DNA from: a plasmid
Length of the DNA: 64,000 nucleotides
Sequence record: NZ_CP119397.1
Reading direction: 5' to 3' (one strand)
The position numbers and the translations under genes are program-made. Below, piece after piece: positions 1-64,000 of this stretch (its first letter is position 1; every line of letters begins with the position of its first letter). The notes under the pieces are model-generated. The model saw nothing but the letters and a program-made list of their open reading frames with translations. It did no database searches and was not told the DNA's origin.

Positions 1-227
1 TCCGCGCGCTGACCGGGATGACCCCGCTGAACTTCCAGAAACAGCTCCGCCTGATGGAGGCGCGGCGGCTGATGATGGCCGGCAATATCTCCGCCGAATC
101 TGCCGCTTTTTCAGTGGGCTACGCCAGCGCGTCACAATTCAGCCGCGAGTATGCCCGCCTGTTTGGCGCGCCGCCCCGGCGTGACATCGCCCGCCTCTTA
201 TCAGCCAACGGGCATGAAACCCGCTGA
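1..227 (+). CDS. AraC-family transcriptional regulator, C-terminal HTH fragment (5' end outside window)
   Basis: ORF frame continues to the window edge. The C-terminal sequence ...[18 protein letters not shown] is a typical second HTH helix of AraC/XylS regulators. Confidence 0.7.
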
Positions 228-257
228 AAAAATGATTATAGTGATCGCCTGCATCCG

Positions 258-308
258 AGCCGGGGACGACCCCGGTTTCCTGTCTTTCACGTCCGGGACG
301 GCCCGGCG
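258..308 (+). promoter_or_regulatory. Guanidine-II (mini-ykkC) riboswitch candidate in the 5' leader of gdx/sugE
   Basis: Two GC-rich hairpins each capped by an ACGR tetraloop. These are CCGGGG-ACGA-CCCCGG (260-275) and CCGGG-ACGG-CCCGG (293-306), joined by a 17-nt linker, about 20 nt upstream of the SMR exporter start. Confidence 0.75.
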
Positions 309-326
309 CTTACAGAGGGCGCCGTT

Positions 327-641
327 ATGGCCTGGATTCTGTTAATCATTGCGGGATTGTTTGAAGTCGTCTGGTCGTTTGCCATGAAGCAGTCACACGG
401 CTTTACCCGGCTTGGCCCGTCCGTGGTGACGCTGGTGGCAATGCTGATAAGCTTCGCCTTGCTGGCCATTGCCATGAGATCGCTGCCGCTCGGCACCGCG
501 TACACCCTGTGGACGGGGATTGGTGCGGTGGGCGCGTTTGTGGCGGGCCTGCTGTTTCTGGGGGAACCGGCCAGCCCGATGCGCATTGCGGCAGCGGTGC
601 TGATTATCGCCGGTCTGGTGATGATGAAACTCTCAAGCTAG
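327..641 (+). CDS. gdx: SMR-family guanidinium exporter (SugE/Gdx)
   Basis: 104 aa with 4 TM helices. N-terminus MAWILLIIAGLFEVVWSFAMKQS is characteristic of SugE/Gdx. Confidence 0.85.
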   Translation: MAWILLIIAGLFEVVWSFAMKQSHGFTRLGPSVVTLVAMLISFALLAIAMRSLPLGTAYTLWTGIGAVGAFVAGLLFLGEPASPMRIAAAVLIIAGLVMMKLSS

Positions 642-1240
642 GCGTGCAGTTCCGTCACGCTCAGCGTGAACACCAGCGGCTCATCGCCGTGGTTGGCGTA
701 CTGGTGCGGCAGGTCAGTTTTGGCCACTGCGGCGTTGCCGGCCGCGATGGTCAGCGGCGTGTCGCCTACCTGGAACGCCAGCACGCCTTGCTCAACGTGG
801 AACAGCTCTACCGTGCCGGGCGGGTGGCCGGGCGAGGAGAAAACCTCGCCGGGGAACAGCTCCCAGCGCCATAGCTCGATCATGTCCGGCCCCTGGGTGC
901 CCGCCAGCAACCGCGCCGAGCCGCCCGCCGGGCCGCGCCACAGCACCGGCATCTCCTCTTGGGTGATCAGGTGCGCGACGGGGGTATCCGCCACGTTGAC
1001 GATGTCCGCCACCGACAGCCCCAGGGCCGCGGCGATCTTACACAGAATGGCGATGCTGGGGTTGGCGGTGCCTTTTTCGATCTCCACCAGCATGCCTTTA
1101 CTGACGCCGGCGCGGCGCGACAGCTCATCCAGCGAGAGTTTCCGGCCGGTGCGGCAGGTTTTTATCCGGCGGGAAACCGCCTCGCTGACCTGCTGGACAT
1201 CAGCGCCCGGCCCGGTCGGTTTATTGACTTTTTTGGTCAT
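638..1240 (-). CDS. XRE-family HTH transcriptional regulator with C-terminal cupin domain
   Basis: N-terminal HTH_3-like segment (LSLDELSRRAGVSKGMLVEIEKG) and a C-terminal cupin-like beta region. 200 aa. Confidence 0.7.
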   Translation of the reverse strand: MTKKVNKPTGPGADVQQVSEAVSRRIKTCRTGRKLSLDELSRRAGVSKGMLVEIEKGTANPSIAILCKIAAALGLSVADIVNVADTPVAHLITQEEMPVLWRGPAGGSARLLAGTQGPDMIELWRWELFPGEVFSSPGHPPGTVELFHVEQGVLAFQVGDTPLTIAAGNAAVAKTDLPHQYANHGDEPLVFTLSVTELHA

Positions 1241-1283
1241 CGGTCATTATCATGTAATAAATTAGTCACTACAGGATTATCCG

Positions 1284-1991
1284 ATGTTTACCGTTCAGCC
1301 GTCAATCGATCCCGCACTCGCTGCCATTGCGCCCGGCTTCCGCGCCCTGAGCATTACGGTGGAGGCCGCGCCGCTGCGGCATCCGGAGGTGGCAGACGCC
1401 GCCCTGGCCGATGCGTGCCGCGCTGTCACCGCCGGGGAAGCCCCCTGGTCAGAGGCCCACCTCGCCGCCTGGGCGGAGGTGTTTAAACGCTTTGGTGCCA
1501 AACCGAAACGCACGCCCTGTTCTGCCGAGGCACTGCGCAAGCGCGTCGCGCGCGACGGCAACGTGCCGGGCATCGACCCGGTGGTGGATCTCTATAACGC
1601 GGTGAGCATCCGTTTTGCCATCCCGGTCGGCGGTGAGAATATTGCGGCTTACCACGGCGCACCGCGCCTGACGCTGGCTGACGGCACGGAGCTGTTTGAT
1701 ACCGTGAAAGAGGGCGAACCGGCGCACGAGTCCCCGGAGCCGGGGGAAGTTATCTGGCGGGATGACACCGGCGTGACCTGCCGCCGCTGGAACTGGCGGC
1801 AGGGCGTGCGGACCCGCCTGGACGCCAACGCAACGCAGATGTGGTTTATCCTGGAAAGCCTGCCGGAGATGCCGCTGGAGGCGCTGAACGCCGCCGGTGA
1901 GATGCTGGTCACCGGGCTGCAACAGATGATGCCCGGCGCGGTTATCGGGAAACAGCTGATTGGGTTCACGCAGCCGGATGCCGGCCACTAA
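1284..1991 (+). CDS. B3/4 (tRNA-binding-like) domain protein
   Basis: 235-aa ORF divergent from the XRE-cupin regulator. The composition and size are typical of B3/4 domain proteins commonly paired with such regulators. Family assignment is from memory only. Confidence 0.45.
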   Translation: MFTVQPSIDPALAAIAPGFRALSITVEAAPLRHPEVADAALADACRAVTAGEAPWSEAHLAAWAEVFKRFGAKPKRTPCSAEALRKRVARDGNVPGIDPVVDLYNAVSIRFAIPVGGENIAAYHGAPRLTLADGTELFDTVKEGEPAHESPEPGEVIWRDDTGVTCRRWNWRQGVRTRLDANATQMWFILESLPEMPLEALNAAGEMLVTGLQQMMPGAVIGKQLIGFTQPDAGH

Positions 1992-2143
1992 AAAGTGACA
2001 GCGTCACGCTTGGGGCGTCATAAGCCCGGCAGGCGCAATACGTCCGGCAAGCTCAATAAGATAAGCGCCGGCCGCCGGATGCTGCTTTACTGTATGGGCA
2101 TTGTTATTGATTTTGGTCATATTGTTAACCAGAGGAGAACCCC

Positions 2144-2449
2144 ATGACAGTCCCCGTCGTTGCCATTTTTGAAGTGAACGTAGGTGCAGAAGAGACGGTA
2201 GAAGCGCTGTTCCGTGGCGTGATTGAGACCACGCTGACGGAAGAAGGGTGCATCAGCTATCAGTTAAACCGTGACGCAGAAAACCCGCGCCGTTTTGTGT
2301 GGACGGAAGAGTGGGCCAGCCGCGAGCTGCTGCAAAAACACATTGAAGCACCGCACATTGCTGCCCTGTTCGAGGCACTGCCGCAATACCTGACCAGTTC
2401 TGAAGTGATCGCGCTGACCCCGATTGCGGGCGGCAAAGCGCAGGGCTGA
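2144..2449 (+). CDS. Antibiotic-biosynthesis-monooxygenase (ABM) family / quinol monooxygenase-like protein
   Basis: 101 aa with an ABM-like sequence pattern (AIFEVNVGAEETVEALFRGVIETTLTEEGCISYQL...). Confidence 0.65.
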   Translation: MTVPVVAIFEVNVGAEETVEALFRGVIETTLTEEGCISYQLNRDAENPRRFVWTEEWASRELLQKHIEAPHIAALFEALPQYLTSSEVIALTPIAGGKAQG

Positions 2450-2473
2450 CAGGTCAAGCCAGCCTGTTGTGCT

Positions 2474-2501
2474 CATGAAGCCCGGTTCGCCGGGCTTCAT
2501 G
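2474..2501. terminator. Stem-loop between convergent genes (12-bp perfect stem, TTCG loop)
   Basis: catgaagcccgg-ttcg-ccgggcttcatg lies between the ABM gene (+) and the 2512..2811 gene (-). Confidence 0.5.
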
Positions 2502-2511
2502 TTGCTGCCGG

Positions 2512-2811
2512 TTACCGTTTGCCGCGCTCCACCGAGGCTGACCAGTTAAAATCACTGACTTCACTTGCCGTCAGCGCTGAGGGTTTCTTTTTCCGTACCG
2601 GCTTTTTGGCCGCTTTCGCTTTCTCTTTCGCCAGTTTCTCAGCCATCACCGTTTCCCTGGCCTCGGCAATCAGCTCTTTCTCTTTCTTGCTGTCCGGCGC
2701 TTTGCCGGTGCGTAACTGATATTTTTGTACCCGTTCCCTGACCATCTCATCCACGGCCAGCCGCTCGTCAGCCGTAAACTGATCGATTGAAATCATCTTT
2801 TTATCTTTCAT
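2512..2811 (-). CDS. Lysine-rich hypothetical protein
   Basis: 99-aa ORF with a strongly charged KEK-rich C-terminal half. No confident family assignment. Confidence 0.4.
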   Translation of the reverse strand: MKDKKMISIDQFTADERLAVDEMVRERVQKYQLRTGKAPDSKKEKELIAEARETVMAEKLAKEKAKAAKKPVRKKKPSALTASEVSDFNWSASVERGKR

Positions 2812-3051
2812 CGCGTTCGCCTAAGAGTGAATTGTCCTGCCCAGCTTAGTGGATAGCCGCCCCACTGAGAACCAGAATCAGACTGATGAGCCGCTTTCAT
2901 AGCGGCTATGCGCGCGCAAGGGATTATCTCCCGGCCGGTTCCCCTTAGGATACCCCTCTTTCTAACGCCGATTTTCGTTTTCTTTTTTATGAACAGCATC
3001 CGTGCTGTTGCCTCTGTTCACCTTCCATGGGTTAAGAAAAAGGGATCCCTC

Positions 3052-3264
3052 ATGAGCCGTCAACCAAACCCGCTTTCCCCTGATACCTCCCCACCGATGC
3101 CGGGACGCCGCAAACAGCTGATGGCCGGGTGGCGTACCAGCGACGACATCCTTGCCCGTCTCGCCCCAACTGCCCGCCGGGAAAAACCGCTGGTCATTGA
3201 ATGCGACCAGGAGCGGAGAACCACAGAAACGGTCACCAGTTGGTTAGAGACGATACGCGGCTGA
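3052..3264 (+). CDS. Small hypothetical protein (about 70 aa)
   Basis: ATG at 3052 preceded by AAGGGA. Shares a frame with the longer ORF 2908..3264. No recognisable domain. Confidence 0.3.
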   Translation: MSRQPNPLSPDTSPPMPGRRKQLMAGWRTSDDILARLAPTARREKPLVIECDQERRTTETVTSWLETIRG

Positions 3265-3286
3265 TTTTTTATAAGAGGAAATTACA

Positions 3287-4351
3287 TTGAAGACACTTTT
3301 AAAAACGCTGGCCATCTGCGCGATGGCGGGTGGCCTGGTGGCTCAGTCGGTATATGCCGCGCCATTGGTTATTCAGGAACAGGGAAGCTTTTCTGCTGGT
3401 GGCACCATCATCACTGCACCGGGGACGTTTGACGCGAAAAAGCCGCTGGACTCTGCCGGTCAAACTTATCATGGCGATCATGCGTCTGTGTTCTACCAAA
3501 TCCCGGAGAATCCGCATAAATACCCTATTGTCATGTTGCATGGTGCAGGTCAGTTCTCCCGTACCTGGGAAAGCACCCCGGATGGCCGCGAAGGGTTCCA
3601 GAACATCTTCCTGCGTCGTGGCTTCTCAACTTATCTTGTCGATCAGCCGCGCCGGGGCAGCGCCGGGCGCACGGCTGTAGAAGGGACTGTTACGCCAAAA
3701 CCGGATGAGCAGATGTGGTTTAACCAGTTCCGCGTTGGCGTGTGGCCTGAGTATTTTAAAGGCGTCCAGTTCTCTCACGACAAAGAAGCCCTGAACCAGT
3801 ACTTCCGTCAGATGACCCCGAATACCGGGCCGTTTGATATCAAGGTTATCTCCGGTGCGATGTCCGCCGTCGTGGACAAATCCGGCCCGGCTATCCTCTT
3901 CACCCACTCTCAGGGGGGCGGGCCAGGCTGGTACACGGCGATGAAAAACGACAAGGTCAAAGCCATTGTCGCCTTCGAGCCTGGCAGCAGCTTTGTCTTC
4001 CCGGAAAAAGAACTCCCAGCCCCTATGCCAAGTGCGTTCGACACGCTGAAAGGTGAGCCTGTGCCGATGGAACAGTTTATGGCGCTGACTAACATCCCGA
4101 TTCTGATTATTTACGGCGATAACATCCCGGATAAGCCTGTTGCCATGCCCGCACAGGACAGCTGGCGGCTACGGCTGGCGATGGCTCGTGAGTGGCGTGA
4201 CGTGGTGAACAAGCATGGCGGGGATGTGACGGTTACGCACCTGCCCGGGATAGGAATCAAAGGGAATACCCACTTCCCGTTCTCTGACCTGAATAATGTG
4301 CAGATTGCTGATTTGGTGAGTCAGTTTTTGAAGGAAAAGGATCTGCAATAG
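3287..4351 (+). CDS. Secreted alpha/beta-hydrolase fold protein (esterase/lipase-like)
   Basis: N-terminal signal peptide (MKTLLKTLAICAMAGGLVAQSVYA). Typical alpha/beta-hydrolase core segments (VMLHGAGQFSRTWE ... FTHSQGGGPGWY). Confidence 0.7.
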   Translation: MKTLLKTLAICAMAGGLVAQSVYAAPLVIQEQGSFSAGGTIITAPGTFDAKKPLDSAGQTYHGDHASVFYQIPENPHKYPIVMLHGAGQFSRTWESTPDGREGFQNIFLRRGFSTYLVDQPRRGSAGRTAVEGTVTPKPDEQMWFNQFRVGVWPEYFKGVQFSHDKEALNQYFRQMTPNTGPFDIKVISGAMSAVVDKSGPAILFTHSQGGGPGWYTAMKNDKVKAIVAFEPGSSFVFPEKELPAPMPSAFDTLKGEPVPMEQFMALTNIPILIIYGDNIPDKPVAMPAQDSWRLRLAMAREWRDVVNKHGGDVTVTHLPGIGIKGNTHFPFSDLNNVQIADLVSQFLKEKDLQ

Positions 4352-4600
4352 AAAACGGTAGTAGTGAGCCTTCATGAGTAAAGGCTCACTATAAGCATCG
4401 GCTTTATCAAAAAATAAAATGGGAACGTGATGGTCTGCTTTGAGCGGGAAGCAGACGTTCAGACGGCACATTTAAATCGAGATGTTTTCAACAAAAGGCG
4501 TAAGTCAGCTTAGGGCAGCTATATGGAAAAAGCTTCGCCTTTAAAAAATTTCGCCAGCTTTTCTTTTCACGTGGTTCAATGTACTGGATTGCTTAGTCAA

Positions 4601-5509
4601 TCATACTGCTCCCTTACTGGGTATACCCAAATGGGCAATAGCCCATTGCAGGTGTTCCAGAAATGCCTTCACTTTGACCTGTAGATATTTTCTGCCGGAA
4701 TAGAGCGCGTATAGCACCAGATCTTCAGGTTCGAGATTACAGTTAATTTTAACAAGGGAGCCGTTGTTGATTTCTGATTCACAGGCATGAAGAGGCAAAA
4801 TGGCGAAACCAAGTCCTTTTAGCGCCGCGGCCTTGGCCATCTGTCCACTGTTCACCTTGTAACTGGACTGCACCTGGACGGTTTGGTTCTGTTTGAATCG
4901 CCAAGGCATTCCCTGGAGCACCGACATACTCGTAATGCAGGGGATTTTGGTAAGTTCATCAACCGATTGTGGTGATGGATGACGTTCCAGAAGTTCGGGT
5001 GCGGCTACCACACAGCTCGGCCAGCGCAGAATTTCTCTGGCGACCCAGCAAGAATCTTCCAGTGGTCCACGTCCAAAGCGCAATACCAGATCGAATCCAT
5101 CCAGTAGTCCCTCTGTTGGATCCAATTGTGTGTCACAACTGAGCTGTATTTGTGGATGCCGAATGCAGAAGTCAGCGAGAATGTCTGCCATGAATGGAAG
5201 GTCTGGTGTAATGATCTTCAGGTGGCCTGATAGTGAATCACCAAATAGTGATACTTCTTCCAGAGCATGATCCAAAGCGTGTGTGAGCGGCGTGATGGAT
5301 TGATACAGCAGCTTCCCGGCTGCGGTTGGCATTATCTTACGCGTCGTGCGCTCCAGCAGCCGCACATGAAGTTGTTGTTCAAGTAAAGCGATATGTCGAC
5401 TGACATTGGATGGTGGCAACTGAAGCTGGTCTGCCGCGAGCTTAAAACTCAACTTTTCATAAACGGCCTGAAAGCAGATCAGCCACTGCATTTCTAATTT
5501 CTCAATCAT
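4601..5509 (-). CDS. LysR-family transcriptional regulator
   Basis: N-terminal LysR HTH (LICFQAVYEKLSFKLAADQLQLPPSNVSRHIALLEQQL) plus a substrate-binding domain. Lower GC than neighbours. Confidence 0.85.
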   Translation of the reverse strand: MIEKLEMQWLICFQAVYEKLSFKLAADQLQLPPSNVSRHIALLEQQLHVRLLERTTRKIMPTAAGKLLYQSITPLTHALDHALEEVSLFGDSLSGHLKIITPDLPFMADILADFCIRHPQIQLSCDTQLDPTEGLLDGFDLVLRFGRGPLEDSCWVAREILRWPSCVVAAPELLERHPSPQSVDELTKIPCITSMSVLQGMPWRFKQNQTVQVQSSYKVNSGQMAKAAALKGLGFAILPLHACESEINNGSLVKINCNLEPEDLVLYALYSGRKYLQVKVKAFLEHLQWAIAHLGIPSKGAV

Positions 5510-5609
5510 TAATTATCCCAAAAAATGAGATTAACAAAACTATAATTCCATATTTATCACTAATCAGGTGGTCATTACAATTTCTATCAGGTTTTGTAAT
5601 AGGGAGGAA

Positions 5610-6725
5610 ATGATGACCAGAACTAAAAAAATTGCCATTGTAGGTGCTGGGGTTGCTGGAATGGCACTGGCTATCCTCGCAACCAAACAGGGCCATCAAG
5701 TCAGTCTGTTTGAACGTGGCAGCAACGTGTCTTTTATGGGAGCTGGTGTGACATTATGGCCCAATGCCATGTTCGTCATGCAGAAGATGGGACTGGACAA
5801 AAAGGTCATGCAAGTGGGTGGTACGCCATGCATGATGCGCCAGTTTGATCAGAATGGTCTCCTTCAGACGAAGTTCGATATTTTAGCAGTAAATTCACTT
5901 TGCAATTTTCCCAGTGTGACAGTTTTACGGCGTGAGCTGATGAGCTTACTGGCCGGTGCGTTAGATAATTTAGGTAGGGAGATTACGTTCAATTGTTCAA
6001 TCACCGCAGCAGACGTGATGAAGTTGAGCCAAGAGTTTGATCTGGTAGTTGGAGCCGACGGGCGTATGAATTCAATCGTCCGCCAGACATTGTATGCGGA
6101 AAAAGCCACTCCTCGTTATCATGGCTTTGTGAATGTAATAGGTGTGGGAAGACAACAAAAGGGTAACTTTAACAACGCTATAGATGACTTTCGCGGTCAA
6201 GGTGAGCGTTTTGGAATCGTCCCAGTGAATGATGGGTGGTGCTATTGGGCAGGAGCGTGGAGCGCTCCTATTGACAATGAACGTCCCCGGGCGCATTGGT
6301 GCGAAGAGTTGCATCAGCGTTTTCGGGGCTGGCCTGCTCCTGTGCAGAATGTACTGCTGTCATGTGATAGCACATCAGTTAATTGCATTTTTGTTCATGA
6401 CATTGATCCTCTTCCCTTTTGGCATCAAGGCAACGTCTTAATGATCGGAGACGCGGCTCATGCTTCCTTGCCGACATCTGGGCAGGGAGCATGTCAGGCG
6501 CTGGAAGATGCATGGCATCTTACTCGCTTACTGAAGGGGACTGATGATCTGGAGACTGCTCTGCAAGGCTTTTACCAACAGAGACATATCAAGACCTCAG
6601 CAGCACAGTTAGTTGGAAGACGATTCGCTGAGAAGATTTTTTCTGAACAACCTGAACCACTGCTGCCTGCATCCACTATTTCCACTGCAGAACTCAGCCG
6701 GTTTTGGATGCAAGGGTTGACGTAG
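5610..6725 (+). CDS. FAD-dependent aromatic-ring monooxygenase (salicylate hydroxylase-like)
   Basis: GxGxxG Rossmann motif (IAIVGAGVAGMALAI) and the GDAAH motif (LMIGDAAHASLPTSGQGACQALEDA). GGAGG RBS before ATG 5610. Divergent from the LysR gene. Confidence 0.8.
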   Translation: MMTRTKKIAIVGAGVAGMALAILATKQGHQVSLFERGSNVSFMGAGVTLWPNAMFVMQKMGLDKKVMQVGGTPCMMRQFDQNGLLQTKFDILAVNSLCNFPSVTVLRRELMSLLAGALDNLGREITFNCSITAADVMKLSQEFDLVVGADGRMNSIVRQTLYAEKATPRYHGFVNVIGVGRQQKGNFNNAIDDFRGQGERFGIVPVNDGWCYWAGAWSAPIDNERPRAHWCEELHQRFRGWPAPVQNVLLSCDSTSVNCIFVHDIDPLPFWHQGNVLMIGDAAHASLPTSGQGACQALEDAWHLTRLLKGTDDLETALQGFYQQRHIKTSAAQLVGRRFAEKIFSEQPEPLLPASTISTAELSRFWMQGLT

Positions 6726-6891
6726 TTAGCCTTTTGAAATTAAGTCGTAGGGATTCGGTATGCCTGTATGTCAGCAAAATACTCATTGGTGCAATGTTTT
6801 GATAAGCACTGGCCTGCTCTCCGATAATTAATGCAGCGCAGAGCTAGCAACGTCCCCTTGTGGCACTTAGCGGACTGATACTCAGTCTGAT

Positions 6892-6915
6892 GTCCGCTTT
6901 GAGCGAAAAGCGGAC
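6892..6915. repeat. 24-nt perfect palindromic repeat element, copy 1 (GTCCGCTTTGAGCGAAAAGCGGAC)
   Basis: Identical 24-mer recurs at 10085-10108. A related variant is at 12421-12444. All lie at boundaries of low-GC islands. Confidence 0.7.
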
Positions 6916-6931
6916 ACGGTCGTTCATCCTG

Positions 6932-7225
6932 TTAAAGGTTGGCCCCTTCAACCAACACAAAGGTGCCGGTCGCCGCGCCTGCCCGGATTAATCTGGCTGC
7001 CTGATAGTCAGGACTCTCATAAAAACGTTTGGCCTCGGCAAAAGAAGCAAATTCAAAAATGACATGTCGTTCATGAGATTCTCCCTCAAGGTTTTCATAC
7101 TGACCGGACCAGGCAATGATTTTTGGATTAAAAGCCTGCATGGCTTCCCCGGCGGCCCGGGCATAGTCAGCATAGGCAACAGGATCTGAGACCGTCACAT
7201 GAGCGATTAAATAACCTTTATTCAT
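6932..7225 (-). CDS. DUF1330-domain protein
   Basis: 97 aa. Sequence pattern (MNKGYLIAHVTVSDPVAYADYARAAGEAMQAF...) matches the DUF1330 family. Confidence 0.6.
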   Translation of the reverse strand: MNKGYLIAHVTVSDPVAYADYARAAGEAMQAFNPKIIAWSGQYENLEGESHERHVIFEFASFAEAKRFYESPDYQAARLIRAGAATGTFVLVEGANL

Positions 7226-7300
7226 CTCTTTTTATCCTTCATCAAGGGGAGTGTAGACCCGCATAAACACATAAACAGGCGCGCGCTTACGCCGGAGAGT

Positions 7301-8371
7301 TTAAAGACGTTGGGTTGCATGCTGTGCCGTTGAGGGAAAAGGTCGCGGATAGCGTTCCGCATCCTGATGTTCGATCATCCATCCCGGATAGTGCGGTGAC
7401 AGTGCGCTTATCGCATCAAGATGTGCCAGCTCTTCCGTGGTCAGGACAACGTCTGTCGCCCCGAGATTCTCCGTAAGCTGGTCGCTCCGCTTCACGCCAA
7501 TAATGACGCTGGTCACACCGGGCCTGGCGAGTAGCCATGCGAGGGCGATCCTGCTTACCGATACCGCGTGTTTGCCGGCAATGTCGCGCATTTCGGCGAC
7601 GCATCGCCAGGCCAGATCGCGATCGACGGGCGGGAAATCGAATTGACTACGGCGGGCATCACTTTCCGCTGAGGCACCGGGGCCAAATTTCCCGGAAAGT
7701 AAGCCGCCCGCGAGAGGCGACCAGACAAGGAGCCCCATCTTCTCTTCGCGCACCAGCGGGACTAACTCCCTTTCTACGTCGCGCCCGGCAATGGAGTAAT
7801 ACGCCTGAAGCGTCTCGAACCGTGTAACGTGAAGCGCTTCACTCAGACCAAGCGATTTTCCCAGCTTGCCGGCGGCCCAGTTCGATACGCCAACATACCG
7901 GACCAGTCCCTGCCGGGTGAGATCGTCAAGCGCGCGCAGTGTTTCCTCAAGGGGCGTCACCGGATCGCTCGCGTGTATCTGAAACAGATCAATATAATCG
8001 ACCTGCAATCGCTCCAGGCTCCGCTGCACTGAATCCATAATATGCCCGCGTGACGCCCCCTTATCGTTAGGGCCGGGGCCCATCACCCCGCCGGTTTTGG
8101 TGGCGAGGATGATGTCGCTGCGTGTCACGCCAAGCGTTTTGAGTGCTGCCCCCGTGATGCGCTCAGACTGGCCGAAAGAGTAAATATCAGCCGTATCAAT
8201 AAAGTTGATGCCGCCCGACAATGCCTGCGCGATGAGCTGGTTCGCTGCGTCCTGGGCTACCGCGCCGATGGCGGACCACCTGCCCGCATCTGCGTTGCCG
8301 CCCAGGGTCATGGTGCCGAGACACAATTCAGAGACGAACAGGCCTGTTCGGCCAAGTTGATTATATTTCAA
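7301..8371 (-). CDS. Aldo/keto reductase (Tas/YghZ-like)
   Basis: N-terminal MKYNQLGRTGLFVSELCLGTMTLGG signature of AKR family proteins. 356 aa. Confidence 0.85.
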   Translation of the reverse strand: MKYNQLGRTGLFVSELCLGTMTLGGNADAGRWSAIGAVAQDAANQLIAQALSGGINFIDTADIYSFGQSERITGAALKTLGVTRSDIILATKTGGVMGPGPNDKGASRGHIMDSVQRSLERLQVDYIDLFQIHASDPVTPLEETLRALDDLTRQGLVRYVGVSNWAAGKLGKSLGLSEALHVTRFETLQAYYSIAGRDVERELVPLVREEKMGLLVWSPLAGGLLSGKFGPGASAESDARRSQFDFPPVDRDLAWRCVAEMRDIAGKHAVSVSRIALAWLLARPGVTSVIIGVKRSDQLTENLGATDVVLTTEELAHLDAISALSPHYPGWMIEHQDAERYPRPFPSTAQHATQRL

Positions 8372-8398
8372 TGGATTAGACCTGTTTTATTTCATGGG

Positions 8399-8980
8399 TT
8401 ATGCGTTGACGGGGTGAAACCGCGCGGCGATATTTGCGACACGGGCCCCATAACGGCGCGCCGTTTCGAGGTCACCGGAAGACATCTCTTCGGGCGAGGC
8501 GTCAGCGGGGGTTTGTGCCATTGGGCCGATATTGGAGCCCATCCGGTTAAGGTCATCACGCAATGACGCTTTGGTATTCGAGGATTTGATGTCCATGTTG
8601 ACCCAGATACCGCCGTGCTGACCGGCGAGCAGAAAGAAATAGGCCAGGGTATTCAGCTTGTCGCCATTGATGCTGGCGCTATTGGTAAAGCCGCCGAAAA
8701 TTTTGTTCACCCACTTCCCCTCAAACCAGGGTTTTGACGAGGCATCGGCAAACTTTTTGAACTGCCAGCTGGGCCCGCCCATATAGGTGGGTGACCCGAA
8801 CAGAATGACATCTGCCTCGCTGAGTTTTGCCCACCCCTCCTCAGCAATATTTCCTTCGGCGTTGATAGCGATCAGCGTGGCACCGGCGCCTTCAGCCACG
8901 GCGGCAGCCATCCGTTCCGTATGCCCGTAGCCAGAGTGATAGATAACCACGGCGTTAATGATTTTCAGGGAATGAGACAT
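8399..8980 (-). CDS. Flavodoxin-like NAD(P)H:quinone oxidoreductase (WrbA-type)
   Basis: N-terminal IINAVVIYHSGYGHTERMAAAVAEGA is a flavodoxin-like FMN-binding motif as in WrbA. Confidence 0.7.
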   Translation of the reverse strand: MSHSLKIINAVVIYHSGYGHTERMAAAVAEGAGATLIAINAEGNIAEEGWAKLSEADVILFGSPTYMGGPSWQFKKFADASSKPWFEGKWVNKIFGGFTNSASINGDKLNTLAYFFLLAGQHGGIWVNMDIKSSNTKASLRDDLNRMGSNIGPMAQTPADASPEEMSSGDLETARRYGARVANIAARFHPVNA

Positions 8981-9096
8981 GTTGATAGCCTTCAGTGAAC
9001 GTTATGCGGGATACGCGGTGTAAAAGCAGTCTATTAAGTACTACTATCCGCATAAACCACCCAAAAAATGACACACTGTTACCCTGAGAATGAACA

Positions 9097-10002
9097 ATGA
9101 AGAATCTCGATGCACTGCTCATTTTTGCGCGCGTGGCAGAAATGAAGAGCTTTACTCAGGCGGCCGACAGTCTGGGCATCCAGAAAGGACGAGCCTCAAT
9201 GGTGGTCCGCGAGCTTGAACATGATGTCGGCGCAACCCTTCTGCACCGGACAACACGCACCGTGCAGCTGACAGAAGATGGGCGGGCTTTTTACTCGCGC
9301 GCGCGTGATCTGTTGTCGGAAGCAGAAGAACTCCGGTCAATGTTCAGTGATGACGGTATGCCCTTGAGGGGGCGGCTGCGTGTGGATATGCCTGCTGTGT
9401 TGGCGCAGAGCGTGGTGATTCCGGCTCTGCCGGCGTTACTCGACGCGCACCCTGAACTGGAGCTGGAGCTTTCAAGTACTGACCGCCGTGTTGATTTGGT
9501 GCTGGAAGGGTTTGACTGCGTGGTGCGTCTGGGCCCCATTGTGGATGAAACGCTTATTGCCAGGCCTTTGGGGCATCTGCGCATGATCAATGCGGCAAGC
9601 CCGGCCTATTTTGAACGCTTTGGTGTACCGGCGTCGCTCGATGATCTTCTCACTCAGGGACACCGGATGATTCACTACATGCGAAATTTTGGCTCGAAGC
9701 CTGATGGATGGGAGTATCCGGCAGCCGGGGGCTATCAGTCGCTGATGTTACCGGGCGCAATAAGGGTCAATAGCGTGCCGGCTTATCATGATGCGGGGCT
9801 GGCGGGTTTGGGCTTAATTCAGGGCGGGTATTCCTCGCTCTTGCCACATATTAAACGCGGCGCCCTGGTTGAGGTGCTTCCCGATCTCCGCCCACAGCCG
9901 CTCACTGCCTCATTTGTCGTCGCGCACCGGCGCAATTTATCCAGGCGTGTAAGGGCTTTTATGAACTGGACAGAAGAAATTTTAAGGCCTTACTTTGACT
10001 GA
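9097..10002 (+). CDS. LysR-family transcriptional regulator
   Basis: LysR HTH at the N-terminus, 301 aa. Divergent from the WrbA-like gene. Confidence 0.85.
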   Translation: MKNLDALLIFARVAEMKSFTQAADSLGIQKGRASMVVRELEHDVGATLLHRTTRTVQLTEDGRAFYSRARDLLSEAEELRSMFSDDGMPLRGRLRVDMPAVLAQSVVIPALPALLDAHPELELELSSTDRRVDLVLEGFDCVVRLGPIVDETLIARPLGHLRMINAASPAYFERFGVPASLDDLLTQGHRMIHYMRNFGSKPDGWEYPAAGGYQSLMLPGAIRVNSVPAYHDAGLAGLGLIQGGYSSLLPHIKRGALVEVLPDLRPQPLTASFVVAHRRNLSRRVRAFMNWTEEILRPYFD

Positions 10003-10084
10003 CTTCAGCGGTAATTTTACGGCAGACAAAGTGAAGCGGGCGACGTTCGCTCCTGGCACAGAGCAGCCTGACGAATGCCAAAAT

Positions 10085-20301: not shown

Positions 20302-21721
20302 GATAGATCCTTTTAATAGTATTCAGATGCTGGAATATCTCTTCTTTTGGGTAATTGGCATAATGCATCGCTGCAATACGGATAGGATCACCCGCATGGT
20401 ACTTTTCATAAACCATCTGCCGCTGCCCAAAACCGTCACCGCTCAAATCCCATGCCAGATTTAACAGAAAACATCTCTCACCGGCATTTAACGACGTGGT
20501 GCGGAGTGATTCTTCTATGACGGAAGCATTCTCATTGCTGAAATCACCCTGATGCGGCACCGCCAGCATCGAACCGGCAGAAAGTGACTGAATAATTGTG
20601 ACCATCCGCTGATACCATTTAGGAAAATGATACCGGACAGCCTGAATGGCATGAATGCTGGGGTTAAGCAGGTCGTTCTCGCTGACAGCGTCCTGTTCCG
20701 CCAGGAGAATGGCACCCCGCACCAGCTCAAGGCAGGATGTCATCTCGCCTAATTGTTCCCTGACGTTCAGGAAACCGGTGAGCCCCATTTTGTCAGCCAG
20801 TTCGATGGCCACCCCGGTAAGCAGTTCAGCTTTTGACAACCCGCGGACGATCCCCTGGTGCCCGTTATGATTGCGGATGCGCGTTTTGTCATAAAAGGCG
20901 TTGGATTTTTCAACGTCCCGGAAGACAAATACGTCCTGCCAGGGGATAAAGACGTCATTAAACACCATGTAAGCATCTGATTCATCGAACAGGTTTGCCA
21001 CAGGGTGATCGAAAAGGCTGTAACCTGCGTGTTGCAGGGGCTTACGGCATATCAGTTTGACGCCTGATGCCGTCACCGGTACCGCAAAGGCAATGGCAAA
21101 GTCCTCATCGCCGGGCACCAAACCGGGCATGTTGAAAATCAATAATTCATCTGCAATAGGTGCCAGCGTGACGATCATCTTGGCGCCGGAAACCACCATT
21201 CCTTTCTCATCTGATGACACCACACGCACGCCACAGAAATTATTCTTCTGCGAGCCCAGTGGGGTGCCCCGGTCAACCTGCGGGTTGATGGCACCATGAC
21301 CGATAAAAAGATGATGGCGGCGGCATTTTTCATAGTATTTCACCGCATTATCTGAAAAGTCAGCAAATTGTCCTGACCCTAACACGTGGGCATTGTTAGC
21401 CATGGCCGCCAGCGCACAATTGATAAAGTCAGGTGTCCGGCCAAGCATACCGAAAGAGAGGTCGGCAATAGCTTTGTAACTGGCTCTTTTTCTTTTCAGA
21501 TCATCATGATTACGCGGCATCAGGGTGCTGATATGATATGACACCCCGTTTTCCTGATAAGTGAATCTGTCAGGCTGGGATTCCTGCAGATGATAATACT
21601 GCGCAATATTGTCAATCGCCCCCTGAAAGGCCGGTTCCTCAGACACGTCTGTTACCAGCCGGGAATCAATATAAACCTGTCTCGGTGTTTTAACTCTGCG
21701 AAGAAAATCTTCTTTTAACAT
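20270..21721 (-). CDS. HpaB-family flavin-dependent monooxygenase, oxygenase component (two-component system)
   Basis: 483 aa. Length and sequence features resemble 4-hydroxyphenylacetate 3-monooxygenase large subunits. Located next to a Fre-like flavin reductase gene. Confidence 0.7.
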   Translation of the reverse strand: MLKEDFLRRVKTPRQVYIDSRLVTDVSEEPAFQGAIDNIAQYYHLQESQPDRFTYQENGVSYHISTLMPRNHDDLKRKRASYKAIADLSFGMLGRTPDFINCALAAMANNAHVLGSGQFADFSDNAVKYYEKCRRHHLFIGHGAINPQVDRGTPLGSQKNNFCGVRVVSSDEKGMVVSGAKMIVTLAPIADELLIFNMPGLVPGDEDFAIAFAVPVTASGVKLICRKPLQHAGYSLFDHPVANLFDESDAYMVFNDVFIPWQDVFVFRDVEKSNAFYDKTRIRNHNGHQGIVRGLSKAELLTGVAIELADKMGLTGFLNVREQLGEMTSCLELVRGAILLAEQDAVSENDLLNPSIHAIQAVRYHFPKWYQRMVTIIQSLSAGSMLAVPHQGDFSNENASVIEESLRTTSLNAGERCFLLNLAWDLSGDGFGQRQMVYEKYHAGDPIRIAAMHYANYPKEEIFQHLNTIKRIYRDSLCEPRLY

Positions 21722-21733
21722 ATATCGTTCCCA

Positions 21734-22444
21734 CTAGTGATTGTCTGAAATTATTCTTTGTTGATTGACGCCCATTAAGCAAAGTTTATCTTTAAGCATC
21801 TGAAAAAAATTGCGGCCACTGCCTATGTAAAAATTCGACAGAGAGAAATGTGGCTCATGAATCTGCTGAAGTACATGGGTAATGAAGCTGTTGTTCCGGC
21901 CGGCATACGCTTCCTCTATGGACATAAACCTAAAGTCAGCAGATTTTTCTATAAGGGTGTTGAGATACGGCATATCAAAAGGCGTATGTCCCGTCTCATT
22001 TATTGAGATCAATAAAGTTGGCTGTTTACTCTCATTCCCTGCAATATATTCAGCAATACCTCTTACATAGCTATAACCTGAATCGCAGGCAATAAGCACA
22101 TTGCCATAGTCAGACCGTCGCCAGTAGGCATGGCCGCAGGCTTCTGAAATGTATATCTCCTCGCCTGAAAGGATATCCAGGATAATTTTGTGGGAAGCGG
22201 ATAACCACTCATTGAATCTGATCAGTAATTCTACGACAGCCGGATCATTGTCCGAATAAGGGCCTTTCCGGGATAATACCGAAAAGTATCTTCCCGGCCC
22301 CTTACCGCACCTTATCATGACGTACTGTCCGGGTAAGTGAGTAAAGCCGACAACGCTGATTTTGACAATATAAGTATAAGGATCTATTTTTTCAGCTTGC
22401 GCATTTAACGCTTTCAACAATACATGCTGGCTATCACAGACCAT
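21734..22444 (-). CDS. NAD(P)H-flavin reductase (Fre-like, FNR fold), partner of the HpaB-like oxygenase
   Basis: Co-linear with E. coli Fre. GQYVMIR...RYFS matches the RxYS FAD motif, LIACDSGYSYVRGI matches ILIAGGTGFSYARSI, and FYIGSGRNFFQMLKDKLC matches IYIAGRFEMAKIARDLFC. Confidence 0.7.
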   Translation of the reverse strand: MVCDSQHVLLKALNAQAEKIDPYTYIVKISVVGFTHLPGQYVMIRCGKGPGRYFSVLSRKGPYSDNDPAVVELLIRFNEWLSASHKIILDILSGEEIYISEACGHAYWRRSDYGNVLIACDSGYSYVRGIAEYIAGNESKQPTLLISINETGHTPFDMPYLNTLIEKSADFRFMSIEEAYAGRNNSFITHVLQQIHEPHFSLSNFYIGSGRNFFQMLKDKLCLMGVNQQRIISDNH

Positions 22445-23062
22445 CTTATTGACTATCCTGTTCTTAAATTTTTCAGCAGAAAATGATTAATCGGAGATAT
22501 GAAAAGAGAGCCGATTATTGATATTCGAAATCCGGCTTATACTTCATAAAAAAAGAGTCTGTTTCAAATCACGTATTTTGAGAAAAACGGTATACATATT
22601 AATATCTTATTGCAAACAAGATTCATTGCGATAAAAAATGTGATTAAGATCACTTTTCTCCTCCTCGTTTTCCCGGCTCTTACGCAGGATGCCGCCGCCA
22701 TCCATTATTCCGGCATGCTGAATTTTAGGAATATCGCCAAAATAGTGTAGGTAAATCAGCACTAAAACGTCTTAAAGGCCTAGCGATGCAGAACTGAGCA
22801 GCATCGCGGCAGCAATGCCCTTGCTGCCCGATGAATGGAGGGGGCTCATGACAGCATTCGGTATCGCCGGCTAAAGAAGCGGCCGGGAGCAGCTGTATTC
22901 GAAAGTGAGGAAAGAATATTTTCCTTTGTCAGAACAGAAAGCGTCGACTGTTGACTATTGCGGAGGGGGGCTAAGCCAATGCTGCCAGCCGGAATACTGG
23001 ATGCGTTTAAAGCAAAAAATATCAGGCTGGTACACCTGGATTAACCGGCGTACCCCACATTA

Positions 23063-23967
<905 letters not shown>

Positions 23968-24099
23968 TCACGATGGCATACATAGTGGCGCACAGCCCTT
24001 GTTTACCCGGTATTGCACGCCGGGCAAACGGCAGGGTGAGCAGTGTAGCGTAAAAGGGAGGGCCTTCCCCAGCGGGAAAATTGACGGGAAGCGCCGTGA

Positions 24100-24131
24100 T
24101 AAAAGGCTGAATACCCTGTCCGGTATTCAGC
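24100..24131 (-). terminator. Rho-independent terminator of treYZ
   Basis: 10-bp perfect stem (gctgaatacc/ggtattcagc) followed on the minus strand by a U-rich tract, 23 nt after the treY stop. Confidence 0.65.
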
Positions 24132-24153
24132 CTGTGTGGGTTACCCGGTGCCG

Positions 24154-26691
24154 TTATGGCAGGCTGACCAGAATCACCGCGGAGCAGCAATCCACTGACT
24201 CGAGCGTCAGGCGGTCGGTGAGGGCGATCTCCTCCCCGCTGAGGATGTCACGGTAGCGGCGGTTGGCCAGCGCGTCCGGCAGGGCGATGGCCGTCCCGCT
24301 GAAGCGTTGCTTGTGCGGCAGGCTGTTGCTCTCCTGAAGCAGGCCCAGCACCAGGCGCGGGGTGATGACGATCAGCGCATCGTCGCCATTTACCCGCGCA
24401 AAGGTAATGACGTTGCGCGCCCAGGTGCCGGTGGCGGTGAGCGGCAGGTAATCACCTTTGCGGAACAGCGCCGGTTTCTCCTGGCGTAACCGCAGGGTTT
24501 TGGCAATCGCGTGCTGGTTCACCCGGCCGCTCAGCCAGTCCTGCTCCGTGGCCGCCGTGGGCTTCTCAAAGCCGTCCAGCATCTTTTCCAGGGCCGCGAA
24601 ATCCGGCTCGCGCCGGTTGTCCGGGTCAACCAGGCTGAAGTTCAGCGCCTCACTGCCCTGATAAATATCCGGCACGCCCGGCGCGGTGAGTTTTACCACC
24701 GTCTGCGTCAGGCTGTTGACCAGCCCGGCACGGATAAACGGCTGCAGGGTGCTGACGAAATCCTGCAAAAAGGCCGGGTTGTCCGGGGAGAGCAGGTGGC
24801 GGGTATAGTTGAGCACCGCCTCTTCGTAAGCATCATTGCTGTCGGCCCAGTCGGTGCGCAGTTTCGCCTCCCGCAACGCTTTTTCCACAAACGCCAGGAA
24901 CCGCTCCTCCAGCGCCTTCAGGCCCGCGGCATCAGCCGGTTGCAGCCTGACCGGCCAGACACCGGCCAGTGCCTGATAGAGCATCCAGGCACCGGCGGCT
25001 TTGGGGGCCGCGCCATCGTCGAGCATCGAGACTTTCGACTGGTTCATCTGCCGCCAGCGGGCAACGCACTCTGCCCAGCGCGCCGGGGCTTCGGTGAGCG
25101 TGTAGAGCCGCGCGCGGGCATCTTCGCCGCGTTTGGTGTCGTGCGTCGAGGTGCCGGAGAGTGCATCCGGCTGATGATCAAGGCGGGTCTTCATCTCCGC
25201 ATGGAAGCGTTTAAGCGAGAAGTCGCCGGGGATCGGCTCTGCCCCGACCTCATTCAGCGCCAGCTCCATGTTCTGGCGGAAGAACAGCGTATCCTCCACC
25301 GATTTTGCCATCAGCGGGCCGGTAAGCTGCTGGAAGCGGGTGCGGAAGGTTGCCGCCTGCGCGGCTGCGGCATCTGACACCTCGCCGGTCAGGATCTGGC
25401 TGATAAACGCCAGCGCCGCCGGATCGGGCGCATGCGCCCCGGCGTTGACTTTGCTCACGACTTTTTGCAGCAACTGACGGCCTTCCGGCGGCAGCCCGGC
25501 CTGGGTGCCGTAGGTGCGGTAGACCGGGAAGGCGATCAGCAGCTCACGCAGCGCGGCGCGTACTGCCTGCTCATCCTGTTTGCTGCCTTGTGCCCCGGCA
25601 ATCTCCAGCGCAATGCGCAGCAGCGTGGTGAATTCCCCTTCGAAATTCCGGTCCACCATCAGCAGCTTGGCGGCGCGCAATTCGGCTTTCATGTCCACCG
25701 GTTTGCCCACTACCTCGTCATAGGCGTCACGCAGGGTATCGAGCTTGCCGCCGTCCACCAGGGCATCTGAGAGCGCGGCCACGAATTCATAGCCGGTGGT
25801 GCCGGACACCGGCCAGTCCGCCGGTAACTGCTCCCCTTCGCCGAGGATTTTTTCCACGGTGAGGTAGCATTCCGGCCCGGTTTCCCGGCGCAGGCGCTCA
25901 AGATAGGCTTTCGGGTCAGCCAGCCCGTCCACGTGGTCTACCCGCAGCCCGTCCACCGCGCCGGAACGCACCAGTTCCAGGATCAGCCGGTGCGTGTCGT
26001 CAAAGACGGTATCCTCTTCCACCCGCACGCCCACCAGCCCGGTTATCTCAAAGAAACGGCGGTAGGAGAGGTCACGCGGCGCATCACGCCATGACATCAG
26101 CCGCCAGGGCTGGCGCTCATGCAGCGCCGCAATCGCGGCAGGGTCGGTGAGTGCCAGCACCTCGTCTTCGCGATCTGCCCAGGTTTCCGGGTTCAGCGGA
26201 TAAAAACTCTCGTAATAAGCGAGCGCCGGTTTGCCGGTGTCCGGGTCACGTTTCACCGTGATTTCACCGTTCTCCAGCGCGGCCTCAAAAGTGTCGCCCA
26301 GGAACGGCAGGGTCAAACGACGCGACCAGTCGATGTCAAAATGGCGCGCATACCGGCTTTTTTCGCCGTGCTCAATCACGTCATACCACCAGGCATTCTC
26401 CAGCGAGGCCGCCATATGGTTCGGCACGATGTCGAGGATCAGGCCGAGATCGGCGGCTTTCAGCGCCTTGACCATGCGGTCGAAGCCCTCACGGCCGCCA
26501 ATCGCCGGGTCGATCTCGTTGGCGTCGGTCACGTCATAACCGTGGGTGGAGCCGGCAGTGGCGGTAAAGATCGGTGAAGCGTAAAGGTGGCTGATGCCGA
26601 GCCGTTTCAGGTAGGGCACCAGCCCTGCCACGCGGTCAAAGGTCATGCCGTTACGGAACTGGATGCGGTACGTCGCGCTGGGTATCGTCAC
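24154..26691 (-). CDS. treY: Malto-oligosyltrehalose synthase
   Basis: 845 aa. N-terminal TYRIQFRNGMTFDRVAGLVPYLKRLGISHLYASPIF is the TreY signature. Overlaps treZ by 4 nt. Confidence 0.9.
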   Translation of the reverse strand: MTIPSATYRIQFRNGMTFDRVAGLVPYLKRLGISHLYASPIFTATAGSTHGYDVTDANEIDPAIGGREGFDRMVKALKAADLGLILDIVPNHMAASLENAWWYDVIEHGEKSRYARHFDIDWSRRLTLPFLGDTFEAALENGEITVKRDPDTGKPALAYYESFYPLNPETWADREDEVLALTDPAAIAALHERQPWRLMSWRDAPRDLSYRRFFEITGLVGVRVEEDTVFDDTHRLILELVRSGAVDGLRVDHVDGLADPKAYLERLRRETGPECYLTVEKILGEGEQLPADWPVSGTTGYEFVAALSDALVDGGKLDTLRDAYDEVVGKPVDMKAELRAAKLLMVDRNFEGEFTTLLRIALEIAGAQGSKQDEQAVRAALRELLIAFPVYRTYGTQAGLPPEGRQLLQKVVSKVNAGAHAPDPAALAFISQILTGEVSDAAAAQAATFRTRFQQLTGPLMAKSVEDTLFFRQNMELALNEVGAEPIPGDFSLKRFHAEMKTRLDHQPDALSGTSTHDTKRGEDARARLYTLTEAPARWAECVARWRQMNQSKVSMLDDGAAPKAAGAWMLYQALAGVWPVRLQPADAAGLKALEERFLAFVEKALREAKLRTDWADSNDAYEEAVLNYTRHLLSPDNPAFLQDFVSTLQPFIRAGLVNSLTQTVVKLTAPGVPDIYQGSEALNFSLVDPDNRREPDFAALEKMLDGFEKPTAATEQDWLSGRVNQHAIAKTLRLRQEKPALFRKGDYLPLTATGTWARNVITFARVNGDDALIVITPRLVLGLLQESNSLPHKQRFSGTAIALPDALANRRYRDILSGEEIALTDRLTLESVDCCSAVILVSLP

Positions 26692-28475
26692 TGGGAACCT
26701 CCCTGGGAAAAACGGACAAGAATAGAATGCTGCGGCAGGTCATTGCCCGCCTTTGGCCAGGCAAAGATCGCCTCGCCCGGTTGGTCCGGCAGGGGCCGGG
26801 TACTGTCGCCGATGTTCAGCGCCATCGACAGCGTGCCGGCCGGGAACGTCCAGCTCACGGCCACAAAGCCCTCTGCGGTCGTGATGACCTTGCCGCACCG
26901 GCCGCCTGCGGTGGCCAGCAACGGCACCACCTTCTCGCGGCGTACGGCCAGCAGTTGCCGGGTGAAATCCAGCCAGGCGCTGCCCTCTGCGCCGGCGGGT
27001 TTTGCCCAGTCGAGTTTTGACAGGGTGAAGGTGCTTTCGGCGTTGGGGTCGGGCACATCCTCGCCCTCATGCCCGGCGTGGCCCTCGAACTCTTTCGCGC
27101 GCCCCTCGCGCACCGCGTTGGCGAGATCGCCCTGGAAATCGGTAAAGAACAGGAACGGGTTGGTCTCGCCATACTCTTCGCCCATAAACAGCAGCGGGAT
27201 ATGCGGCGACAGCAACAGTGTTGCCAGCAGGACTTTGGTGCGATCGGCCCCGGCCAGCGAAATCAGCCGTTCGCCCTGGGCGCGGTTGCCTATCTGGTCA
27301 TGGTTCTGGATAAAATCCACAAAGGCTTGCGGCGGCTGGCCGGTGCTGTCGACGCCGCGTTTCTCGCCTTTCTGCCGCGAGACTTCGCCCTGATAGACAA
27401 AGCCCTCGGCCAGCGCCCGCGCGACGCGTTTTTCCGGCTCGTCGGCAAAATCCTGGTAATAGGCGTGGGTTTCGCCGGTTGCCAGCACATGCACCGCGTT
27501 ATGGAAATCATCATTCCATTCGCCGGTGAACAACGGCGTGCTGCCGTCTTCATTGCGCGGGTGCAGGAAAATCACGTTGCGGCTGTCTTCGGTGGTGAGG
27601 TGGATTGGCCGGTCAGTGATCTCAGTGCGGATGCGTTCCGCAATCTCGATCAGCACATGTTTGTCCGCACTGTCTTCGATCTGGTCGATGGCGTCGAACC
27701 GCAGGCCGTCCAGGTGGAACTCCTGCAACCAGTAGAGCGGCGCCTCAACAATGTAGTCACGGGTGGCGGCGACATCATAAGCGATGCCCGCGCCCCAGGG
27801 CGTCATGCGATCTTTATGGAAGAAATCGGGTGACAGGGCCGGCAGGTAATTGCCCTCCGGCCCGAAATGGTTCAGCACGATGTCGAGCACCACGGACAGG
27901 CCGTGGCCGTGCGCGGCATCCACAAAGGCTTTGAAATCGTCCGGCGTGCCGTAGGCGGAGTGCGGGGCGTAAAGCAATACGCCGTCATACCCCCAGCCCC
28001 GGTTGCCGCCGAACTGCGACACCGGCAGCACTTCCAGCATGGTGATGCCAAGTTCGGCAAGGTAGGGCAGTTTCTCGATCGCGGCGCGGAAGGTACCTTC
28101 CGGCGTAAAGGTGCCGATGTGCATCTCGTAGACCACCGTCTCTTCCCACGGGCGGCCTTGCCAGCCGCTGTGCTGCCAGCGGTAGCGGGTGGGGTCGATA
28201 ACCAGTGACGGGCCGTTCACATCGGCTTTCTGCGCGCGGGAGGCCGGGTCGGGTATCGTCAGGCCGTCGGCCAGCTGATACTGGTATTCGGTGCCGGGTG
28301 CGATGCCGGTAGCCTGGTGTTCGAACCACCCCTCACCGGCCGGGCGCATGGCAATTTCTTCGCCGGCAAGCCTGAGCGTGACGTTTTCCTGCCCGGATGC
28401 CCAGAGACGGAAGCGAACTGTGTCGGCGGCCACATACTCAGCGCCCCAACGTTTATGAAATGACTTGGACTCCAT
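26688..28475 (-). CDS. treZ: Malto-oligosyltrehalose trehalohydrolase
   Basis: 595 aa GH13 enzyme with an N-terminal CBM48-like region and a catalytic core (GLRFDAIDQI ... EWNDDFHN). Confidence 0.9.
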   Translation of the reverse strand: MESKSFHKRWGAEYVAADTVRFRLWASGQENVTLRLAGEEIAMRPAGEGWFEHQATGIAPGTEYQYQLADGLTIPDPASRAQKADVNGPSLVIDPTRYRWQHSGWQGRPWEETVVYEMHIGTFTPEGTFRAAIEKLPYLAELGITMLEVLPVSQFGGNRGWGYDGVLLYAPHSAYGTPDDFKAFVDAAHGHGLSVVLDIVLNHFGPEGNYLPALSPDFFHKDRMTPWGAGIAYDVAATRDYIVEAPLYWLQEFHLDGLRFDAIDQIEDSADKHVLIEIAERIRTEITDRPIHLTTEDSRNVIFLHPRNEDGSTPLFTGEWNDDFHNAVHVLATGETHAYYQDFADEPEKRVARALAEGFVYQGEVSRQKGEKRGVDSTGQPPQAFVDFIQNHDQIGNRAQGERLISLAGADRTKVLLATLLLSPHIPLLFMGEEYGETNPFLFFTDFQGDLANAVREGRAKEFEGHAGHEGEDVPDPNAESTFTLSKLDWAKPAGAEGSAWLDFTRQLLAVRREKVVPLLATAGGRCGKVITTAEGFVAVSWTFPAGTLSMALNIGDSTRPLPDQPGEAIFAWPKAGNDLPQHSILVRFSQGGSQ

Positions 28476-28740
28476 TCAATTGCCTCTTTTACCCAGAAAA
28501 TAATGGACGGCATCGCGCGGTGCGTGTTCCGCATGCCGTGACGGATTGCCGGGGCTGTGCCGGAATCAGGGAAGGGGAACGATGCCGCCGGTTCCGGTTC
28601 AGACCGTATACGCAGAACAATCATAGACTATGGGGCGGGAAATGAAGTGACGGTGTCACCTTGTGGCGGCAGGAAAGCGGGGAAAATCAGCCTTTGCCGC
28701 CCAGGTATGCCCGCACCGGGTGGCCGGGCATCAATGTCAC

Positions 28741-28983
28741 TTAATGGTAGGTGACATCCTGAATATCCTCTTTGGTGAACCCTTCCGAACGCAGATGCTG
28801 GATGGCTTCCTGCAAGACTTCTTCATCACTGTAATTTTTCGGCAGGGTATTTTGCCAGGCGCACTGGCCTTCGAGACGTTTCTCGCCTTTTTCCTCTGTT
28901 GGGGAGGTAAAGATTTTATAGGTCTTGCCGGTATTCTCATCGGCAGAGAAGATCTCGATACGAATATATTTAGAATCTGACAT
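28741..28983 (-). CDS. Small hypothetical protein (80 aa)
   Basis: ORF with sensible codon usage. No recognisable family. Confidence 0.4.
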   Translation of the reverse strand: MSDSKYIRIEIFSADENTGKTYKIFTSPTEEKGEKRLEGQCAWQNTLPKNYSDEEVLQEAIQHLRSEGFTKEDIQDVTYH

Positions 28984-29558
28984 TTACACTCCTTATAAAC
29001 CGAAAAAAAGAACAGGGATTATTGCTACCACCTTCTTTTAAACATAGTTGCGCCTGCCGGTGAAATCAATGTTTCACCGGGATCCCATGGCCTTGACCTG
29101 TCTGATTGTGCTTTTTTGGTACTAAAATAGTGCACTATTAGTGCCTTTTTATCACTGTTTATGTGCCTGTTATAAAGGCGGGGTTTTTTAGCAGACGTAT
29201 ATTATTTAATAAGAAGGGATGTGTGAAAATAGACATGCCGGTAACATTCATAACCGGCATGTCATTAATGCGATTGGCTCTTAGCTGAAAAATTAAGCGA
29301 ACTTAATGGCGGATTGCTCTCTTTTTTTACCCAGGATATCCATCTCTTTTTCTTTAAGTCCTACTTTTGCAAGCTTATTACCGTCAATACTGGCCCAGAA
29401 TTCTAAAGCGCGTTTTGATGCCGCCAACGCTTTTTCGGAATCAATTTTCTTAGCATGTTTAATCATGATATCTCCGCATAAAACGGCCACCCATTCACAC
29501 AATACTATCGCAGATTTGGTTATTTAACAATCAGTGGGGTATTTGATAATGCCCAGCG

Positions 29559-30119
29559 TTACCCGGCTCTGGATACCTTTGCAACAATGCATTGTTTGAT
29601 GTCGCTTACCGATGAAGACATTTTGTTAAAATCCGACCAGACATCAGCAAAACCATAAGAGCGGTAGCGTGGCTTTGCCTCCTTTGTCGGGTCTTGGATG
29701 ATAACATCTTCAATTTCAAAGAGATCGCAAAATATTGTTGAATAGATCAGCGCAATGATCAGAACATTGCCTGTCAGCGACGTTCGCTCATTTGCAATAA
29801 AATTTTCAAGCATACAGAGAGAAAATTCTGCCCGGCGTGAATCATACTTACAAAGAATCACCGCGTGCAGAGTACTTGGGTGCGCGCAATCAATCACCTT
29901 CAAAGCGATATCAAGGATTCCGTCATTGGCATTTCCGCTATAGTGATCCATTGCCCATGGCCAGTTGAGTTCACTTATATAGTGACCACTTTTAAGCAGT
30001 GCTTTGTCTTCATCACGTAATACATTTAATGAAATATCATGCCAGCCAAAACCCTGGATAATCATTTGAGTCGTGGCAATACATTGGTGATGTATCTCCT
30101 GGATCGATAAGGCACTCAT
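29559..30119 (-). CDS. Hypothetical protein (186 aa) in a low-GC segment next to the integrase remnant
   Basis: ORF only. Lower GC than the core. No domain recognised. Confidence 0.4.
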   Translation of the reverse strand: MSALSIQEIHHQCIATTQMIIQGFGWHDISLNVLRDEDKALLKSGHYISELNWPWAMDHYSGNANDGILDIALKVIDCAHPSTLHAVILCKYDSRRAEFSLCMLENFIANERTSLTGNVLIIALIYSTIFCDLFEIEDVIIQDPTKEAKPRYRSYGFADVWSDFNKMSSSVSDIKQCIVAKVSRAG

Positions 30120-30254
30120 CCCTGGCCATCCTGAGCTGTTTTGCAGCCGCAGAGCATACGCCAGGGAAACACCTTCTTGTCATGATCATTATCAACATGT
30201 CAGGTCATAGCCTTTCCCTTTACGTAATGCTTCAGATTCCCTCTAAACTCACCT

Positions 30255-30289
30255 AAATGATTCCATACTTGGAAGGTATGGAATCATTT
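30255..30289. promoter_or_regulatory. Perfect 14-bp inverted repeat (operator-like) upstream of the integrase gene
   Basis: AAATGATTCCATAC-N7-GTATGGAATCATTT ends 39 nt before the integrase ATG. Confidence 0.5.
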
Positions 30290-30327
30290 TCATAAGCGCG
30301 CTATGCTGAACAAAATCTTACGGAGAA

Positions 30328-31425
30328 ATGGCCATGATCAAAGGCTTCAGTGAAGATAAAGCCGCAGAAAACTGCTCGGCTGAAACCATCGCTTACCTGA
30401 ACGCGACGCTCGCGACCCCGATTGAGCAGCTGGAAGATTATTCCGATAACGATCCGCCGTTCAGCAAAGCGTTCATGCTGTTTACCCGGTTGTCACTGAT
30501 GGTTACACGCCGCCGCCCGGAGCTGGGGGTGCATTGTATTCTGATCCACGTCATGCCGAAAATTGCTGACCTGCCGATCTCAAAAATCACCAAAGTCACG
30601 GTGAACCGGCTGACCAACCCGCTGATTATGCAAGGGAAAATTGTGCAGAGTAAGCGCGTGTTTTCCCTGATGAAACAGTTTCTGGCCTGGTGTGTTTATC
30701 AGGGCTACCTGGAGCAATCGCCGGTTGGGGACATCCCGATCAATAAAGTCGGCGGCACGGCACCCGCGCCCCGCGAGCGCACCCTGTCAGACGCTGAAAT
30801 CTGGGTGTTCTGGCACATCTGGGATTACCACAATGTCAGCGAATCCACCCGCTGGGCTTCCCGGTTGGTGCTGGCCGCCGCGCGCCGCCCGGATGAGGTG
30901 CTGCGCGCCAGGGTCAGCGAGTTTGATCTGGAAAATAACATGTGGAACCAGGGCAACCGCAATAAATCCCACCGTGATCACCGTCTGCCCATCAGCCCGA
31001 TCATGAAACTCTGCATTGAAAAGCTGATTGCGGCGGGTAAAGGCAGTGAATGGCTGGTGCCGTCCAACAAAAAGCCCAACGCGCCGATGTCCAAAGTGGT
31101 GCTCAGCCAAGCGTTACGGCGGATGACCAGTGACCCGACCATGCCGGCGATGGAACCTTTTTCACCACGCGATTTACGCCGGACGGCCAGGAGTTGCCTG
31201 GCGTCACTCAATGTCACCAGCGATGTTTCGCGTAAAATCCTTAACCAGAGTCTGGTCGGGCTGGACCGCACCTATGACCGGCACGACTATATTGAGCAGA
31301 TGCAGGACGCGCTGTGCAAATACTCGGACTTTCTTTTCACATTGATAGAGCATGATGGCGTAGGCGAACTGAACCATAAATACAAAGGCGATCGCCTTGA
31401 TGTGGGAAATAGCCGGTTAGGGTAA
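30328..31425 (+). CDS. Tyrosine recombinase/phage integrase family protein (P4-like, probably degenerate)
   Basis: C-terminal catalytic-domain similarity (box I Arg context RRPDEVLRARVSEF, ...FSPRDLRRTARS..., ...DRTYDRHDY). The usual HxxR and second catalytic His positions appear replaced (S/N), and the N-terminal arm-binding domain is atypical. Confidence 0.6.
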   Translation: MAMIKGFSEDKAAENCSAETIAYLNATLATPIEQLEDYSDNDPPFSKAFMLFTRLSLMVTRRRPELGVHCILIHVMPKIADLPISKITKVTVNRLTNPLIMQGKIVQSKRVFSLMKQFLAWCVYQGYLEQSPVGDIPINKVGGTAPAPRERTLSDAEIWVFWHIWDYHNVSESTRWASRLVLAAARRPDEVLRARVSEFDLENNMWNQGNRNKSHRDHRLPISPIMKLCIEKLIAAGKGSEWLVPSNKKPNAPMSKVVLSQALRRMTSDPTMPAMEPFSPRDLRRTARSCLASLNVTSDVSRKILNQSLVGLDRTYDRHDYIEQMQDALCKYSDFLFTLIEHDGVGELNHKYKGDRLDVGNSRLG

Positions 31426-31450
31426 AATCCACTTTATTTACCCTAACCGG
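31413..31450. terminator. Strong hairpin (14-bp perfect stem) overlapping the integrase stop, between convergent genes
   Basis: ccggttagggtaaa-N10-tttaccctaaccgg. Confidence 0.45.
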
Positions 31451-31469
31451 CGTGAGGCGGAAAAATAGG

Positions 31470-32126
31470 CTAGGTGCGGGTGAGTGCGTTATTTTCCTGC
31501 TGCTCAAGGGCCGATTTCGCCACCTGATAACAGGCATTCACATGGGCATTGCCCACATATTTCATGGCGGTAAAACCAATGCCCGCGGCAATAATCTGGC
31601 CGGCGAACGGCACATATTTTACCAGTTGCTTTGAGGCCATTTTCACGCCCACTTTTTTCAGCAGCCTGATCACCAAATCACGGGTAATTGAATGCCCGAT
31701 CACCTTGGAGCCAATGCTGCCGGCAGTGGTCAGCACCAGGGCTTTGGTGGTTGGGTCCAGCGCCTCGATATCCGCTTCTGACAGCTCAAACTTCTTGCTG
31801 ATCGCCGGTAACATCTCCAGCAAAATCGCGGCATCGGAGCCGACATCGATCCCCGGCAGCGGCACGGCAGACGCCACCCCCGAAAGTGATGAACGGCGGG
31901 TGACCAGGCGATAGCAGTCATCACGGACTTTATTGAGTTCTTCCATTGTCTTGATCATGCGGGCACCCCGTTTTGCGTCAACATGGAAATAAGTATAGCT
32001 AAGGTTCTGGTTTTCCGCGTTTTCCGGCGTTTCGCCTGATGTTTTTTCGCGCATTTTTATCGGGCGTGCGGTGTGCGGCGGCTGAAAGGCGAGCTGCATA
32101 CTGCTTAAAAAATATTCATCGCGCAA
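31470..32126 (-). CDS. Hypothetical protein (possible membrane-associated DUF697-like)
   Basis: 218-aa ORF with a hydrophobic C-terminal segment (VPFAGQIIAAGIGFTAMKYVG). The real start may be the internal MIKTMEEL. Confidence 0.4.
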   Translation of the reverse strand: MRDEYFLSSMQLAFQPPHTARPIKMREKTSGETPENAENQNLSYTYFHVDAKRGARMIKTMEELNKVRDDCYRLVTRRSSLSGVASAVPLPGIDVGSDAAILLEMLPAISKKFELSEADIEALDPTTKALVLTTAGSIGSKVIGHSITRDLVIRLLKKVGVKMASKQLVKYVPFAGQIIAAGIGFTAMKYVGNAHVNACYQVAKSALEQQENNALTRT

Positions 32127-32202
32127 CGGCCCGTTGCCTCTTGCCCGCTGTATTTATTTACAGTAATTTAGTGGTTTGACTACCCCCCACCGTGAAGACA
32201 CT

Positions 32203-32982
32203 ATGATTTACCTTAAATGGTTTAGTCTCTGTTACCTTTGTATCGTCTTTTTATCACTGGGATATAGCTTTGCCAGAGCCTCGCAGGACAGGGAAACCCC
32301 GGCCGCCCAGAGCTGGGCGAGCGCCCGCCGCGACTCCGCCCGCCTGGCGCCGGACCCGGCCGCATTCAGTAAAATCGCCATTGTGCAAGTCTATGCCGCA
32401 CCCACCTATGGCTGGCGCGGGAAGGTGGCGCTGCACCCGTGGATCATCTTTAAACGGGCGGGTGAAACCCAATACACTCGCTACGATGTGATCGGCTGGG
32501 GCGGCAATAATGTGGTGCGTCGTAACTACGCGATCCCGGACGGCTTCTGGTTCGGCTCACAGCCTGCGCTGCTGGCCTCCCATCAGGGCGTGGATGCTGA
32601 AGCGATGATCCCGCGGATTGAGGCGGCTATCGAACGTTATCCGTTCCCGCACACCTATCACGCCTGGCCCGGCCCCAACAGCAACACCTTTATGGCGCAC
32701 ATTGGCCGGGAAGTGCCTGAACTGGCGCTGGATCTGCCGTCCAATGCCATCGGCAAGGATTACCGGCCGCTGCTTAGCCCGGTAGGGCTGCCGCCTTCCG
32801 GCCGGGGGGTGCAGGTGTCGTTGCTGGGCGTGCTCGGCGTCACGGCCGGGGCGCAGGAAGGGCTGGAGTTCAACATCCTGGGCCTGAACCTTGGGGTGGA
32901 CATCGCTTCGCCGGCGCTGCGCTTGCCGTTTATCGGCCGTGTCGGCTTCACCGGTACACCGGCCGTGGCCGGGAAGGAATAA
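32203..32982 (+). CDS. DUF3750-family membrane-anchored protein
   Basis: N-terminal TM helix, then a conserved WRGKVALHPWIIFKRAGETQYTRYDVIGWGG region remembered as DUF3750. Confidence 0.5.
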   Translation: MIYLKWFSLCYLCIVFLSLGYSFARASQDRETPAAQSWASARRDSARLAPDPAAFSKIAIVQVYAAPTYGWRGKVALHPWIIFKRAGETQYTRYDVIGWGGNNVVRRNYAIPDGFWFGSQPALLASHQGVDAEAMIPRIEAAIERYPFPHTYHAWPGPNSNTFMAHIGREVPELALDLPSNAIGKDYRPLLSPVGLPPSGRGVQVSLLGVLGVTAGAQEGLEFNILGLNLGVDIASPALRLPFIGRVGFTGTPAVAGKE

Positions 32983-33062
32983 CGCCGGGCAGCCTTTTCT
33001 GCGCGGCTTTCCCCCAACTCCCTGTGAGCTGTTACACTTATATCACGTTCACAGGGGGTATA

Positions 33063-34031
33063 ATGAAACTAGGCTTTGCATGTAAATATCTTGATTCTGA
33101 CCTGAAACAGGCTTACCCGTTCCGGGCCACCACCCGCAAGCGTTTTCTCAGTTTACCTGCTGAAGAACAGAAAAAGCTGATTTATGATCTCTCCGTGGTT
33201 AATTTAACCAACCTCTATTTAACGCTGGAGCAATTGGCTTTATTACCGGAAGCCTTAAGGATGATGCGCATCGGCAGCGATCTTTTGCCGTTATATACCG
33301 TACCGGAAGCCACGCCGATATATAATGATTTCCTGCCGGAGCTATACCCGTTATTTACCCGCTGCGGCGAGATTGCCCGGCAGTATAATATCCGGCTCTC
33401 TTTCCACCCTGGGCAATATTCAGTGCTGGCATCGGATACGCCATTGGTGGTCGAGCGGGCGATTGAGGATGTCGAATACCATGCGCTGTGCGCAACCTTA
33501 ATGGGGTACGGCAAAACCTTCCAGGATTTTAAAATCAATATCCATATGAATGGCCGGAAAGGGTTTGCAGGATTCCAGGCAGCATTCGGGCAGCTCAGCG
33601 AAGCCGCGAGGCGGATGCTGACAGTGGAAAATGATGAGATCTCCTGCTCGCTGGATGACGTGCTGCAAGCGGCCCCTCTCTGCCCGATCGTGCTGGACAT
33701 CCACCACCACTGGGTAAAAGAGAATGAATTCATTATGCCGGATGATCCGCGCGTGGCGCAGGTGATTGCCTCCTGGCGCGGCGTCAGGCCGGTGCTGCAC
33801 TACTCCATTTCGCAGGAAGGCCTGATCCCGGAGCAGGGTTTCCCGGACCAGCTGGTGCTGGGGCTGCCAAAGACCAAACTGCGGGCGCACTCCGATTACT
33901 ACTTCAATAACACCCTGAATGACTGGGCGCTGTCGTTTGGTGAGTTCGACATTATGTGTGAGGTGAAAATGAAAAACCTCGCCAGAGACGGGCTGTATAA
34001 CCACGCGCAACGCCGCGGGATCATCCAGTAA
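33063..34031 (+). CDS. uvsE: UV-damage endonuclease (UvdE/UvsE family)
   Basis: MKLGFACKYL start, HPGQYSVLAS, and the INIHMNG and IVLDIHHHW metal-ligand motifs typical of UVDE. Confidence 0.7.
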   Translation: MKLGFACKYLDSDLKQAYPFRATTRKRFLSLPAEEQKKLIYDLSVVNLTNLYLTLEQLALLPEALRMMRIGSDLLPLYTVPEATPIYNDFLPELYPLFTRCGEIARQYNIRLSFHPGQYSVLASDTPLVVERAIEDVEYHALCATLMGYGKTFQDFKINIHMNGRKGFAGFQAAFGQLSEAARRMLTVENDEISCSLDDVLQAAPLCPIVLDIHHHWVKENEFIMPDDPRVAQVIASWRGVRPVLHYSISQEGLIPEQGFPDQLVLGLPKTKLRAHSDYYFNNTLNDWALSFGEFDIMCEVKMKNLARDGLYNHAQRRGIIQ

Positions 34032-34075
34032 TGCCCCACCGGGCCGACGCCGTGTCAGCCCGGTGGCCTGCGCCG

Positions 34076-35293
34076 TTACTCAACGGCGATCGGTTTTTCG
34101 TCCACCTGGACTTTCTCGTCACCCTGAATCCGGGTGATCCGCTGTTCCACCTGCTTCACCGCGTCAGCATCTTTCAGCAGTGAGTAGGTCAGCACAAATT
34201 CAGTGCTCTGCCCCGGCTGCAACTGCTTCACCCGGCCCTGCTCTTTCTCAATTGTCACCGGGTAGGCGTAGTTGGTGCCCGGCTCAATGCCGGTTACGTA
34301 GCCCTGCTTCTGGGTATCGGTGTTCTTCCACATCGTCAGCAGCGGCAACTGGCGGGTATCAAACTCAATTGCGGCACCTTTGTCCCCTTTGCTGTTCACC
34401 ACGGCCGCCACGGTTTTGCTGTTGCTGTCCGCTTTCGGCACCAGGTTAAACACCATTTCATCGAAATCTTTGGTCGGCGCGCCGTAGACATTCCAGTCCG
34501 CCAGCCCTTTTTTCGCATAGTCATTGAACGGCGACACCGATTTCAGCGGGGCCAGGAAACGCGCGTCTTTTTCCAGGATCGGCATCCCGAAGTTGCTGTG
34601 ATAAATAATCTGATAATCATGCGGATAGTCCGCTTTATTGGTCAGCACATCATGAAGGGTGAAGGAGTCCGCGCCCGGCACGTAGCGCAGCTCCGTCCAG
34701 GTTTCGAGTTTGGCTTTTTTAAATGTCGTCTCTTTCAGCAGGCCCCGGATACGGATTTCATGCGGTGCCTGGTCATCGACAATCACTTCGACTTTTGAGG
34801 CCGGGGTGTTGCCCGCTTTGCCGTGCAGGGTGTAGATCATGCCGTCTTTGGTGACCGGGTGGCCGGTCCACTCAAAGCCGCAACGCACCATCATCTCATT
34901 GAACCCTTCCAGCCAGCCCAGCCCGTTGCGGCTCTCCAGGTTGATATAGGCGGGGTTAACCACTTCATCCACCGGCGAATCCCAGCCGAGGCGCACGCCG
35001 TGGCCGTTCACATGCAACAGATCCATGCCGCGGGTCGGGCTGAGGGCGATGGTCAGGCCGTTTTCACTGGTGAGGGTCAGCACTTTTGAGCCTTCCTGCT
35101 TGCCGCCATGCAACACTTTCTGTTGCAGGCTGAAGGGCTCACCCGACAATTTCAGCTGTTGGCTGCTGACCTGCCAGTTTCCCAGCTCGGTACTGCTTTC
35201 AGCATCTGTCAGCACCCAGCTTTGTGCCGCCGCCTGCCCACTGATTGCCGCCATGATCATCCCTGCCAGACACGCTTTTTTCATTTTCTTCAC
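34076..35293 (-). CDS. Periplasmic galactose-mutarotase-like (DUF4432-type) protein
   Basis: Signal peptide (MKKMKKACLAGMIMAAISGQAAAQ). 405 aa with a beta-rich aldose-epimerase-like composition. Family assignment is tentative. Confidence 0.45.
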   Translation of the reverse strand: MKKMKKACLAGMIMAAISGQAAAQSWVLTDAESSTELGNWQVSSQQLKLSGEPFSLQQKVLHGGKQEGSKVLTLTSENGLTIALSPTRGMDLLHVNGHGVRLGWDSPVDEVVNPAYINLESRNGLGWLEGFNEMMVRCGFEWTGHPVTKDGMIYTLHGKAGNTPASKVEVIVDDQAPHEIRIRGLLKETTFKKAKLETWTELRYVPGADSFTLHDVLTNKADYPHDYQIIYHSNFGMPILEKDARFLAPLKSVSPFNDYAKKGLADWNVYGAPTKDFDEMVFNLVPKADSNSKTVAAVVNSKGDKGAAIEFDTRQLPLLTMWKNTDTQKQGYVTGIEPGTNYAYPVTIEKEQGRVKQLQPGQSTEFVLTYSLLKDADAVKQVEQRITRIQGDEKVQVDEKPIAVE

Positions 35294-35599
35294 CCTGTTG
35301 CTGAATTGATTTAGCTAACGAGCCGCAAGAGTACAAACAGCGGCCGGTGGAAAACGTGACTGGCATCACCGCACCCGGTATCCGGGCATTTTAGCGCTGA
35401 TAAACGTGAATGGTGTCACTTAACACCCTGAATCATTACTTTTTTGCAGCACTTTCTGTAACGTAAATCACTCTTTATTCACAGGATATTAAAACGATTC
35501 AGCCCGCTATCGCTGTTCGCGGCGGGCTTTCCCTGATGCGGATAACCGGCAATAAATGTTGATTAATCCGTTATATAAAGCCCGCAGGCCTGAAGGGCA

Positions 35600-35966
35600 C
35601 TAATCCGGTATACAGACCCGCAGCCGGTGGCCGTCCGGGTCACACGCCACAAAGGTTCGGCCAAATACCGCATCATGCGGCGGCTGTTCAATCTCCACCC
35701 CCAGCCCGGCCCAGCGGGCGTACAGCGCCTCAACCTCCTGCCGGTCTTTTACCATAATGCTCAGTTCGGTGGCCGGGCCGGGGCCACCTGAGGCAAAATC
35801 CCTGGCATGGGTCGACCACAGCCCCAGATGCAGGCCATTGTCAAAAGCAAAGGCGGCCCAGGTCGGCAGCACGACCTCGGGCGCGCGCTCAAACAATTTT
35901 TCATAAAAGGCACTGCTCGCCGGTGGGCTGGCAACATAGAGAATGAACAGGTTCGGCATTATCATG
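35600..35966 (-). CDS. VOC-family (glyoxalase/bleomycin-resistance fold) protein
   Basis: About 120-aa ORF with a typical VOC module (LGLWSTHARD ... FVACDPDGHRLRV). Confidence 0.6.
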
Positions 35967-36021
35967 GGGTTTTCTCCTTCAGGAATGGAGGCCACACTCT
36001 GTCACGGAGCAATGACAAAAC

Positions 36022-36729
36022 ATGTCAGCATCAGGCATTAACCGGGCGGAACGCCTGTTGAACCTGCTTCAGCATTTACGCCGCCGTCGTTACCCGGTCA
36101 GCGGGCAGCAGCTTGCCGGGGAACTGGGCATCAGCCTGCGTACCCTCTACCGGGATATCGCCTCCCTCAACGCGCAGGGCGCGGACATCCGCGGCGAAGC
36201 CGGGCTGGGCTACGTCCTGCATGCCGATAACCTGCTGCCGCCGATGATGTTTTCCCGTGATGAGATGGATGCGCTGCTGCTCGGCATCCATTGGGTGACG
36301 CGGCACGGCGACCCGGCCTTAAGCCTCGCCGCCCAGGATGCGCTGGCAAAAATTCACGCGGTGCTGCCGGAATGCGCCCGGCAGTCGGTGCATTCGCAAA
36401 GTGTGTTGGCCGGCCCGCCTGAACAGCCGGTGTCGACACGGTTCCAGGCTGAACTGCGCGAGGCGATCCACGGCCGCTATAAAGTGGCACTGATATACCG
36501 GACGGCGCAGGCTGAGGCGTCAGAGCGGGTGATCTGGCCGGTGACATTGGGCTATTTTGATGCTGCCACCCTACTGGTGGGCTGGTGTGAGTTGCGCCAG
36601 GCTTTCCGCCACTTCAGAACCGACAGAATAGACGCGCTGAGAGTGCTGGCGCAGCGCTACCCCAGCTCCCACCCGGCGCTGCTGCAGGCGTGGAAAACAC
36701 AACAGGGGATTGTAGTGGATGGGCCGTAG
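36022..36729 (+). CDS. YafY-family transcriptional regulator (HTH + WYL domain)
   Basis: N-terminal RAERLLNLLQHLRRRRYPVSGQQLAGELGISLRTLYRDI is the DeoR-like HTH of YafY/WYL regulators. Confidence 0.75.
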   Translation: MSASGINRAERLLNLLQHLRRRRYPVSGQQLAGELGISLRTLYRDIASLNAQGADIRGEAGLGYVLHADNLLPPMMFSRDEMDALLLGIHWVTRHGDPALSLAAQDALAKIHAVLPECARQSVHSQSVLAGPPEQPVSTRFQAELREAIHGRYKVALIYRTAQAEASERVIWPVTLGYFDAATLLVGWCELRQAFRHFRTDRIDALRVLAQRYPSSHPALLQAWKTQQGIVVDGP

Positions 36730-36773
36730 CCGCATGGCCGCCCTGCGGCTGGTCACAGGGCGGCCTGACAGGA

Positions 36774-37871
36774 TCAGGACGGCAGCTCACTCTCTTTAAT
36801 GTCGGCGATTGGGCCGAGGATATCGCGGTTGAAATCACGCAGCGGCTCGCCCTGGCGGACGCGCTCAGGCCAGTCGTGGTTAGCCAGCGCGCCGCGGCCC
36901 AGTGCGATCAAATTCGCGCCCTGTTGCAGGCTTAGTTCCGCTTCCGCTACCTGATGCAGGCTGCCGTTGGCTATCAGCGTTACACCCGGCGCGAATTTAC
37001 GCGCCAGCGCCACCAGCGACAGCGGGTTGTCAGCAAACGCCGGCTTCCACGCCTCGTACTCCGTGAGGTGGATATAATCCACGCCAGACGCCGCCAGCAG
37101 CGTGAACACCGTGCAGGCATCCTCTTCGCCGTTCGCCCATTTATGGTGGAAATCATTCACCTTGCCCTGCGAAATGCGGATCCCGACCGGGATATCCTGG
37201 CCCACGCGGGCGCGGACAGCCTTGATCACCTCGAGGATCACGCGCAAACGCCCGGCGGTGTCACCGCCCCAGGCGTCGGTGCGCAGGTTGGTGTGCGCCG
37301 TCAGGAACTGGTCGAGCAAATAGCCGTTTGCGCCGTGAATTTCCACCCCGTCAAAGCCCGCTTCACGCACAGCCCGCTCTGCGGCATCGGCAAAATGCGT
37401 GATGATCGCCTGAATCTCTGCTTCCTCCAGTGCGCGCGGCACCGGGTAACGCCCCTCGCCGCGGTAAAAAGTGAGCTGCTCCCCGGCGGGCTGTACCGCT
37501 GAAGGGGCGACGCTGCCTGAACGGTGGGCGTTCCCTTGCGACAACGCACCGGCATGCTGGATCTGGGCAATGATCCGGCTGCCCTGCGCGTGGACGGCGT
37601 CGGTAATGCTGCGCCAGGCACCCGCCTGTTTGCTGGTGACCATGCCTGACTGGAACGCGTAAGTCTGCGACCATTCTGCGTCGATATAGATGCCTTCGCT
37701 GATCACCAGGCCAAAGCCGCCACGGGCGAAGTCCTGGTAATAGGCTTTCATCCGTTCACTGGCGATGCCGTCTTCCGAGGCGCTGACGCGGGTCATGGGC
37801 GCGACCACCAGGCGGTTTTTAAGCGGGCGGCCGTTCAGGATGAAGGGGCTGAAAAGGGGTGAAGCAGTCAT
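36774..37871 (-). CDS. NADH:flavin oxidoreductase, Old Yellow Enzyme family
   Basis: MTASPLFSPFILNGRPLKNRLVVAPMTRVSA is the OYE TIM-barrel N-terminus. Start refined to ATG 37871. Confidence 0.8.
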   Translation of the reverse strand: MTASPLFSPFILNGRPLKNRLVVAPMTRVSASEDGIASERMKAYYQDFARGGFGLVISEGIYIDAEWSQTYAFQSGMVTSKQAGAWRSITDAVHAQGSRIIAQIQHAGALSQGNAHRSGSVAPSAVQPAGEQLTFYRGEGRYPVPRALEEAEIQAIITHFADAAERAVREAGFDGVEIHGANGYLLDQFLTAHTNLRTDAWGGDTAGRLRVILEVIKAVRARVGQDIPVGIRISQGKVNDFHHKWANGEEDACTVFTLLAASGVDYIHLTEYEAWKPAFADNPLSLVALARKFAPGVTLIANGSLHQVAEAELSLQQGANLIALGRGALANHDWPERVRQGEPLRDFNRDILGPIADIKESELPS

Positions 37872-38016
37872 GGTGTCTCCAGGGGTCTGATTTATCTCTC
37901 CCTGCAATATAATCCGTCCCGATCCCCGTTTGAATCTCCTATCCGGATAGGCCGGTATAACCTTTCACGTTATACTGGCCGCTCTTACCCTGTGATCTCC
38001 GGGAGCGTGTGACAAG

Positions 38017-38904
38017 ATGAACCTCAGCGATGTGCACCTGTTTCTGGTGATCGCCGAAAGCGGCAGTATGGCGCAGGCTGCGCGCCGCCTTAACCTGTCG
38101 CCGATGTCCGTTTCACGGCGGCTGGCGCTGCTGGAACACGAAGTGGGCAAGCGGCTGATCCAGCGCACCACCCGCGCCCTGTCGCTGACGCAGGAGGGCG
38201 AAGAGTTTATCCCTTACGCCAGGGTGATGACGGACGCCGAAGCCAGCGCCAAGGCCCTGTTTATGCCGGAAGCGCAGGGCGCGGGCGGGCTGTTGCGCAT
38301 CACAGCCCCTTCCGGGTTAGGCCGCCGGACGATAGTGCCGCTGATCCCCGATCTGCTGCTGAATAACCCGGAAATGCGGGTCGATTTGCAGCTCAATGAT
38401 GAAGTGGTGGACATCGTCAGCCGCGGTATTGATGTGGCCGTCCGGGTCGCCCCACTGCGGGACTCCAGCCTGGTGGCGCGGAAAATCGCGGATAACCCGC
38501 GCATCCTGTGCGCCTCGCCTGAGTACCTCGCCCGCCACGGCAAGCCGGGCGTCCTCAGCGATCTCCGCGCCCATAACTGCCTCAGGCTGACCAACGTGCT
38601 GAACTGGTCATTCGAGGTGGACAGGCAGATCATCAGCCACAGCGTGGACGGGCGCTTCACGTCCAGTAACGTTGAGGGCATCAGGGCGTTATGCATTCAG
38701 GGGCTGGGGCTTTCCCAGCTGACGTACTGGGATGTGAAAGAGGAGTTAAGCCAGGGCAGCCTGGTTGAGATTGCGTTGGGTGATGCCGCCCCGCAGCCGC
38801 TCTCCATCTGGGCCGTGTTACCCACCGCGCGTTATCTGCCGCGCCGGGTGACGCTGTTTATCGACGCCCTGAAAACCGCGCTGAGGCCGGTGGCCGGGGT
38901 ATAG
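38017..38904 (+). CDS. LysR-family transcriptional regulator
   Basis: LysR HTH. Divergent from the OYE gene. Confidence 0.85.
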   Translation: MNLSDVHLFLVIAESGSMAQAARRLNLSPMSVSRRLALLEHEVGKRLIQRTTRALSLTQEGEEFIPYARVMTDAEASAKALFMPEAQGAGGLLRITAPSGLGRRTIVPLIPDLLLNNPEMRVDLQLNDEVVDIVSRGIDVAVRVAPLRDSSLVARKIADNPRILCASPEYLARHGKPGVLSDLRAHNCLRLTNVLNWSFEVDRQIISHSVDGRFTSSNVEGIRALCIQGLGLSQLTYWDVKEELSQGSLVEIALGDAAPQPLSIWAVLPTARYLPRRVTLFIDALKTALRPVAGV

Positions 38905-38993
38905 CCGAAAGTTGACTAAAATCAGGGATATCGTGAATCCCCGGCTGGTGCGTAAGGCGCTACCCTACAACAAACCACACAAAGGGCAATCGG

Positions 38994-40178
38994 ATGAAAA
39001 AGGTAGTCATCGCGCTGGCGATGGGGGCATTCGGGCTGGGTATGGCCGAATTCGGCATGATGGGCGTATTGACGGAGCTGGCGCACGACGTGCAGATCCC
39101 GATCCCTGACGCCGGGAATATGATTTCGTTTTACGCGCTCGGCGTGGTCATCGGCGCGCCGGTGATGGCGCTGGTTTCCAATAAGTTCTCGCTGAAAAGC
39201 CAGTTGCTGTTTCTGGTGGCGCTGTGCGTGCTCGGCAATGCGCTGTTCGCCTGCTCCTCCTCCTATCTGATGCTGGTGGTCAGCCGGCTGCTGTCGGGCT
39301 TTCCGCACGGGGCCTTCTTTGGCGTCGGGGCGATTATGCTGACGAAAGTCGCCCGCCCCGGCAGGGTCACCGCCGCGGTGGCGGGCATGGTCTCGGGGAT
39401 GACGCTGGCGAACCTGGTCGGCATTCCGCTCGGCACCTGGCTGAGCCATGAATTCAGCTGGCGCGCGCCGTTTTTGCTGATTGCGGCGTTCTTCCTCGCG
39501 GTATTGCTGGCGGTGATACGCTGGATCCCCACGCTCTCGGACACCTCCACGGCCAAACTCCGCGAACAGTTCCGGTTTTTGAAATCACCCGCGCCCTGGC
39601 TGATCTTTCTGGCCACCCTGTTGGGTAACGCCGGGGTGTTTGCCTGGTTCAGCTACATCAAACCGGTGATGCTGGGTGTCTCCGGCTTCGCGGAAGCGGC
39701 GATGCCGGCCATTATGATGCTGGCCGGGCTGGGCATGGTGCTGGGGAACCTGGCAAGTGCCCGATTATCTGCCCGTGTCCCGCCGCTGCGTATCGCGGTG
39801 ATTACCGACCTGGTGATTGTTATCTCGCTGGTGATGATTTTCTTCTTCTCCGCGCACCAGGCGGCCTCGCTCAGCTTCGCGTTTATCAGCTGCGCCGGGC
39901 TGTTTGCGCTCTCGGCACCGCTGCAAATCCTGCTGCTGCAAAATGCGAAAGGCGGTGAGATGCTCGGCGCGGCGGGCGGTCAGATCGCCTTCAACCTCGG
40001 CAGCGCGCTGGGCGCGTTCTGCGGCGGGCTGATGATCACCCTGGATTTCGCGTACAACTACGTCGCCCTGCCGGCGGCGCTGCTGTCGCTGTCGGCCATG
40101 CTGTCGTTAATGCTGTATGGGCGTTTGACTACCCCAAACCGCACAAATATCAACTCGCCGGCGCAGGAAAGGCACTAG
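38994..40178 (+). CDS. MFS transporter (DHA1-like efflux family)
   Basis: 394 aa with 12 predicted TM segments. N-terminus resembles YdhP/NepI-type MFS proteins. Confidence 0.75.
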   Translation: MKKVVIALAMGAFGLGMAEFGMMGVLTELAHDVQIPIPDAGNMISFYALGVVIGAPVMALVSNKFSLKSQLLFLVALCVLGNALFACSSSYLMLVVSRLLSGFPHGAFFGVGAIMLTKVARPGRVTAAVAGMVSGMTLANLVGIPLGTWLSHEFSWRAPFLLIAAFFLAVLLAVIRWIPTLSDTSTAKLREQFRFLKSPAPWLIFLATLLGNAGVFAWFSYIKPVMLGVSGFAEAAMPAIMMLAGLGMVLGNLASARLSARVPPLRIAVITDLVIVISLVMIFFFSAHQAASLSFAFISCAGLFALSAPLQILLLQNAKGGEMLGAAGGQIAFNLGSALGAFCGGLMITLDFAYNYVALPAALLSLSAMLSLMLYGRLTTPNRTNINSPAQERH

Positions 40179-40237
40179 GCTGTTTGCCCTTGCCCATTTC
40201 ATCGGGCACGCTATTTCATGACAAAGAGAAGATAACG

Positions 40238-41338
40238 ATGGCTCAGCTATTTACACCGTTCACGCTGAAAAGCGTGACACTCAAAAACCGTATTGCCGTA
40301 CCCCCGATGTGCCAATACTCGGCGGTTGACGGTCTGGTAAATGACTGGCACCGGGTACACTACGCCGGGCTGGCACGCGGCGGCGCGGGTCTGGTGATCG
40401 TCGAGGCAACTGCGGTGGCCCCGGAAGGGCGCATCACCCCAGGGGATCTCGGCATCTGGAATGATGAGCAGGCGGCAGAGCTGGCGAACATCGCCAAAGC
40501 AATCAAAGAGGCGGGTGCCGTGCCGGGCATCCAGATCGCCCATGCCGGGCGTAAAGCCAGCGCGAATGCGCCGTGGGAAGGCGACGACCATATCCCGGAA
40601 GGCGATGCCCGTGGCTGGGAAACCCTGTCACCGTCTGCGGTCGCGTTCGGCAAAAACCTGCCGAAAGTGCCGAAAGCCATGACCAAAGCGGACATCCAGC
40701 GCGTCACGGAGGATTTCGTGGCAGCCGCGCGCCGCGCGCGTGATGCCGGGTTCGAGTGGCTGGAACTGCACTTCGCCCACGGCTATCTGGCACAGAGCTT
40801 CTTCTCAGTGCACGCCAACCAGCGTACCGACGAATACGGCGGTGATTTCACCGGCCGCAGCCGCTTCCTGATTGAAACCTTCGACGCCGTGCGCGCCGAG
40901 TGGCCGCAGGATCTGCCGCTGACCGCCCGTTTTGGTGTGATTGAGTATGACGGCCGCGACGAGGAAACCCTGTCGGAGGCGATTGCCCTGACCAACATCC
41001 TGCGCGAAAAAGGGCTGGATATGCTGAACGTCAGCGTCGGCTTCTCCACGCCGGACAGCAACATTCCGTGGGGGCCGGGCTTCCTGGCACCGGTGGCCCG
41101 CCGTGTTCGCAACGAAGCAGACCTGCCGGTTGCCTCCTCCTGGGGCGTGGAAGCGGCTTCCGTTGCGGAACGCTGCATTGCCGAAGGGGATATGGACCTG
41201 GTGATGATTGGCCGCGCCATGCTGGCTGACCCGCACTACAGCTACCGTCTGGCGCAGCAACTCCAGGTGGAGAAACCCTCCTGGGTGCTGCCGGCCCCTT
41301 ACGCACACTGGCTGGAACGTTACCGGATCGGCGAGTAA
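40238..41338 (+). CDS. NADH:flavin oxidoreductase, Old Yellow Enzyme family (YqjM/NamA type)
   Basis: MAQLFTPFTLKSVTLKNRIAVPPMCQYSA and GxHxAHGYL (LELHFAHGYLAQSF) motifs. Confidence 0.85.
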   Translation: MAQLFTPFTLKSVTLKNRIAVPPMCQYSAVDGLVNDWHRVHYAGLARGGAGLVIVEATAVAPEGRITPGDLGIWNDEQAAELANIAKAIKEAGAVPGIQIAHAGRKASANAPWEGDDHIPEGDARGWETLSPSAVAFGKNLPKVPKAMTKADIQRVTEDFVAAARRARDAGFEWLELHFAHGYLAQSFFSVHANQRTDEYGGDFTGRSRFLIETFDAVRAEWPQDLPLTARFGVIEYDGRDEETLSEAIALTNILREKGLDMLNVSVGFSTPDSNIPWGPGFLAPVARRVRNEADLPVASSWGVEAASVAERCIAEGDMDLVMIGRAMLADPHYSYRLAQQLQVEKPSWVLPAPYAHWLERYRIGE

Positions 41339-41359
41339 TCGCCGCGATACGTGTATGCA

Positions 41360-41386
41360 GGGCGGCCGGTGGCCGCCCTTTTTTTT
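41360..41386 (+). terminator. Rho-independent terminator after the OYE gene
   Basis: gggcggcc-ggt-ggccgccc followed by T8. Confidence 0.75.
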
Positions 41387-41391
41387 CGCCG

Positions 41392-42318
41392 TTAACACCC
41401 GGCGGCGATGAAATCCCCGTTGGCGCTGACCGGGATCACCGAGGTAAACAGCACCAGCGCAAACAGCATCAGCAGCGCGCCGCCGCACATCATCACGCCA
41501 CGGGCCACCGGCGGCAGGTAACGCCCTGCCAGCCCGCCCGGCGCGGCAATAATCCGCTCCCGCGCGTGGTGCACCAGCGTCGCCAGCAGTGTGACGGCCA
41601 GGGCCGTGCCGAGCGCCATCGCCATCACCGCGATCATGCCCCAGGTAAACATGCCGAGGGCATTGGCAAACACCAGGATCAGAATCGCGCCGCTGCAAGG
41701 CCGGATGCCGATGGCCGCGATCACCCACAGGGCGTTTTTCCCGCCGGTATCCGGCGGGTGAGAATGCCCGCAACCGCAGCCCGCGTCATGCTGCGCACTG
41801 CCGCGCCCATTCACCCCGGCGGCGCGCAGCATCACCACCAGCCCGAACGCGGCGATCAGCAATGCGCTGATTTTCTCCACCCAGTAGCGGCTGCGGCTGA
41901 GATCGCCCATCGAGAAATTAAACAGCACCGCCAGCACCAGCACGAACAGGATCGCGGTCACCCCCTGCGTCAGGCTGCCGAGCAGGGTGATGATCCGGCT
42001 GGTGTTCAGTTGCTGCCGGTGGCTGGCCAGATAGGTGGTGATAACAAATTTACCGTGGCCCGGCCCCACCGCGTGCAGCACCCCGTAGAGAAAACTGCAC
42101 AGCGTCAGCATCAGCCCGCCGCTGGCCTGGTGGTTATGCTGTTGCAGCAGATAGAGCACCAGAGAGCGGTGCAGGTAAATCTGCGCATTGAGGCAGGCCT
42201 GGATAAAGTCCGGCCAGTAGCGGCTGAGCAGCGCCGACGAGGCAGCCAGCAGGAGTGCGCCGGTCGCGAGCATGGCGAGGGCGGCAGGGTTGGCATTTTT
42301 CAGTGACAGACTCTTCAT
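41392..42318 (-). CDS. NicO/HoxN-like nickel/cobalt transporter family permease (copy 2)
   Basis: HAVGPGHGK motif and a His-rich loop (CGCGHSHPP). Start ATG overlaps the upstream permease stop (TGATG). Confidence 0.65.
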   Translation of the reverse strand: MKSLSLKNANPAALAMLATGALLLAASSALLSRYWPDFIQACLNAQIYLHRSLVLYLLQQHNHQASGGLMLTLCSFLYGVLHAVGPGHGKFVITTYLASHRQQLNTSRIITLLGSLTQGVTAILFVLVLAVLFNFSMGDLSRSRYWVEKISALLIAAFGLVVMLRAAGVNGRGSAQHDAGCGCGHSHPPDTGGKNALWVIAAIGIRPCSGAILILVFANALGMFTWGMIAVMAMALGTALAVTLLATLVHHARERIIAAPGGLAGRYLPPVARGVMMCGGALLMLFALVLFTSVIPVSANGDFIAAGC

Positions 42319-44108
42319 CAGGCAGCCCCAATAGTGGTTGACCTGTTGACTATAGTTGCCCGTGCCCGTCTGCGCCGCCCCGCCAGCCCGGCGGTGGTCA
42401 CCGCCAGTACTGAAAACAGCACCAGCGCGCCACCGGGCGCAAGCACTGCCCAGCCTGCACGCTCGAGGTACGGCATCCCTTCGGCCAGCACCCGCCCCCA
42501 CTCCGGCGCGGGCGGCGGTGCGCCCAGCCCCAGGAAACCGAGCGCCGCCAGCGCCAGCACAATCCCCGGCAGCCGTAACATCGCATGGCGCAGCAACGGC
42601 CCGCTCAGCGCCGGGAGCAGATAACGCAGCGTCCGCCGCCACGGGCCGACCCCCAGCACCGGCAGAATGCGGATATGCGGCTGGGCGTTGATCTCGCTGA
42701 CCAGCGCGGCGGTGTGCGCCGCCAGCGGTGCCCAACTGGTGGCCATCACCGCCAGCGCCGCGCCCCCGGCGGTCGGGCCGTTCACCGCCGCCACCACCAG
42801 CCCGGCAATCACCGGCGGCATGGCGTTGGCGGCCTCCACCGGGCCGCTGCTCAGGCGCGGAAACAGCCCGGCCAGCAGCCCGATCGCCAGGCTGGCAAAC
42901 GTCACCGCCAGCGCCAGCGCACAGGTATGCAGCGCGCCATGCGCCACCCGCGCCAGCAGATCGCGCCCGGTGGCATCCGCCCCGAACGGCAGATCCCAGC
43001 CGGGCGGCTGCAAGCGCATAAACATCGGCGTGACAGGGTCACGCGGCAGGCCGGCGATAACCGTAATGAGCAGCAGCAGCGCACACGCAGCCGGGACGAT
43101 CCACGCCCCCGGCGGCAGGCGGGGCGCCGGCATGGCAGCCGGTAACGCCCCGGCGTGCAGTGCCGGGCCAAGCAGTGCGCGCCGTCCCAGATTGGCCGCT
43201 GCACCGACGCCACACGCCAGCAGCAACAGCAGCAGCAGGCCGGTCTGCAACGCCGGGAGATCCTGCGCCGCCACCGCGCCCAGTGTGGCGCGCCCCAGCC
43301 CCGGAATGGCGAACACTTTTTCCACCGCCATTGCCCCGCCGGTCAGCCCGATGATCACCAGCCCGACCTGTGACAGCAGCCCCGGCAGCGTGCGCCGGAA
43401 CACTGCCGCGGCAATCTGGCGGCGCGGCACACCGGCCATCTGCCAGGTCAACAGCCATTTCTCATGGAAGGTGGCGGCGAACGCATCAGAAAAGAGCCGC
43501 CCCAGCAGCCCCCCGGCCGGGATCCCCAGCGCCAGCGCCGGTAACACCGCATGGTGCAGGCTGCGCCAGCCAAAGGGCGGGAACGCCTGAAGCCAGACCG
43601 CCCCCACCAGCAACAACAGGGAGGCCAGCAAAAACTCCGGCAAGGCGGTCAGCGCGGCGGGCACGCTGCCGCCGGGGCGCTGCGCCCGGCCTTTCAGCCC
43701 GGCCAGAAACGGGCGCAGGCAGATAAGCCCGGCCACCAGCACGGCCACCAGCAGCGCAAACGCCATCAGCGTCAGGGAGACACCGGCTGCCTGCAACATC
43801 CCCGGCCCGACCGGCTGGCCGGACACCCAGGAGGTGCCGGCATCGCCGTGCAGCAGGCCGCGCAGCCACTGTTGCAGCAGTGCCGGCGGCCCTTGTTCCA
43901 GCCCGAGCGCCTCGCGGATGGCGTTGAGTGTCTCCGGTGTCGCCTCCTGATCGCCGGATCGCGCCCGCAGCAGCGCCAGCGCCGGATCGCGGCCGGAGAG
44001 CCACGGCAACATCCCCACCAGGGCCACCACCGCGCCCAGCGTGACGAGGCGTGACAGCAGCGGCAACAGCCTGTCTGCCCCCAGGCAGAATCGATGAAAA
44101 ACGCGCAC
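42318..44108 (-). CDS. ABC transporter permease, fused tandem DppB/DppC-like (NikB-NikC-type) domains
   Basis: 596 aa with two BPD_transp_1-like permease modules. Confidence 0.7.
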   Translation of the reverse strand: MRVFHRFCLGADRLLPLLSRLVTLGAVVALVGMLPWLSGRDPALALLRARSGDQEATPETLNAIREALGLEQGPPALLQQWLRGLLHGDAGTSWVSGQPVGPGMLQAAGVSLTLMAFALLVAVLVAGLICLRPFLAGLKGRAQRPGGSVPAALTALPEFLLASLLLLVGAVWLQAFPPFGWRSLHHAVLPALALGIPAGGLLGRLFSDAFAATFHEKWLLTWQMAGVPRRQIAAAVFRRTLPGLLSQVGLVIIGLTGGAMAVEKVFAIPGLGRATLGAVAAQDLPALQTGLLLLLLLACGVGAAANLGRRALLGPALHAGALPAAMPAPRLPPGAWIVPAACALLLLITVIAGLPRDPVTPMFMRLQPPGWDLPFGADATGRDLLARVAHGALHTCALALAVTFASLAIGLLAGLFPRLSSGPVEAANAMPPVIAGLVVAAVNGPTAGGAALAVMATSWAPLAAHTAALVSEINAQPHIRILPVLGVGPWRRTLRYLLPALSGPLLRHAMLRLPGIVLALAALGFLGLGAPPPAPEWGRVLAEGMPYLERAGWAVLAPGGALVLFSVLAVTTAGLAGRRRRARATIVNRSTTIGAA

Positions 44109-44111
44109 GGC

Positions 44112-45617
44112 TTAGTCCGTTAACACTGTGGTGTCAGAGGTGACCAGCATCCGTTCACGCGGATCGCGCGCCGCCTCGCGTACGCCCGCCGCTTCGCCCT
44201 GGATAACCCGTTCATGCAGCAGCGGCAGGGCCGCATCAGAGGCCAGAATCAGCTGCTCGGCCGCCATGATCGCCTGCCGCCGTTCAGCCCCGGCCGGGAT
44301 GGCCGCCGCCTGCTCCAGCGCCTGATCGATGCGCGCATCACAGAGTTGCGACAGGTTAAACGACCCTTTACAGGCGAAATCGCTGTAGAGATAGGCCACA
44401 GGGTCGCCTGAGTCCAGCACCGTGGCGCGGGAGAGGATAAAGGCATCGAACTTGCCTGCCAGCGCGTCTGCTTCGATATGCGCGTACTCCCGCACCACCT
44501 GTTTCACCGTGAACCCGGCGGCGCTGAGTTGCTGGGCGAGATAGGTCGCGACTTCCGGCAGTTCGGCGCGGTCACTGAAGGTCGCCAGGGTGATGGTCGC
44601 GCCGTTGGGTGACGCCGGTGCAGTGGGTGCGGCCACCGGTTGACGCAACGCGGCCGCCCACGGCAGCGCCGGGCCAAGCAGCCCGTCGGCACGGTCAGCG
44701 CGGCGTTCATAGACGTTGTCGATCAGTTGCTGCCGGTTAAGTGCCTGACGTGCCGCCGCCCGCAATGCCGGGTCACGGAACGGGCCGGTGCGGGTGTTGA
44801 GGTACAGGGTATTGGTGCGCGGCATCGGCACTTCATGCACCCGTTGCGGGTCGAGCAGCGCCACCTGTGACACCGGCACCGCCTCGACGATGTCCGCGGT
44901 GTGGGTACGTAAGGCGGCGGCGCGCGCGGTGCCGTCCGGCACAAAGGCCACATCAATGCCCGCCGCGCGCGCTTTGGTGCCCCAGTAATGCGCAAAACGG
45001 TCGAGCCGGGCGCTGCTGGTGCCGTTGACCTGCGTCAGCACAAACGGCCCGGTGCCGGCTTTCACCGGGTTGACCACGCCGTTTTTGCCATAGGCGGAAG
45101 GCGCGAGGATGGCGAGTTGCGGGCTGGAGAGCCGCTGCGGGATCAGCGGGTCAGGCCGGGCGGTGGTGACGATCACGTTGTGATCACCGTCCGCCACCGC
45201 ATCCAGAGCTACGCCGTCGAGGATGCGCGGTTTCGGCGCGGCATGGGCGGCGGTGGTCAGCGCATTCACCACACTTTCGGCGGTCAGTGGGCTGCCGTCG
45301 TGGAACTGCACGCCTTCACGCAAGGTAAAACGCCAGCGCCGGGCATCAAGCTGTTGCCAGTGGGTCGCCAGCGCCGGTTGCGCCTCGCCTAATGGGTCCA
45401 GCGTCACCAGGGTTTCCGCCGTGCGCCAGCGGGAGAGCTTAAAGGCGTCGTCACTCAGCGGCGTCAGCCCGGAACGCGGCGGCTGAAGCATCGCCAGCCG
45501 GATCCGCGGCCCGTCGTCCTCCTGCGTTTCCGGCGGCGGTTCATTGAAACAGCCTGACAGCAACAGCATGCCGGCCAGCAGACCGGCCTTCGGCAGGGAA
45601 AAAAACGGGTTATTCAC
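44112..45617 (-). CDS. ABC transporter substrate-binding lipoprotein, SBP family 5 (NikA/DppA-like)
   Basis: GTG start with an AAGGA RBS. Lipobox LLLSGC. About 500 aa, typical of family-5 SBPs. Confidence 0.7.
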   Translation of the reverse strand: MNNPFFSLPKAGLLAGMLLLSGCFNEPPPETQEDDGPRIRLAMLQPPRSGLTPLSDDAFKLSRWRTAETLVTLDPLGEAQPALATHWQQLDARRWRFTLREGVQFHDGSPLTAESVVNALTTAAHAAPKPRILDGVALDAVADGDHNVIVTTARPDPLIPQRLSSPQLAILAPSAYGKNGVVNPVKAGTGPFVLTQVNGTSSARLDRFAHYWGTKARAAGIDVAFVPDGTARAAALRTHTADIVEAVPVSQVALLDPQRVHEVPMPRTNTLYLNTRTGPFRDPALRAAARQALNRQQLIDNVYERRADRADGLLGPALPWAAALRQPVAAPTAPASPNGATITLATFSDRAELPEVATYLAQQLSAAGFTVKQVVREYAHIEADALAGKFDAFILSRATVLDSGDPVAYLYSDFACKGSFNLSQLCDARIDQALEQAAAIPAGAERRQAIMAAEQLILASDAALPLLHERVIQGEAAGVREAARDPRERMLVTSDTTVLTD

Positions 45618-45637
45618 GGGATTGTCCTTTTTAACGC

Positions 45638-46414
45638 TCAGGAGGCGAGGCGCGGGGCCGTCAGCCGGGGAACCGCAGCCAGCAGGGCGCGGGTACAAGG
45701 GTGGGCCGGGCCGGCCAGTAACTGGGCGGTGGGGCGATCTTCCACGATCTGCCCCTGCTCCAGCACCACCATCCGCGGGCACAGGGCGGCCACGCAGGCC
45801 ATATCATGGGAGACCATCAGCATCCCCATGCCGGTTTCCGCCGCCAGGTGGGCGAACAGCGCGGTAATCTGCTCACGCAGCGGCAAATCCAGGCTGCTGA
45901 GCGGCTCATCCGCCAGCAAAAAGTCGGGCCGTAGGATGATGGCGCGGGCGATCGCCACCCGCTGCGCCTGCCCGCCCGAGAGCTGCCCGGCGCACTGGTG
46001 CGCGATGCTGCCCGCCAGCCCGACCTGATCCAGCACCTCGGCGATGCGTCGTGCCGGGTCACGTTCATGGCCCAACCGGCGCAACGGCTCAAGCAACAGA
46101 TCGCTGACGCGCATCTGTGGGTGCAGGCTGGTGGCCGGGTCCTGCGGGATGTATTGCACGCGGCGTCGGTAGTCGCGCAGCGAGCGCACCGACCCCGGCC
46201 GCACCGGCTGTTGTAAGCAGCAGATGGTGCCTTGCGTGGCCGGGGCCAGCGCCAGCAGCAGGTTCAGCAGTGTGGATTTGCCGCTGCCGGAGCGCCCCAC
46301 CAGCCCGATGCGCTCGCCCGCCTGCATATGCAGCGTGATGTCATGCAGCAGCGGCTGGGCGGTGTACGGCGGGCGGTAGCTTACGCCGTCCATTGTCAGG
46401 AAAGGCATCGTCAT
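45638..46414 (-). CDS. ABC transporter ATP-binding protein
   Basis: Walker A (GRSGSGKST), ABC signature (LSGGQAQRV) and Walker B (LLADEP). Confidence 0.85.
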   Translation of the reverse strand: MTMPFLTMDGVSYRPPYTAQPLLHDITLHMQAGERIGLVGRSGSGKSTLLNLLLALAPATQGTICCLQQPVRPGSVRSLRDYRRRVQYIPQDPATSLHPQMRVSDLLLEPLRRLGHERDPARRIAEVLDQVGLAGSIAHQCAGQLSGGQAQRVAIARAIILRPDFLLADEPLSSLDLPLREQITALFAHLAAETGMGMLMVSHDMACVAALCPRMVVLEQGQIVEDRPTAQLLAGPAHPCTRALLAAVPRLTAPRLAS

Positions 46415-47229
46415 AGCGCCCTCACCGCAGGCATCGCCGGGTGCAGCGGGGCAATCGCCTCCCCCGCGCGGCGGGCGGCGCTCACCAGCTCACGGGTATA
46501 GGGGTGTTGCGGGGCGTAAGTCAGCTGGTCAAAGGTGCCCTGCTCCACGATCCGCCCTTGCGCCATCACCAGCGCGCGTTGGCATAAATGGGCCGCGAGC
46601 GCGATATCATGGGTGATAAACAGCAGTGCAGGCGGTTCCGGTTGGGCGGTCAGGCGGGTCAGCGCGGCCACCACATGCTGCTGGGTGGTGAGATCCAGCG
46701 CGGTGGTCGGCTCATCGGCCACCACCAGCCGGTGGCGGCAGGCCAGCGCCAGCGCAATGCAGACCCGCTGGCGCTGGCCGCCGGAGAGTTGCATCGGGTA
46801 ACGGGACAGGATGGCCGCCGGGTCGTCAAAATCCACCTCGCGCAGCAGCGACGCAGCCCGCGCGGCGGCGTCGCCCGGCTGGGTCGCCAGCACCTTCATC
46901 AGTTGCTTCCCGACCGTCACCAGCGGGTTGAGCGCAGAGGCGGAGTCCTGAAAAATCGCGGCCACCCGCTGCCCTGCTGCGCGCCTGGCCGGGTGCAGCC
47001 CTGCTACCTCATGGCCGTCAAGGCGTACACTGCCGCGCCAGGTGGCCTCTGGCGGCAGCACGCCGAGCAGCGCCCCGGCCGTCAGGGATTTTCCGCAACC
47101 GGACGCGCCAATCAGCGCCACCCGCTCACCGGCCCGCAGGCTAAACGAGAGCGGCGACAGTTTTTCCTCACCGGCAATCGCCAGTGAAAACGCTGAAACA
47201 ACCAATAACTCTGCGGTTCCGTTCGCCAA
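46411..47229 (-). CDS. ABC transporter ATP-binding protein
   Basis: Walker A (GASGCGKS), signature (LSGGQRQRV) and Walker B (VVADEP). Confidence 0.85.
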   Translation of the reverse strand: MANGTAELLVVSAFSLAIAGEEKLSPLSFSLRAGERVALIGASGCGKSLTAGALLGVLPPEATWRGSVRLDGHEVAGLHPARRAAGQRVAAIFQDSASALNPLVTVGKQLMKVLATQPGDAAARAASLLREVDFDDPAAILSRYPMQLSGGQRQRVCIALALACRHRLVVADEPTTALDLTTQQHVVAALTRLTAQPEPPALLFITHDIALAAHLCQRALVMAQGRIVEQGTFDQLTYAPQHPYTRELVSAARRAGEAIAPLHPAMPAVRAL

Positions 47230-47335
47230 AACGTCTGCCCTTTATCCAAATTCTGCTTCTTGATATGTAATAACATAACAATTTGTCCACAGAGCTTGCA
47301 ACCACGGCATACCGGAAAAGGCAAAATTCAGGCAT

Positions 47336-47359
47336 AAAAAAAGGGAGGCGATGCCTCCC
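47336..47359 (-). terminator. Rho-independent terminator after NicO-like gene copy 1
   Basis: gggaggc-gat-gcctccc followed by U7 on the minus strand, directly after the 47368 stop. Confidence 0.75.
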
Positions 47360-47367
47360 TGTGGGGG

Positions 47368-48378
47368 TTAGCGCAGCAAGGGATTGCCGCTGCCGGTCAG
47401 CCCCGGCTGGGCGCTGAACCAGAGGAACAGCCCGGTCGCCAGCAGCAACAGCCCCCCGGCGAGGGTCAGGGAAGCGCGGCCGATACGTCGCCAGGCGGGC
47501 ACCGGGCCGCTGCGCAGGTTGCGCATCAACAGCCGCTGGAGGCTGTGCACGCCCAATGCCAGCAGCGAAATGGTCAGCGAGGTGCCGAACGCCATCACAA
47601 ACGCCGCCACCACGCCCCAGAGGTAAGCGCCGATCACCTTGGCGAACAGCAGCATCATGATGGCGCCCGAGCAAGGGCGCAGCCCCATCGATAGCACCAG
47701 CGCGACGCGGGTGCGCCAATCCCCCGCCGCTGCCAGTGCCTCATCGGTCGGCATATGGCGGTGGCCACAGCCGCAGTGTTCGCTGTGCACATGCGGCTCC
47801 CCCTTCAGCGGCCGCAATGCCCGGAACGGCTGCCGCAGGCTGTGCCAGTGCTGGCGCAGCGCCCTGAATGCGCGGCCCATCAACAGCACGCCCAGCCCCA
47901 TTACCAGCAGGTAACTGCCGCGCTCCAGCCAGAAACTGCTCTGGTGCAACTGGCGGGAGGAGAGATCAAACACGCCGAGCAGCAGCGTCACCAGCGCCAC
48001 TGCCACGCTGCCCTGTAACAGCGACGCGGCAAAGGTCAGGCACAGGCTACTTTTCAACCGGGAGGGGTGGGTCGCCAGATAGGTGGTGATCACCAGTTTG
48101 CCGTGCCCCGGCCCGGCTGCGTGGAGGATGCCGTACAACAGGCTGAACAGCACCAGAACCAGCCCGGCGCGTTGCGGCTCGGCCCTGACCTGCTGCATCA
48201 GCGCGGCGATCTGCCCGTTCAGGCTGCGCTGCCACTGGGTGCCCTGCCACAGCAGCGAGGGCCAGTGCTGCATCAGCCACAACCCGCCCAACAGCAGCAC
48301 GGCTGCCAGCAACAGCAGCGGCCAGAGCTGGAGCCAACGGCGGCGGCGTAAAGTCTGTGTCTGGGAAATCACTGGCAT
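47368..48378 (-). CDS. NicO/HoxN-like nickel/cobalt transporter family permease (copy 1)
   Basis: HAAGPGHGK motif and a His-rich loop (HSEHCGCGHRHMP). 336 aa. Confidence 0.65.
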   Translation of the reverse strand: MPVISQTQTLRRRRWLQLWPLLLLAAVLLLGGLWLMQHWPSLLWQGTQWQRSLNGQIAALMQQVRAEPQRAGLVLVLFSLLYGILHAAGPGHGKLVITTYLATHPSRLKSSLCLTFAASLLQGSVAVALVTLLLGVFDLSSRQLHQSSFWLERGSYLLVMGLGVLLMGRAFRALRQHWHSLRQPFRALRPLKGEPHVHSEHCGCGHRHMPTDEALAAAGDWRTRVALVLSMGLRPCSGAIMMLLFAKVIGAYLWGVVAAFVMAFGTSLTISLLALGVHSLQRLLMRNLRSGPVPAWRRIGRASLTLAGGLLLLATGLFLWFSAQPGLTGSGNPLLR

Positions 48379-48995
48379 GTCAGGGTCACCTTCTGGGCAA
48401 ACTGGCGGCCGAGATCCATGTCTTCCGGCGGCGCATCGGCTTTATCCAGCGACAGGGCATAGTTCTGGAGCGAGGCGTCAGGCGTTGGGGTGTCCAGCGT
48501 AATGGTGCAGGCGTCCATCTCCGGCGGGAGGTGCAGGCTGGCGGCGTTTTCATAATGCATATCAACGAAATAGGTCGGGTCAAAGGTGGAGAAGGTATAC
48601 GTCTGGCCTTTGAGCGGCTGCGGCGTGGCCAGCGGCAGCATATACTCCAGCACTGCCTTATGCCCTTCACGCAGCAGGCGGTAAGAGGGCGGCAGGTTAT
48701 GGAATTTGACCCGCTGGCCGTCATGGTAGAACTCGGTGAAATAGTGCTGGCCCAACACGTTGGCCATCACCTCAGCGGCGAGCTTTTTCCATACTTCCGA
48801 GTCGGGCGGCGCGTCCCCGGCGTCATACAGCAGATCGGCAGAAGTGATTTCATCCATCGTCCAGCGCATCTGCAGGCCGGTCAGCTGCGCATCCTGCTGG
48901 AGGAGCGTCGCCTGCATGGTGATAAAGCTGTGCGGGTGCGCCCACGCCAGCGGCGCGCAAACCGACAACAGCAGGGGCAGATAAGAGAGTCGCAT
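48369..48995 (-). CDS. DUF1007-family periplasmic protein (partner of NicO-like permease)
   Basis: Signal peptide MRLSYLPLLLSVCAPLAWAHPHSF. Overlaps the permease gene. This two-gene arrangement is widespread. Confidence 0.6.
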   Translation of the reverse strand: MRLSYLPLLLSVCAPLAWAHPHSFITMQATLLQQDAQLTGLQMRWTMDEITSADLLYDAGDAPPDSEVWKKLAAEVMANVLGQHYFTEFYHDGQRVKFHNLPPSYRLLREGHKAVLEYMLPLATPQPLKGQTYTFSTFDPTYFVDMHYENAASLHLPPEMDACTITLDTPTPDASLQNYALSLDKADAPPEDMDLGRQFAQKVTLTCQ

Positions 48996-49163
48996 AGTGC
49001 TACGGCGTCCTGGTTGTTAACCACAAGCGCGGACAATATCGGCTCCGGGCGGTGGTGGCAAGCGTGGGGAAAGCAGGCCCGCCGCCGCGGCGCCCTGTGC
49101 CATGTGGCACATCACCCGAATTTCTCGTTGCGCGTATGATACCCCGCAATTTATCCACATAGA

Positions 49164-49676
49164 TTGCAAGGGATTCTTATGCCGCAACACTACACCAATG
49201 CTCTGACCCCGGCCTTAGTGGCGTCGATAAATGAACCTGTGTTTACCGCTGCTCAGCTTGCGGAGATGAACGACGACGCCCGAGTGCTGATAGCCACCCA
49301 GGAAGCATTCCATCGCGCGCATCCGGTAACGGCCATTTACCGCCTCGCCGTGGCAGGCAGCCTGACCCGCCGCGGCGGCGTGGCCGATGAGTTTAACCCT
49401 GACCCAGAACAGGGCTATAAAATCCGGCTCAGTGACGGCCAATGGGTGAGTGTGCTGACAGAAGGCTGCACCGTCACCTACCCGGACGGCAGCACCGCGC
49501 GGATTATCAGCAGTGCCGGCAGCCTGCACATGTTTAAAGACCGGGGCGTGGCGCTGGTCGGCAGCCGCCTCGATAACGGCGATGAGATTATCAGCACGCC
49601 CCAGGGCAGCTGCTACCTCATCGCGCAGCAGGGCGTGCCGATGCCGGAGGATTTCCTGCTCGTCATCAGGGCGTAA
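49164..49676 (+). CDS. Hypothetical protein, candidate accessory/chaperone for the downstream PAAR toxin
   Basis: 170-aa ORF whose stop lies 3 nt before the toxin ATG. No confident family. Confidence 0.45.
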   Translation: MQGILMPQHYTNALTPALVASINEPVFTAAQLAEMNDDARVLIATQEAFHRAHPVTAIYRLAVAGSLTRRGGVADEFNPDPEQGYKIRLSDGQWVSVLTEGCTVTYPDGSTARIISSAGSLHMFKDRGVALVGSRLDNGDEIISTPQGSCYLIAQQGVPMPEDFLLVIRA

Positions 49677-49679
49677 CCT

Positions 49680-51368
49680 ATGGGATACCGGCCCAATATT
49701 CTCGGGCGCGGCAAGGCGCTCTCCTGTGACAAAACCACCACCGGCGCACGGCTGCTCTCCTCGCTTCCGCTCACCCAGTACAACGTTTATGGCCACGCGG
49801 TTATCCGGCGCGGCGATGTCACCACCGACTGCCCTAAGTGCGGCCAGCGCGGCCGTGTGGTCGAGGGCGACACGCGCTTTACCATTCATGGCATCCCCGT
49901 CGCCGTTGACGGCGGGCAGGTAAGCTGCGGCTGCCCGCCCGGCACCAACCGCATCATCGCCCCGCTCGGGCAGTGGCTGGGGCGCGGCCCCTCGCCGCAA
50001 GAGGTGGCGCAGGAGAAGCACACCGCGATGCTGGCCGCCCAACAGGCGGAGCGGGAAGCCCAGGCGTTACAGCAGGCAGCAGCGCGCGAGCGCAACCGGG
50101 TGTTTGCCAAATCCTGTTTGCGCGGTGAGGGCTGTAACGATGCCGGGGACACCCCGGAGCCGCACACCCACTTTGCCGAGATGGGGATTTTCCAGGCGCT
50201 GCCGGAGGCGGACGTACCGCAGCACGCGCAGGCCGCAAAAAGAAAACCGCCCGCGCCGGAGGATATTCCAAAACCCAAAAAGCGCAGTGCGCTCTACCGC
50301 TGGCTGAACGGCAACCATGAGGAGAGGGACTATCAGGCGGCGGTTGCCGCCGCCAGCGCCGCCGCACGGGCACACACCGCCACCGCCGGGGCGGCGGTAC
50401 TTGAGCAGGTCGCGGGGCGCTTCACGCCCTACGGCACCTGGGCAGTACGCGCAGGCACGGTGGCCGCCGGGGGCTTTGGCGCGCCCGTCGCCGGGCTGCT
50501 GGTGGGGATGATGCCGGGGCGGCTCAATGACGGTGAGCAGGACTTTATCGACCGGATGCGCGCCGAACAGATGCGCACCGCCCCGAGCCGGGTGCGTTTC
50601 ACCTGGGAAAGCGATGCACAGGGCAACCCGGTGCCGCGCGGCTGGCACACGCCGCCGGGCCGGGACAGCGTGCGGGTGCGCAGCATGGACTGGGACAGCC
50701 AGCGGCAGGCGTATACCTTCACCACCGAGGAAGAACAGCCCGTCACGATTATCTGGACGCCGGACCGTTCCGGGGTGCATGTTCCCACGAACACCGGCAA
50801 CCCGAATCCTCCGAAGCTGCCAAACCCGGTGATGGTGAACCCGCTGCCCGACAGCACCGGTCTCCGGGCCACCACCAGCCCGTCCCCGGACGAGAAAAGT
50901 TTCGCGGATTACATCCTGATTCTGCCGGTGGCGGACATTCCGCCAATTTATATTTATCTGAGCAAGCCGCCGGTGGAATTTCTGGAGGTAAAACCGTACC
51001 GTGATTTTAACGGACGCTCCAGGCAGGGGCATTATCATGTGGATCACATGCCATCACGTCAGGCCGTAATTTTGTACTTACGGCGTAAGCATCCTGATTT
51101 ACGTGACAAGCAAATCAAAGAGATGGCCGATCAAGTGGCGGCAATTGCCATCCCTGAAAAAGTACACCGTCAGGAAAGCGCAACCTATGGTGGAAGAAAC
51201 CGCTCTCAAATGGAATTTGACTCTTATAACCTTCGGGCCGCTATCAATAAGGATTTTGACCAAATCAAACCGATATTGCTGGAAGAATATGGTGCGACAG
51301 AGGCAGAACTGGACGCCTGCAGAGAAGAAATGCACAGAATTAATACTGAACTGGGAATATACAAATGA
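49680..51368 (+). CDS. PAAR-domain polymorphic toxin (T6SS-type effector) with C-terminal predicted HNH/EndoVII-like nuclease domain
   Basis: N-terminal PAAR-like fold (RRGDVTTDCPKCG...IHGIPVAVDGGQVSCGCPPGTNRIIAP, compare the canonical GD..TCP...IGG.PAAR.GD.C.C). Gln/Ala-rich linker. The C-terminal about 170 aa drop to low GC and contain GHYHVDHMPS. The stop overlaps the first immunity-gene start (ATGA). Confidence 0.65.
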   Translation: MGYRPNILGRGKALSCDKTTTGARLLSSLPLTQYNVYGHAVIRRGDVTTDCPKCGQRGRVVEGDTRFTIHGIPVAVDGGQVSCGCPPGTNRIIAPLGQWLGRGPSPQEVAQEKHTAMLAAQQAEREAQALQQAAARERNRVFAKSCLRGEGCNDAGDTPEPHTHFAEMGIFQALPEADVPQHAQAAKRKPPAPEDIPKPKKRSALYRWLNGNHEERDYQAAVAAASAAARAHTATAGAAVLEQVAGRFTPYGTWAVRAGTVAAGGFGAPVAGLLVGMMPGRLNDGEQDFIDRMRAEQMRTAPSRVRFTWESDAQGNPVPRGWHTPPGRDSVRVRSMDWDSQRQAYTFTTEEEQPVTIIWTPDRSGVHVPTNTGNPNPPKLPNPVMVNPLPDSTGLRATTSPSPDEKSFADYILILPVADIPPIYIYLSKPPVEFLEVKPYRDFNGRSRQGHYHVDHMPSRQAVILYLRRKHPDLRDKQIKEMADQVAAIAIPEKVHRQESATYGGRNRSQMEFDSYNLRAAINKDFDQIKPILLEEYGATEAELDACREEMHRINTELGIYK

Positions 51369-51832
51369 CAATGGATATTAAATCGCTGATATGCAGTTTA
51401 GAAGAACCCTATCAAGCTATTTGCGATGCGGGAATTATTACTTACCGAACGCCGCCGCAAGGCACACAGTGTGATCCTTATCTGACACTGGACATGAAAA
51501 ATGAAGGTGTTTTCTTGACCTTCACTAATGATGATAAAAAAGCACTTAGCGAGATCTCTTTAGAGCTTAAAACTGGCAGGAGAAAGGGGGTATATCCCAA
51601 TGAGCTTCTCGCCCCTTTAAAGCAGGATATGTCCCGTAGCTGGGTACATAAGGTCTTTGGATCACCGGATAAAAGCAACCCGCCAAAGATAGTTTTAAAA
51701 ACAGAAATTGGCTGGGTTGAGCGCTTTATGGTAGAGGGTTTTCATATTCCTATAGCGATGGTCTTTTACTATGACATGGAGGAAATGGCTGAGGCTGTCA
51801 CTTTCCTTCCGACCTCGAGATTGAGGTGGTAA
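51365..51832 (+). CDS. Immunity-protein candidate (paralogue 1, cognate to the toxin)
   Basis: Translationally coupled to the toxin. Paralogous to 51912..52379 and 53198..53665 (shared ...IGWVERFMVEGFHIPIAMVFYYDM..FLPTSRLRW terminus). Confidence 0.6.
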   Translation: MTMDIKSLICSLEEPYQAICDAGIITYRTPPQGTQCDPYLTLDMKNEGVFLTFTNDDKKALSEISLELKTGRRKGVYPNELLAPLKQDMSRSWVHKVFGSPDKSNPPKIVLKTEIGWVERFMVEGFHIPIAMVFYYDMEEMAEAVTFLPTSRLRW

Positions 51833-51911
51833 ATCCCGTCTGCCTGTATAGATTTCTGTGCAGGCAGAGTAATGGCAGGCAAGCCCTGCCGATATGAATA
51901 GGGCTGTACAA

Positions 51912-52379
51912 ATGACAGTAAACGTAGACGCCTTAATAAATAGCCTGGGGAAATCTTATAACGATATGCTTGAGGCTGAACTTATTCCCTATAAAACCCC
52001 CCCTACCGGATTTTCAGGTGATCCTGAGATCAGTCTGGATATGGCTAAAGAGGGGGTTTATCTGTCATTTAAGCGGGATGGGCGGATTTTACAGACTGTG
52101 ATCCTGAGCATTCAACATGACAAAGTAAGTAATTGGGTTTTCCCAAATGACCTGCCTTCCCCCCTACAAAAGATTATGTCAAGGCCATGGGTTCATGAAC
52201 ACATTGGTAAACCATTAAGAAGCGTACCTCCGAAAGTTATTATGAGACGAGCTTTTGGCTGGATGGATTTATACGAAGCTAAAGGTTGGGCAATCCCGAT
52301 CAGTATGCAAATCAGCTATGACGTGATGGATAATGTCAGAGCCGTCGCCTTTATGCCCACCGCCGAATTACGCTGGTAG
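51912..52379 (+). CDS. Immunity-protein paralogue 2 (orphan)
   Basis: Start MTVNVDALINSLGKSY matches paralogue 3. C-terminus ...FMPTAELRW. Confidence 0.6.
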   Translation: MTVNVDALINSLGKSYNDMLEAELIPYKTPPTGFSGDPEISLDMAKEGVYLSFKRDGRILQTVILSIQHDKVSNWVFPNDLPSPLQKIMSRPWVHEHIGKPLRSVPPKVIMRRAFGWMDLYEAKGWAIPISMQISYDVMDNVRAVAFMPTAELRW

Positions 52380-52551
52380 CCTTATCACTTTTACCACCCC
52401 GCCCGCGCATGCCACTGCGCGGGCAGTGATGTGATTCAGTATCGTGTCGGTGAATTGTAATTAACACTTGAGCAACTTGATAAAAATGATGATATATTTT
52501 CACCACAATAAAACTCTATTAACTTAACTATAACGCGCTCAAAATATTTTT

Positions 52552-52731
52552 ATGGGAAAATTACACCTACGCCCTTGCTGTGGCGATAAAGAAATATATG
52601 AACCTGGATCATGTGAAATATGTGAGCGTTGTGGCTGGGAGGATGATCCAGCGCAGAGTAAGCATCCCGATACTTTACGGGGAGCGAACCATATGACGCT
52701 TAATGAAGCCAGGCAAGCCCTGCCGATATGA
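52552..52731 (+). CDS. CPCC-family cysteine-rich small protein (59 aa)
   Basis: Translation MGKLHLRPCCGDKEIYEPGSCEICERCGWEDDPAQSKHPDTLRGANHMTLNEARQALPI matches the CPCCG...CEIC..W.DD...GaN..sL.eAR pattern of the Cys_rich_CPCC domain. It is not in the supplied ORF track. It overlaps the listed antisense ORF 52539..52784, which is judged spurious. Confidence 0.65.
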   Translation: MGKLHLRPCCGDKEIYEPGSCEICERCGWEDDPAQSKHPDTLRGANHMTLNEARQALPI

Positions 52732-52886
52732 TAATCACCACATGGCAGCAAATATTCCGTTATTTTATATTTATTTACATACAAAGCCGCGGGAAACGAG
52801 TAGCCAGATGGAAAAATACCACGTGAAAATTTATGAATGGGATTCTCAACATGGTACTGTTGAAATATGAGAAAGGTTGAAAAGTA

Positions 52887-53138
52887 ATGATTTCTTATTC
52901 TATTGAGATATTTGATAAATGTAGTGAAGAGTTAATTAAAGAAATAAAAATACCTAATTATCAACTAGATCTAGTGATTGAGATCATGGGATTTGACACT
53001 ATAGAAAAAGAGTCCTTTATTAAGGGGGTGGGGGGTTTCAATGTTACAAAGGAACAGGCTGTCAAATTGGAATCCTTATTAATGGTAGAATTCCATTCAG
53101 AAAAATACATTATTCAGATTGCAGGTGGCGAGATATAA
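52887..53138 (+). CDS. Small hypothetical protein (83 aa) in the immunity island
   Basis: Low-GC ORF between the CPCC gene and immunity paralogue 3. Confidence 0.4.
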   Translation: MISYSIEIFDKCSEELIKEIKIPNYQLDLVIEIMGFDTIEKESFIKGVGGFNVTKEQAVKLESLLMVEFHSEKYIIQIAGGEI

Positions 53139-53197
53139 AAGCATTTATTTTCCCATTATTTTATGGATGGAATAAACAGTAAAATGGAATTTTATAA

Positions 53198-53665
53198 ATG
53201 ACCGTAAATGTTGATGCAATGATTAATAGCTTAGGAAAGAGTTACATTGAGCTTGTTGATTCAGGATTGATTGTGTACAAATCCCCGCCGAAAGGAGCGT
53301 CAGGCTCTCCTGTGCTTAGTCTGGAGATGGCATTAGAGGGAATTTTCTTATCCTTTAAACGTGATGGACGAATTTTAAAATCGATAACACTTCGGCTCCA
53401 ACATAATGAAAGTCATAATTGGGCTTTTCCTAATCAACTACCGCTTCCTTTACAAAATAATATGTCCCGCAGTTGGGTACATGAAAATATTGGGTCGCCA
53501 TTAAGAAGTGCGCCTCCCTACATTGTGATGAAACAGGCTTTTGGCTGGGCAGATCTGTATGAATCAAAAGGACGTCCTATACCCACCAATATGCAAATTA
53601 ACTATGACGTGATGGATAATGTAAGATCGGTCACCTTTATGCCCACGTCCGAACTTCGCTGGTAG
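53198..53665 (+). CDS. Immunity-protein paralogue 3 (orphan)
   Basis: 155 aa. Closely related to paralogue 2 throughout. Confidence 0.6.
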   Translation: MTVNVDAMINSLGKSYIELVDSGLIVYKSPPKGASGSPVLSLEMALEGIFLSFKRDGRILKSITLRLQHNESHNWAFPNQLPLPLQNNMSRSWVHENIGSPLRSAPPYIVMKQAFGWADLYESKGRPIPTNMQINYDVMDNVRSVTFMPTSELRW

Positions 53666-53682
53666 CGTCCCACACTTTACCC

Positions 53683-54739
53683 GGCTTTGTTGAATAAATC
53701 AGATTTCGGGTAAGTCTCCCCCGTAGCGGGTTGTGTTTTCAGGCAATACGCACGCTTTCAGGTATACCTGCTTTCGTCATTTTGTTCAGCGCTCGTACCA
53801 GGGCCATAGCCTCCGCAACCTGACCATCGTAGTCACGCAGCGTCAGTGAACCCCCGAACAGCTGTTTTACCCGGTACATCGCCGTTTCCGCTATCGAGCG
53901 ACGGTTGTAATCTGTTGTCCATTTCCACCGCGCATTACTCCCGGTCATTCGCTGATTAGCCACTGCACGGTTACGGTCTGCATATTCACCGGGCCAGTAA
54001 CCCGCACCTTTTCGGGGAGGGATAAGCGCGCTGATTTTCTTACGCCGCAGTTCATCGTGACATAGCCGGGTATCGTAAGCGCCATCGGCGGCGGCTGACC
54101 TGATTTTCCGGTGGGTTTGCCGGATTAACCCGGGGAAGGCCTCTGAGTCCGTAACGTTGTTCAGCGACAGGTCAGCGCAGATGATTTCATGTGTTTTACT
54201 GTCAACGGCGAGATGCAGCTTACGCCAGATACGGCGGCGTTCCTGGCCATGCTTTTTGACTTTCCACTCGCCTTCACCGAAGACCTTCAGCCCGGTGGAA
54301 TCAATTACCAGGTGTGCGATTTCACCCCGGGTGGGCGTTTTGAAACTGACATTAACCGACTTTGCCCGCCTGCTGACACAGCTGTAATCCGGGCAGCGTA
54401 GCGGAACGTTCATCAGAGAAAAAATGGAATCAATAAAGCCCTGCGCAGCCCGCAGGGTCAGCCTGAATACGCGTTTAATGACCAGCACAGTAGTGATGGC
54501 AAGGTCAGAATAGCGCTGAGGTCTGCCTCGTGAAGAAGGTGTTGCTGACTCATACCAGGCCTGAATAGCTTCATCATCCAGCCAGAAAGTTATGGAGCCA
54601 CGGTTGATGAGGGCTTTATTGTAGGTGGGCCAGTTGGTGATTTTGAACTTTTGCTTTGCCACGGAACGGTCTGCGTTGTCGGGAAGATACGTGATCTGAT
54701 CCTTCAACTCAGCAAAAGTTCGATTTATTCAACAAAGCC
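53683..54739 (-). mobile_element. IS903-group (IS5 family) insertion sequence, intact, with 9-bp target-site duplication
   Basis: 1057 bp. 18-bp terminal inverted repeats GGCTTTGTTGAATAAATC at 53683-53700 and 54722-54739. Direct repeat ACTTTACCC at 53674-53682 and 54740-54748. Confidence 0.9.
53739..54707 (-). CDS. IS903-type transposase (IS5 family, DDE)
   Basis: 322-aa ORF filling the IS. Size and composition are typical of IS903 transposases. Family assignment is from recall of the IS903 ends. Confidence 0.85.
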   Translation of the reverse strand: MKDQITYLPDNADRSVAKQKFKITNWPTYNKALINRGSITFWLDDEAIQAWYESATPSSRGRPQRYSDLAITTVLVIKRVFRLTLRAAQGFIDSIFSLMNVPLRCPDYSCVSRRAKSVNVSFKTPTRGEIAHLVIDSTGLKVFGEGEWKVKKHGQERRRIWRKLHLAVDSKTHEIICADLSLNNVTDSEAFPGLIRQTHRKIRSAAADGAYDTRLCHDELRRKKISALIPPRKGAGYWPGEYADRNRAVANQRMTGSNARWKWTTDYNRRSIAETAMYRVKQLFGGSLTLRDYDGQVAEAMALVRALNKMTKAGIPESVRIA

Positions 54740-54785
54740 ACTTTACCCCGACCCGCGCAGCTTATTGCGCGGGCGGGGTATGACA

Positions 54786-55667
54786 TCACTTTATGCTTTC
54801 ACCTGATGAATCTCGGCAATATAGCCGCCGGGGGAATTCGACCATCGCGGCGGGCGCGGTGGTATCGGCAGAACGCCAGAGGATTTTCGCATGGCTGGCC
54901 AGCGCCTTGTCCAGGGTTTGCTGGAGATCGGTGACACCGTAACCGGTGCGCTCATGGCCGAACGGGTAAGGCAGGTGGCCGTCGGTCACGAAAATCTTGA
55001 CCTTGCCGAAGGTGGAGGAGAGGTCCACTTCACGCACGGTGCCGCTGGTTTCGCCGATCAGGGCGGCGCTGACCTGCTGGTCACGGTCAACTTTGCCTTG
55101 TGAAAACTGCTGGTAGCTGCGGATGAAATCCTTCACCCGGTAGCGTGACAGGTAGACGCGGTTCTCCGGCACGCTGCTCAGCGGCGCGTAATCCGGCGCT
55201 TTGGTGTGCCAGTAAAGCTGCATATTCACGCCGCCCGGCCACTGGATCACCGCATCGCGGCCAATCGGGTCCGGGAACGGCTCGACCAGCACATCCGCCC
55301 CTGCCGCTTTCGCCTGCGCCACGGCCGCATCCATATCCCGCACCAGAAAACCGTTGCGCTCATCGCCGAACGGGTAAGGTGTTGGGGTCTGGAAATCAAA
55401 CACCGAGAAGCTGCCGACCGGTGTCAGCACCAGTTGGGAGAGCGTCTCGCTGGGGGTAGGGGTGACGTCGGCGGTGATGCGTTGGGTAGCCTTGCCGCCA
55501 AAGGTGTGCAGCAGGCTGTTGACGAAATCATCCATTTTGCCTGGCTGCACGTAAACATGGGTGGTGTCATATTGGGCACCCACCGCCAGGCTCTGGGCGG
55601 CCCAGGCCGCCGGGCACGCGCTCAGGGAGAGCGCCAAAGCGAGCACGCCAAACCGGGTTTTATTCAT
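54786..55667 (-). CDS. Secreted protein with tandem VOC-like (glyoxalase fold) repeats
   Basis: Signal peptide MNKTRFGVLALALSLSACPAAWA. Two internal repeats (PYPFGDERNGFLVRDMD... and LPYPFGHERTGYGVTDL...). Confidence 0.5.
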   Translation of the reverse strand: MNKTRFGVLALALSLSACPAAWAAQSLAVGAQYDTTHVYVQPGKMDDFVNSLLHTFGGKATQRITADVTPTPSETLSQLVLTPVGSFSVFDFQTPTPYPFGDERNGFLVRDMDAAVAQAKAAGADVLVEPFPDPIGRDAVIQWPGGVNMQLYWHTKAPDYAPLSSVPENRVYLSRYRVKDFIRSYQQFSQGKVDRDQQVSAALIGETSGTVREVDLSSTFGKVKIFVTDGHLPYPFGHERTGYGVTDLQQTLDKALASHAKILWRSADTTAPAAMVEFPRRLYCRDSSGESIK

Positions 55668-55767
55668 GACCTTCTCCTGTGGGCAATAACATCCCCGGCC
55701 TTCACCGGCCGGTTGCAGAACACCAGAAAAAGCAGGTGGCACCGGGCGGCACCACCTTCAGGCCGGG

Positions 55768-56589
55768 TTAACGGGATTGCAGGAACGCCAGCAGGTCTTC
55801 GTTCAGCTGATCCTGATGGGTGGCTGCAAAGCCGTGCGGGCCGTTGTCGTAGACTTTCAGCTCCGCGCCGGGGATCAGGTCTGCCGAGAGTTTGCCGGTC
55901 GCCTCGAACGGCACGATCTGGTCATTGCTGCCGTGGATCACCAGCGTCGGCACACTGGCTTTTTTGATGTCGTCGCGGAAATCCGTCTCAGAGAAGGCGG
56001 TCACGCAGTCGATGGTGCCTTTCAGCGAGGCGAGCAGCGCGATGTTCAGGGTCTGGGTCAGCACGCCCTCAGAGACGTTCTGCCCGGCATTCAGGCCGTA
56101 GAACGGCGTGGCGAAATCGCTGATAAACTGCGCACGGTCTTTGAGCAGGCCCTCTTTGATGCCGTCAAACACGCTCTGATCCACGCCCTGTGGATGGTCA
56201 TCCGTCTTGCCGAAAATCGGTGTCACCGCGCCCAGCAGCACCAGCGCGGCCACGCGGTCGCTGCCGTAACGGCCGATATAGCGCGTCACGTCCCCGCCGC
56301 CCATCGAGAAGCCCACCAGCGTCACCTCGTTGAGATCGAGTCCGGTGATCAGGTCGTTGATGTCAGAGGCGAAGGTGTCGTAGTCATACCCTTCCCACGG
56401 CTGGTCGGAACGGCCAAACCCGCGACGGTCAAAGGCGATGGCGCGGTAGCCGCGTTCCGCCAGGAAGTTCATCTGGCTGTCCCACATGTCCGCATCCAGC
56501 GGCCAGCCGTGGCTGAACAGTACCGGCTTGCCGGTGCCCCAGTCTTTGTAATAGATCTGCGTGCCGTCTTGGGTGGTGATGGTGCTCAT
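55768..56589 (-). CDS. Alpha/beta hydrolase (non-haem haloperoxidase/arylesterase-like)
   Basis: FSHGWPLDADMWDSQ...GFSMGGG nucleophile elbow. About 273 aa from MSTITTQDGTQIYYKDWG. Confidence 0.8.
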   Translation of the reverse strand: MSTITTQDGTQIYYKDWGTGKPVLFSHGWPLDADMWDSQMNFLAERGYRAIAFDRRGFGRSDQPWEGYDYDTFASDINDLITGLDLNEVTLVGFSMGGGDVTRYIGRYGSDRVAALVLLGAVTPIFGKTDDHPQGVDQSVFDGIKEGLLKDRAQFISDFATPFYGLNAGQNVSEGVLTQTLNIALLASLKGTIDCVTAFSETDFRDDIKKASVPTLVIHGSNDQIVPFEATGKLSADLIPGAELKVYDNGPHGFAATHQDQLNEDLLAFLQSR

Positions 56590-56917
56590 GGCGATCTCCT
56601 GAACGTAGTGGATGAAAGGGTCCGGATAAAACAGGGTAAATACACGCCGGAACAGGCGTTGCCTCAGCGGCACCCTATCCGGCGTGATCAACATACTCAG
56701 CCGCCCCCGCCGGGCGTGTTGGCGCCCCGGCAGGATGTGGCCGGATTATGGTCAGCGGGGCAACGCAGCGTCTAGTTATACGTAGGGATAGGTATACCTA
56801 AAGATAATAGTGCCGCCGCTGCGCCCGCCCTACCATGCACCCTGAGAGTTATGACTGCGGCCGCGCCCTTTTGCCGGCTGCCTTTTCCTTGTTACACCAA
56901 CCTCAATGGGTACCGCT

Positions 56918-57604
56918 ATGACCAACACGAAACTTGAAGTCCTGACGCCGGACAATTGCCAGATGATCTTCATCGACCAGCAGCCGCAAATGGCCTTTGG
57001 GGTACAGTCCATCGACCGCCAGGTGCTGAAAAACAACACCGTTGCGCTGGCAAAAGCGGCGAAAGTCTTCAATATCCCGACCATCATCACCACGGTGGAA
57101 ACCGAGAGCTTCTCCGGCCATACCTACCCTGAACTGCTGGACGTGTTCCCGACCCACGACATCCTGGAGCGCACCTCCATGAACTCCTGGGATGACCAGA
57201 AAGTGCGTGATGCGCTGGCCGCGACCGGCAAGAAAAAAGTGGTGGTCTCCGGCCTGTGGACGGAAGTGTGCAACAACAGCTTCGCCCTGTGCGCGATGCT
57301 GGAAGGCGGCTATGAGATCTACATGGTGGCGGACGCCTCCGGCGGCACCACCAAAGAGGCGCATGATTTCGCCATGCAGCGCATGATCCAGGCGGGCGTG
57401 ATCCCGGTGACCTGGCAGCAGGTGATGCTGGAGTGGCAGCGTGACTGGGCGCACAAAGAGACTTACACCGCGGTGATGGACATCGTCCGGGAGCATTCCG
57501 GTGCCTACGGCATGGGCGTGGATTACGCCTACACCATGGTGCACAAAGCCGAAGCCCGCCTGCCGGGCGACCACCGCACGCTGTCGCCGGTACCGGCCCG
57601 CTAA
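56918..57604 (+). CDS. Isochorismatase-family cysteine hydrolase (YcaC-like)
   Basis: Isochorismatase-like pattern (VVSGLWTEVCNNSFALCAM with catalytic Cys). Confidence 0.7.
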   Translation: MTNTKLEVLTPDNCQMIFIDQQPQMAFGVQSIDRQVLKNNTVALAKAAKVFNIPTIITTVETESFSGHTYPELLDVFPTHDILERTSMNSWDDQKVRDALAATGKKKVVVSGLWTEVCNNSFALCAMLEGGYEIYMVADASGGTTKEAHDFAMQRMIQAGVIPVTWQQVMLEWQRDWAHKETYTAVMDIVREHSGAYGMGVDYAYTMVHKAEARLPGDHRTLSPVPAR

Positions 57605-57661
57605 GCCGCCTGCGCCGGCCGGTCACCCGCCCGGCCGGCCCTTTCCCACGGGAGATGTTCC

Positions 57662-57928
57662 ATGAGCACCTGGTTGCTTTCTTTTGGGGCCGGTATCCTT
57701 ATCGGCTTGCTTTACGCGCTGCTGAAGGTGCGGTCACCGGCGCCCCCGGCGATAGCGCTGACCGGCCTGCTCGGCATGGTGTTGGGCGGTGTGCTGGCGA
57801 CCCAGGGCAGCGCCCTGCTCGCACAAAACAGTGCACAGGCCAGCCACCCTGTTGCACAGCGCGCCGTTTCCCAACACGCCCCGGCGGCCGCGCCTGCGGC
57901 GGTCTCCCTTTCGCACCCGGAGGCATGA
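57662..57928 (+). CDS. DUF1427/XapX-domain small membrane protein (copy 1)
   Basis: GILIGLLYALLKVRSPAPPAIALTGLLGMVLG is the XapX-domain consensus. Confidence 0.6.
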   Translation: MSTWLLSFGAGILIGLLYALLKVRSPAPPAIALTGLLGMVLGGVLATQGSALLAQNSAQASHPVAQRAVSQHAPAAAPAAVSLSHPEA

Positions 57929-58200
57929 TGCTGAAAGCTTATCTCGTTTCTCTGCTGACCGGCCTGTTGGCAGGGATGGTGTACGTCGCGATTGCCGTGC
58001 CGTCGCCCGCACCGCCGGTAGCGGCCTTGCTGGGGCTGTTCGGGATGCTGGTCGGGGAGCAGATTATTCCGGCGATCCGGCGGCTTATTAACCGCCAGCC
58101 ACTGACGATGGCCTGGTTCCGGCATGAGTGCGTGCCTAAAATCAGCGGCACCCCGCCGCCGGAAACGGGCACTGAACCGCCTGCTGCCCCGCCGCGTTAG
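57928..58200 (+). CDS. DUF1427/XapX-domain small membrane protein (copy 2)
   Basis: LLAGMVYVAIAVPSPAPPVAALLGLFGMLVGEQ. Tandem paralogue. Start overlaps the copy-1 stop. Confidence 0.55.
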   Translation: MLKAYLVSLLTGLLAGMVYVAIAVPSPAPPVAALLGLFGMLVGEQIIPAIRRLINRQPLTMAWFRHECVPKISGTPPPETGTEPPAAPPR

Positions 58201-58211
58201 AGGACACCGGG

Positions 58212-58589
58212 ATGATGCCGCCGTGCATTGCCGTTATCGATGATGAACCCTCCGTCCGCCGCGGGCTGAGCAATCTGCTCCAGTCGGAGGGGTATAGTGT
58301 GGCGGTGTTTGCGTCAGCGGAAGCCTTTCTGCACGACGCCGGCACAGCGGCCAGCATCCTGGCGATTATTGATGTCAAACTCACGGGGATGAGCGGGTTT
58401 GAGCTGTTTGACCATCTGGCGCGTTACCACGCCCCGCCGCCGGTGATTTTTATCTCCGGTCACGGTGATGAACAGATGGAGCGCGCGGCCCTGGACCTTG
58501 GGGCCGTTGCTTTTTTACGTAAACCTATCAATATTGATACACTTTTAGAACATATCCAGCGCGTGCTTGACCGGCCTGACCGGAAATAA
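58212..58589 (+). CDS. Single-domain response regulator (CheY-like receiver)
   Basis: IAVIDDEPSVRRGL...IIDVKLTGMSGFEL...FISGHGD...AFLRKP shows the phospho-acceptor Asp and receiver motifs. No output domain. Confidence 0.8.
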   Translation: MMPPCIAVIDDEPSVRRGLSNLLQSEGYSVAVFASAEAFLHDAGTAASILAIIDVKLTGMSGFELFDHLARYHAPPPVIFISGHGDEQMERAALDLGAVAFLRKPINIDTLLEHIQRVLDRPDRK

Positions 58590-58649
58590 GCCAAGCGGCG
58601 CGGTTGACGGTGTGCCGCCCTACCGGGCACGGTATGCCGGAGGAACCCG

Positions 58650-61600
58650 ATGAGCAACAACGCCCCCCAGTCCGCCTGGCCCGCCCCGGATGACCCGGCT
58701 GACGAACCGGCCTTTACGCTGGATGAGCGCGTGGTGTTTATGCCGCTGGCCCAGGATGGCTGCCTCACCTGGTCATGGTGCCGGCACCCGGTCTGCGGCC
58801 GCGAATACATTCTGGCCACCGCCGCCGGGGAAGAGGCGGAGCCGCAGGCGACGCTGCTGCTGAAAAATGAGTTCGCCCTGCGCGGCCACCTCGCGCCGGA
58901 CTGGGCGGTGATCCCGGTGGCCACGGCGCTGTATCACGGCCGCTACGCGCTGCTCTATCGCCCTTTCCCGTTTGAAACCCTGACGCGCATCACCGGCACC
59001 CCGGCCGGGGACATGGCAGTCTTCCTGGATCTGGCGCTGAACCTCTGCGCGCCCTTGTTGCAGATGCACCAGCACGGCCTTATCCACGGCGACATCAAAC
59101 CCGGCAACCTGTTTATCAATAATGACGGCAGTTGCCGCCTCGGCGGCTTCGGGCTGGCATCGGGCGCGACCGGCACCGGCGCACGCACCACCGTCTCGGC
59201 AGCGGGCGGGACGCTTGCCTATATGTCACCGGAACATGCCGCCCGTACCCGGCGCGCCGTGGACCACCGCAGCGATCTCTACAGCCTCGGCATCGTGCTG
59301 TATGAGCTGCTGACCGGCAGCCTGCCGTTTGACCTGACCGAGGGCGGGCAGGCGGAGTGGGTGCATCACCATATCGCCTCCGAGCCGCGCCCGCCGCATC
59401 AGGTACGCCCCGGCACGCCGGATATCCTCTCGTCGATTATTCTGCGGCTGCTGGCCAAATCCCCGGAAAACCGTTACCAGACCACCGAAGGGCTGATGGC
59501 CGATCTCCGCCGCTGCCGCGCCACCGTCTCCCCGTCCGGCAGCCTTATGCCCTTTCCGCTGGGTTTGCAGGATCGCGCGGCCGCCCTGCCGCTCTCTGAC
59601 GCGCTGTTCACCGGCCATCCGCAGAGCCAGGCGCTGCTTGAGGCCTTCAGCGGGGTAAACCACCGCGGCACGCAGGCGCTGGTGGTCATCAGCGGGCCGT
59701 CCGGAATCGGGAAATCGTCACTGATCGCCTCGGCGCTGAGTGCGCTGCAACACCAGCCGGTGCTGCTGGCGGTGAGCCGTGTGGATCAGTACCAACCGGC
59801 GCTGCCCTATGCGGTGCTGACGTCCGCCTTCCGGTCACTGGCGCTGCATATTCTCGGGCTGCCGGCGGCGGAGATTGCCCGCTGGAAAGCGCGGCTCAGC
59901 CAGACACTCGGCAGTTATGCCGGGCTGGCGGTGAACCTGGTGCCGGAGCTGGGCCTGTTGCTGGCGCAACCCTCGTGGATCCCGCCGGATACGCTGTCGA
60001 TTGATGCCCGTGCGCGTTTCAACCACATGGTGCTCTGCCTGATCAAAGCGTTCGCCACGCCCTGCTGCCCGCTGGTGCTGATGATTGATGACATCCACTG
60101 GGTGGATGCGGCCAGCCTGCAACTGCTGGAATATGTGGTGAGCAACAGCACCACACTGCCGCTGCTGATGGTGGTGGCGTACCGCGACGACACCCACACC
60201 CACGGCGGGCCGCCGCTGGCCGGGTTACGGGCTGCCGCGGCGAAGGTCACTGAGATCCGGCCGGAACCGATGACGGTAAAGGGCGTCACGCGCTGGCTGG
60301 CAGACGCCTTCCAGACACGGGTAGCGGGCATTGCCTCCCTGGCGGCGCTGGTGCACGAAAAAACCGGCGGCAACCCGCTGTTCGTGCAGCAATTTGTGAA
60401 ACGCATCGTGGATGACGGGCTGGTGACCCACCATACCCCGCATAAAAAATGGCATTACGATCTGCCGGCCATCCGCGCGCGCCATTACACCGAGAATGTC
60501 GCCGGGCTGGTGCTGCAACAACTGGCGCAGATGCCGCCCGACACGCGGAAATTGCTCGGCAGCCTGGCCTGCCTGGGCAATGCCGGGAATCTGGCGGTGC
60601 TCACCCGCGTGCTGGGAACCGGCATCACTGAAATGTGCCGGGTGCTGCACCCGGCCGTGGCGGCCCAGTTGATCACGTTGTCCGTCAATGAGTACGCATT
60701 TACCCATAACCGGGTGCAGGAAGCCGCGTTTGCGCTGCTGGACCCGGCGGAAAAGAGCCACCTGCATCTGGCCACGGCCAGCCTGCTGGCGGAGATGTCG
60801 CAACAGGCGACCGGCAACGACACGCTGTTCCGGGCGGTTCACCATGTGGCATCGGCGATTGAGGCGATTGAACCGCTGCCGCAGCGCCGGATGTTCCGCG
60901 AACTGAGCCTGCTGGCGGCCCAGCGGGCCAAACGCACCGGCGATTCGCTCTCGGCGCTGGGTTACCTGCGCACCGCCCGCGCGCTGGCCGACAAAAATGC
61001 GCCGGACGATCACCAGCTCACCTTCACGCTGGATCTGGAAGAGGCGGAGTGCGAGTTTCTGCTCGGCAACCTCGCCACCGCGGCAAGGCTTTGTGCGCAA
61101 CTGGCGGGCCGGCCCGGCGGGCTGGCGGAAAAAGCGGTGGCTGCCTGCCTGCTGGCGGAGATCCACATGCGGCAATCGCACCGGCAACAGGCGCTGGAGA
61201 CGGCCATCGCCTGGCTGTCGGTGTTCGGCATTTCGCTCAGCCGCTACCCGGACGTGCGCGAATGCGACGACGCCCATGAGGCAATCGTCGCACGGGTAGG
61301 CGACGATCCGGCAGCGGTGTTCAAGGCCCTGCCGCGCATGGATGACCGGGATACCGAAGCGGTCATGAACCTGCTCGCCAGCGCCGGGATTTTCGCCAGT
61401 TTCTGCTGCCCGCGCCTGCATTTCCTGATCCTCTGCCGGATGCTGCACCTGACGCTCGACCACGGCATGACCGGGGCCGGGGCGACGGCGCTGGCCTGGT
61501 TCGGCGTGTTGATCGGCCACCGCTACGAGACGTACCAGCGTGGTTTCCGCTATGGCCTGCTGGCGCGGGAGCTGGTCAGCCGCCACGGCTACCTTAATGC

Positions 61601-64000
61601 CGAAGCGCGCATCCTGCTGCCGCTCGACCAGCTCAGCGTCTGGACGCAGCCGCTCAGTTTCACCGTCGAATGCGCCAAAGCCTGCTTTACGGCGGGCGTT
61701 ACCCACGGCGATCTGACCTCTGCCTGTTTCGCCACCTGCCATCAGGTGATCAATTTCCTGACGCGCGGCGACCACCTTGACGCCGTGCTGACCAGCATCG
61801 ACCGGGGGCTGGCGTTTGTGCGCAAGGCGCATTTCCAGGATGTGGAAACCATTCTGCTGATCCAACGGCATCTGGTGGAGCACCTGCGCGACCCGAACGC
61901 CGCCTCCCCCGCCGGGGCCGGTTTCCTGCCCGACACCCTGCTGCCGGGCACGCGTGACCCGATGCCGACGCTGATGTTCTGGTACTGGCTCTACAAGGCG
62001 CTGGCGCACTTCGCGGCCGGGGAGTTCGCCCAGGCCGCCGATGACCTCAGCACCGCCGGCACCCTGAGCTGGTCAGCGCCGGGGCATATCCACCTGCTGG
62101 ATTACCACCTGTTCAGCATTCTTTCCCTGACCCAGCAGCTGACGCCGGAGAGCATCACCCCGGCACACCGCCGCTGGCTGCAACCGCACTACCGCAAACT
62201 CGCGCTGTGGGCGCAGCTGAACCCCGGCACCTTCGCCGACAAAGAGGCGCTGGTGTATGCCGAGATGGCGCGGCTTGATGCGCACTACAGCCTGGCGATG
62301 AAGCTGTATGAGAAGGCGATCCGCCTCTCCCGCGAGGCCGCCTTTGATCACATCAACGGGCTGGCGCACGAACTGGCCGGGCGTTTTGTACAGGCACGCA
62401 GCTACCCCACGGCGGCTGATGCCCACTTCCGGGGCGCGATGGCGGCCTGGGGACGTTGCGGTGCGCAGGCCAGGGTGCGGCAGCTTGAGCGGCAGTACCC
62501 GCATCTGGTGGTGCCGCGGCACACCTCGCCTTACGACACCATCGCCTTTGCCCAGAATGAGGAGATCCGTGACTTGCAAAGCGTGATTAACGCCTCGCGC
62601 GCACTCTCTGAAGAGATCAACCTCGGGCGGTTGATCCAGATTCTGATGACCATGCTGCTGGAGCGCGCCGGGGCGCAGCGCGGGCTGCTGATCCGCGTGG
62701 CCGGGAACCACCTGCCGGAGATTGAGGCCTGTGCTGACACCACCTCCGGCGGTGTGCAGGTACAGATTGTGAAAGCGGTGCCGGGGGCGACCGATCTGCC
62801 GCTGTCGGTGCTTTCTGCGGTGATCCGCACCGGGCAGGAGATCCGCACCGGCAAGCCGGGCGAGTTCAGCCCGTTCAGCCAGGACCCCTATCTGGTCACG
62901 TCCGGCGCGGCAGTGATGTGCGTGCCGATGTTCAAACAGGCCCGGCTGGTGGGCGTGCTCTATCTGGAGAACCGGCTGATGCCGGAGGTGTTTACCGCGG
63001 AGCATTCAAAAATCATCGGCATTCTGGCGGCGCAGGCGGCGGTGTCGCTGGAAACCGCCCGGCTCTATGCGGAGCTGCTGGAGGAGAACATCCAGCGCCG
63101 CCGGGTCGAGAAAGAGCTGCGTGCCAGCCAGACGTCACTGATGCTGGGCGAGCAGATCAGCCACACCGGCACCTGGCGCTGGGATGTGCAGCAGGATCTG
63201 ATGGTGATTTCCGACGAGTACGGGCGCATTTTAGGGCTGCCGCCGAGCCAGAAAAGCATTTCGATGGCGGATTTCCTGACACGGGTTCATGTGGATGACC
63301 ACCCCCGCATCAGCACACTGGTGACGGAAAGCGTGCGTGACCATGTCACGATGCGCGCCGAGTTCCGCATTATCCGCGAAGATGGCGCTACCCGTTACCT
63401 GCTGGGGATCGGCAACCCGGTGCAGGCCGGGGCGGAGGTCAATGAGTATTTCGGCACCATCACCGACATCACCGCCCACCGGCAGGCGGAAGACGCCGCA
63501 CGGGTGGCGCAGGCCGATCTGGCGCGGGTGGCGCGCGCCACCACTGTCGGCCAGCTGACGGCCTCCATCGCCCATGAGATCAACCAGCCGCTGATGTCGA
63601 TTGTCTCCAACGCCGGGGCGAGCCTGCGCTGGCTGGGCCGTGACCCGGCGCAACTGGGCAACGCCCGCGCCGGGCTGGAGGAGATCATCACTGAAGGGCA
63701 GCGGGCCGGGGAAATCATCCGCAGTTTGCAGGCGCTGACGCGTAACCAGCCGCCCTCTTTCGCGCGCGTTGATCTGCACCAGATCGCCCACCACATCATG
63801 ATGCTGTCGCGCAGCGAACTGGAGCGCCAGCGGGTGGCCGTGGAGTACCAGTTACAGGCCGAACAGCCCGGTATCTGGAGTGACAGTGTGCAGATCCAGC
63901 AGGTATTGCTGAATCTGGTGGCCAACGCCATCGACGCGATGGCCGACATCACCGACCGCCCGCGCCTGCTGACGCTCTCCTCCAGCAACCCGGCACCGGG
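58650..64000 (+). CDS. Giant multi-domain sensor: Ser/Thr protein kinase - AAA ATPase - TPR-like - GAF - PAS - histidine kinase (3' end outside window)
   Basis: Kinase catalytic loop HGDIKPGNLF and LAYMSPE. P-loop GPSGIGKSS. GAF segment (LGRLIQILMTMLLERAGAQRGLL...VPMFKQARLVGVLYLEN). PAS segment (TGTWRWDV...). HisKA box (LTASIAHEINQPL). GGAGG RBS before ATG 58650. Confidence 0.8.
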   Translation, partial: MSNNAPQSAWPAPDDPADEPAFTLDERVVFMPLAQDGCLTWSWCRHPVCGREYILATAAGEEAEPQATLLLKNEFALRGHLAPDWAVIPVATALYHGRYALLYRPFPFETLTRITGTPAGDMAVFLDLALNLCAPLLQMHQHGLIHGDIKPGNLFINNDGSCRLGGFGLASGATGTGARTTVSAAGGTLAYMSPEHAARTRRAVDHRSDLYSLGIVLYELLTGSLPFDLTEGGQAEWVHHHIASEPRPPHQVRPGTPDILSSIILRLLAKSPENRYQTTEGLMADLRRCRATVSPSGSLMPFPLGLQDRAAALPLSDALFTGHPQSQALLEAFSGVNHRGTQALVVISGPSGIGKSSLIASALSALQHQPVLLAVSRVDQYQPALPYAVLTSAFRSLALHILGLPAAEIARWKARLSQTLGSYAGLAVNLVPELGLLLAQPSWIPPDTLSIDARARFNHMVLCLIKAFATPCCPLVLMIDDIHWVDAASLQLLEYVVSNSTTLPLLMVVAYRDDTHTHGGPPLAGLRAAAAKVTEIRPEPMTVKGVTRWLADAFQTRVAGIASLAALVHEKTGGNPLFVQQFVKRIVDDGLVTHHTPHKKWHYDLPAIRARHYTENVAGLVLQQLAQMPPDTRKLLGSLACLGNAGNLAVLTRVLGTGITEMCRVLHPAVAAQLITLSVNEYAFTHNRVQEAAFALLDPAEKSHLHLATASLLAEMSQQATGNDTLFRAVHHVASAIEAIEPLPQRRMFRELSLLAAQRAKRTGDSLSALGYLRTARALADKNAPDDHQLTFTLDLEEAECEFLLGNLATAARLCAQLAGRPGGLAEKAVAACLLAEIHMRQSHRQQALETAIAWLSVFGISLSRYPDVRECDDAHEAIVARVGDDPAAVFKALPRMDDRDTEAVMNLLASAGIFASFCCPRLHFLILCRMLHLTLDHGMTGAGATALAWFGVLIGHRYETYQRGFRYGLLARELVSRHGYLNAEARILLPLDQLSVWTQPLSFTVECAKACFTAGVTHGDLTSACFATCHQVINFLTRGDHLDAVLTSIDRGLAFVRKAHFQDVETILLIQRHLVEHLRDPNAASPAGAGFLPDTLLPGTRDPMPTLMFWYWLYKALAHFAAGEFAQAADDLSTAGTLSWSAPGHIHLLDYHLFSILSLTQQLTPESITPAHRRWLQPHYRKLALWAQLNPGTFADKEALVYAEMARLDAHYSLAMKLYEKAIRLSREAAFDHINGLAHELAGRFVQARSYPTAADAHFRGAMAAWGRCGAQARVRQLERQYPHLVVPRHTSPYDTIAFAQNEEIRDLQSVINASRALSEEINLGRLIQILMTMLLERAGAQRGLLIRVAGNHLPEIEACADTTSGGVQVQIVKAVPGATDLPLSVLSAVIRTGQEIRTGKPGEFSPFSQDPYLVTSGAAVMCVPMFKQARLVGVLYLENRLMPEVFTAEHSKIIGILAAQAAVSLETARLYAELLEENIQRRRVEKELRASQTSLMLGEQISHTGTWRWDVQQDLMVISDEYGRILGLPPSQKSISMADFLTRVHVDDHPRISTLVTESVRDHVTMRAEFRIIREDGATRYLLGIGNPVQAGAEVNEYFGTITDITAHRQAEDAARVAQADLARVARATTVGQLTASIAHEINQPLMSIVSNAGASLRWLGRDPAQLGNARAGLEEIITEGQRAGEIIRSLQALTRNQPPSFARVDLHQIAHHIMMLSRSELERQRVAVEYQLQAEQPGIWSDSVQIQQVLLNLVANAIDAMADITDRPRLLTLSSSNPAP

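Follow-up and report, generated by a model that had tools for sequence, protein, structure and literature searches.

The closest described relatives of the locus analysed here are effectors that combine a PAAR domain with a Pyocin_S domain. YPK_0952 of Yersinia pseudotuberculosis, which has this composition, is secreted by T6SS-3 (PMC7813860, PMC11237486). The Pyocin_S domain has a role in inner-membrane translocation (IMT), which is FtsH-dependent in pyocin G (PMC9040868). A further point of reference is TseN of Acidovorax citrulli (PDB 9J9W; PLoS Pathog 2025, PMC12574953), an experimentally shown DNase in which H254 is essential. It is a FIX-motif cargo effector that bears a nucleolar localisation signal, was studied as an antifungal, and depends on VgrG5 together with a DUF2169 chaperone and a PAAR-like protein (PMC12574953).

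Overall organization of the locus

The window analysed comprises 64,000 nucleotides of one strand of a plasmid (sequence record NZ_CP119397.1). The first-pass annotation of the window had described a PAAR polymorphic toxin followed by immunity genes. As a whole this description was borne out: all its ORFs exist at or near the positions it had stated (Table 1), and the reading as toxin, immunity and orphan immunity copies stands, but the Tox-GHH/SHH fold proposed for the toxin and the suggestion of an unrecognised family for the upstream protein do not. The locus is of an ordinary T6SS toxin/immunity type that is very cleanly preserved, and Chimaeribacter arupi contigs share 97-99.7% DNA identity with it.

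Table 1. Features of the locus and the basis of their assignment.
Feature	Position	Strand	Basis or description
PAAR-fold partner, 165 aa	49179-49676	+	Foldseek, AF2 model, genomic co-occurrence
Effector gene	49680-51368	+	562 aa: PAAR, Ala/Gln-rich linker, Pyocin_S, 133-aa toxin domain
PAAR domain, effector residues 1-100	49680-49979	+	PAAR_motif match, four Cys
Linker, effector residues 101-294	49980-50561	+	Read from translation
Pyocin_S (IMT) domain, effector residues 295-429	50562-50966	+	Pfam PF06958
TseN-class toxin domain, effector residues 430-562 and stop	50967-51368	+	Predicted DNase
Immunity gene 1 (DUF6392/CdiI_5), cognate	51365-51832	+	Pfam PF19929, E 3.5e-54
CPCC-tail remnant, 22 bp	51876-51897	+	Exact copy of CPCC gene 3' end (52710-52731)
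Immunity gene 2 (DUF6392/CdiI_5), orphan	51912-52379	+	Pfam PF19929, E 1.2e-69
Cys_rich_CPCC protein, 59 aa	52552-52731	+	Pfam PF14206, E 3.3e-14
Degenerate colicin-E3-like rRNase ('Cytotoxic', PF09000) stump	52751-52870	+	Internal deletions, premature stop
DUF7683 protein, 83 aa, orphan immunity	52887-53138	+	Pfam PF24731, E 2.7e-17
Immunity gene 3 (DUF6392/CdiI_5), orphan, ancestral to locus	53198-53665	+	Pfam PF19929, E 4.5e-69
IS903-like (IS5 family) insertion sequence, 1057 bp	53683-54739	-	NCBIfam transpos_IS5_2, E 6e-107
IS903-like transposase ORF	53739-54707	-	

The GC content, 0.66-0.69 across the PAAR domain, linker and Pyocin_S domain, falls to 0.457 within the toxin domain and lies at 0.31-0.48 across the array. 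The switch occurs at about 50920-50980, the position of a PPIYIYLS junction. An abrupt drop had thus been noted correctly, but the low-GC part of the toxin gene extends over about 145 codons rather than the last 170 or so. The view of a PAAR polymorphic toxin, the nuclease-type C-terminal domain of which was horizontally acquired, is supported.

In agreement with the first reading, no T6SS core gene was found when the window's ten other ORFs of 405 aa or more were inspected (eight with unrelated Pfam domains and two without a match), nor was there one among the called neighbour genes of the locus in sister strains. Likewise, neither the surroundings of this locus in the window nor those of the examined related loci contained a vgrG, and the locus is regarded as an orphan. 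C. arupi DSM115072 is reported to have one complete T6SS cluster with vgrG and hcp, and a second, partial one (PMC10587679). The worry that a T6SS might be missing altogether is therefore eased at the level of the species, if not of this particular strain.

We consider it likely that the locus is an orphan T6SS effector island, without vgrG linkage, of a C. arupi-like bacterium, and that the following mechanism applies. With its PAAR domain the effector would sit atop a VgrG spike whose gene lies elsewhere, to be fired into a neighbouring Gram-negative cell. The Pyocin_S domain would then move the C-terminal domain from the periplasm through the inner membrane, a step that is FtsH-dependent in nuclease pyocins and colicins and may be so for a T6SS effector by analogy. 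The C-terminal 133 residues, a TseN-class nuclease, would degrade DNA. The producer would be shielded by immunity 1, the DUF6392/CdiI_5 protein that is translationally coupled to the toxin. The two extra DUF6392 proteins and one DUF7683 protein would serve as orphan immunities that guard against sibling strains in which the effector has a different DNase subtype or an rRNase domain.

A PAAR-fold partner encoded upstream of the effector

The gene upstream of the effector had been described as encoding 170 aa and ending 3 nt before the toxin gene. The gene and the gap are correct, but the start and length are not: translation most likely starts at ATG 49179 (165 aa) rather than at TTG 49164, because homologues share that length (n=232, mostly 160-168 aa) and an RBS-like AAGGGA lies upstream. 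The stop is a TAA at 49674-49676. The protein consists of a helical N-terminal extension of about 48 aa and a PAAR-like beta domain of about 115 aa. Its AF2 model has a pLDDT of 92, and the top five Foldseek matches in the PDB are all PAAR spike-tip proteins (probabilities of 0.75-1.0). The PAAR_motif model of Pfam is matched at E≤0.01 by 20 of 36 family members, the member in the window having an E-value of 0.024. According to the predicted structure, the partner is a divergent PAAR-fold protein. It had been tentatively assigned to an unrecognised family unlike DUF4123, DUF1795 and DUF2169. Indeed, none of these three gave a Pfam match, but its fold can be recognised.

A PAAR protein is encoded directly after the partner gene in 62 of 70 cases (69 other genomes plus the window), and this linkage to one PAAR-effector class spans Enterobacterales, Pseudomonas and one Xanthomonas. 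In each of the seven called gene pairs the two genes are separated by 3-5 nt, and in E. cloacae they are degraded together. The partner is a conserved, probably translationally coupled companion of this effector class. It may aid the loading or stabilising of the effector on the spike. This is the least supported step of our proposal. A single VgrG tip can hardly accommodate two complete PAAR folds encoded in tandem, which makes the role of the partner speculative.

Alternatively, the partner could be an independent spare spike tip that caps VgrG alone and has no specific role in toxin delivery. This option, although in our judgement the less probable one, deserves consideration in view of the complete PAAR-like fold, the PAAR_motif matches of the relatives, the fact that stand-alone PAAR proteins are common, and a Pseudomonas locus (L093) in which a single partner gene precedes two PAAR-effector/immunity pairs. 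It is at odds with the strong tie to one particular effector class, the very short gap, the conserved helical extension and the joint degradation in E. cloacae. Moreover, no Cys is conserved in the partner family, as opposed to PAAR tips, which Shneider reportedly found in 2013 to coordinate zinc usually via His/Cys.

Delivery domains of the effector

The presence of an N-terminal PAAR domain was confirmed by a PAAR_motif match at residues 17-86 (E 4.8e-11). Among its four Cys residues (C51, C54, C83 and C85), C51 and C85 are at least 90% conserved in 70 effectors. The linker, previously noted as Gln/Ala-rich, has an Ala/Gln/Glu-rich part, a Pro/Lys-rich stretch and a Gly-rich hydrophobic segment at about residues 255-285. 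Residues 226-429 align with the NCBIfam model for the VPA1263 T6SS DNase effector (E 2.8e-14), far below the cut-off of this model. The Pyocin_S domain, which the first-pass annotation had missed, matches PF06958 at residues 295-426 (E 4.6e-31) and PDB 3MFB (E 2.7e-27), and it is closed by the conserved junction motif PPIYIYLS(K).

Because soluble nuclease bacteriocins are characterised by a Pyocin_S domain, the effector might be a released, contact-independent bacteriocin, instead of or besides being T6SS cargo, that enters through an outer-membrane receptor and the Pyocin_S domain. In line with this, a cloacin-type bacteriocin scaffold (P0185) carries the same toxin domain, and the neighbouring effector Tce1 of Y. 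pseudotuberculosis kills without contact (PMC7813860). [quoted passage not shown] We therefore regard this possibility as improbable and favour T6SS delivery.

The immunity array and replacement of the toxin domain

All three 155-aa paralogues match PF19929 (DUF6392; E 1e-54 to 1e-69), immunity genes 2 and 3 being 40-42% identical to gene 1, as expected from their earlier description as paralogues. The toxin stop codon overlaps the start of immunity gene 1 in the previously noted ATGA at 51365-51368. The interpretation as a cognate immunity gene with orphan copies is strengthened by the toxin-domain/DUF6392 pairing, which repeats in at least five other loci and is kept in other Chimaeribacter assemblies, E. 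cloacae, Salmonella salamae and a metagenome scaffold. The subtypes of toxin domain and immunity protein go together: immunity 1 shares just 39-43% identity with most of the other copies, which parallels the divergence of its toxin-domain subtype, and immunity 2 is 83% identical to the immunity protein encoded after an orphan toxin fragment in another locus (L092). Immunity genes 2 and 3 match immunities of other toxin subtypes and are orphans.

The CPCC gene was recognised correctly from the start; its product has a weak additional mono-CXXC match in Pfam, and in a sister strain (L003) the CPCC gene likewise lies inside the immunity array, between CdiI_5 copies. The CPCC-tail remnant upstream of immunity gene 2 (22/22 identical in a blastn self-comparison) is a recombination scar. 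The 83-aa ORF exists as described and encodes a DUF7683 protein. DUF7683 genes directly follow Cytotoxic-domain effectors in other loci (L004/L006 and L097/L098), and gene order thus marks this protein as a putative orphan immunity against a displaced colicin-E3-like rRNase domain.

The rRNase stump reads NIPLFYIYL...IYEWDSQHGTVEI followed by a stop, and resembles a PAAR-Pyocin_S-Cytotoxic effector of E. bugandensis (tblastn E 5e-7), 13 of 13 residues being identical in IYEWDSQHGTVEI. Sister strains L097 and L098 have an intact rRNase version at the same locus, and L096 has a 55-aa remnant with a precomputed Cytotoxic match. Homology to sister strains with a different toxin domain breaks at 50965/50966, and the block 52867-53682 is 99.75% identical to L098, the main effector of which is of the rRNase type. 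Because the break falls exactly at PPIYIYLS and sister strains carry the rRNase version, these alignments show that the present low-GC toxin/immunity cassette (about 1.8 kb) has taken the place of an earlier rRNase domain, of which a stump remains, by recombination at this junction.

The IS903-like element has inverted repeats at 53683-53715 and 54707-54739 and lies between the two copies of a duplicated 9-bp target (ACTTTACCC; 53674-53682 and 54740-54748). It ends the array downstream of the last immunity gene without interrupting an ORF, and is absent from the locus in the sister strains compared. By the same type of comparison, its insertion is shown to be later than the cassette displacement. 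This element, the stump and the CPCC-tail remnant had all escaped the first-pass annotation.

Four immunity-type genes accompany a single toxin, the toxin stump and the IS element are signs of ongoing erosion, and the homologous E. cloacae locus is frameshifted and IS-disrupted. The locus could accordingly be read as mainly a defensive immunity island, with a toxin gene that decays or stays silent and with the orphan immunities as the target of selection. We find this hard to reconcile with the intact partner and 562-aa effector, the 92.8-99.7% conservation of their DNA relative to sister strains, and an IS insertion that breaks no ORF; it seems about as improbable as release as a bacteriocin.

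The TseN-class toxin domain

The toxin domain is always C-terminal and is carried by PAAR-Pyocin_S, Rhs, TPS/CdiA-like and cloacin-type bacteriocin scaffolds (772 representative clusters at E≤1e-3). Its D455-H456-M-P-S motif (51042-51056) is conserved. An invariant His in the sequence IPEKVH aligns with the Ala in IPPDIA of the crystallised TseN H254A chain, and H496 (51165-51167) is predicted to be the essential His. Similarity to TseN is low (19-23% identity), and for this reason the substrate could differ, for example RNA instead of DNA. Membership of the domain among the HNH/His-Me finger nucleases (Tox-GHH/SHH type), suggested earlier by the His-rich GHYHVDHMPS with its DH dipeptide ending a beta strand, was rejected as most improbable, because this likeness to HNH signatures is superficial, no Tox-* or HNH Pfam model matches the toxin even at E≤1, and the essential residue of TseN is the helix His H254 while the DH histidine is intact in the inactive crystal construct.

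Comparison with known systems

Like YPK_0952 and the PAAR Pyocin-S domain-containing proteins Ppp1-3 identified in silico in Enterobacter bugandensis, the effector combines PAAR with Pyocin_S at about residues 295-440 in a protein of about 520-580 aa, and it shares with them a 'lone PAAR' locus outside T6SS clusters that is followed by immunity genes (PMC7813860, PMC11237486, PMC10763514). It differs from them in its TseN-class toxin domain and DUF6392 immunity. In the rRNase-variant locus L004 of E. bugandensis the same partner gene is present, and the immunity is a DUF7683 protein. Term searches within these papers found no mention of the upstream partner.

Unlike in TseN, the toxin domain is fused to PAAR and Pyocin_S, which implies a bacterial cytoplasmic target. 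Its immunity protein belongs to a family other than that of TsiN: DUF6392 shows no detectable sequence similarity to TsiN, and no PDB match even at E≤10.

As a candidate accessory protein, the partner recalls the small dedicated accessory proteins encoded beside spike-tip genes, such as DUF2169/TvpA with DUF4150/PIPY and Eag/DUF1795 with prePAAR. Unlike these, it has no DUF2169, DUF1795 or DUF4123 domain but a predicted PAAR fold of its own, and its gene lies directly before one that encodes another complete PAAR domain. Francisella IglG, too, is PAAR-like in fold, and its N-terminal helix, which is functional, corresponds in place to the N-terminal extension of the partner.

As in the S-type nuclease pyocins and colicins (pyocin G and colicins E9, E3 and D) and Usp, the Pyocin_S domain directly precedes a swappable nuclease domain, in this case one that displaced a colicin-E3-like domain, and a small immunity gene is tightly linked. 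Unlike the pyocins and colicins, the effector has no receptor-binding or Tol/Ton translocation domain, PAAR and the T6SS replacing outer-membrane passage. Lastly, the locus resembles the orphan arrays of Rhs and CdiA in the displacement of a C-terminal toxin/immunity cassette at a conserved motif, which is PPIYIYLS in this locus and VENN or PxxxxDPxGL in those arrays, with orphan immunities, toxin stumps and IS elements downstream, whereas its delivery scaffold is PAAR-Pyocin_S and its array is much shorter.

Architecture of the effector island

The locus is a PAAR-Pyocin_S polymorphic T6SS effector island of the 'Ppp' type, which has already been noted in silico in Enterobacter. All genes named in the first-pass annotation are present in the ORF list of the window, and the general nature of the locus and its immunity logic proved to be as proposed there. 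The protein annotated as a PAAR toxin indeed contains a PAAR_motif (residues 17-86, Pfam E 4.8e-11), in which three PAAR-like repeats and four cysteines (C51, C54, C83 and C85; two of the four at least 90% conserved) can be read from the sequence. It thus has the make-up of a PAAR-fused effector, with an N-terminal PAAR domain and a C-terminal toxin domain whose gene end overlaps an immunity gene. A Pyocin_S domain (PF06958) at residues 295-426 had been overlooked. It matches with an E-value of 4.6e-31, covers 135 of the 139 model positions, and aligns with PDB entry 3MFB over 135 residues (E 2.7e-27). In nuclease bacteriocins, Pyocin_S serves as the inner-membrane translocation (IMT) domain; the entry of pyocin G into the cytoplasm needs this domain and proteolytically active FtsH, and effectors of the PAAR, VgrG and Hcp types are also known to contain it (PMC9040868).

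The GC content of the toxin gene falls abruptly, as had been noted, from 0.66-0.69 in the PAAR, linker and Pyocin_S parts to 0.457, but this concerns the last ~145 codons and not the last ~170. The array 3' of the toxin gene has a GC content of 0.31-0.48. An exact-sequence look-up returned no identical record for the 562-aa toxin. The window shares 97-99.7% DNA identity with several contigs of Chimaeribacter arupi and, judged by sequence, most likely stems from this species or a very close relative.

Features of the effector island and the adjacent insertion sequence
Feature	Coordinates	Strand	Evidence
Partner, 165 aa	49179-49676	+	Lengths of homologues; AAGGGA upstream
PAAR-Pyocin_S effector, 562 aa	49680-51368	+	Pfam
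Immunity 1	51365-51832	+	DUF6392 (PF19929), E 3.5e-54
Immunity 2	51912-52379	+	DUF6392 (PF19929), E 1.2e-69
Cys_rich_CPCC protein, 59 aa	52552-52731	+	Pfam, E 3.3e-14
rRNase ('Cytotoxic') domain stump	52751-52870	+	E 5e-7, E. bugandensis effector as query
DUF7683 protein, 83 aa	52887-53138	+	Pfam, E 2.7e-17
Immunity 3	53198-53665	+	DUF6392 (PF19929), E 4.5e-69
IS903-like insertion sequence, 1057 bp	53683-54739	-	Transposase, inverted repeats, duplication

The C-terminal domain belongs to the TseN class

The C-terminal toxin domain had been likened to the Tox-GHH/SHH toxins with an HNH fold. This assignment did not hold. An HMM check of the whole 562-aa protein gave no match to the Tox-* or HNH models of Pfam at E≤1, and the last ~133 residues match no model at all at this threshold in the 2025 copy of Pfam. 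A sequence search with these residues detected 57 relatives, all from Enterobacterales and in the majority short entries named 'S-type pyocin, partial'. When a profile of 35 toxin-domain sequences was compared with the PDB, TseN (9J9W chain B) was matched with an E-value of 8e-8 and was, outside the Pyocin_S part, the sole solved protein retrieved. An AlphaFold2 model of the domain, built without templates, reached a pLDDT of 91.5, and a Foldseek search of the PDB with this model again matched TseN alone (E 2.9e-5, TM 0.69/0.65). The model has the three-dimensional fold of TseN and lacks the beta-beta-alpha metal finger of the Tox-GHH/SHH toxins; an HNH or His-Me finger identity was rejected on these grounds, the Pfam models and the fold.

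TseN, an effector of the Acidovorax citrulli T6SS, was found in 2025 to represent a new class of DNase; among the conserved positions that were mutated only H254 was essential, and the crystal structure is that of the H254A variant (PMC12574953). The invariant H496 of the effector (H76 of the domain), located in the sequence IPEKVH, aligns with the alanine of IPPDIA in the H254A chain, the chain numbering being inferred. The profile alignment also shows the motifs DH-x-PS, T-Y/W-x-x-R/K-N and D-x-x-N-L-R/K to be common to both proteins, which are only 19-23% identical. Based on the profile match, the fold match, the alignment of H496 and the common motifs, the toxin domain is therefore a TseN-class nuclease and not a Tox-GHH/SHH HNH nuclease. 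Its predicted activity is that of a DNase.

When 1.8 billion representative proteins were searched with a profile (E≤1e-3), the domain was found in 772 representative clusters, invariably at the C-terminus. Among the scaffolds sampled were PAAR-Pyocin_S proteins, a cloacin-type bacteriocin, Rhs proteins and a TPS/DUF637 (CdiA-like) protein. One protein from this search (P0208, 862 aa) has a Pyocin_S domain followed by a Col-Pyo DNase domain and a C-terminal TseN-class domain, apparently two nuclease domains in tandem on one scaffold.

DUF6392/CdiI_5 proteins as predicted immunity partners

As annotated, the stop codon of the toxin gene and the start codon of a 155-aa gene overlap (ATGA, 51365-51368), and two further paralogues, 40-42% identical to the first, start at 51912 and 53198. 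Each of the three covers 151 of the 151 model positions of PF19929. In a precomputed annotation the newer Pfam name of DUF6392 is CdiI_5, and a CdiA-like scaffold for the toxin domain agrees with this name for the immunity family.

The reading of the array as one cognate and two orphan immunity genes gains support from the recurrence of the toxin-domain/DUF6392 adjacency and from the matching of subtypes. A DUF6392 gene lies directly 3' of the toxin domain in the window and at loci L003, L089-L091, L092 (twice), L094 and L096. The adjacency thus recurs in other Chimaeribacter, in Enterobacter cloacae (where the effector is frameshifted), in Salmonella enterica subsp. salamae and in a metagenome scaffold, in which a full effector and its immunity gene are followed by an orphan toxin fragment, again with an immunity gene. 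Closer comparison revealed that the toxin domain of the window belongs to a minor subtype, sharing 74-76% identity with fragments from E. kobei and Serratia but 45-53% with the common type. A corresponding divergence is seen in immunity 1 (39-43% identity with most other copies); immunity 2 shares 83% identity with the immunity protein of the orphan fragment in L092, and immunity 3 shares 52-66% with the others. Since the divergence of the immunities parallels the toxin subtypes, immunity 1 is probably cognate, and immunities 2 and 3 would be orphans aimed at other toxin subtypes. DUF6392/CdiI_5 is accordingly predicted to be the usual immunity family of the TseN-class domain in Enterobacterales. 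Searched against the PDB at E≤1 and E≤10, profiles of three and nine DUF6392 sequences retrieved neither TsiN nor any other chain, and a relation between DUF6392 and TsiN was not found at the sequence level. The literature search on DUF6392 yielded nothing useful.

A displaced rRNase domain and the history of the locus

In Enterobacter bugandensis, the same partner gene as in the window precedes a PAAR-Pyocin_S effector ending in a 'Cytotoxic' (colicin-E3-like) domain, and a DUF7683 gene follows directly. The same order of Cytotoxic-domain toxin and DUF7683 is found in two Chimaeribacter assemblies (L097 and L098). Based on this gene order, DUF7683 is predicted to be the immunity protein of the colicin-E3-like rRNase domain. 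In the window, the DUF7683 gene is preceded by a stump of a Cytotoxic domain that the first-pass annotation had overlooked. The stump reads NIPLFYIYL...IYEWDSQHGTVEI followed by a stop, has 13 of 13 identical residues in the second motif, and carries a premature stop and internal deletions.

In L097 and L098, the rRNase domain of the main effector at the same site is still intact, and DUF7683 and an orthologue of immunity 3 come after it. Window positions 52867-53682 are 99.75% identical to L098. Compared with L097, homology ends at 50965/50966, the end of the junction motif PPIYIYLS that closes the Pyocin_S domain, and is regained within the rRNase stump (52802-52868), after which 75 bp are skipped before DUF7683 and immunity 3. 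This break and resumption of homology show that a low-GC cassette of ~1.8 kb replaced most of an older rRNase domain. The cassette comprises the predicted DNase domain, immunity 1, immunity 2 and the CPCC gene, and recombination at the junction motif brought it in.

The CPCC gene, which the first-pass annotation had recognized, was confirmed by its Pfam match, and its product also shows a weak mono-CXXC match. An exact-sequence look-up gave no record for the 59-aa protein, and the literature search on CPCC gave nothing useful. The sister strain L003 is 99.7% identical to the window up to 52719 and then carries two different DUF6392 copies. The 3' end of the CPCC gene varies by strain (59 aa in the window versus 64 aa at L003:1827-2021), because the strain-specific segment starts at 52720, within the gene. 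An exact 22-bp copy of the CPCC 3' end (52710-52731) lies at 51876-51897, 5' of immunity 2, and is another scar of cassette shuffling. GC-rich inverted repeats are located just 3' of immunity 1 (51836-51870, CTGCCTG...CAGGCAG) and immunity 2 (52397-52430, CCCGCGCA...TGCGCGGG); these may be terminators, or else REP-like elements at cassette borders. In a promoter and terminator scan of 48900-54900, sites were not more numerous than in shuffled sequence, and the defence models of PADLOC gave no matches.

The insertion sequence next to immunity 3 had also been overlooked and is not present in the sister strains. It encodes a transposase matching NCBIfam transpos_IS5_2 (E 6e-107), has terminal inverted repeats and is flanked by a 9-bp target duplication, ACTTTACCC. 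A DDE transposase, inverted repeats, a 9-bp duplication and a length of ~1057 bp are hallmarks of IS903, and the element belongs to the IS903 group of the IS5 family.

In five independent Chimaeribacter drafts (L001, L010, L003, L097 and L098), a contig breaks off within the toxin gene; in window coordinates, the ends correspond to 49779, 49900, 50726, 50772 and 50868. These contig ends suggest that the conserved linker/Pyocin_S region is repeated elsewhere in Chimaeribacter genomes, i.e. that there are more Ppp-type paralogues. The E. cloacae locus (L089-L091) is decaying: the partner is an 83-aa remnant, the frameshifted effector is split into ORFs of 387 and 184 aa, and an IS3-type transposase gene is inserted upstream in two strains. 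The DUF6392 immunity gene is intact, and the locus looks like a case of immunity retained after loss of the weapon.

Delivery and genomic context

In line with the first-pass annotation, no T6SS core gene was found among the remaining ORFs of 405 aa or more in the window. These ten ORFs have no match or encode proteins such as amylases, components of ABC transporters, NicO and HpaB. No vgrG or other T6SS genes were seen in the partner/effector neighbourhoods inspected in other genomes, and ten large ORFs upstream of the module elsewhere encode helicases, TonB receptors, glycosidases and similar proteins, not VgrG. C. arupi DSM115072 is reported to have two T6SS clusters, one complete and containing vgrG and hcp, the other partial (PMC10587679). 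For YPK_0952 of Yersinia pseudotuberculosis, which has an equivalent architecture, T6SS-3-dependent secretion was shown experimentally. Together with the PAAR domain, these data point to delivery of the effector by a T6SS.

Directly 5' of the toxin island, an ABC peptide/nickel-type transporter operon is flanked by genes for two metal transporters of the NicO type, one of which is paired with a DUF1007 protein (41392-42735, 47368-48378 and 48369-48995, all on the minus strand). A stretch of the NicO sequence (48066-48170) is present in duplicate, a second site in L001 matching it with 77% identity. Elsewhere in the window, a 644-aa ORF (10151-12085, minus strand) lies in an island of 39% GC (window mean 57%), has no Pfam or NCBIfam match and is possibly a horizontally acquired gene. 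Two minus-strand ORFs, of 594 aa (60225-62009) and 310 aa (62073-63005), lie in DNA of 65% GC and lack an NCBIfam match, the former also a Pfam match; they could be real unknowns or spurious high-GC frames.

A PAAR-fold partner protein encoded upstream of the effector

The partner gene ends 3 nt before the toxin gene, as annotated. Its start had been placed at a TTG codon at 49164, but the ATG at 49179 is likelier, as it gives a protein as long as its homologues and is preceded by AAGGGA. The first-pass annotation had suggested that the product may be a chaperone or adaptor of an unrecognised family, outside the known adaptors. The latter part of this view stands, as no Pfam or NCBIfam match to DUF4123, DUF1795 or DUF2169 was obtained, but the fold is recognizable. 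In an AlphaFold2 model (pLDDT 92), residues 11-47 form three short helices and precede an all-beta domain. The top five Foldseek matches of this model in the PDB are all PAAR spike tips (phages KP1 and P1, T4 gp5.4, phiKZ gp163.1 and VCA0105 of V. cholerae), with probabilities of 0.75-1.0, target-normalised TM scores of 0.46-0.65 and modest E-values (0.014-0.16). The 232 relatives detected are ~160-168 aa long and come from Enterobacterales and Pseudomonas; some are annotated as 'PAAR domain-containing'. Indeed, 20 of 36 family members match PAAR_motif at E≤0.01 (best 2.5e-9), the score of the window protein (E 0.024) falling short of this cut-off. Comparison of the partner profile with the PDB by sequence gave a chance match only. 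By its fold and the PAAR_motif matches of its family, the partner is thus PAAR-like, with no conserved cysteine in the family; being a divergent PAAR-fold protein and none of the known adaptors, it does not represent an unknown fold. The idea of a 'split PAAR', in which each gene would encode half of one PAAR domain, was rejected because three PAAR-like repeats are present in each protein and the model of the partner matches solved PAAR proteins from end to end.

The neighbourhoods of partner genes were scanned in one genome per species. Of 79 loci, 69 have a large ORF directly 3', and PAAR_motif is present in 62 of the 70 downstream proteins when the window is included. The C-terminal parts of these proteins comprise Pyocin_S (16), Tle1-like lipase (8), Cytotoxic (7), Col-Pyo DNase (4), Ntox44 (3) and DUF3289 (1), many having no recognized toxin domain, and in seven pairs with gene calls the two genes are 3-5 nt apart. 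The partner is therefore a divergent PAAR-fold protein that is genetically locked to one class of PAAR effectors. In Pseudomonas fluorescens (L093:10001-14477), one partner gene is followed by two pairs of a PAAR-effector gene (474 and 475 aa) and a small ORF, the second effector having no partner gene of its own. A literature search on the role of the partner (PAAR-like, adaptor, tandem, two or split PAAR), incomplete in its coverage and thus weak as evidence, turned up studies of DUF2169/Tvp, DUF4123, prePAAR/Eag and IglG but none of the partner family.

A possible reading, though less likely than not, is that the partner represents an undescribed class of T6SS accessory proteins, PAAR look-alikes without zinc and with a helical N-terminal extension, which would be specifically required to stabilise 'lone' PAAR-fused effectors or load them on a VgrG encoded elsewhere. 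Equally tentatively, the effectors served would include Pyocin_S-nuclease, Tle1-like, Ntox44 and other types in Enterobacterales, Pseudomonas and one Xanthomonas. If the partner is needed for loading, this would explain how effectors encoded far from any vgrG reach their spike.

Comparison with known systems

As a whole, the locus is a textbook polymorphic-toxin island that will not surprise a T6SS specialist. Its useful outcomes are the putative pairings of TseN-class domains with DUF6392/CdiI_5 and of Cytotoxic domains with DUF7683, and the candidate partner family with a PAAR fold. The former pairing would give a function to a DUF and provides a toxin/immunity pair that is open to test, and DUF7683 becomes assignable as the immunity for the colicin-E3-like rRNase domains on these effectors. 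The strain comparison offers an unusually clean natural case in which one toxin domain has displaced another at a defined junction motif. A single antifungal effector of Acidovorax had served to define the TseN class; the domain proves here to be a widespread C-terminal toxin domain. The conserved PAAR-fold partner, located directly 5' of a whole class of 'lone PAAR' effectors, appears to be unstudied. The concepts closest to it are the DUF2169/Tvp chaperones that serve DUF4150 tips and IglG, whose PAAR-like fold carries a functional helix at the N-terminus; if the accessory role held true, the partner would stand for a fourth kind of adaptor logic, next to Tap/DUF4123, Eag/DUF1795 and TvpA/DUF2169.

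Follow-up and report, generated by a model that had tools for sequence, protein, structure and literature searches.

The locus described here raises the question of whether one bacterial polypeptide combines two phosphorylation chemistries. In a window of 64,000 nucleotides of plasmid NZ_CP119397.1 (the whole stretch that was analysed), a sequence-only reading had noticed a CheY-like single-domain regulator next to an open reading frame of more than 1780 codons running past the window, which fuses a eukaryotic-type protein kinase domain, an NTPase, a TPR-like helical region and GAF, PAS and HisKA domains, and had taken this sensor for both a Ser/Thr and a histidine kinase. We therefore analysed which domains and folds the locus encodes, the state of their motifs, the order of the genes and how far motifs are conserved; the features of the locus are collected in Table 1.

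The giant reading frame begins with an ATG, which GGAGGA precedes by 6 nt, and runs for 1783 aa to the window end without a stop. The remainder of the gene was supplied by a Chimaeribacter arupi contig that is 99.51% identical, without gaps, to window positions 57473-64000; its product, 1858 aa long, shares all but 5 of 1783 residues with the window protein (99.7% identity) and ends in a HATPase_c domain (residues 1745-1854, 1.8e-20). The Pfam domains (Pkinase, AAA_16, GAF, PAS_3, HisKA) are collinear, so that the domain composition and the single reading frame first proposed were both borne out; neither of the two outcomes named beforehand as refuting them, a missing Pkinase match or a stop codon, was observed. 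Full-length C. arupi protein gave no Response_reg match; the term 'hybrid' is thus right only loosely, for a domain fusion, and wrong for a histidine kinase with a fused receiver. A 19-residue hydropathy scan of the giant protein found no transmembrane-like segment, the maximum (2.1) falling on the Walker B strand. In its architecture, the protein is a cytoplasmic sensor histidine kinase of the HstK or 'trifunctional kinase' type.

Table 1. Features of the sensor locus (window coordinates; residues are those of the giant protein).
Feature	Coordinates	Strand	Evidence or remark
alpha/beta-hydrolase gene, 273 aa, ATG at 56589, divergent from sensor operon	55768..56589	-	Pfam Abhydrolase_1 1.8e-34
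Conserved GGATTATGG; CATAAT on minus strand, -10-like hexamer (56750..56745) of divergent promoter	56743..56751	-	promoter scan, conservation
Candidate operator array, 16-bp period	56774..56797	.	alignment of 53 distinct intergenic regions
GATAAT, -10-like hexamer of operon promoter	56803..56808	+	sequence; function inferred
Isochorismatase-family (YcaC-like) cysteine hydrolase, 232 aa, operon gene 1	56906..57604	+	Pfam Isochorismatase 9.4e-28
DUF1427/XapX small membrane protein 1, 88 aa	57662..57928	+	Pfam DUF1427 1.3e-18; TIGR03510 2.5e-16
DUF1427/XapX small membrane protein 2, 90-91 aa	57925..58200	+	Pfam DUF1427 1.9e-29; TIGR03510 2.4e-16
Stand-alone receiver, REC only, 125 aa	58212..58589	+	Response_reg 2.2e-26
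Sensor histidine kinase gene	58650..64000	+	1783 of 1858 codons, cut by window end
Hanks-type kinase fold, predicted pseudokinase	58734..59525	+	residues ~29-292; AF2, Foldseek, motif columns
P-loop NTPase core (AAA_16) of STAND module	59622..60173	+	AAA_16 1.4e-23, residues 325-508; Walker A, Walker B
Helical domain, winged-helix-like domain, ~600 residues of TPR-like helical hairpins (STAND arm and sensor)	60174..62519	+	AF2, Foldseek
GAF domain	62622..63050	+	Pfam GAF 4.3e-9, residues 1325-1467
PAS domain (PAS_3)	63204..63425	+	6.8e-6, residues 1519-1592; 26.7 bits vs 25.6 cut-off
HisKA (DHp) domain	63549..63749	+	HisKA 3e-8, residues 1634-1700; H-box SIAHEINQP
HATPase_c start	63882..64000	+	N-box 63906-63935; G1, F, G2 boxes beyond window end

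Pfam recognizes the C-lobe only of the N-terminal kinase-like domain (residues 130-281, 6e-22, profile positions 105-257), with the HGDIKPGNLF motif at residues 146-155. An AF2 model of the domain (pLDDT 81.3, pTM 0.81) matched the whole domain of PknB in Foldseek (best match 5u94, E 1.2e-18, TM 0.83 on target, 281 columns), i.e. the predicted Hanks fold is complete. The protein carries Glu74 in alphaC and H146-G-D148-x-K150-xx-N153, along with Ala56 at the position of the ATP-anchoring beta3 Lys and G166-F-G168 for DFG, Gly166 being aligned by HMMER to PknB D156 at the position of the Mg-binding Asp. The register at beta3 is validated by relatives that still have VV[IL]K aligned at this position. 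Among the VAIK Lys, HRD Asp and DFG Asp by which Ser/Thr kinase competence is judged, only the HxD Asp148 is retained. The DFG Asp is present in none of the 115 Enterobacterales orthologues and is missing in 125 of 145 distant representatives. Because the beta3 Lys and the DFG Asp are both missing, the latter in every orthologue, the domain is a predicted pseudokinase by the criteria of the field (PMC12599244), and not the second phosphorylation chemistry that had been proposed for it.

Alternatively, the protein could be a true dual kinase whose Hanks-type domain is active non-canonically (independently of metal, or through other basic residues such as Lys72 or Arg78) and which, besides the His-Asp pathway, has as its targets Ser/Thr residues of the protein itself, of the receivers or of further proteins. 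In keeping with this, the predicted fold is complete, the HxD Asp and Lys150 are retained in 112 and 113 of 115 orthologues, respectively, and Glu74, Lys72 and the activation-segment G-T-x-x-Y-M-S-P-E are nearly invariant; the complete K-E-D-N-D set persists in 17 of 145 distant relatives, so that the ancestor was probably active, and the related DLHK pseudokinases, which also have GFG, may bind ATP via arginines (PMC12599244). By contrast, the predicted beta3 strand (52-58), with its Ala in place of Lys, contains neither Lys nor Arg, and 37 of 115 orthologues have His, Ser, Ala or Thr instead of the catalytic-loop Asn, which suggests a relaxed metal-binding constraint. With the DFG Asp missing throughout the orthologues, we regard a dual kinase as unlikely.

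The joint conservation of Asp148, Lys150, Asn153, Glu74 and the SPE motif would be unusual if the domain were purely structural. CASK, likewise a GFG protein, is an active kinase.

Judged by its motifs, the output module is a FixL-type HisKA-HATPase_c transmitter. All of its boxes (H, N, G1, F and G2) are intact, the last three being read in the C. arupi protein (DTGIGL at 1792, FDSFYTTK at 1806 and GMGMGL at 1816); the H-box, which contains the predicted phospho-acceptor His1642 (nt 63573-63575), is identical across 117 of 120 homologues, and the closest solved chains to the transmitter are FixL-derived kinases (8a3u, 3.4e-21). Upstream from it, the GAF domain is the most conserved stretch among the orthologues, with long runs of columns conserved at 90% or more, and is found in 138 of 149 distant representatives; PAS is found in just 45 of the 149. 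Since the kinase-like domain is devoid of two key catalytic residues, signalling most likely proceeds by histidine phosphorylation only, the presumed recipients being the two neighbouring response regulators considered below.

Modelling of the middle 1000 residues gave a MalT-type STAND NTPase, in which an NBD-HD-WHD core is followed by a TPR arm and sensor, and confirmed the TPR-like helical region noticed from the sequence. The core has a Walker A motif (GPSGIGKS, 349-356, with K355) and a Walker B motif (LVLMIDD, 475-481, with D480 and D481), and GxxxxGK[ST] is found in 119 of 120 homologues. The AF2 model of residues 296-1300 (pLDDT 84.3, pTM 0.75) matched the STAND-TPR structure 6mfv over 766 columns (5.3e-11), as well as MalT (8bob, 7.2e-7) and Apaf-1 (3shf, 2.3e-6). 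STAND proteins switch by an inducer-driven exchange between ADP and ATP and by multimerisation (PMC6468293, PMC4381067).

STAND NTPases are also frequent in defence (PMC13581612), which brings in an anti-phage or conflict system, with an Avs/NLR-like STAND sensor and a kinase effector as in the PADLOC defence kinases. The PADLOC models PD-T4-6, mad6 and MkoA do match the giant protein, and the DNA 3-9 kb upstream contains a PAAR toxin island and an IS element. However, all 25 PADLOC matches listed fall within residues ~110-365, chiefly the kinase C-lobe (126-298), and none on the STAND part, and thus reflect generic Ser/Thr-kinase similarity. Moreover, in 61 species the gene keeps to one position within a syntenic metabolic cluster and has a two-component output, unlike mobile, patchy defence islands, and the GC content of the region (0.63-0.69) is like that of the flanking DNA. 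We hold a defence role to be highly improbable.

The two tandem DUF1427 genes that had been recognized upstream from the receiver were confirmed by Pfam and TIGR03510; the start of the second overlaps the stop of the first, and the pair is also found in Serratia, Enterobacter, Pantoea and Chimaeribacter. The isochorismatase-family gene that opens the operon, whose product matches the NCBIfam YcaC model (9.7e-39) below the equivalog cut-off, was found near -1.65 kb in 57 of 61 loci; its identity is about 88% in most of them and ranges from 58 to 93%. The conserved divergent block consists of amidohydrolase, DoxX, MFS and alpha/beta-hydrolase genes, the last at about -6.6 kb in most of the 61 loci (78-95% identity). 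In the present strain the alpha/beta-hydrolase gene is the sole survivor of this block: no Amidohydro_3, DoxX or MFS_3 match was found within the window. Three of the four divergent genes being lost, part of the putative regulon is missing from this strain.

Just past the window end, a gene for a FixJ-like REC-HTH regulator is convergent with the kinase gene in 59 of 61 loci; the placement of the kinase gene in a conserved cluster with this regulator is described here for the first time. The stand-alone receiver gene, which adjoins the sensor gene as first reported, precedes the kinase start by 356-439 nt in 58 of 61 loci and overlaps the kinase gene in Pantoea. The receiver residues are intact (D10, D11, D54, S82 and K104), and among NCBIfam models the receiver matches the receiver half of FixJ best (2.2e-27). 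These arrangements suggest that the FixJ-like regulator and the stand-alone receiver are both partners of the kinase. In another reading, the stand-alone receiver is the real and sole output and binds, CheY-like, to a protein, for instance the DUF1427 membrane proteins or the hydrolase; another circuit would then comprise the FixJ-like regulator and the palindromes described below. The close and conserved linkage of the receiver gene and its intact residues are consistent with this. The FixJ-like regulator is, however, equally conserved, and a paralogous locus (L063) keeps the kinase, the FixJ-like regulator and the palindromes without a stand-alone receiver. Furthermore, the receivers share 35% identity and FixJ is the best match of each, which is consistent with one kinase serving both. 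A receiver-only output thus seems to us quite improbable.

Orthology with FixL/FixJ was rejected: the giant protein scores 90 bits against an equivalog cut-off of 850 for the NCBIfam FixL model, and the convergent regulator 178.9 bits (8.2e-53) against a cut-off of 255 for FixJ, so that the two are FixL/FixJ-like only.

A conserved array of palindromes with the consensus GKATA-NN-TATAC, a candidate operator reported here for the first time, lies between the divergent transcription units. In the window, it is made of a half unit AGTTATAC (56774-56781) and a full 12-bp palindrome GGATAGGTATAC (56786-56797); elsewhere, about 1-5 units are found per species. The pattern G[GT]ATANNTATAC occurs 131 times in 1.49 Mb, versus about 2 expected, and 117 of the 131 sites lie at -2100..-1600 relative to the kinase start; within the window, the ATANNTATAC core is found in the array and in one other place only. 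Directly 3' of the last palindrome stands the GATAAT hexamer, with no good -35, and (A/T)GATAAT is conserved behind the array in all genera. On the divergent side, a promoter scan returned a -35 TAGACG, an 18-nt spacer and a -10 CATAAT ending at 56745, ATTAT being kept in 90% or more of 53 intergenic regions. In two loci that have lost the enzyme genes (L008 and L063), the palindromes still adjoin the REC/kinase genes, L063 being reduced to operator, kinase and FixJ-like regulator. Co-location is what would link the regulator to the palindromes, and another transcription factor could bind them.

Returning to the pseudokinase reading, the following mechanism can be proposed. At rest, the STAND module would be closed and nucleotide-bound. 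A cytoplasmic cue would bind to the TPR, GAF or PAS regions, or to the pseudokinase, which would then serve for docking or ligand binding. The cue would thereby cause nucleotide exchange and self-association of the STAND module, which would in turn set the autophosphorylation of His1642. The phosphoryl group would pass to the convergent FixJ-like regulator, and also to the stand-alone receiver, a possible phosphate sink or modulator. The phosphorylated regulator would bind the tandem palindromes in the -35 region of the operon promoter and control the hydrolase-DUF1427-DUF1427-REC-kinase operon (autoregulation) together with the divergent hydrolase/transport genes. Within this scheme, we infer which partners the kinase has, that the regulator binds DNA, what the NTPase does and what the cue is; redox or xenobiotic stress would be a guess, made from the genes nearby and from the fungal homologues. 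Taken as a whole, pseudokinase-STAND-FixL-type sensor, two receivers and autoregulated operon, the mechanism has our qualified preference.

A broader proposal is more tentative, and we doubt it somewhat: the Enterobacterales clade might consist of STAND-gated histidine kinases in which a dead Hanks kinase has been repurposed for signal reception or oligomerisation, and which, in a self-contained and autoregulated circuit with their FixJ-like regulator, would read variable-length, 16-bp-spaced operators and switch on a conserved hydrolase/DoxX/exporter detoxification cluster. If true, the clade would correspond in bacteria to the fungal kinases that sense peroxide (Mak2/Mak3/Chk1), and it would offer the first tractable model of a STAND NTPase controlling a two-component transmitter.

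Such sensors had been thought uncommon in Enterobacterales, which does not hold. Orthologues (50-90% identity) are present in 61 species-representative genomes of 14 named genera, including Chimaeribacter, Leclercia, Enterobacter, Kosakonia, Silvania, Pantoea, Erwinia, Franconibacter, Siccibacter, Mangrovibacter, Kalamiella and Pseudenterobacter; further orthologues occur in Serratia, Cronobacter, Klebsiella, Mixta, Sodalis and Yokenella, and orthologue sequence clusters have up to 3228 members. The gene was not found at the DNA level in 5,426 complete E. coli genomes, and is thus missing from the classical model organism, not from the order. NCBI has a dedicated name for the near-identical C. 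arupi protein, 'trifunctional serine/threonine-protein kinase/ATP-binding protein/sensor histidine kinase', and the present protein shows the features of that family: a Hanks fold, a central AAA_16 then GAF, and C-terminal HisKA and HATPase_c. The family is therefore already named and widespread, but it is biochemically unstudied, no experiment on any bacterial member having been found in the searchable literature.

Descriptions of the architecture go back to 2001 and concern HstK 'dual kinases', CP1 pseudokinases and fungal Chk1/Mak2/3. The HstK-type dual kinases of cyanobacteria (Anabaena Alr2258/HstK, Pkn40/Pkn41) have a Hanks-type domain, GAF with or without PAS, and HisKA-HATPase_c (PMC1262709, PMC2176072). 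Compared by description, the present protein and these kinases have the domains in one order, from the N-terminal Hanks-type domain through GAF to HisKA-HATPase_c, within a single cytoplasmic polypeptide; however, the kinase-like domain studied here has neither beta3 Lys nor DFG Asp, which leaves a 'dual kinase' function unsupported, and its gene belongs, in Enterobacterales, to a hydrolase/DUF1427 operon accompanied by a FixJ-like regulator. The CP1 family of cyanobacteria and proteobacteria is cytosolic, with about 40% pseudokinases, which are always fused to a COG3899 predicted ATPase and often to GAF or PAS (PMC12599244, 2025). By description, the present protein is likewise a cytosolic predicted pseudokinase fused to a predicted ATPase (AAA_16) and to GAF and PAS, these and the TPR region being recognized by Pfam or model. 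In DLHK, the sister of CP1, a P. aeruginosa example reads AVLT / HRD / GFG (PMC12599244 Table 1), which ILAT / HGD / GFG of the present protein resembles, but DLHK proteins are fused to helicase/DNA2 domains, which the present protein lacks.

As for FixL/FixJ, the transmitter (H-box of the HEINQP type) and both receivers match the FixL and FixJ models best, whereas the present sensor is four times larger and gives no evidence of a haem-binding PAS domain. With MalT-type STAND proteins (E. coli MalT; P. horikoshii PH0952, 6mfv), the modelled protein has in common a P-loop core, helical domain, winged helix, TPR arm and sensor, and by analogy likely the inducer-driven ADP/ATP switch and multimerisation, although sequence identity is 14-18% and the effectors are a predicted pseudokinase and a histidine kinase instead of a DNA-binding domain. 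Finally, the fungal group-X hybrid histidine kinases (C. albicans Chk1, S. pombe Mak2/Mak3) have S_TKc-like, AAA_16, GAF and HisKA-HATPase domains, Chk1 function needs its N-terminal domains, and Mak2/3 act in peroxide signalling (PMC9069115, PMC5383687, PMC3829895). Although these fungal proteins have a fused receiver and feed a phosphorelay/MAPK pathway, their domain order, as known from published architectures, is the same as that of the present protein.

The giant sensor kinase gene is real, intact and correctly delimited. Five Pfam domains lie in collinear order on its stop-free open reading frame, which starts 60 nt after the stand-alone receiver gene (see table). All the features noted in the sequence-only reading were borne out, and we regard this architecture as almost certain. 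Both genes directly 5' of the receiver gene indeed belong to the DUF1427 (XapX) family, confirming the tandem pair proposed there. The 3' end of the kinase gene, correctly expected beyond the window, was supplied by a Chimaeribacter arupi contig (L001/L006) that is 99.51% identical to window positions 57473-64000, with zero gaps. This near-identity places the origin of the window in C. arupi or in a very closely related member of the Yersiniaceae (Enterobacterales). The complete protein (P0001, 1858 aa) shows 5 differences over the 1783 positions of the window protein and ends with an HATPase_c domain (residues 1745-1854; 1.8e-20). No fused receiver was found in P0001, so that the kinase, although first described as a 'hybrid' sensor, is not a hybrid kinase as the term is used for two-component systems; a transmembrane-like segment was likewise not detected. 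An exact-sequence look-up of the stand-alone receiver gave no identical protein (the strain differs slightly). On the minus strand opposite the kinase gene, window 60225-62009 holds a 594-aa ORF; rather than being a gene, it most likely reflects the 65% G+C content. Hairpins resembling terminators occur in the operon, within coding sequence.

Features of the kinase locus and its surroundings (window coordinates, residues of the kinase ORF, or distance from the kinase start in the layout common to most loci)
Feature	Position	Strand	Remarks
PAAR + S-type-pyocin-domain toxin gene	window 49680..51368		
Three tandem DUF6392 genes	window 51365..51832, 51894..52379, 53198..53665		3' of PAAR toxin gene
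IS-type DDE transposase	window 53739-54707	-	DDE_Tnp_1_5 + DDE_Tnp_1; between toxin island and sensor cluster
318-aa ORF	window 54786-55742	-	signal-peptide-like N-terminus; no Pfam/NCBIfam match
Array half unit AGTTATAC	window 56774-56781		
Array unit GGATAGGTATAC	window 56786-56797		
GATAAT, -10-like hexamer	window 56803-56808		
Stand-alone receiver (REC) gene	window 58212..58589	+	125 aa
Sensor kinase ORF	window, from ATG 58650	+	1783 codons, stop-free to window end; GGAGGA six bases upstream
Pkinase	residues 130-281		Pfam
AAA_16	residues 325-508		Pfam
GAF	residues 1325-1467		Pfam
PAS_3	residues 1519-1592		Pfam
HisKA	residues 1634-1700		Pfam
138-aa ORF	L001 6910-7326	-	just past window end, between kinase and FixJ-like regulator; no family match
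FixJ-like REC-GerE regulator	sister strain, just past window end		206 aa; convergent with kinase; FixJ match 8.2e-53
Layout: alpha/beta-hydrolase	about -6.6 kb	-	
Layout: MFS_3 exporter	about -5.8 kb	-	
Layout: DoxX	about -4.1 kb	-	
Layout: Amidohydro_3	about -3.7 kb	-	
Layout: YcaC-like hydrolase	about -1.65 kb	+	
Layout: DUF1427, two genes	about -0.7 kb (second gene)	+	
Layout: REC	about -0.4 kb	+	
Layout: kinase	0 (reference)	+	
Layout: FixJ-like regulator	about +5.6 kb	-	

HMMER aligned the kinase-like domain to the Pfam Pkinase profile over the C-lobe only (profile positions 105-257) and to PknB structures over residues 126-292 only. In the latter alignment, the HRD-x-K-xx-N motif of PknB corresponds to H146-G-D148-I-K150-P-G-N153 and D156-F-G to G166-F-G168, the Mg-binding Asp being replaced. 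The AF2 model of residues 1-333 (pLDDT 81.3, pTM 0.81) displays the full bilobal topology and has the whole PknB kinase domain as its best solved match (E 1.2e-18, TM 0.83 on target, 281 columns): as modelled, the kinase scaffold is intact. For the N-lobe, an alignment with 145 diverse 50%-identity representatives aligns Ala56 (in Y-I-L-A-T-A) with the beta3 Lys and Glu74 (L-L-K-N-E) with the alphaC Glu. This register is validated by the 17 relatives with all five catalytic residues, which show VV[IL]K in the same columns, and it agrees with the AF2 secondary structure; it replaced that of an orthologue-only MAFFT alignment, in which PknB K40 stood opposite an Arg and E59 was unaligned.

Conservation of the catalytic residues was counted among 115 full-length Enterobacterales orthologues. 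The DFG Asp is present in none of them (Gly in 103, Ser in 11, Asn in 1), the HxD Asp is kept in 112, and 37 carry another residue in place of the catalytic-loop Asn. Of the 145 representatives of the wider family, 110 have GFG and only 17 are fully canonical. Judged by the field's three-residue criterion (Table 1 of PMC12599244), the domain is a pseudokinase, a prediction from sequence that we consider quite likely to be right. The absence of a Gly-rich loop was discarded as evidence on this point: GxGxxG is missing across the whole family, including relatives with the full K-E-D-N-D set, and its absence is therefore uninformative on activity. Conservation of Asp148, Lys150, Glu74 and the SPE motif would still allow some non-canonical activity, although we rate this as unlikely. 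Read as a predicted pseudokinase, with Ala56 in place of the beta3 Lys and Gly166 in place of the DFG Asp, the domain is at odds with the earlier claim of two phosphorylation chemistries in one polypeptide, which is probably wrong for this clade; the kinase in the window probably uses one.

The middle of the protein is, as judged from structure prediction, a MalT-type STAND NTPase. The AF2 model of residues 296-1300 (pLDDT 84.3, pTM 0.75) comprises a P-loop alpha/beta core, a helical domain, winged-helix-like hairpins and ~600 residues of helical hairpins, which bear out the long TPR-like helical region that had been noticed. Its best solved match is the STAND-TPR protein PH0952 (6mfv; E 5.3e-11, 766 columns), and it also matches MalT (8bob, 7.2e-7) and Apaf-1 (3shf, 2.3e-6). 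The Walker A (GPSGIGKS, K355) and Walker B (LVLMIDD) motifs are conserved among homologues. In the STAND switch, the ADP-bound form is autoinhibited by the arm and the sensor, and the inducer leads to opening and multimerization; the MalT family includes serine-threonine kinases (PMC6468293, the paper reporting 6mfv).

The transmitter has intact N, G1, F and G2 boxes, and its HEINQP-type H-box recurs unchanged in 117 of 120 homologues; the best family and structure matches of the transmitter are FixL, with scores far under the orthologue cut-offs. The stand-alone receiver contains all canonical residues and best matches the receiver half of FixJ, and it is 35% identical to the receiver of the FixJ-like REC-GerE regulator. 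Signalling of the kinase to both this regulator and the stand-alone receiver is the partner assignment that we hold likely. Loci of Chimaeribacter, Franconibacter and Siccibacter (59-100% identity) are the only ones with the 138-aa ORF between kinase and regulator.

Far from being a rarity, the kinase belongs to a very large family that is known and already has a name. A homologue search returned full-length relatives at 53-90% identity from a wide range of Enterobacterales genera. Some of the clusters comprise hundreds to thousands of sequences, and the NCBI name 'trifunctional serine/threonine-protein kinase/ATP-binding protein/sensor histidine kinase' is attached to several. In species-representative genomes, a scan located 61 kinase loci across many genera, so that 'uncommon in Enterobacterales' does not stand for the order; in E. 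coli, 5,426 complete genomes gave zero DNA-level matches. At E<=1e-30 the wider family amounts to 11,620 50%-identity clusters, an upper bound, as proteins with only a kinase or only an AAA_16 domain could also pass this threshold. Each of the 150 best representatives listed is aligned over about residues 50-1200, and GAF, histidine kinase and PAS domains occur in 138, 116 and 45, respectively, of 149 representatives. Locating the neighbouring proteins by tblastn relative to the kinase start showed one common gene layout in most of the 61 loci. Identity between genera is much higher for the enzymes (amidohydrolase ~90%, YcaC-like hydrolase ~88%) than for the kinase (~63%) and the receivers (~60-65%). 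Two loci, L063 (Ca. Pantoea formicae) and L066 (Leclercia adecarboxylata NCTC13032), are second, diverged kinase copies (53-55% identity); the first copy in the L063 genome is L041, and a 65% copy (L009) occurs in a different L. adecarboxylata strain.

Outside the coordinates given in the sequence-only reading, we found a new candidate operator. Alignment of 53 distinct copies of the divergent intergenic region delineated a conserved divergent-promoter block (window 56743-56811; -2100..-1600 from the kinase start in the species-representative loci L007-L066). Its element GGATTATGG, CATAAT on the minus strand, was independently called as a -10 by a promoter scan. About 20 unconserved nucleotides separate it from a tandem array of 16-bp period, whose unit is a 12-bp palindrome (G[G/T]ATA-NN-TATAC). 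The number of units varies among species (about 1-5) and is about 2 in the window; (A/T)GATAAT, a -10-like hexamer without a -35, follows the array. The 60 loci (1.49 Mb) contain 131 palindromes versus about 2 expected from composition, 117 of which fall in a 500-nt stretch upstream of the operon.

The palindromes remain next to the kinase in rearranged loci. In L008, which has lost the hydrolase and DUF1427 genes, the palindrome lies just upstream of REC; in L063, a paralogue without the enzymes and the stand-alone REC, palindromes occupy positions -180 and -164 relative to the kinase start, and the convergent FixJ-like regulator has been retained. L063 is a natural 'minimal system' of palindromes, kinase and FixJ-like regulator only. 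This retention defines operator, kinase and FixJ-like regulator as the minimal conserved unit, so that the most parsimonious candidate for binding the DNA is the regulator. Co-location leads us to slightly favour the array as the operator of this regulator, and the minimal unit suggests autoregulation. Some loci of Pantoea, Erwinia and Enterobacter have extra single palindromes downstream of the FixJ-like gene (at +6.3..+7.7 kb from the kinase start in L034, L040-L042 and L064, and at +11.6..+12.4 kb in L013, L023, L054 and L059); they may correspond to further regulon members or to control of the regulator gene itself.

The Amidohydro_3, DoxX and MFS_3 genes, which in almost all other species lie between the alpha/beta-hydrolase gene and the operon, are absent from the window, where the alpha/beta-hydrolase gene directly abuts the operator region (55768-56906, compared with L030 and L007-L066). 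They are retained in C. californicus (L030) and are probably missing in C. arupi generally; sequence comparison points to a lineage-specific deletion of about 5 kb. The IS-type transposase may be linked to this strain's loss of genes from the cluster. The stretch 49680-53665 is low in GC (0.37-0.45 versus ~0.65 around), and its PAAR toxin and DUF6392 genes look like a T6SS-type effector with an immunity/orphan-immunity array.

We propose a model, reasonably probable as a whole, in which the STAND module would gate a FixL-type histidine kinase bearing a pseudokinase, the kinase would signal to two receivers, those of the FixJ-like regulator and of the stand-alone protein, and the conserved hydrolase/DUF1427 operon would be controlled through the tandem palindromic operator. 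A defence role of the locus is unlikely: an anti-phage function was considered and set aside, PADLOC giving generic kinase similarity only. For the window, the outcome is mainly a correction, the gene being ordinary for its order; the part worth keeping is the testable STAND-gated signalling model. The pseudokinase-NTPase-GAF-histidine kinase layout is common to thousands of bacterial and fungal sensors, and the Enterobacterales clade combines easy genetics (Enterobacter, Serratia, Pantoea) with a compact conserved regulon and a clear candidate operator, which make the role of a bacterial pseudokinase, STAND gating of a histidine kinase and the purpose of DUF1427 testable.

Literature searches on the NCBI product name, COG3899 and DUF1427 found nothing functional, and no bacterial member of the family with a known signal, partner or mechanism was found. 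Ser/Thr-kinase-GAF-histidine kinase fusions, termed 'dual protein kinases', go back to Anabaena HstK in 2001 and had been noted by 2005 in Leptospira, Ralstonia, Rhodopseudomonas and Pseudomonas putida (PMC1262709, PMC2176072). A 2025 review describes the CP1 family as cytosolic, found in cyanobacteria and proteobacteria, composed of about 40% pseudokinases, always fused to a COG3899 ATPase and often to GAF/PAS, with 'almost nothing known' on function (PMC12599244). The kinase studied here, a predicted pseudokinase with AAA_16, GAF and PAS domains and no transmembrane-like segment found, probably fits this description; the published example of DLHK, the sister of CP1, reads GFG, as our protein does. 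The fungal group-X kinases Chk1 and Mak2/3, whose N-terminal domains matter for function and of which Mak2/3 act in peroxide signalling (PMC9069115, PMC5383687, PMC3829895), have by description the same domain order as the bacterial kinase, but the fused receiver is found in the fungal proteins only.
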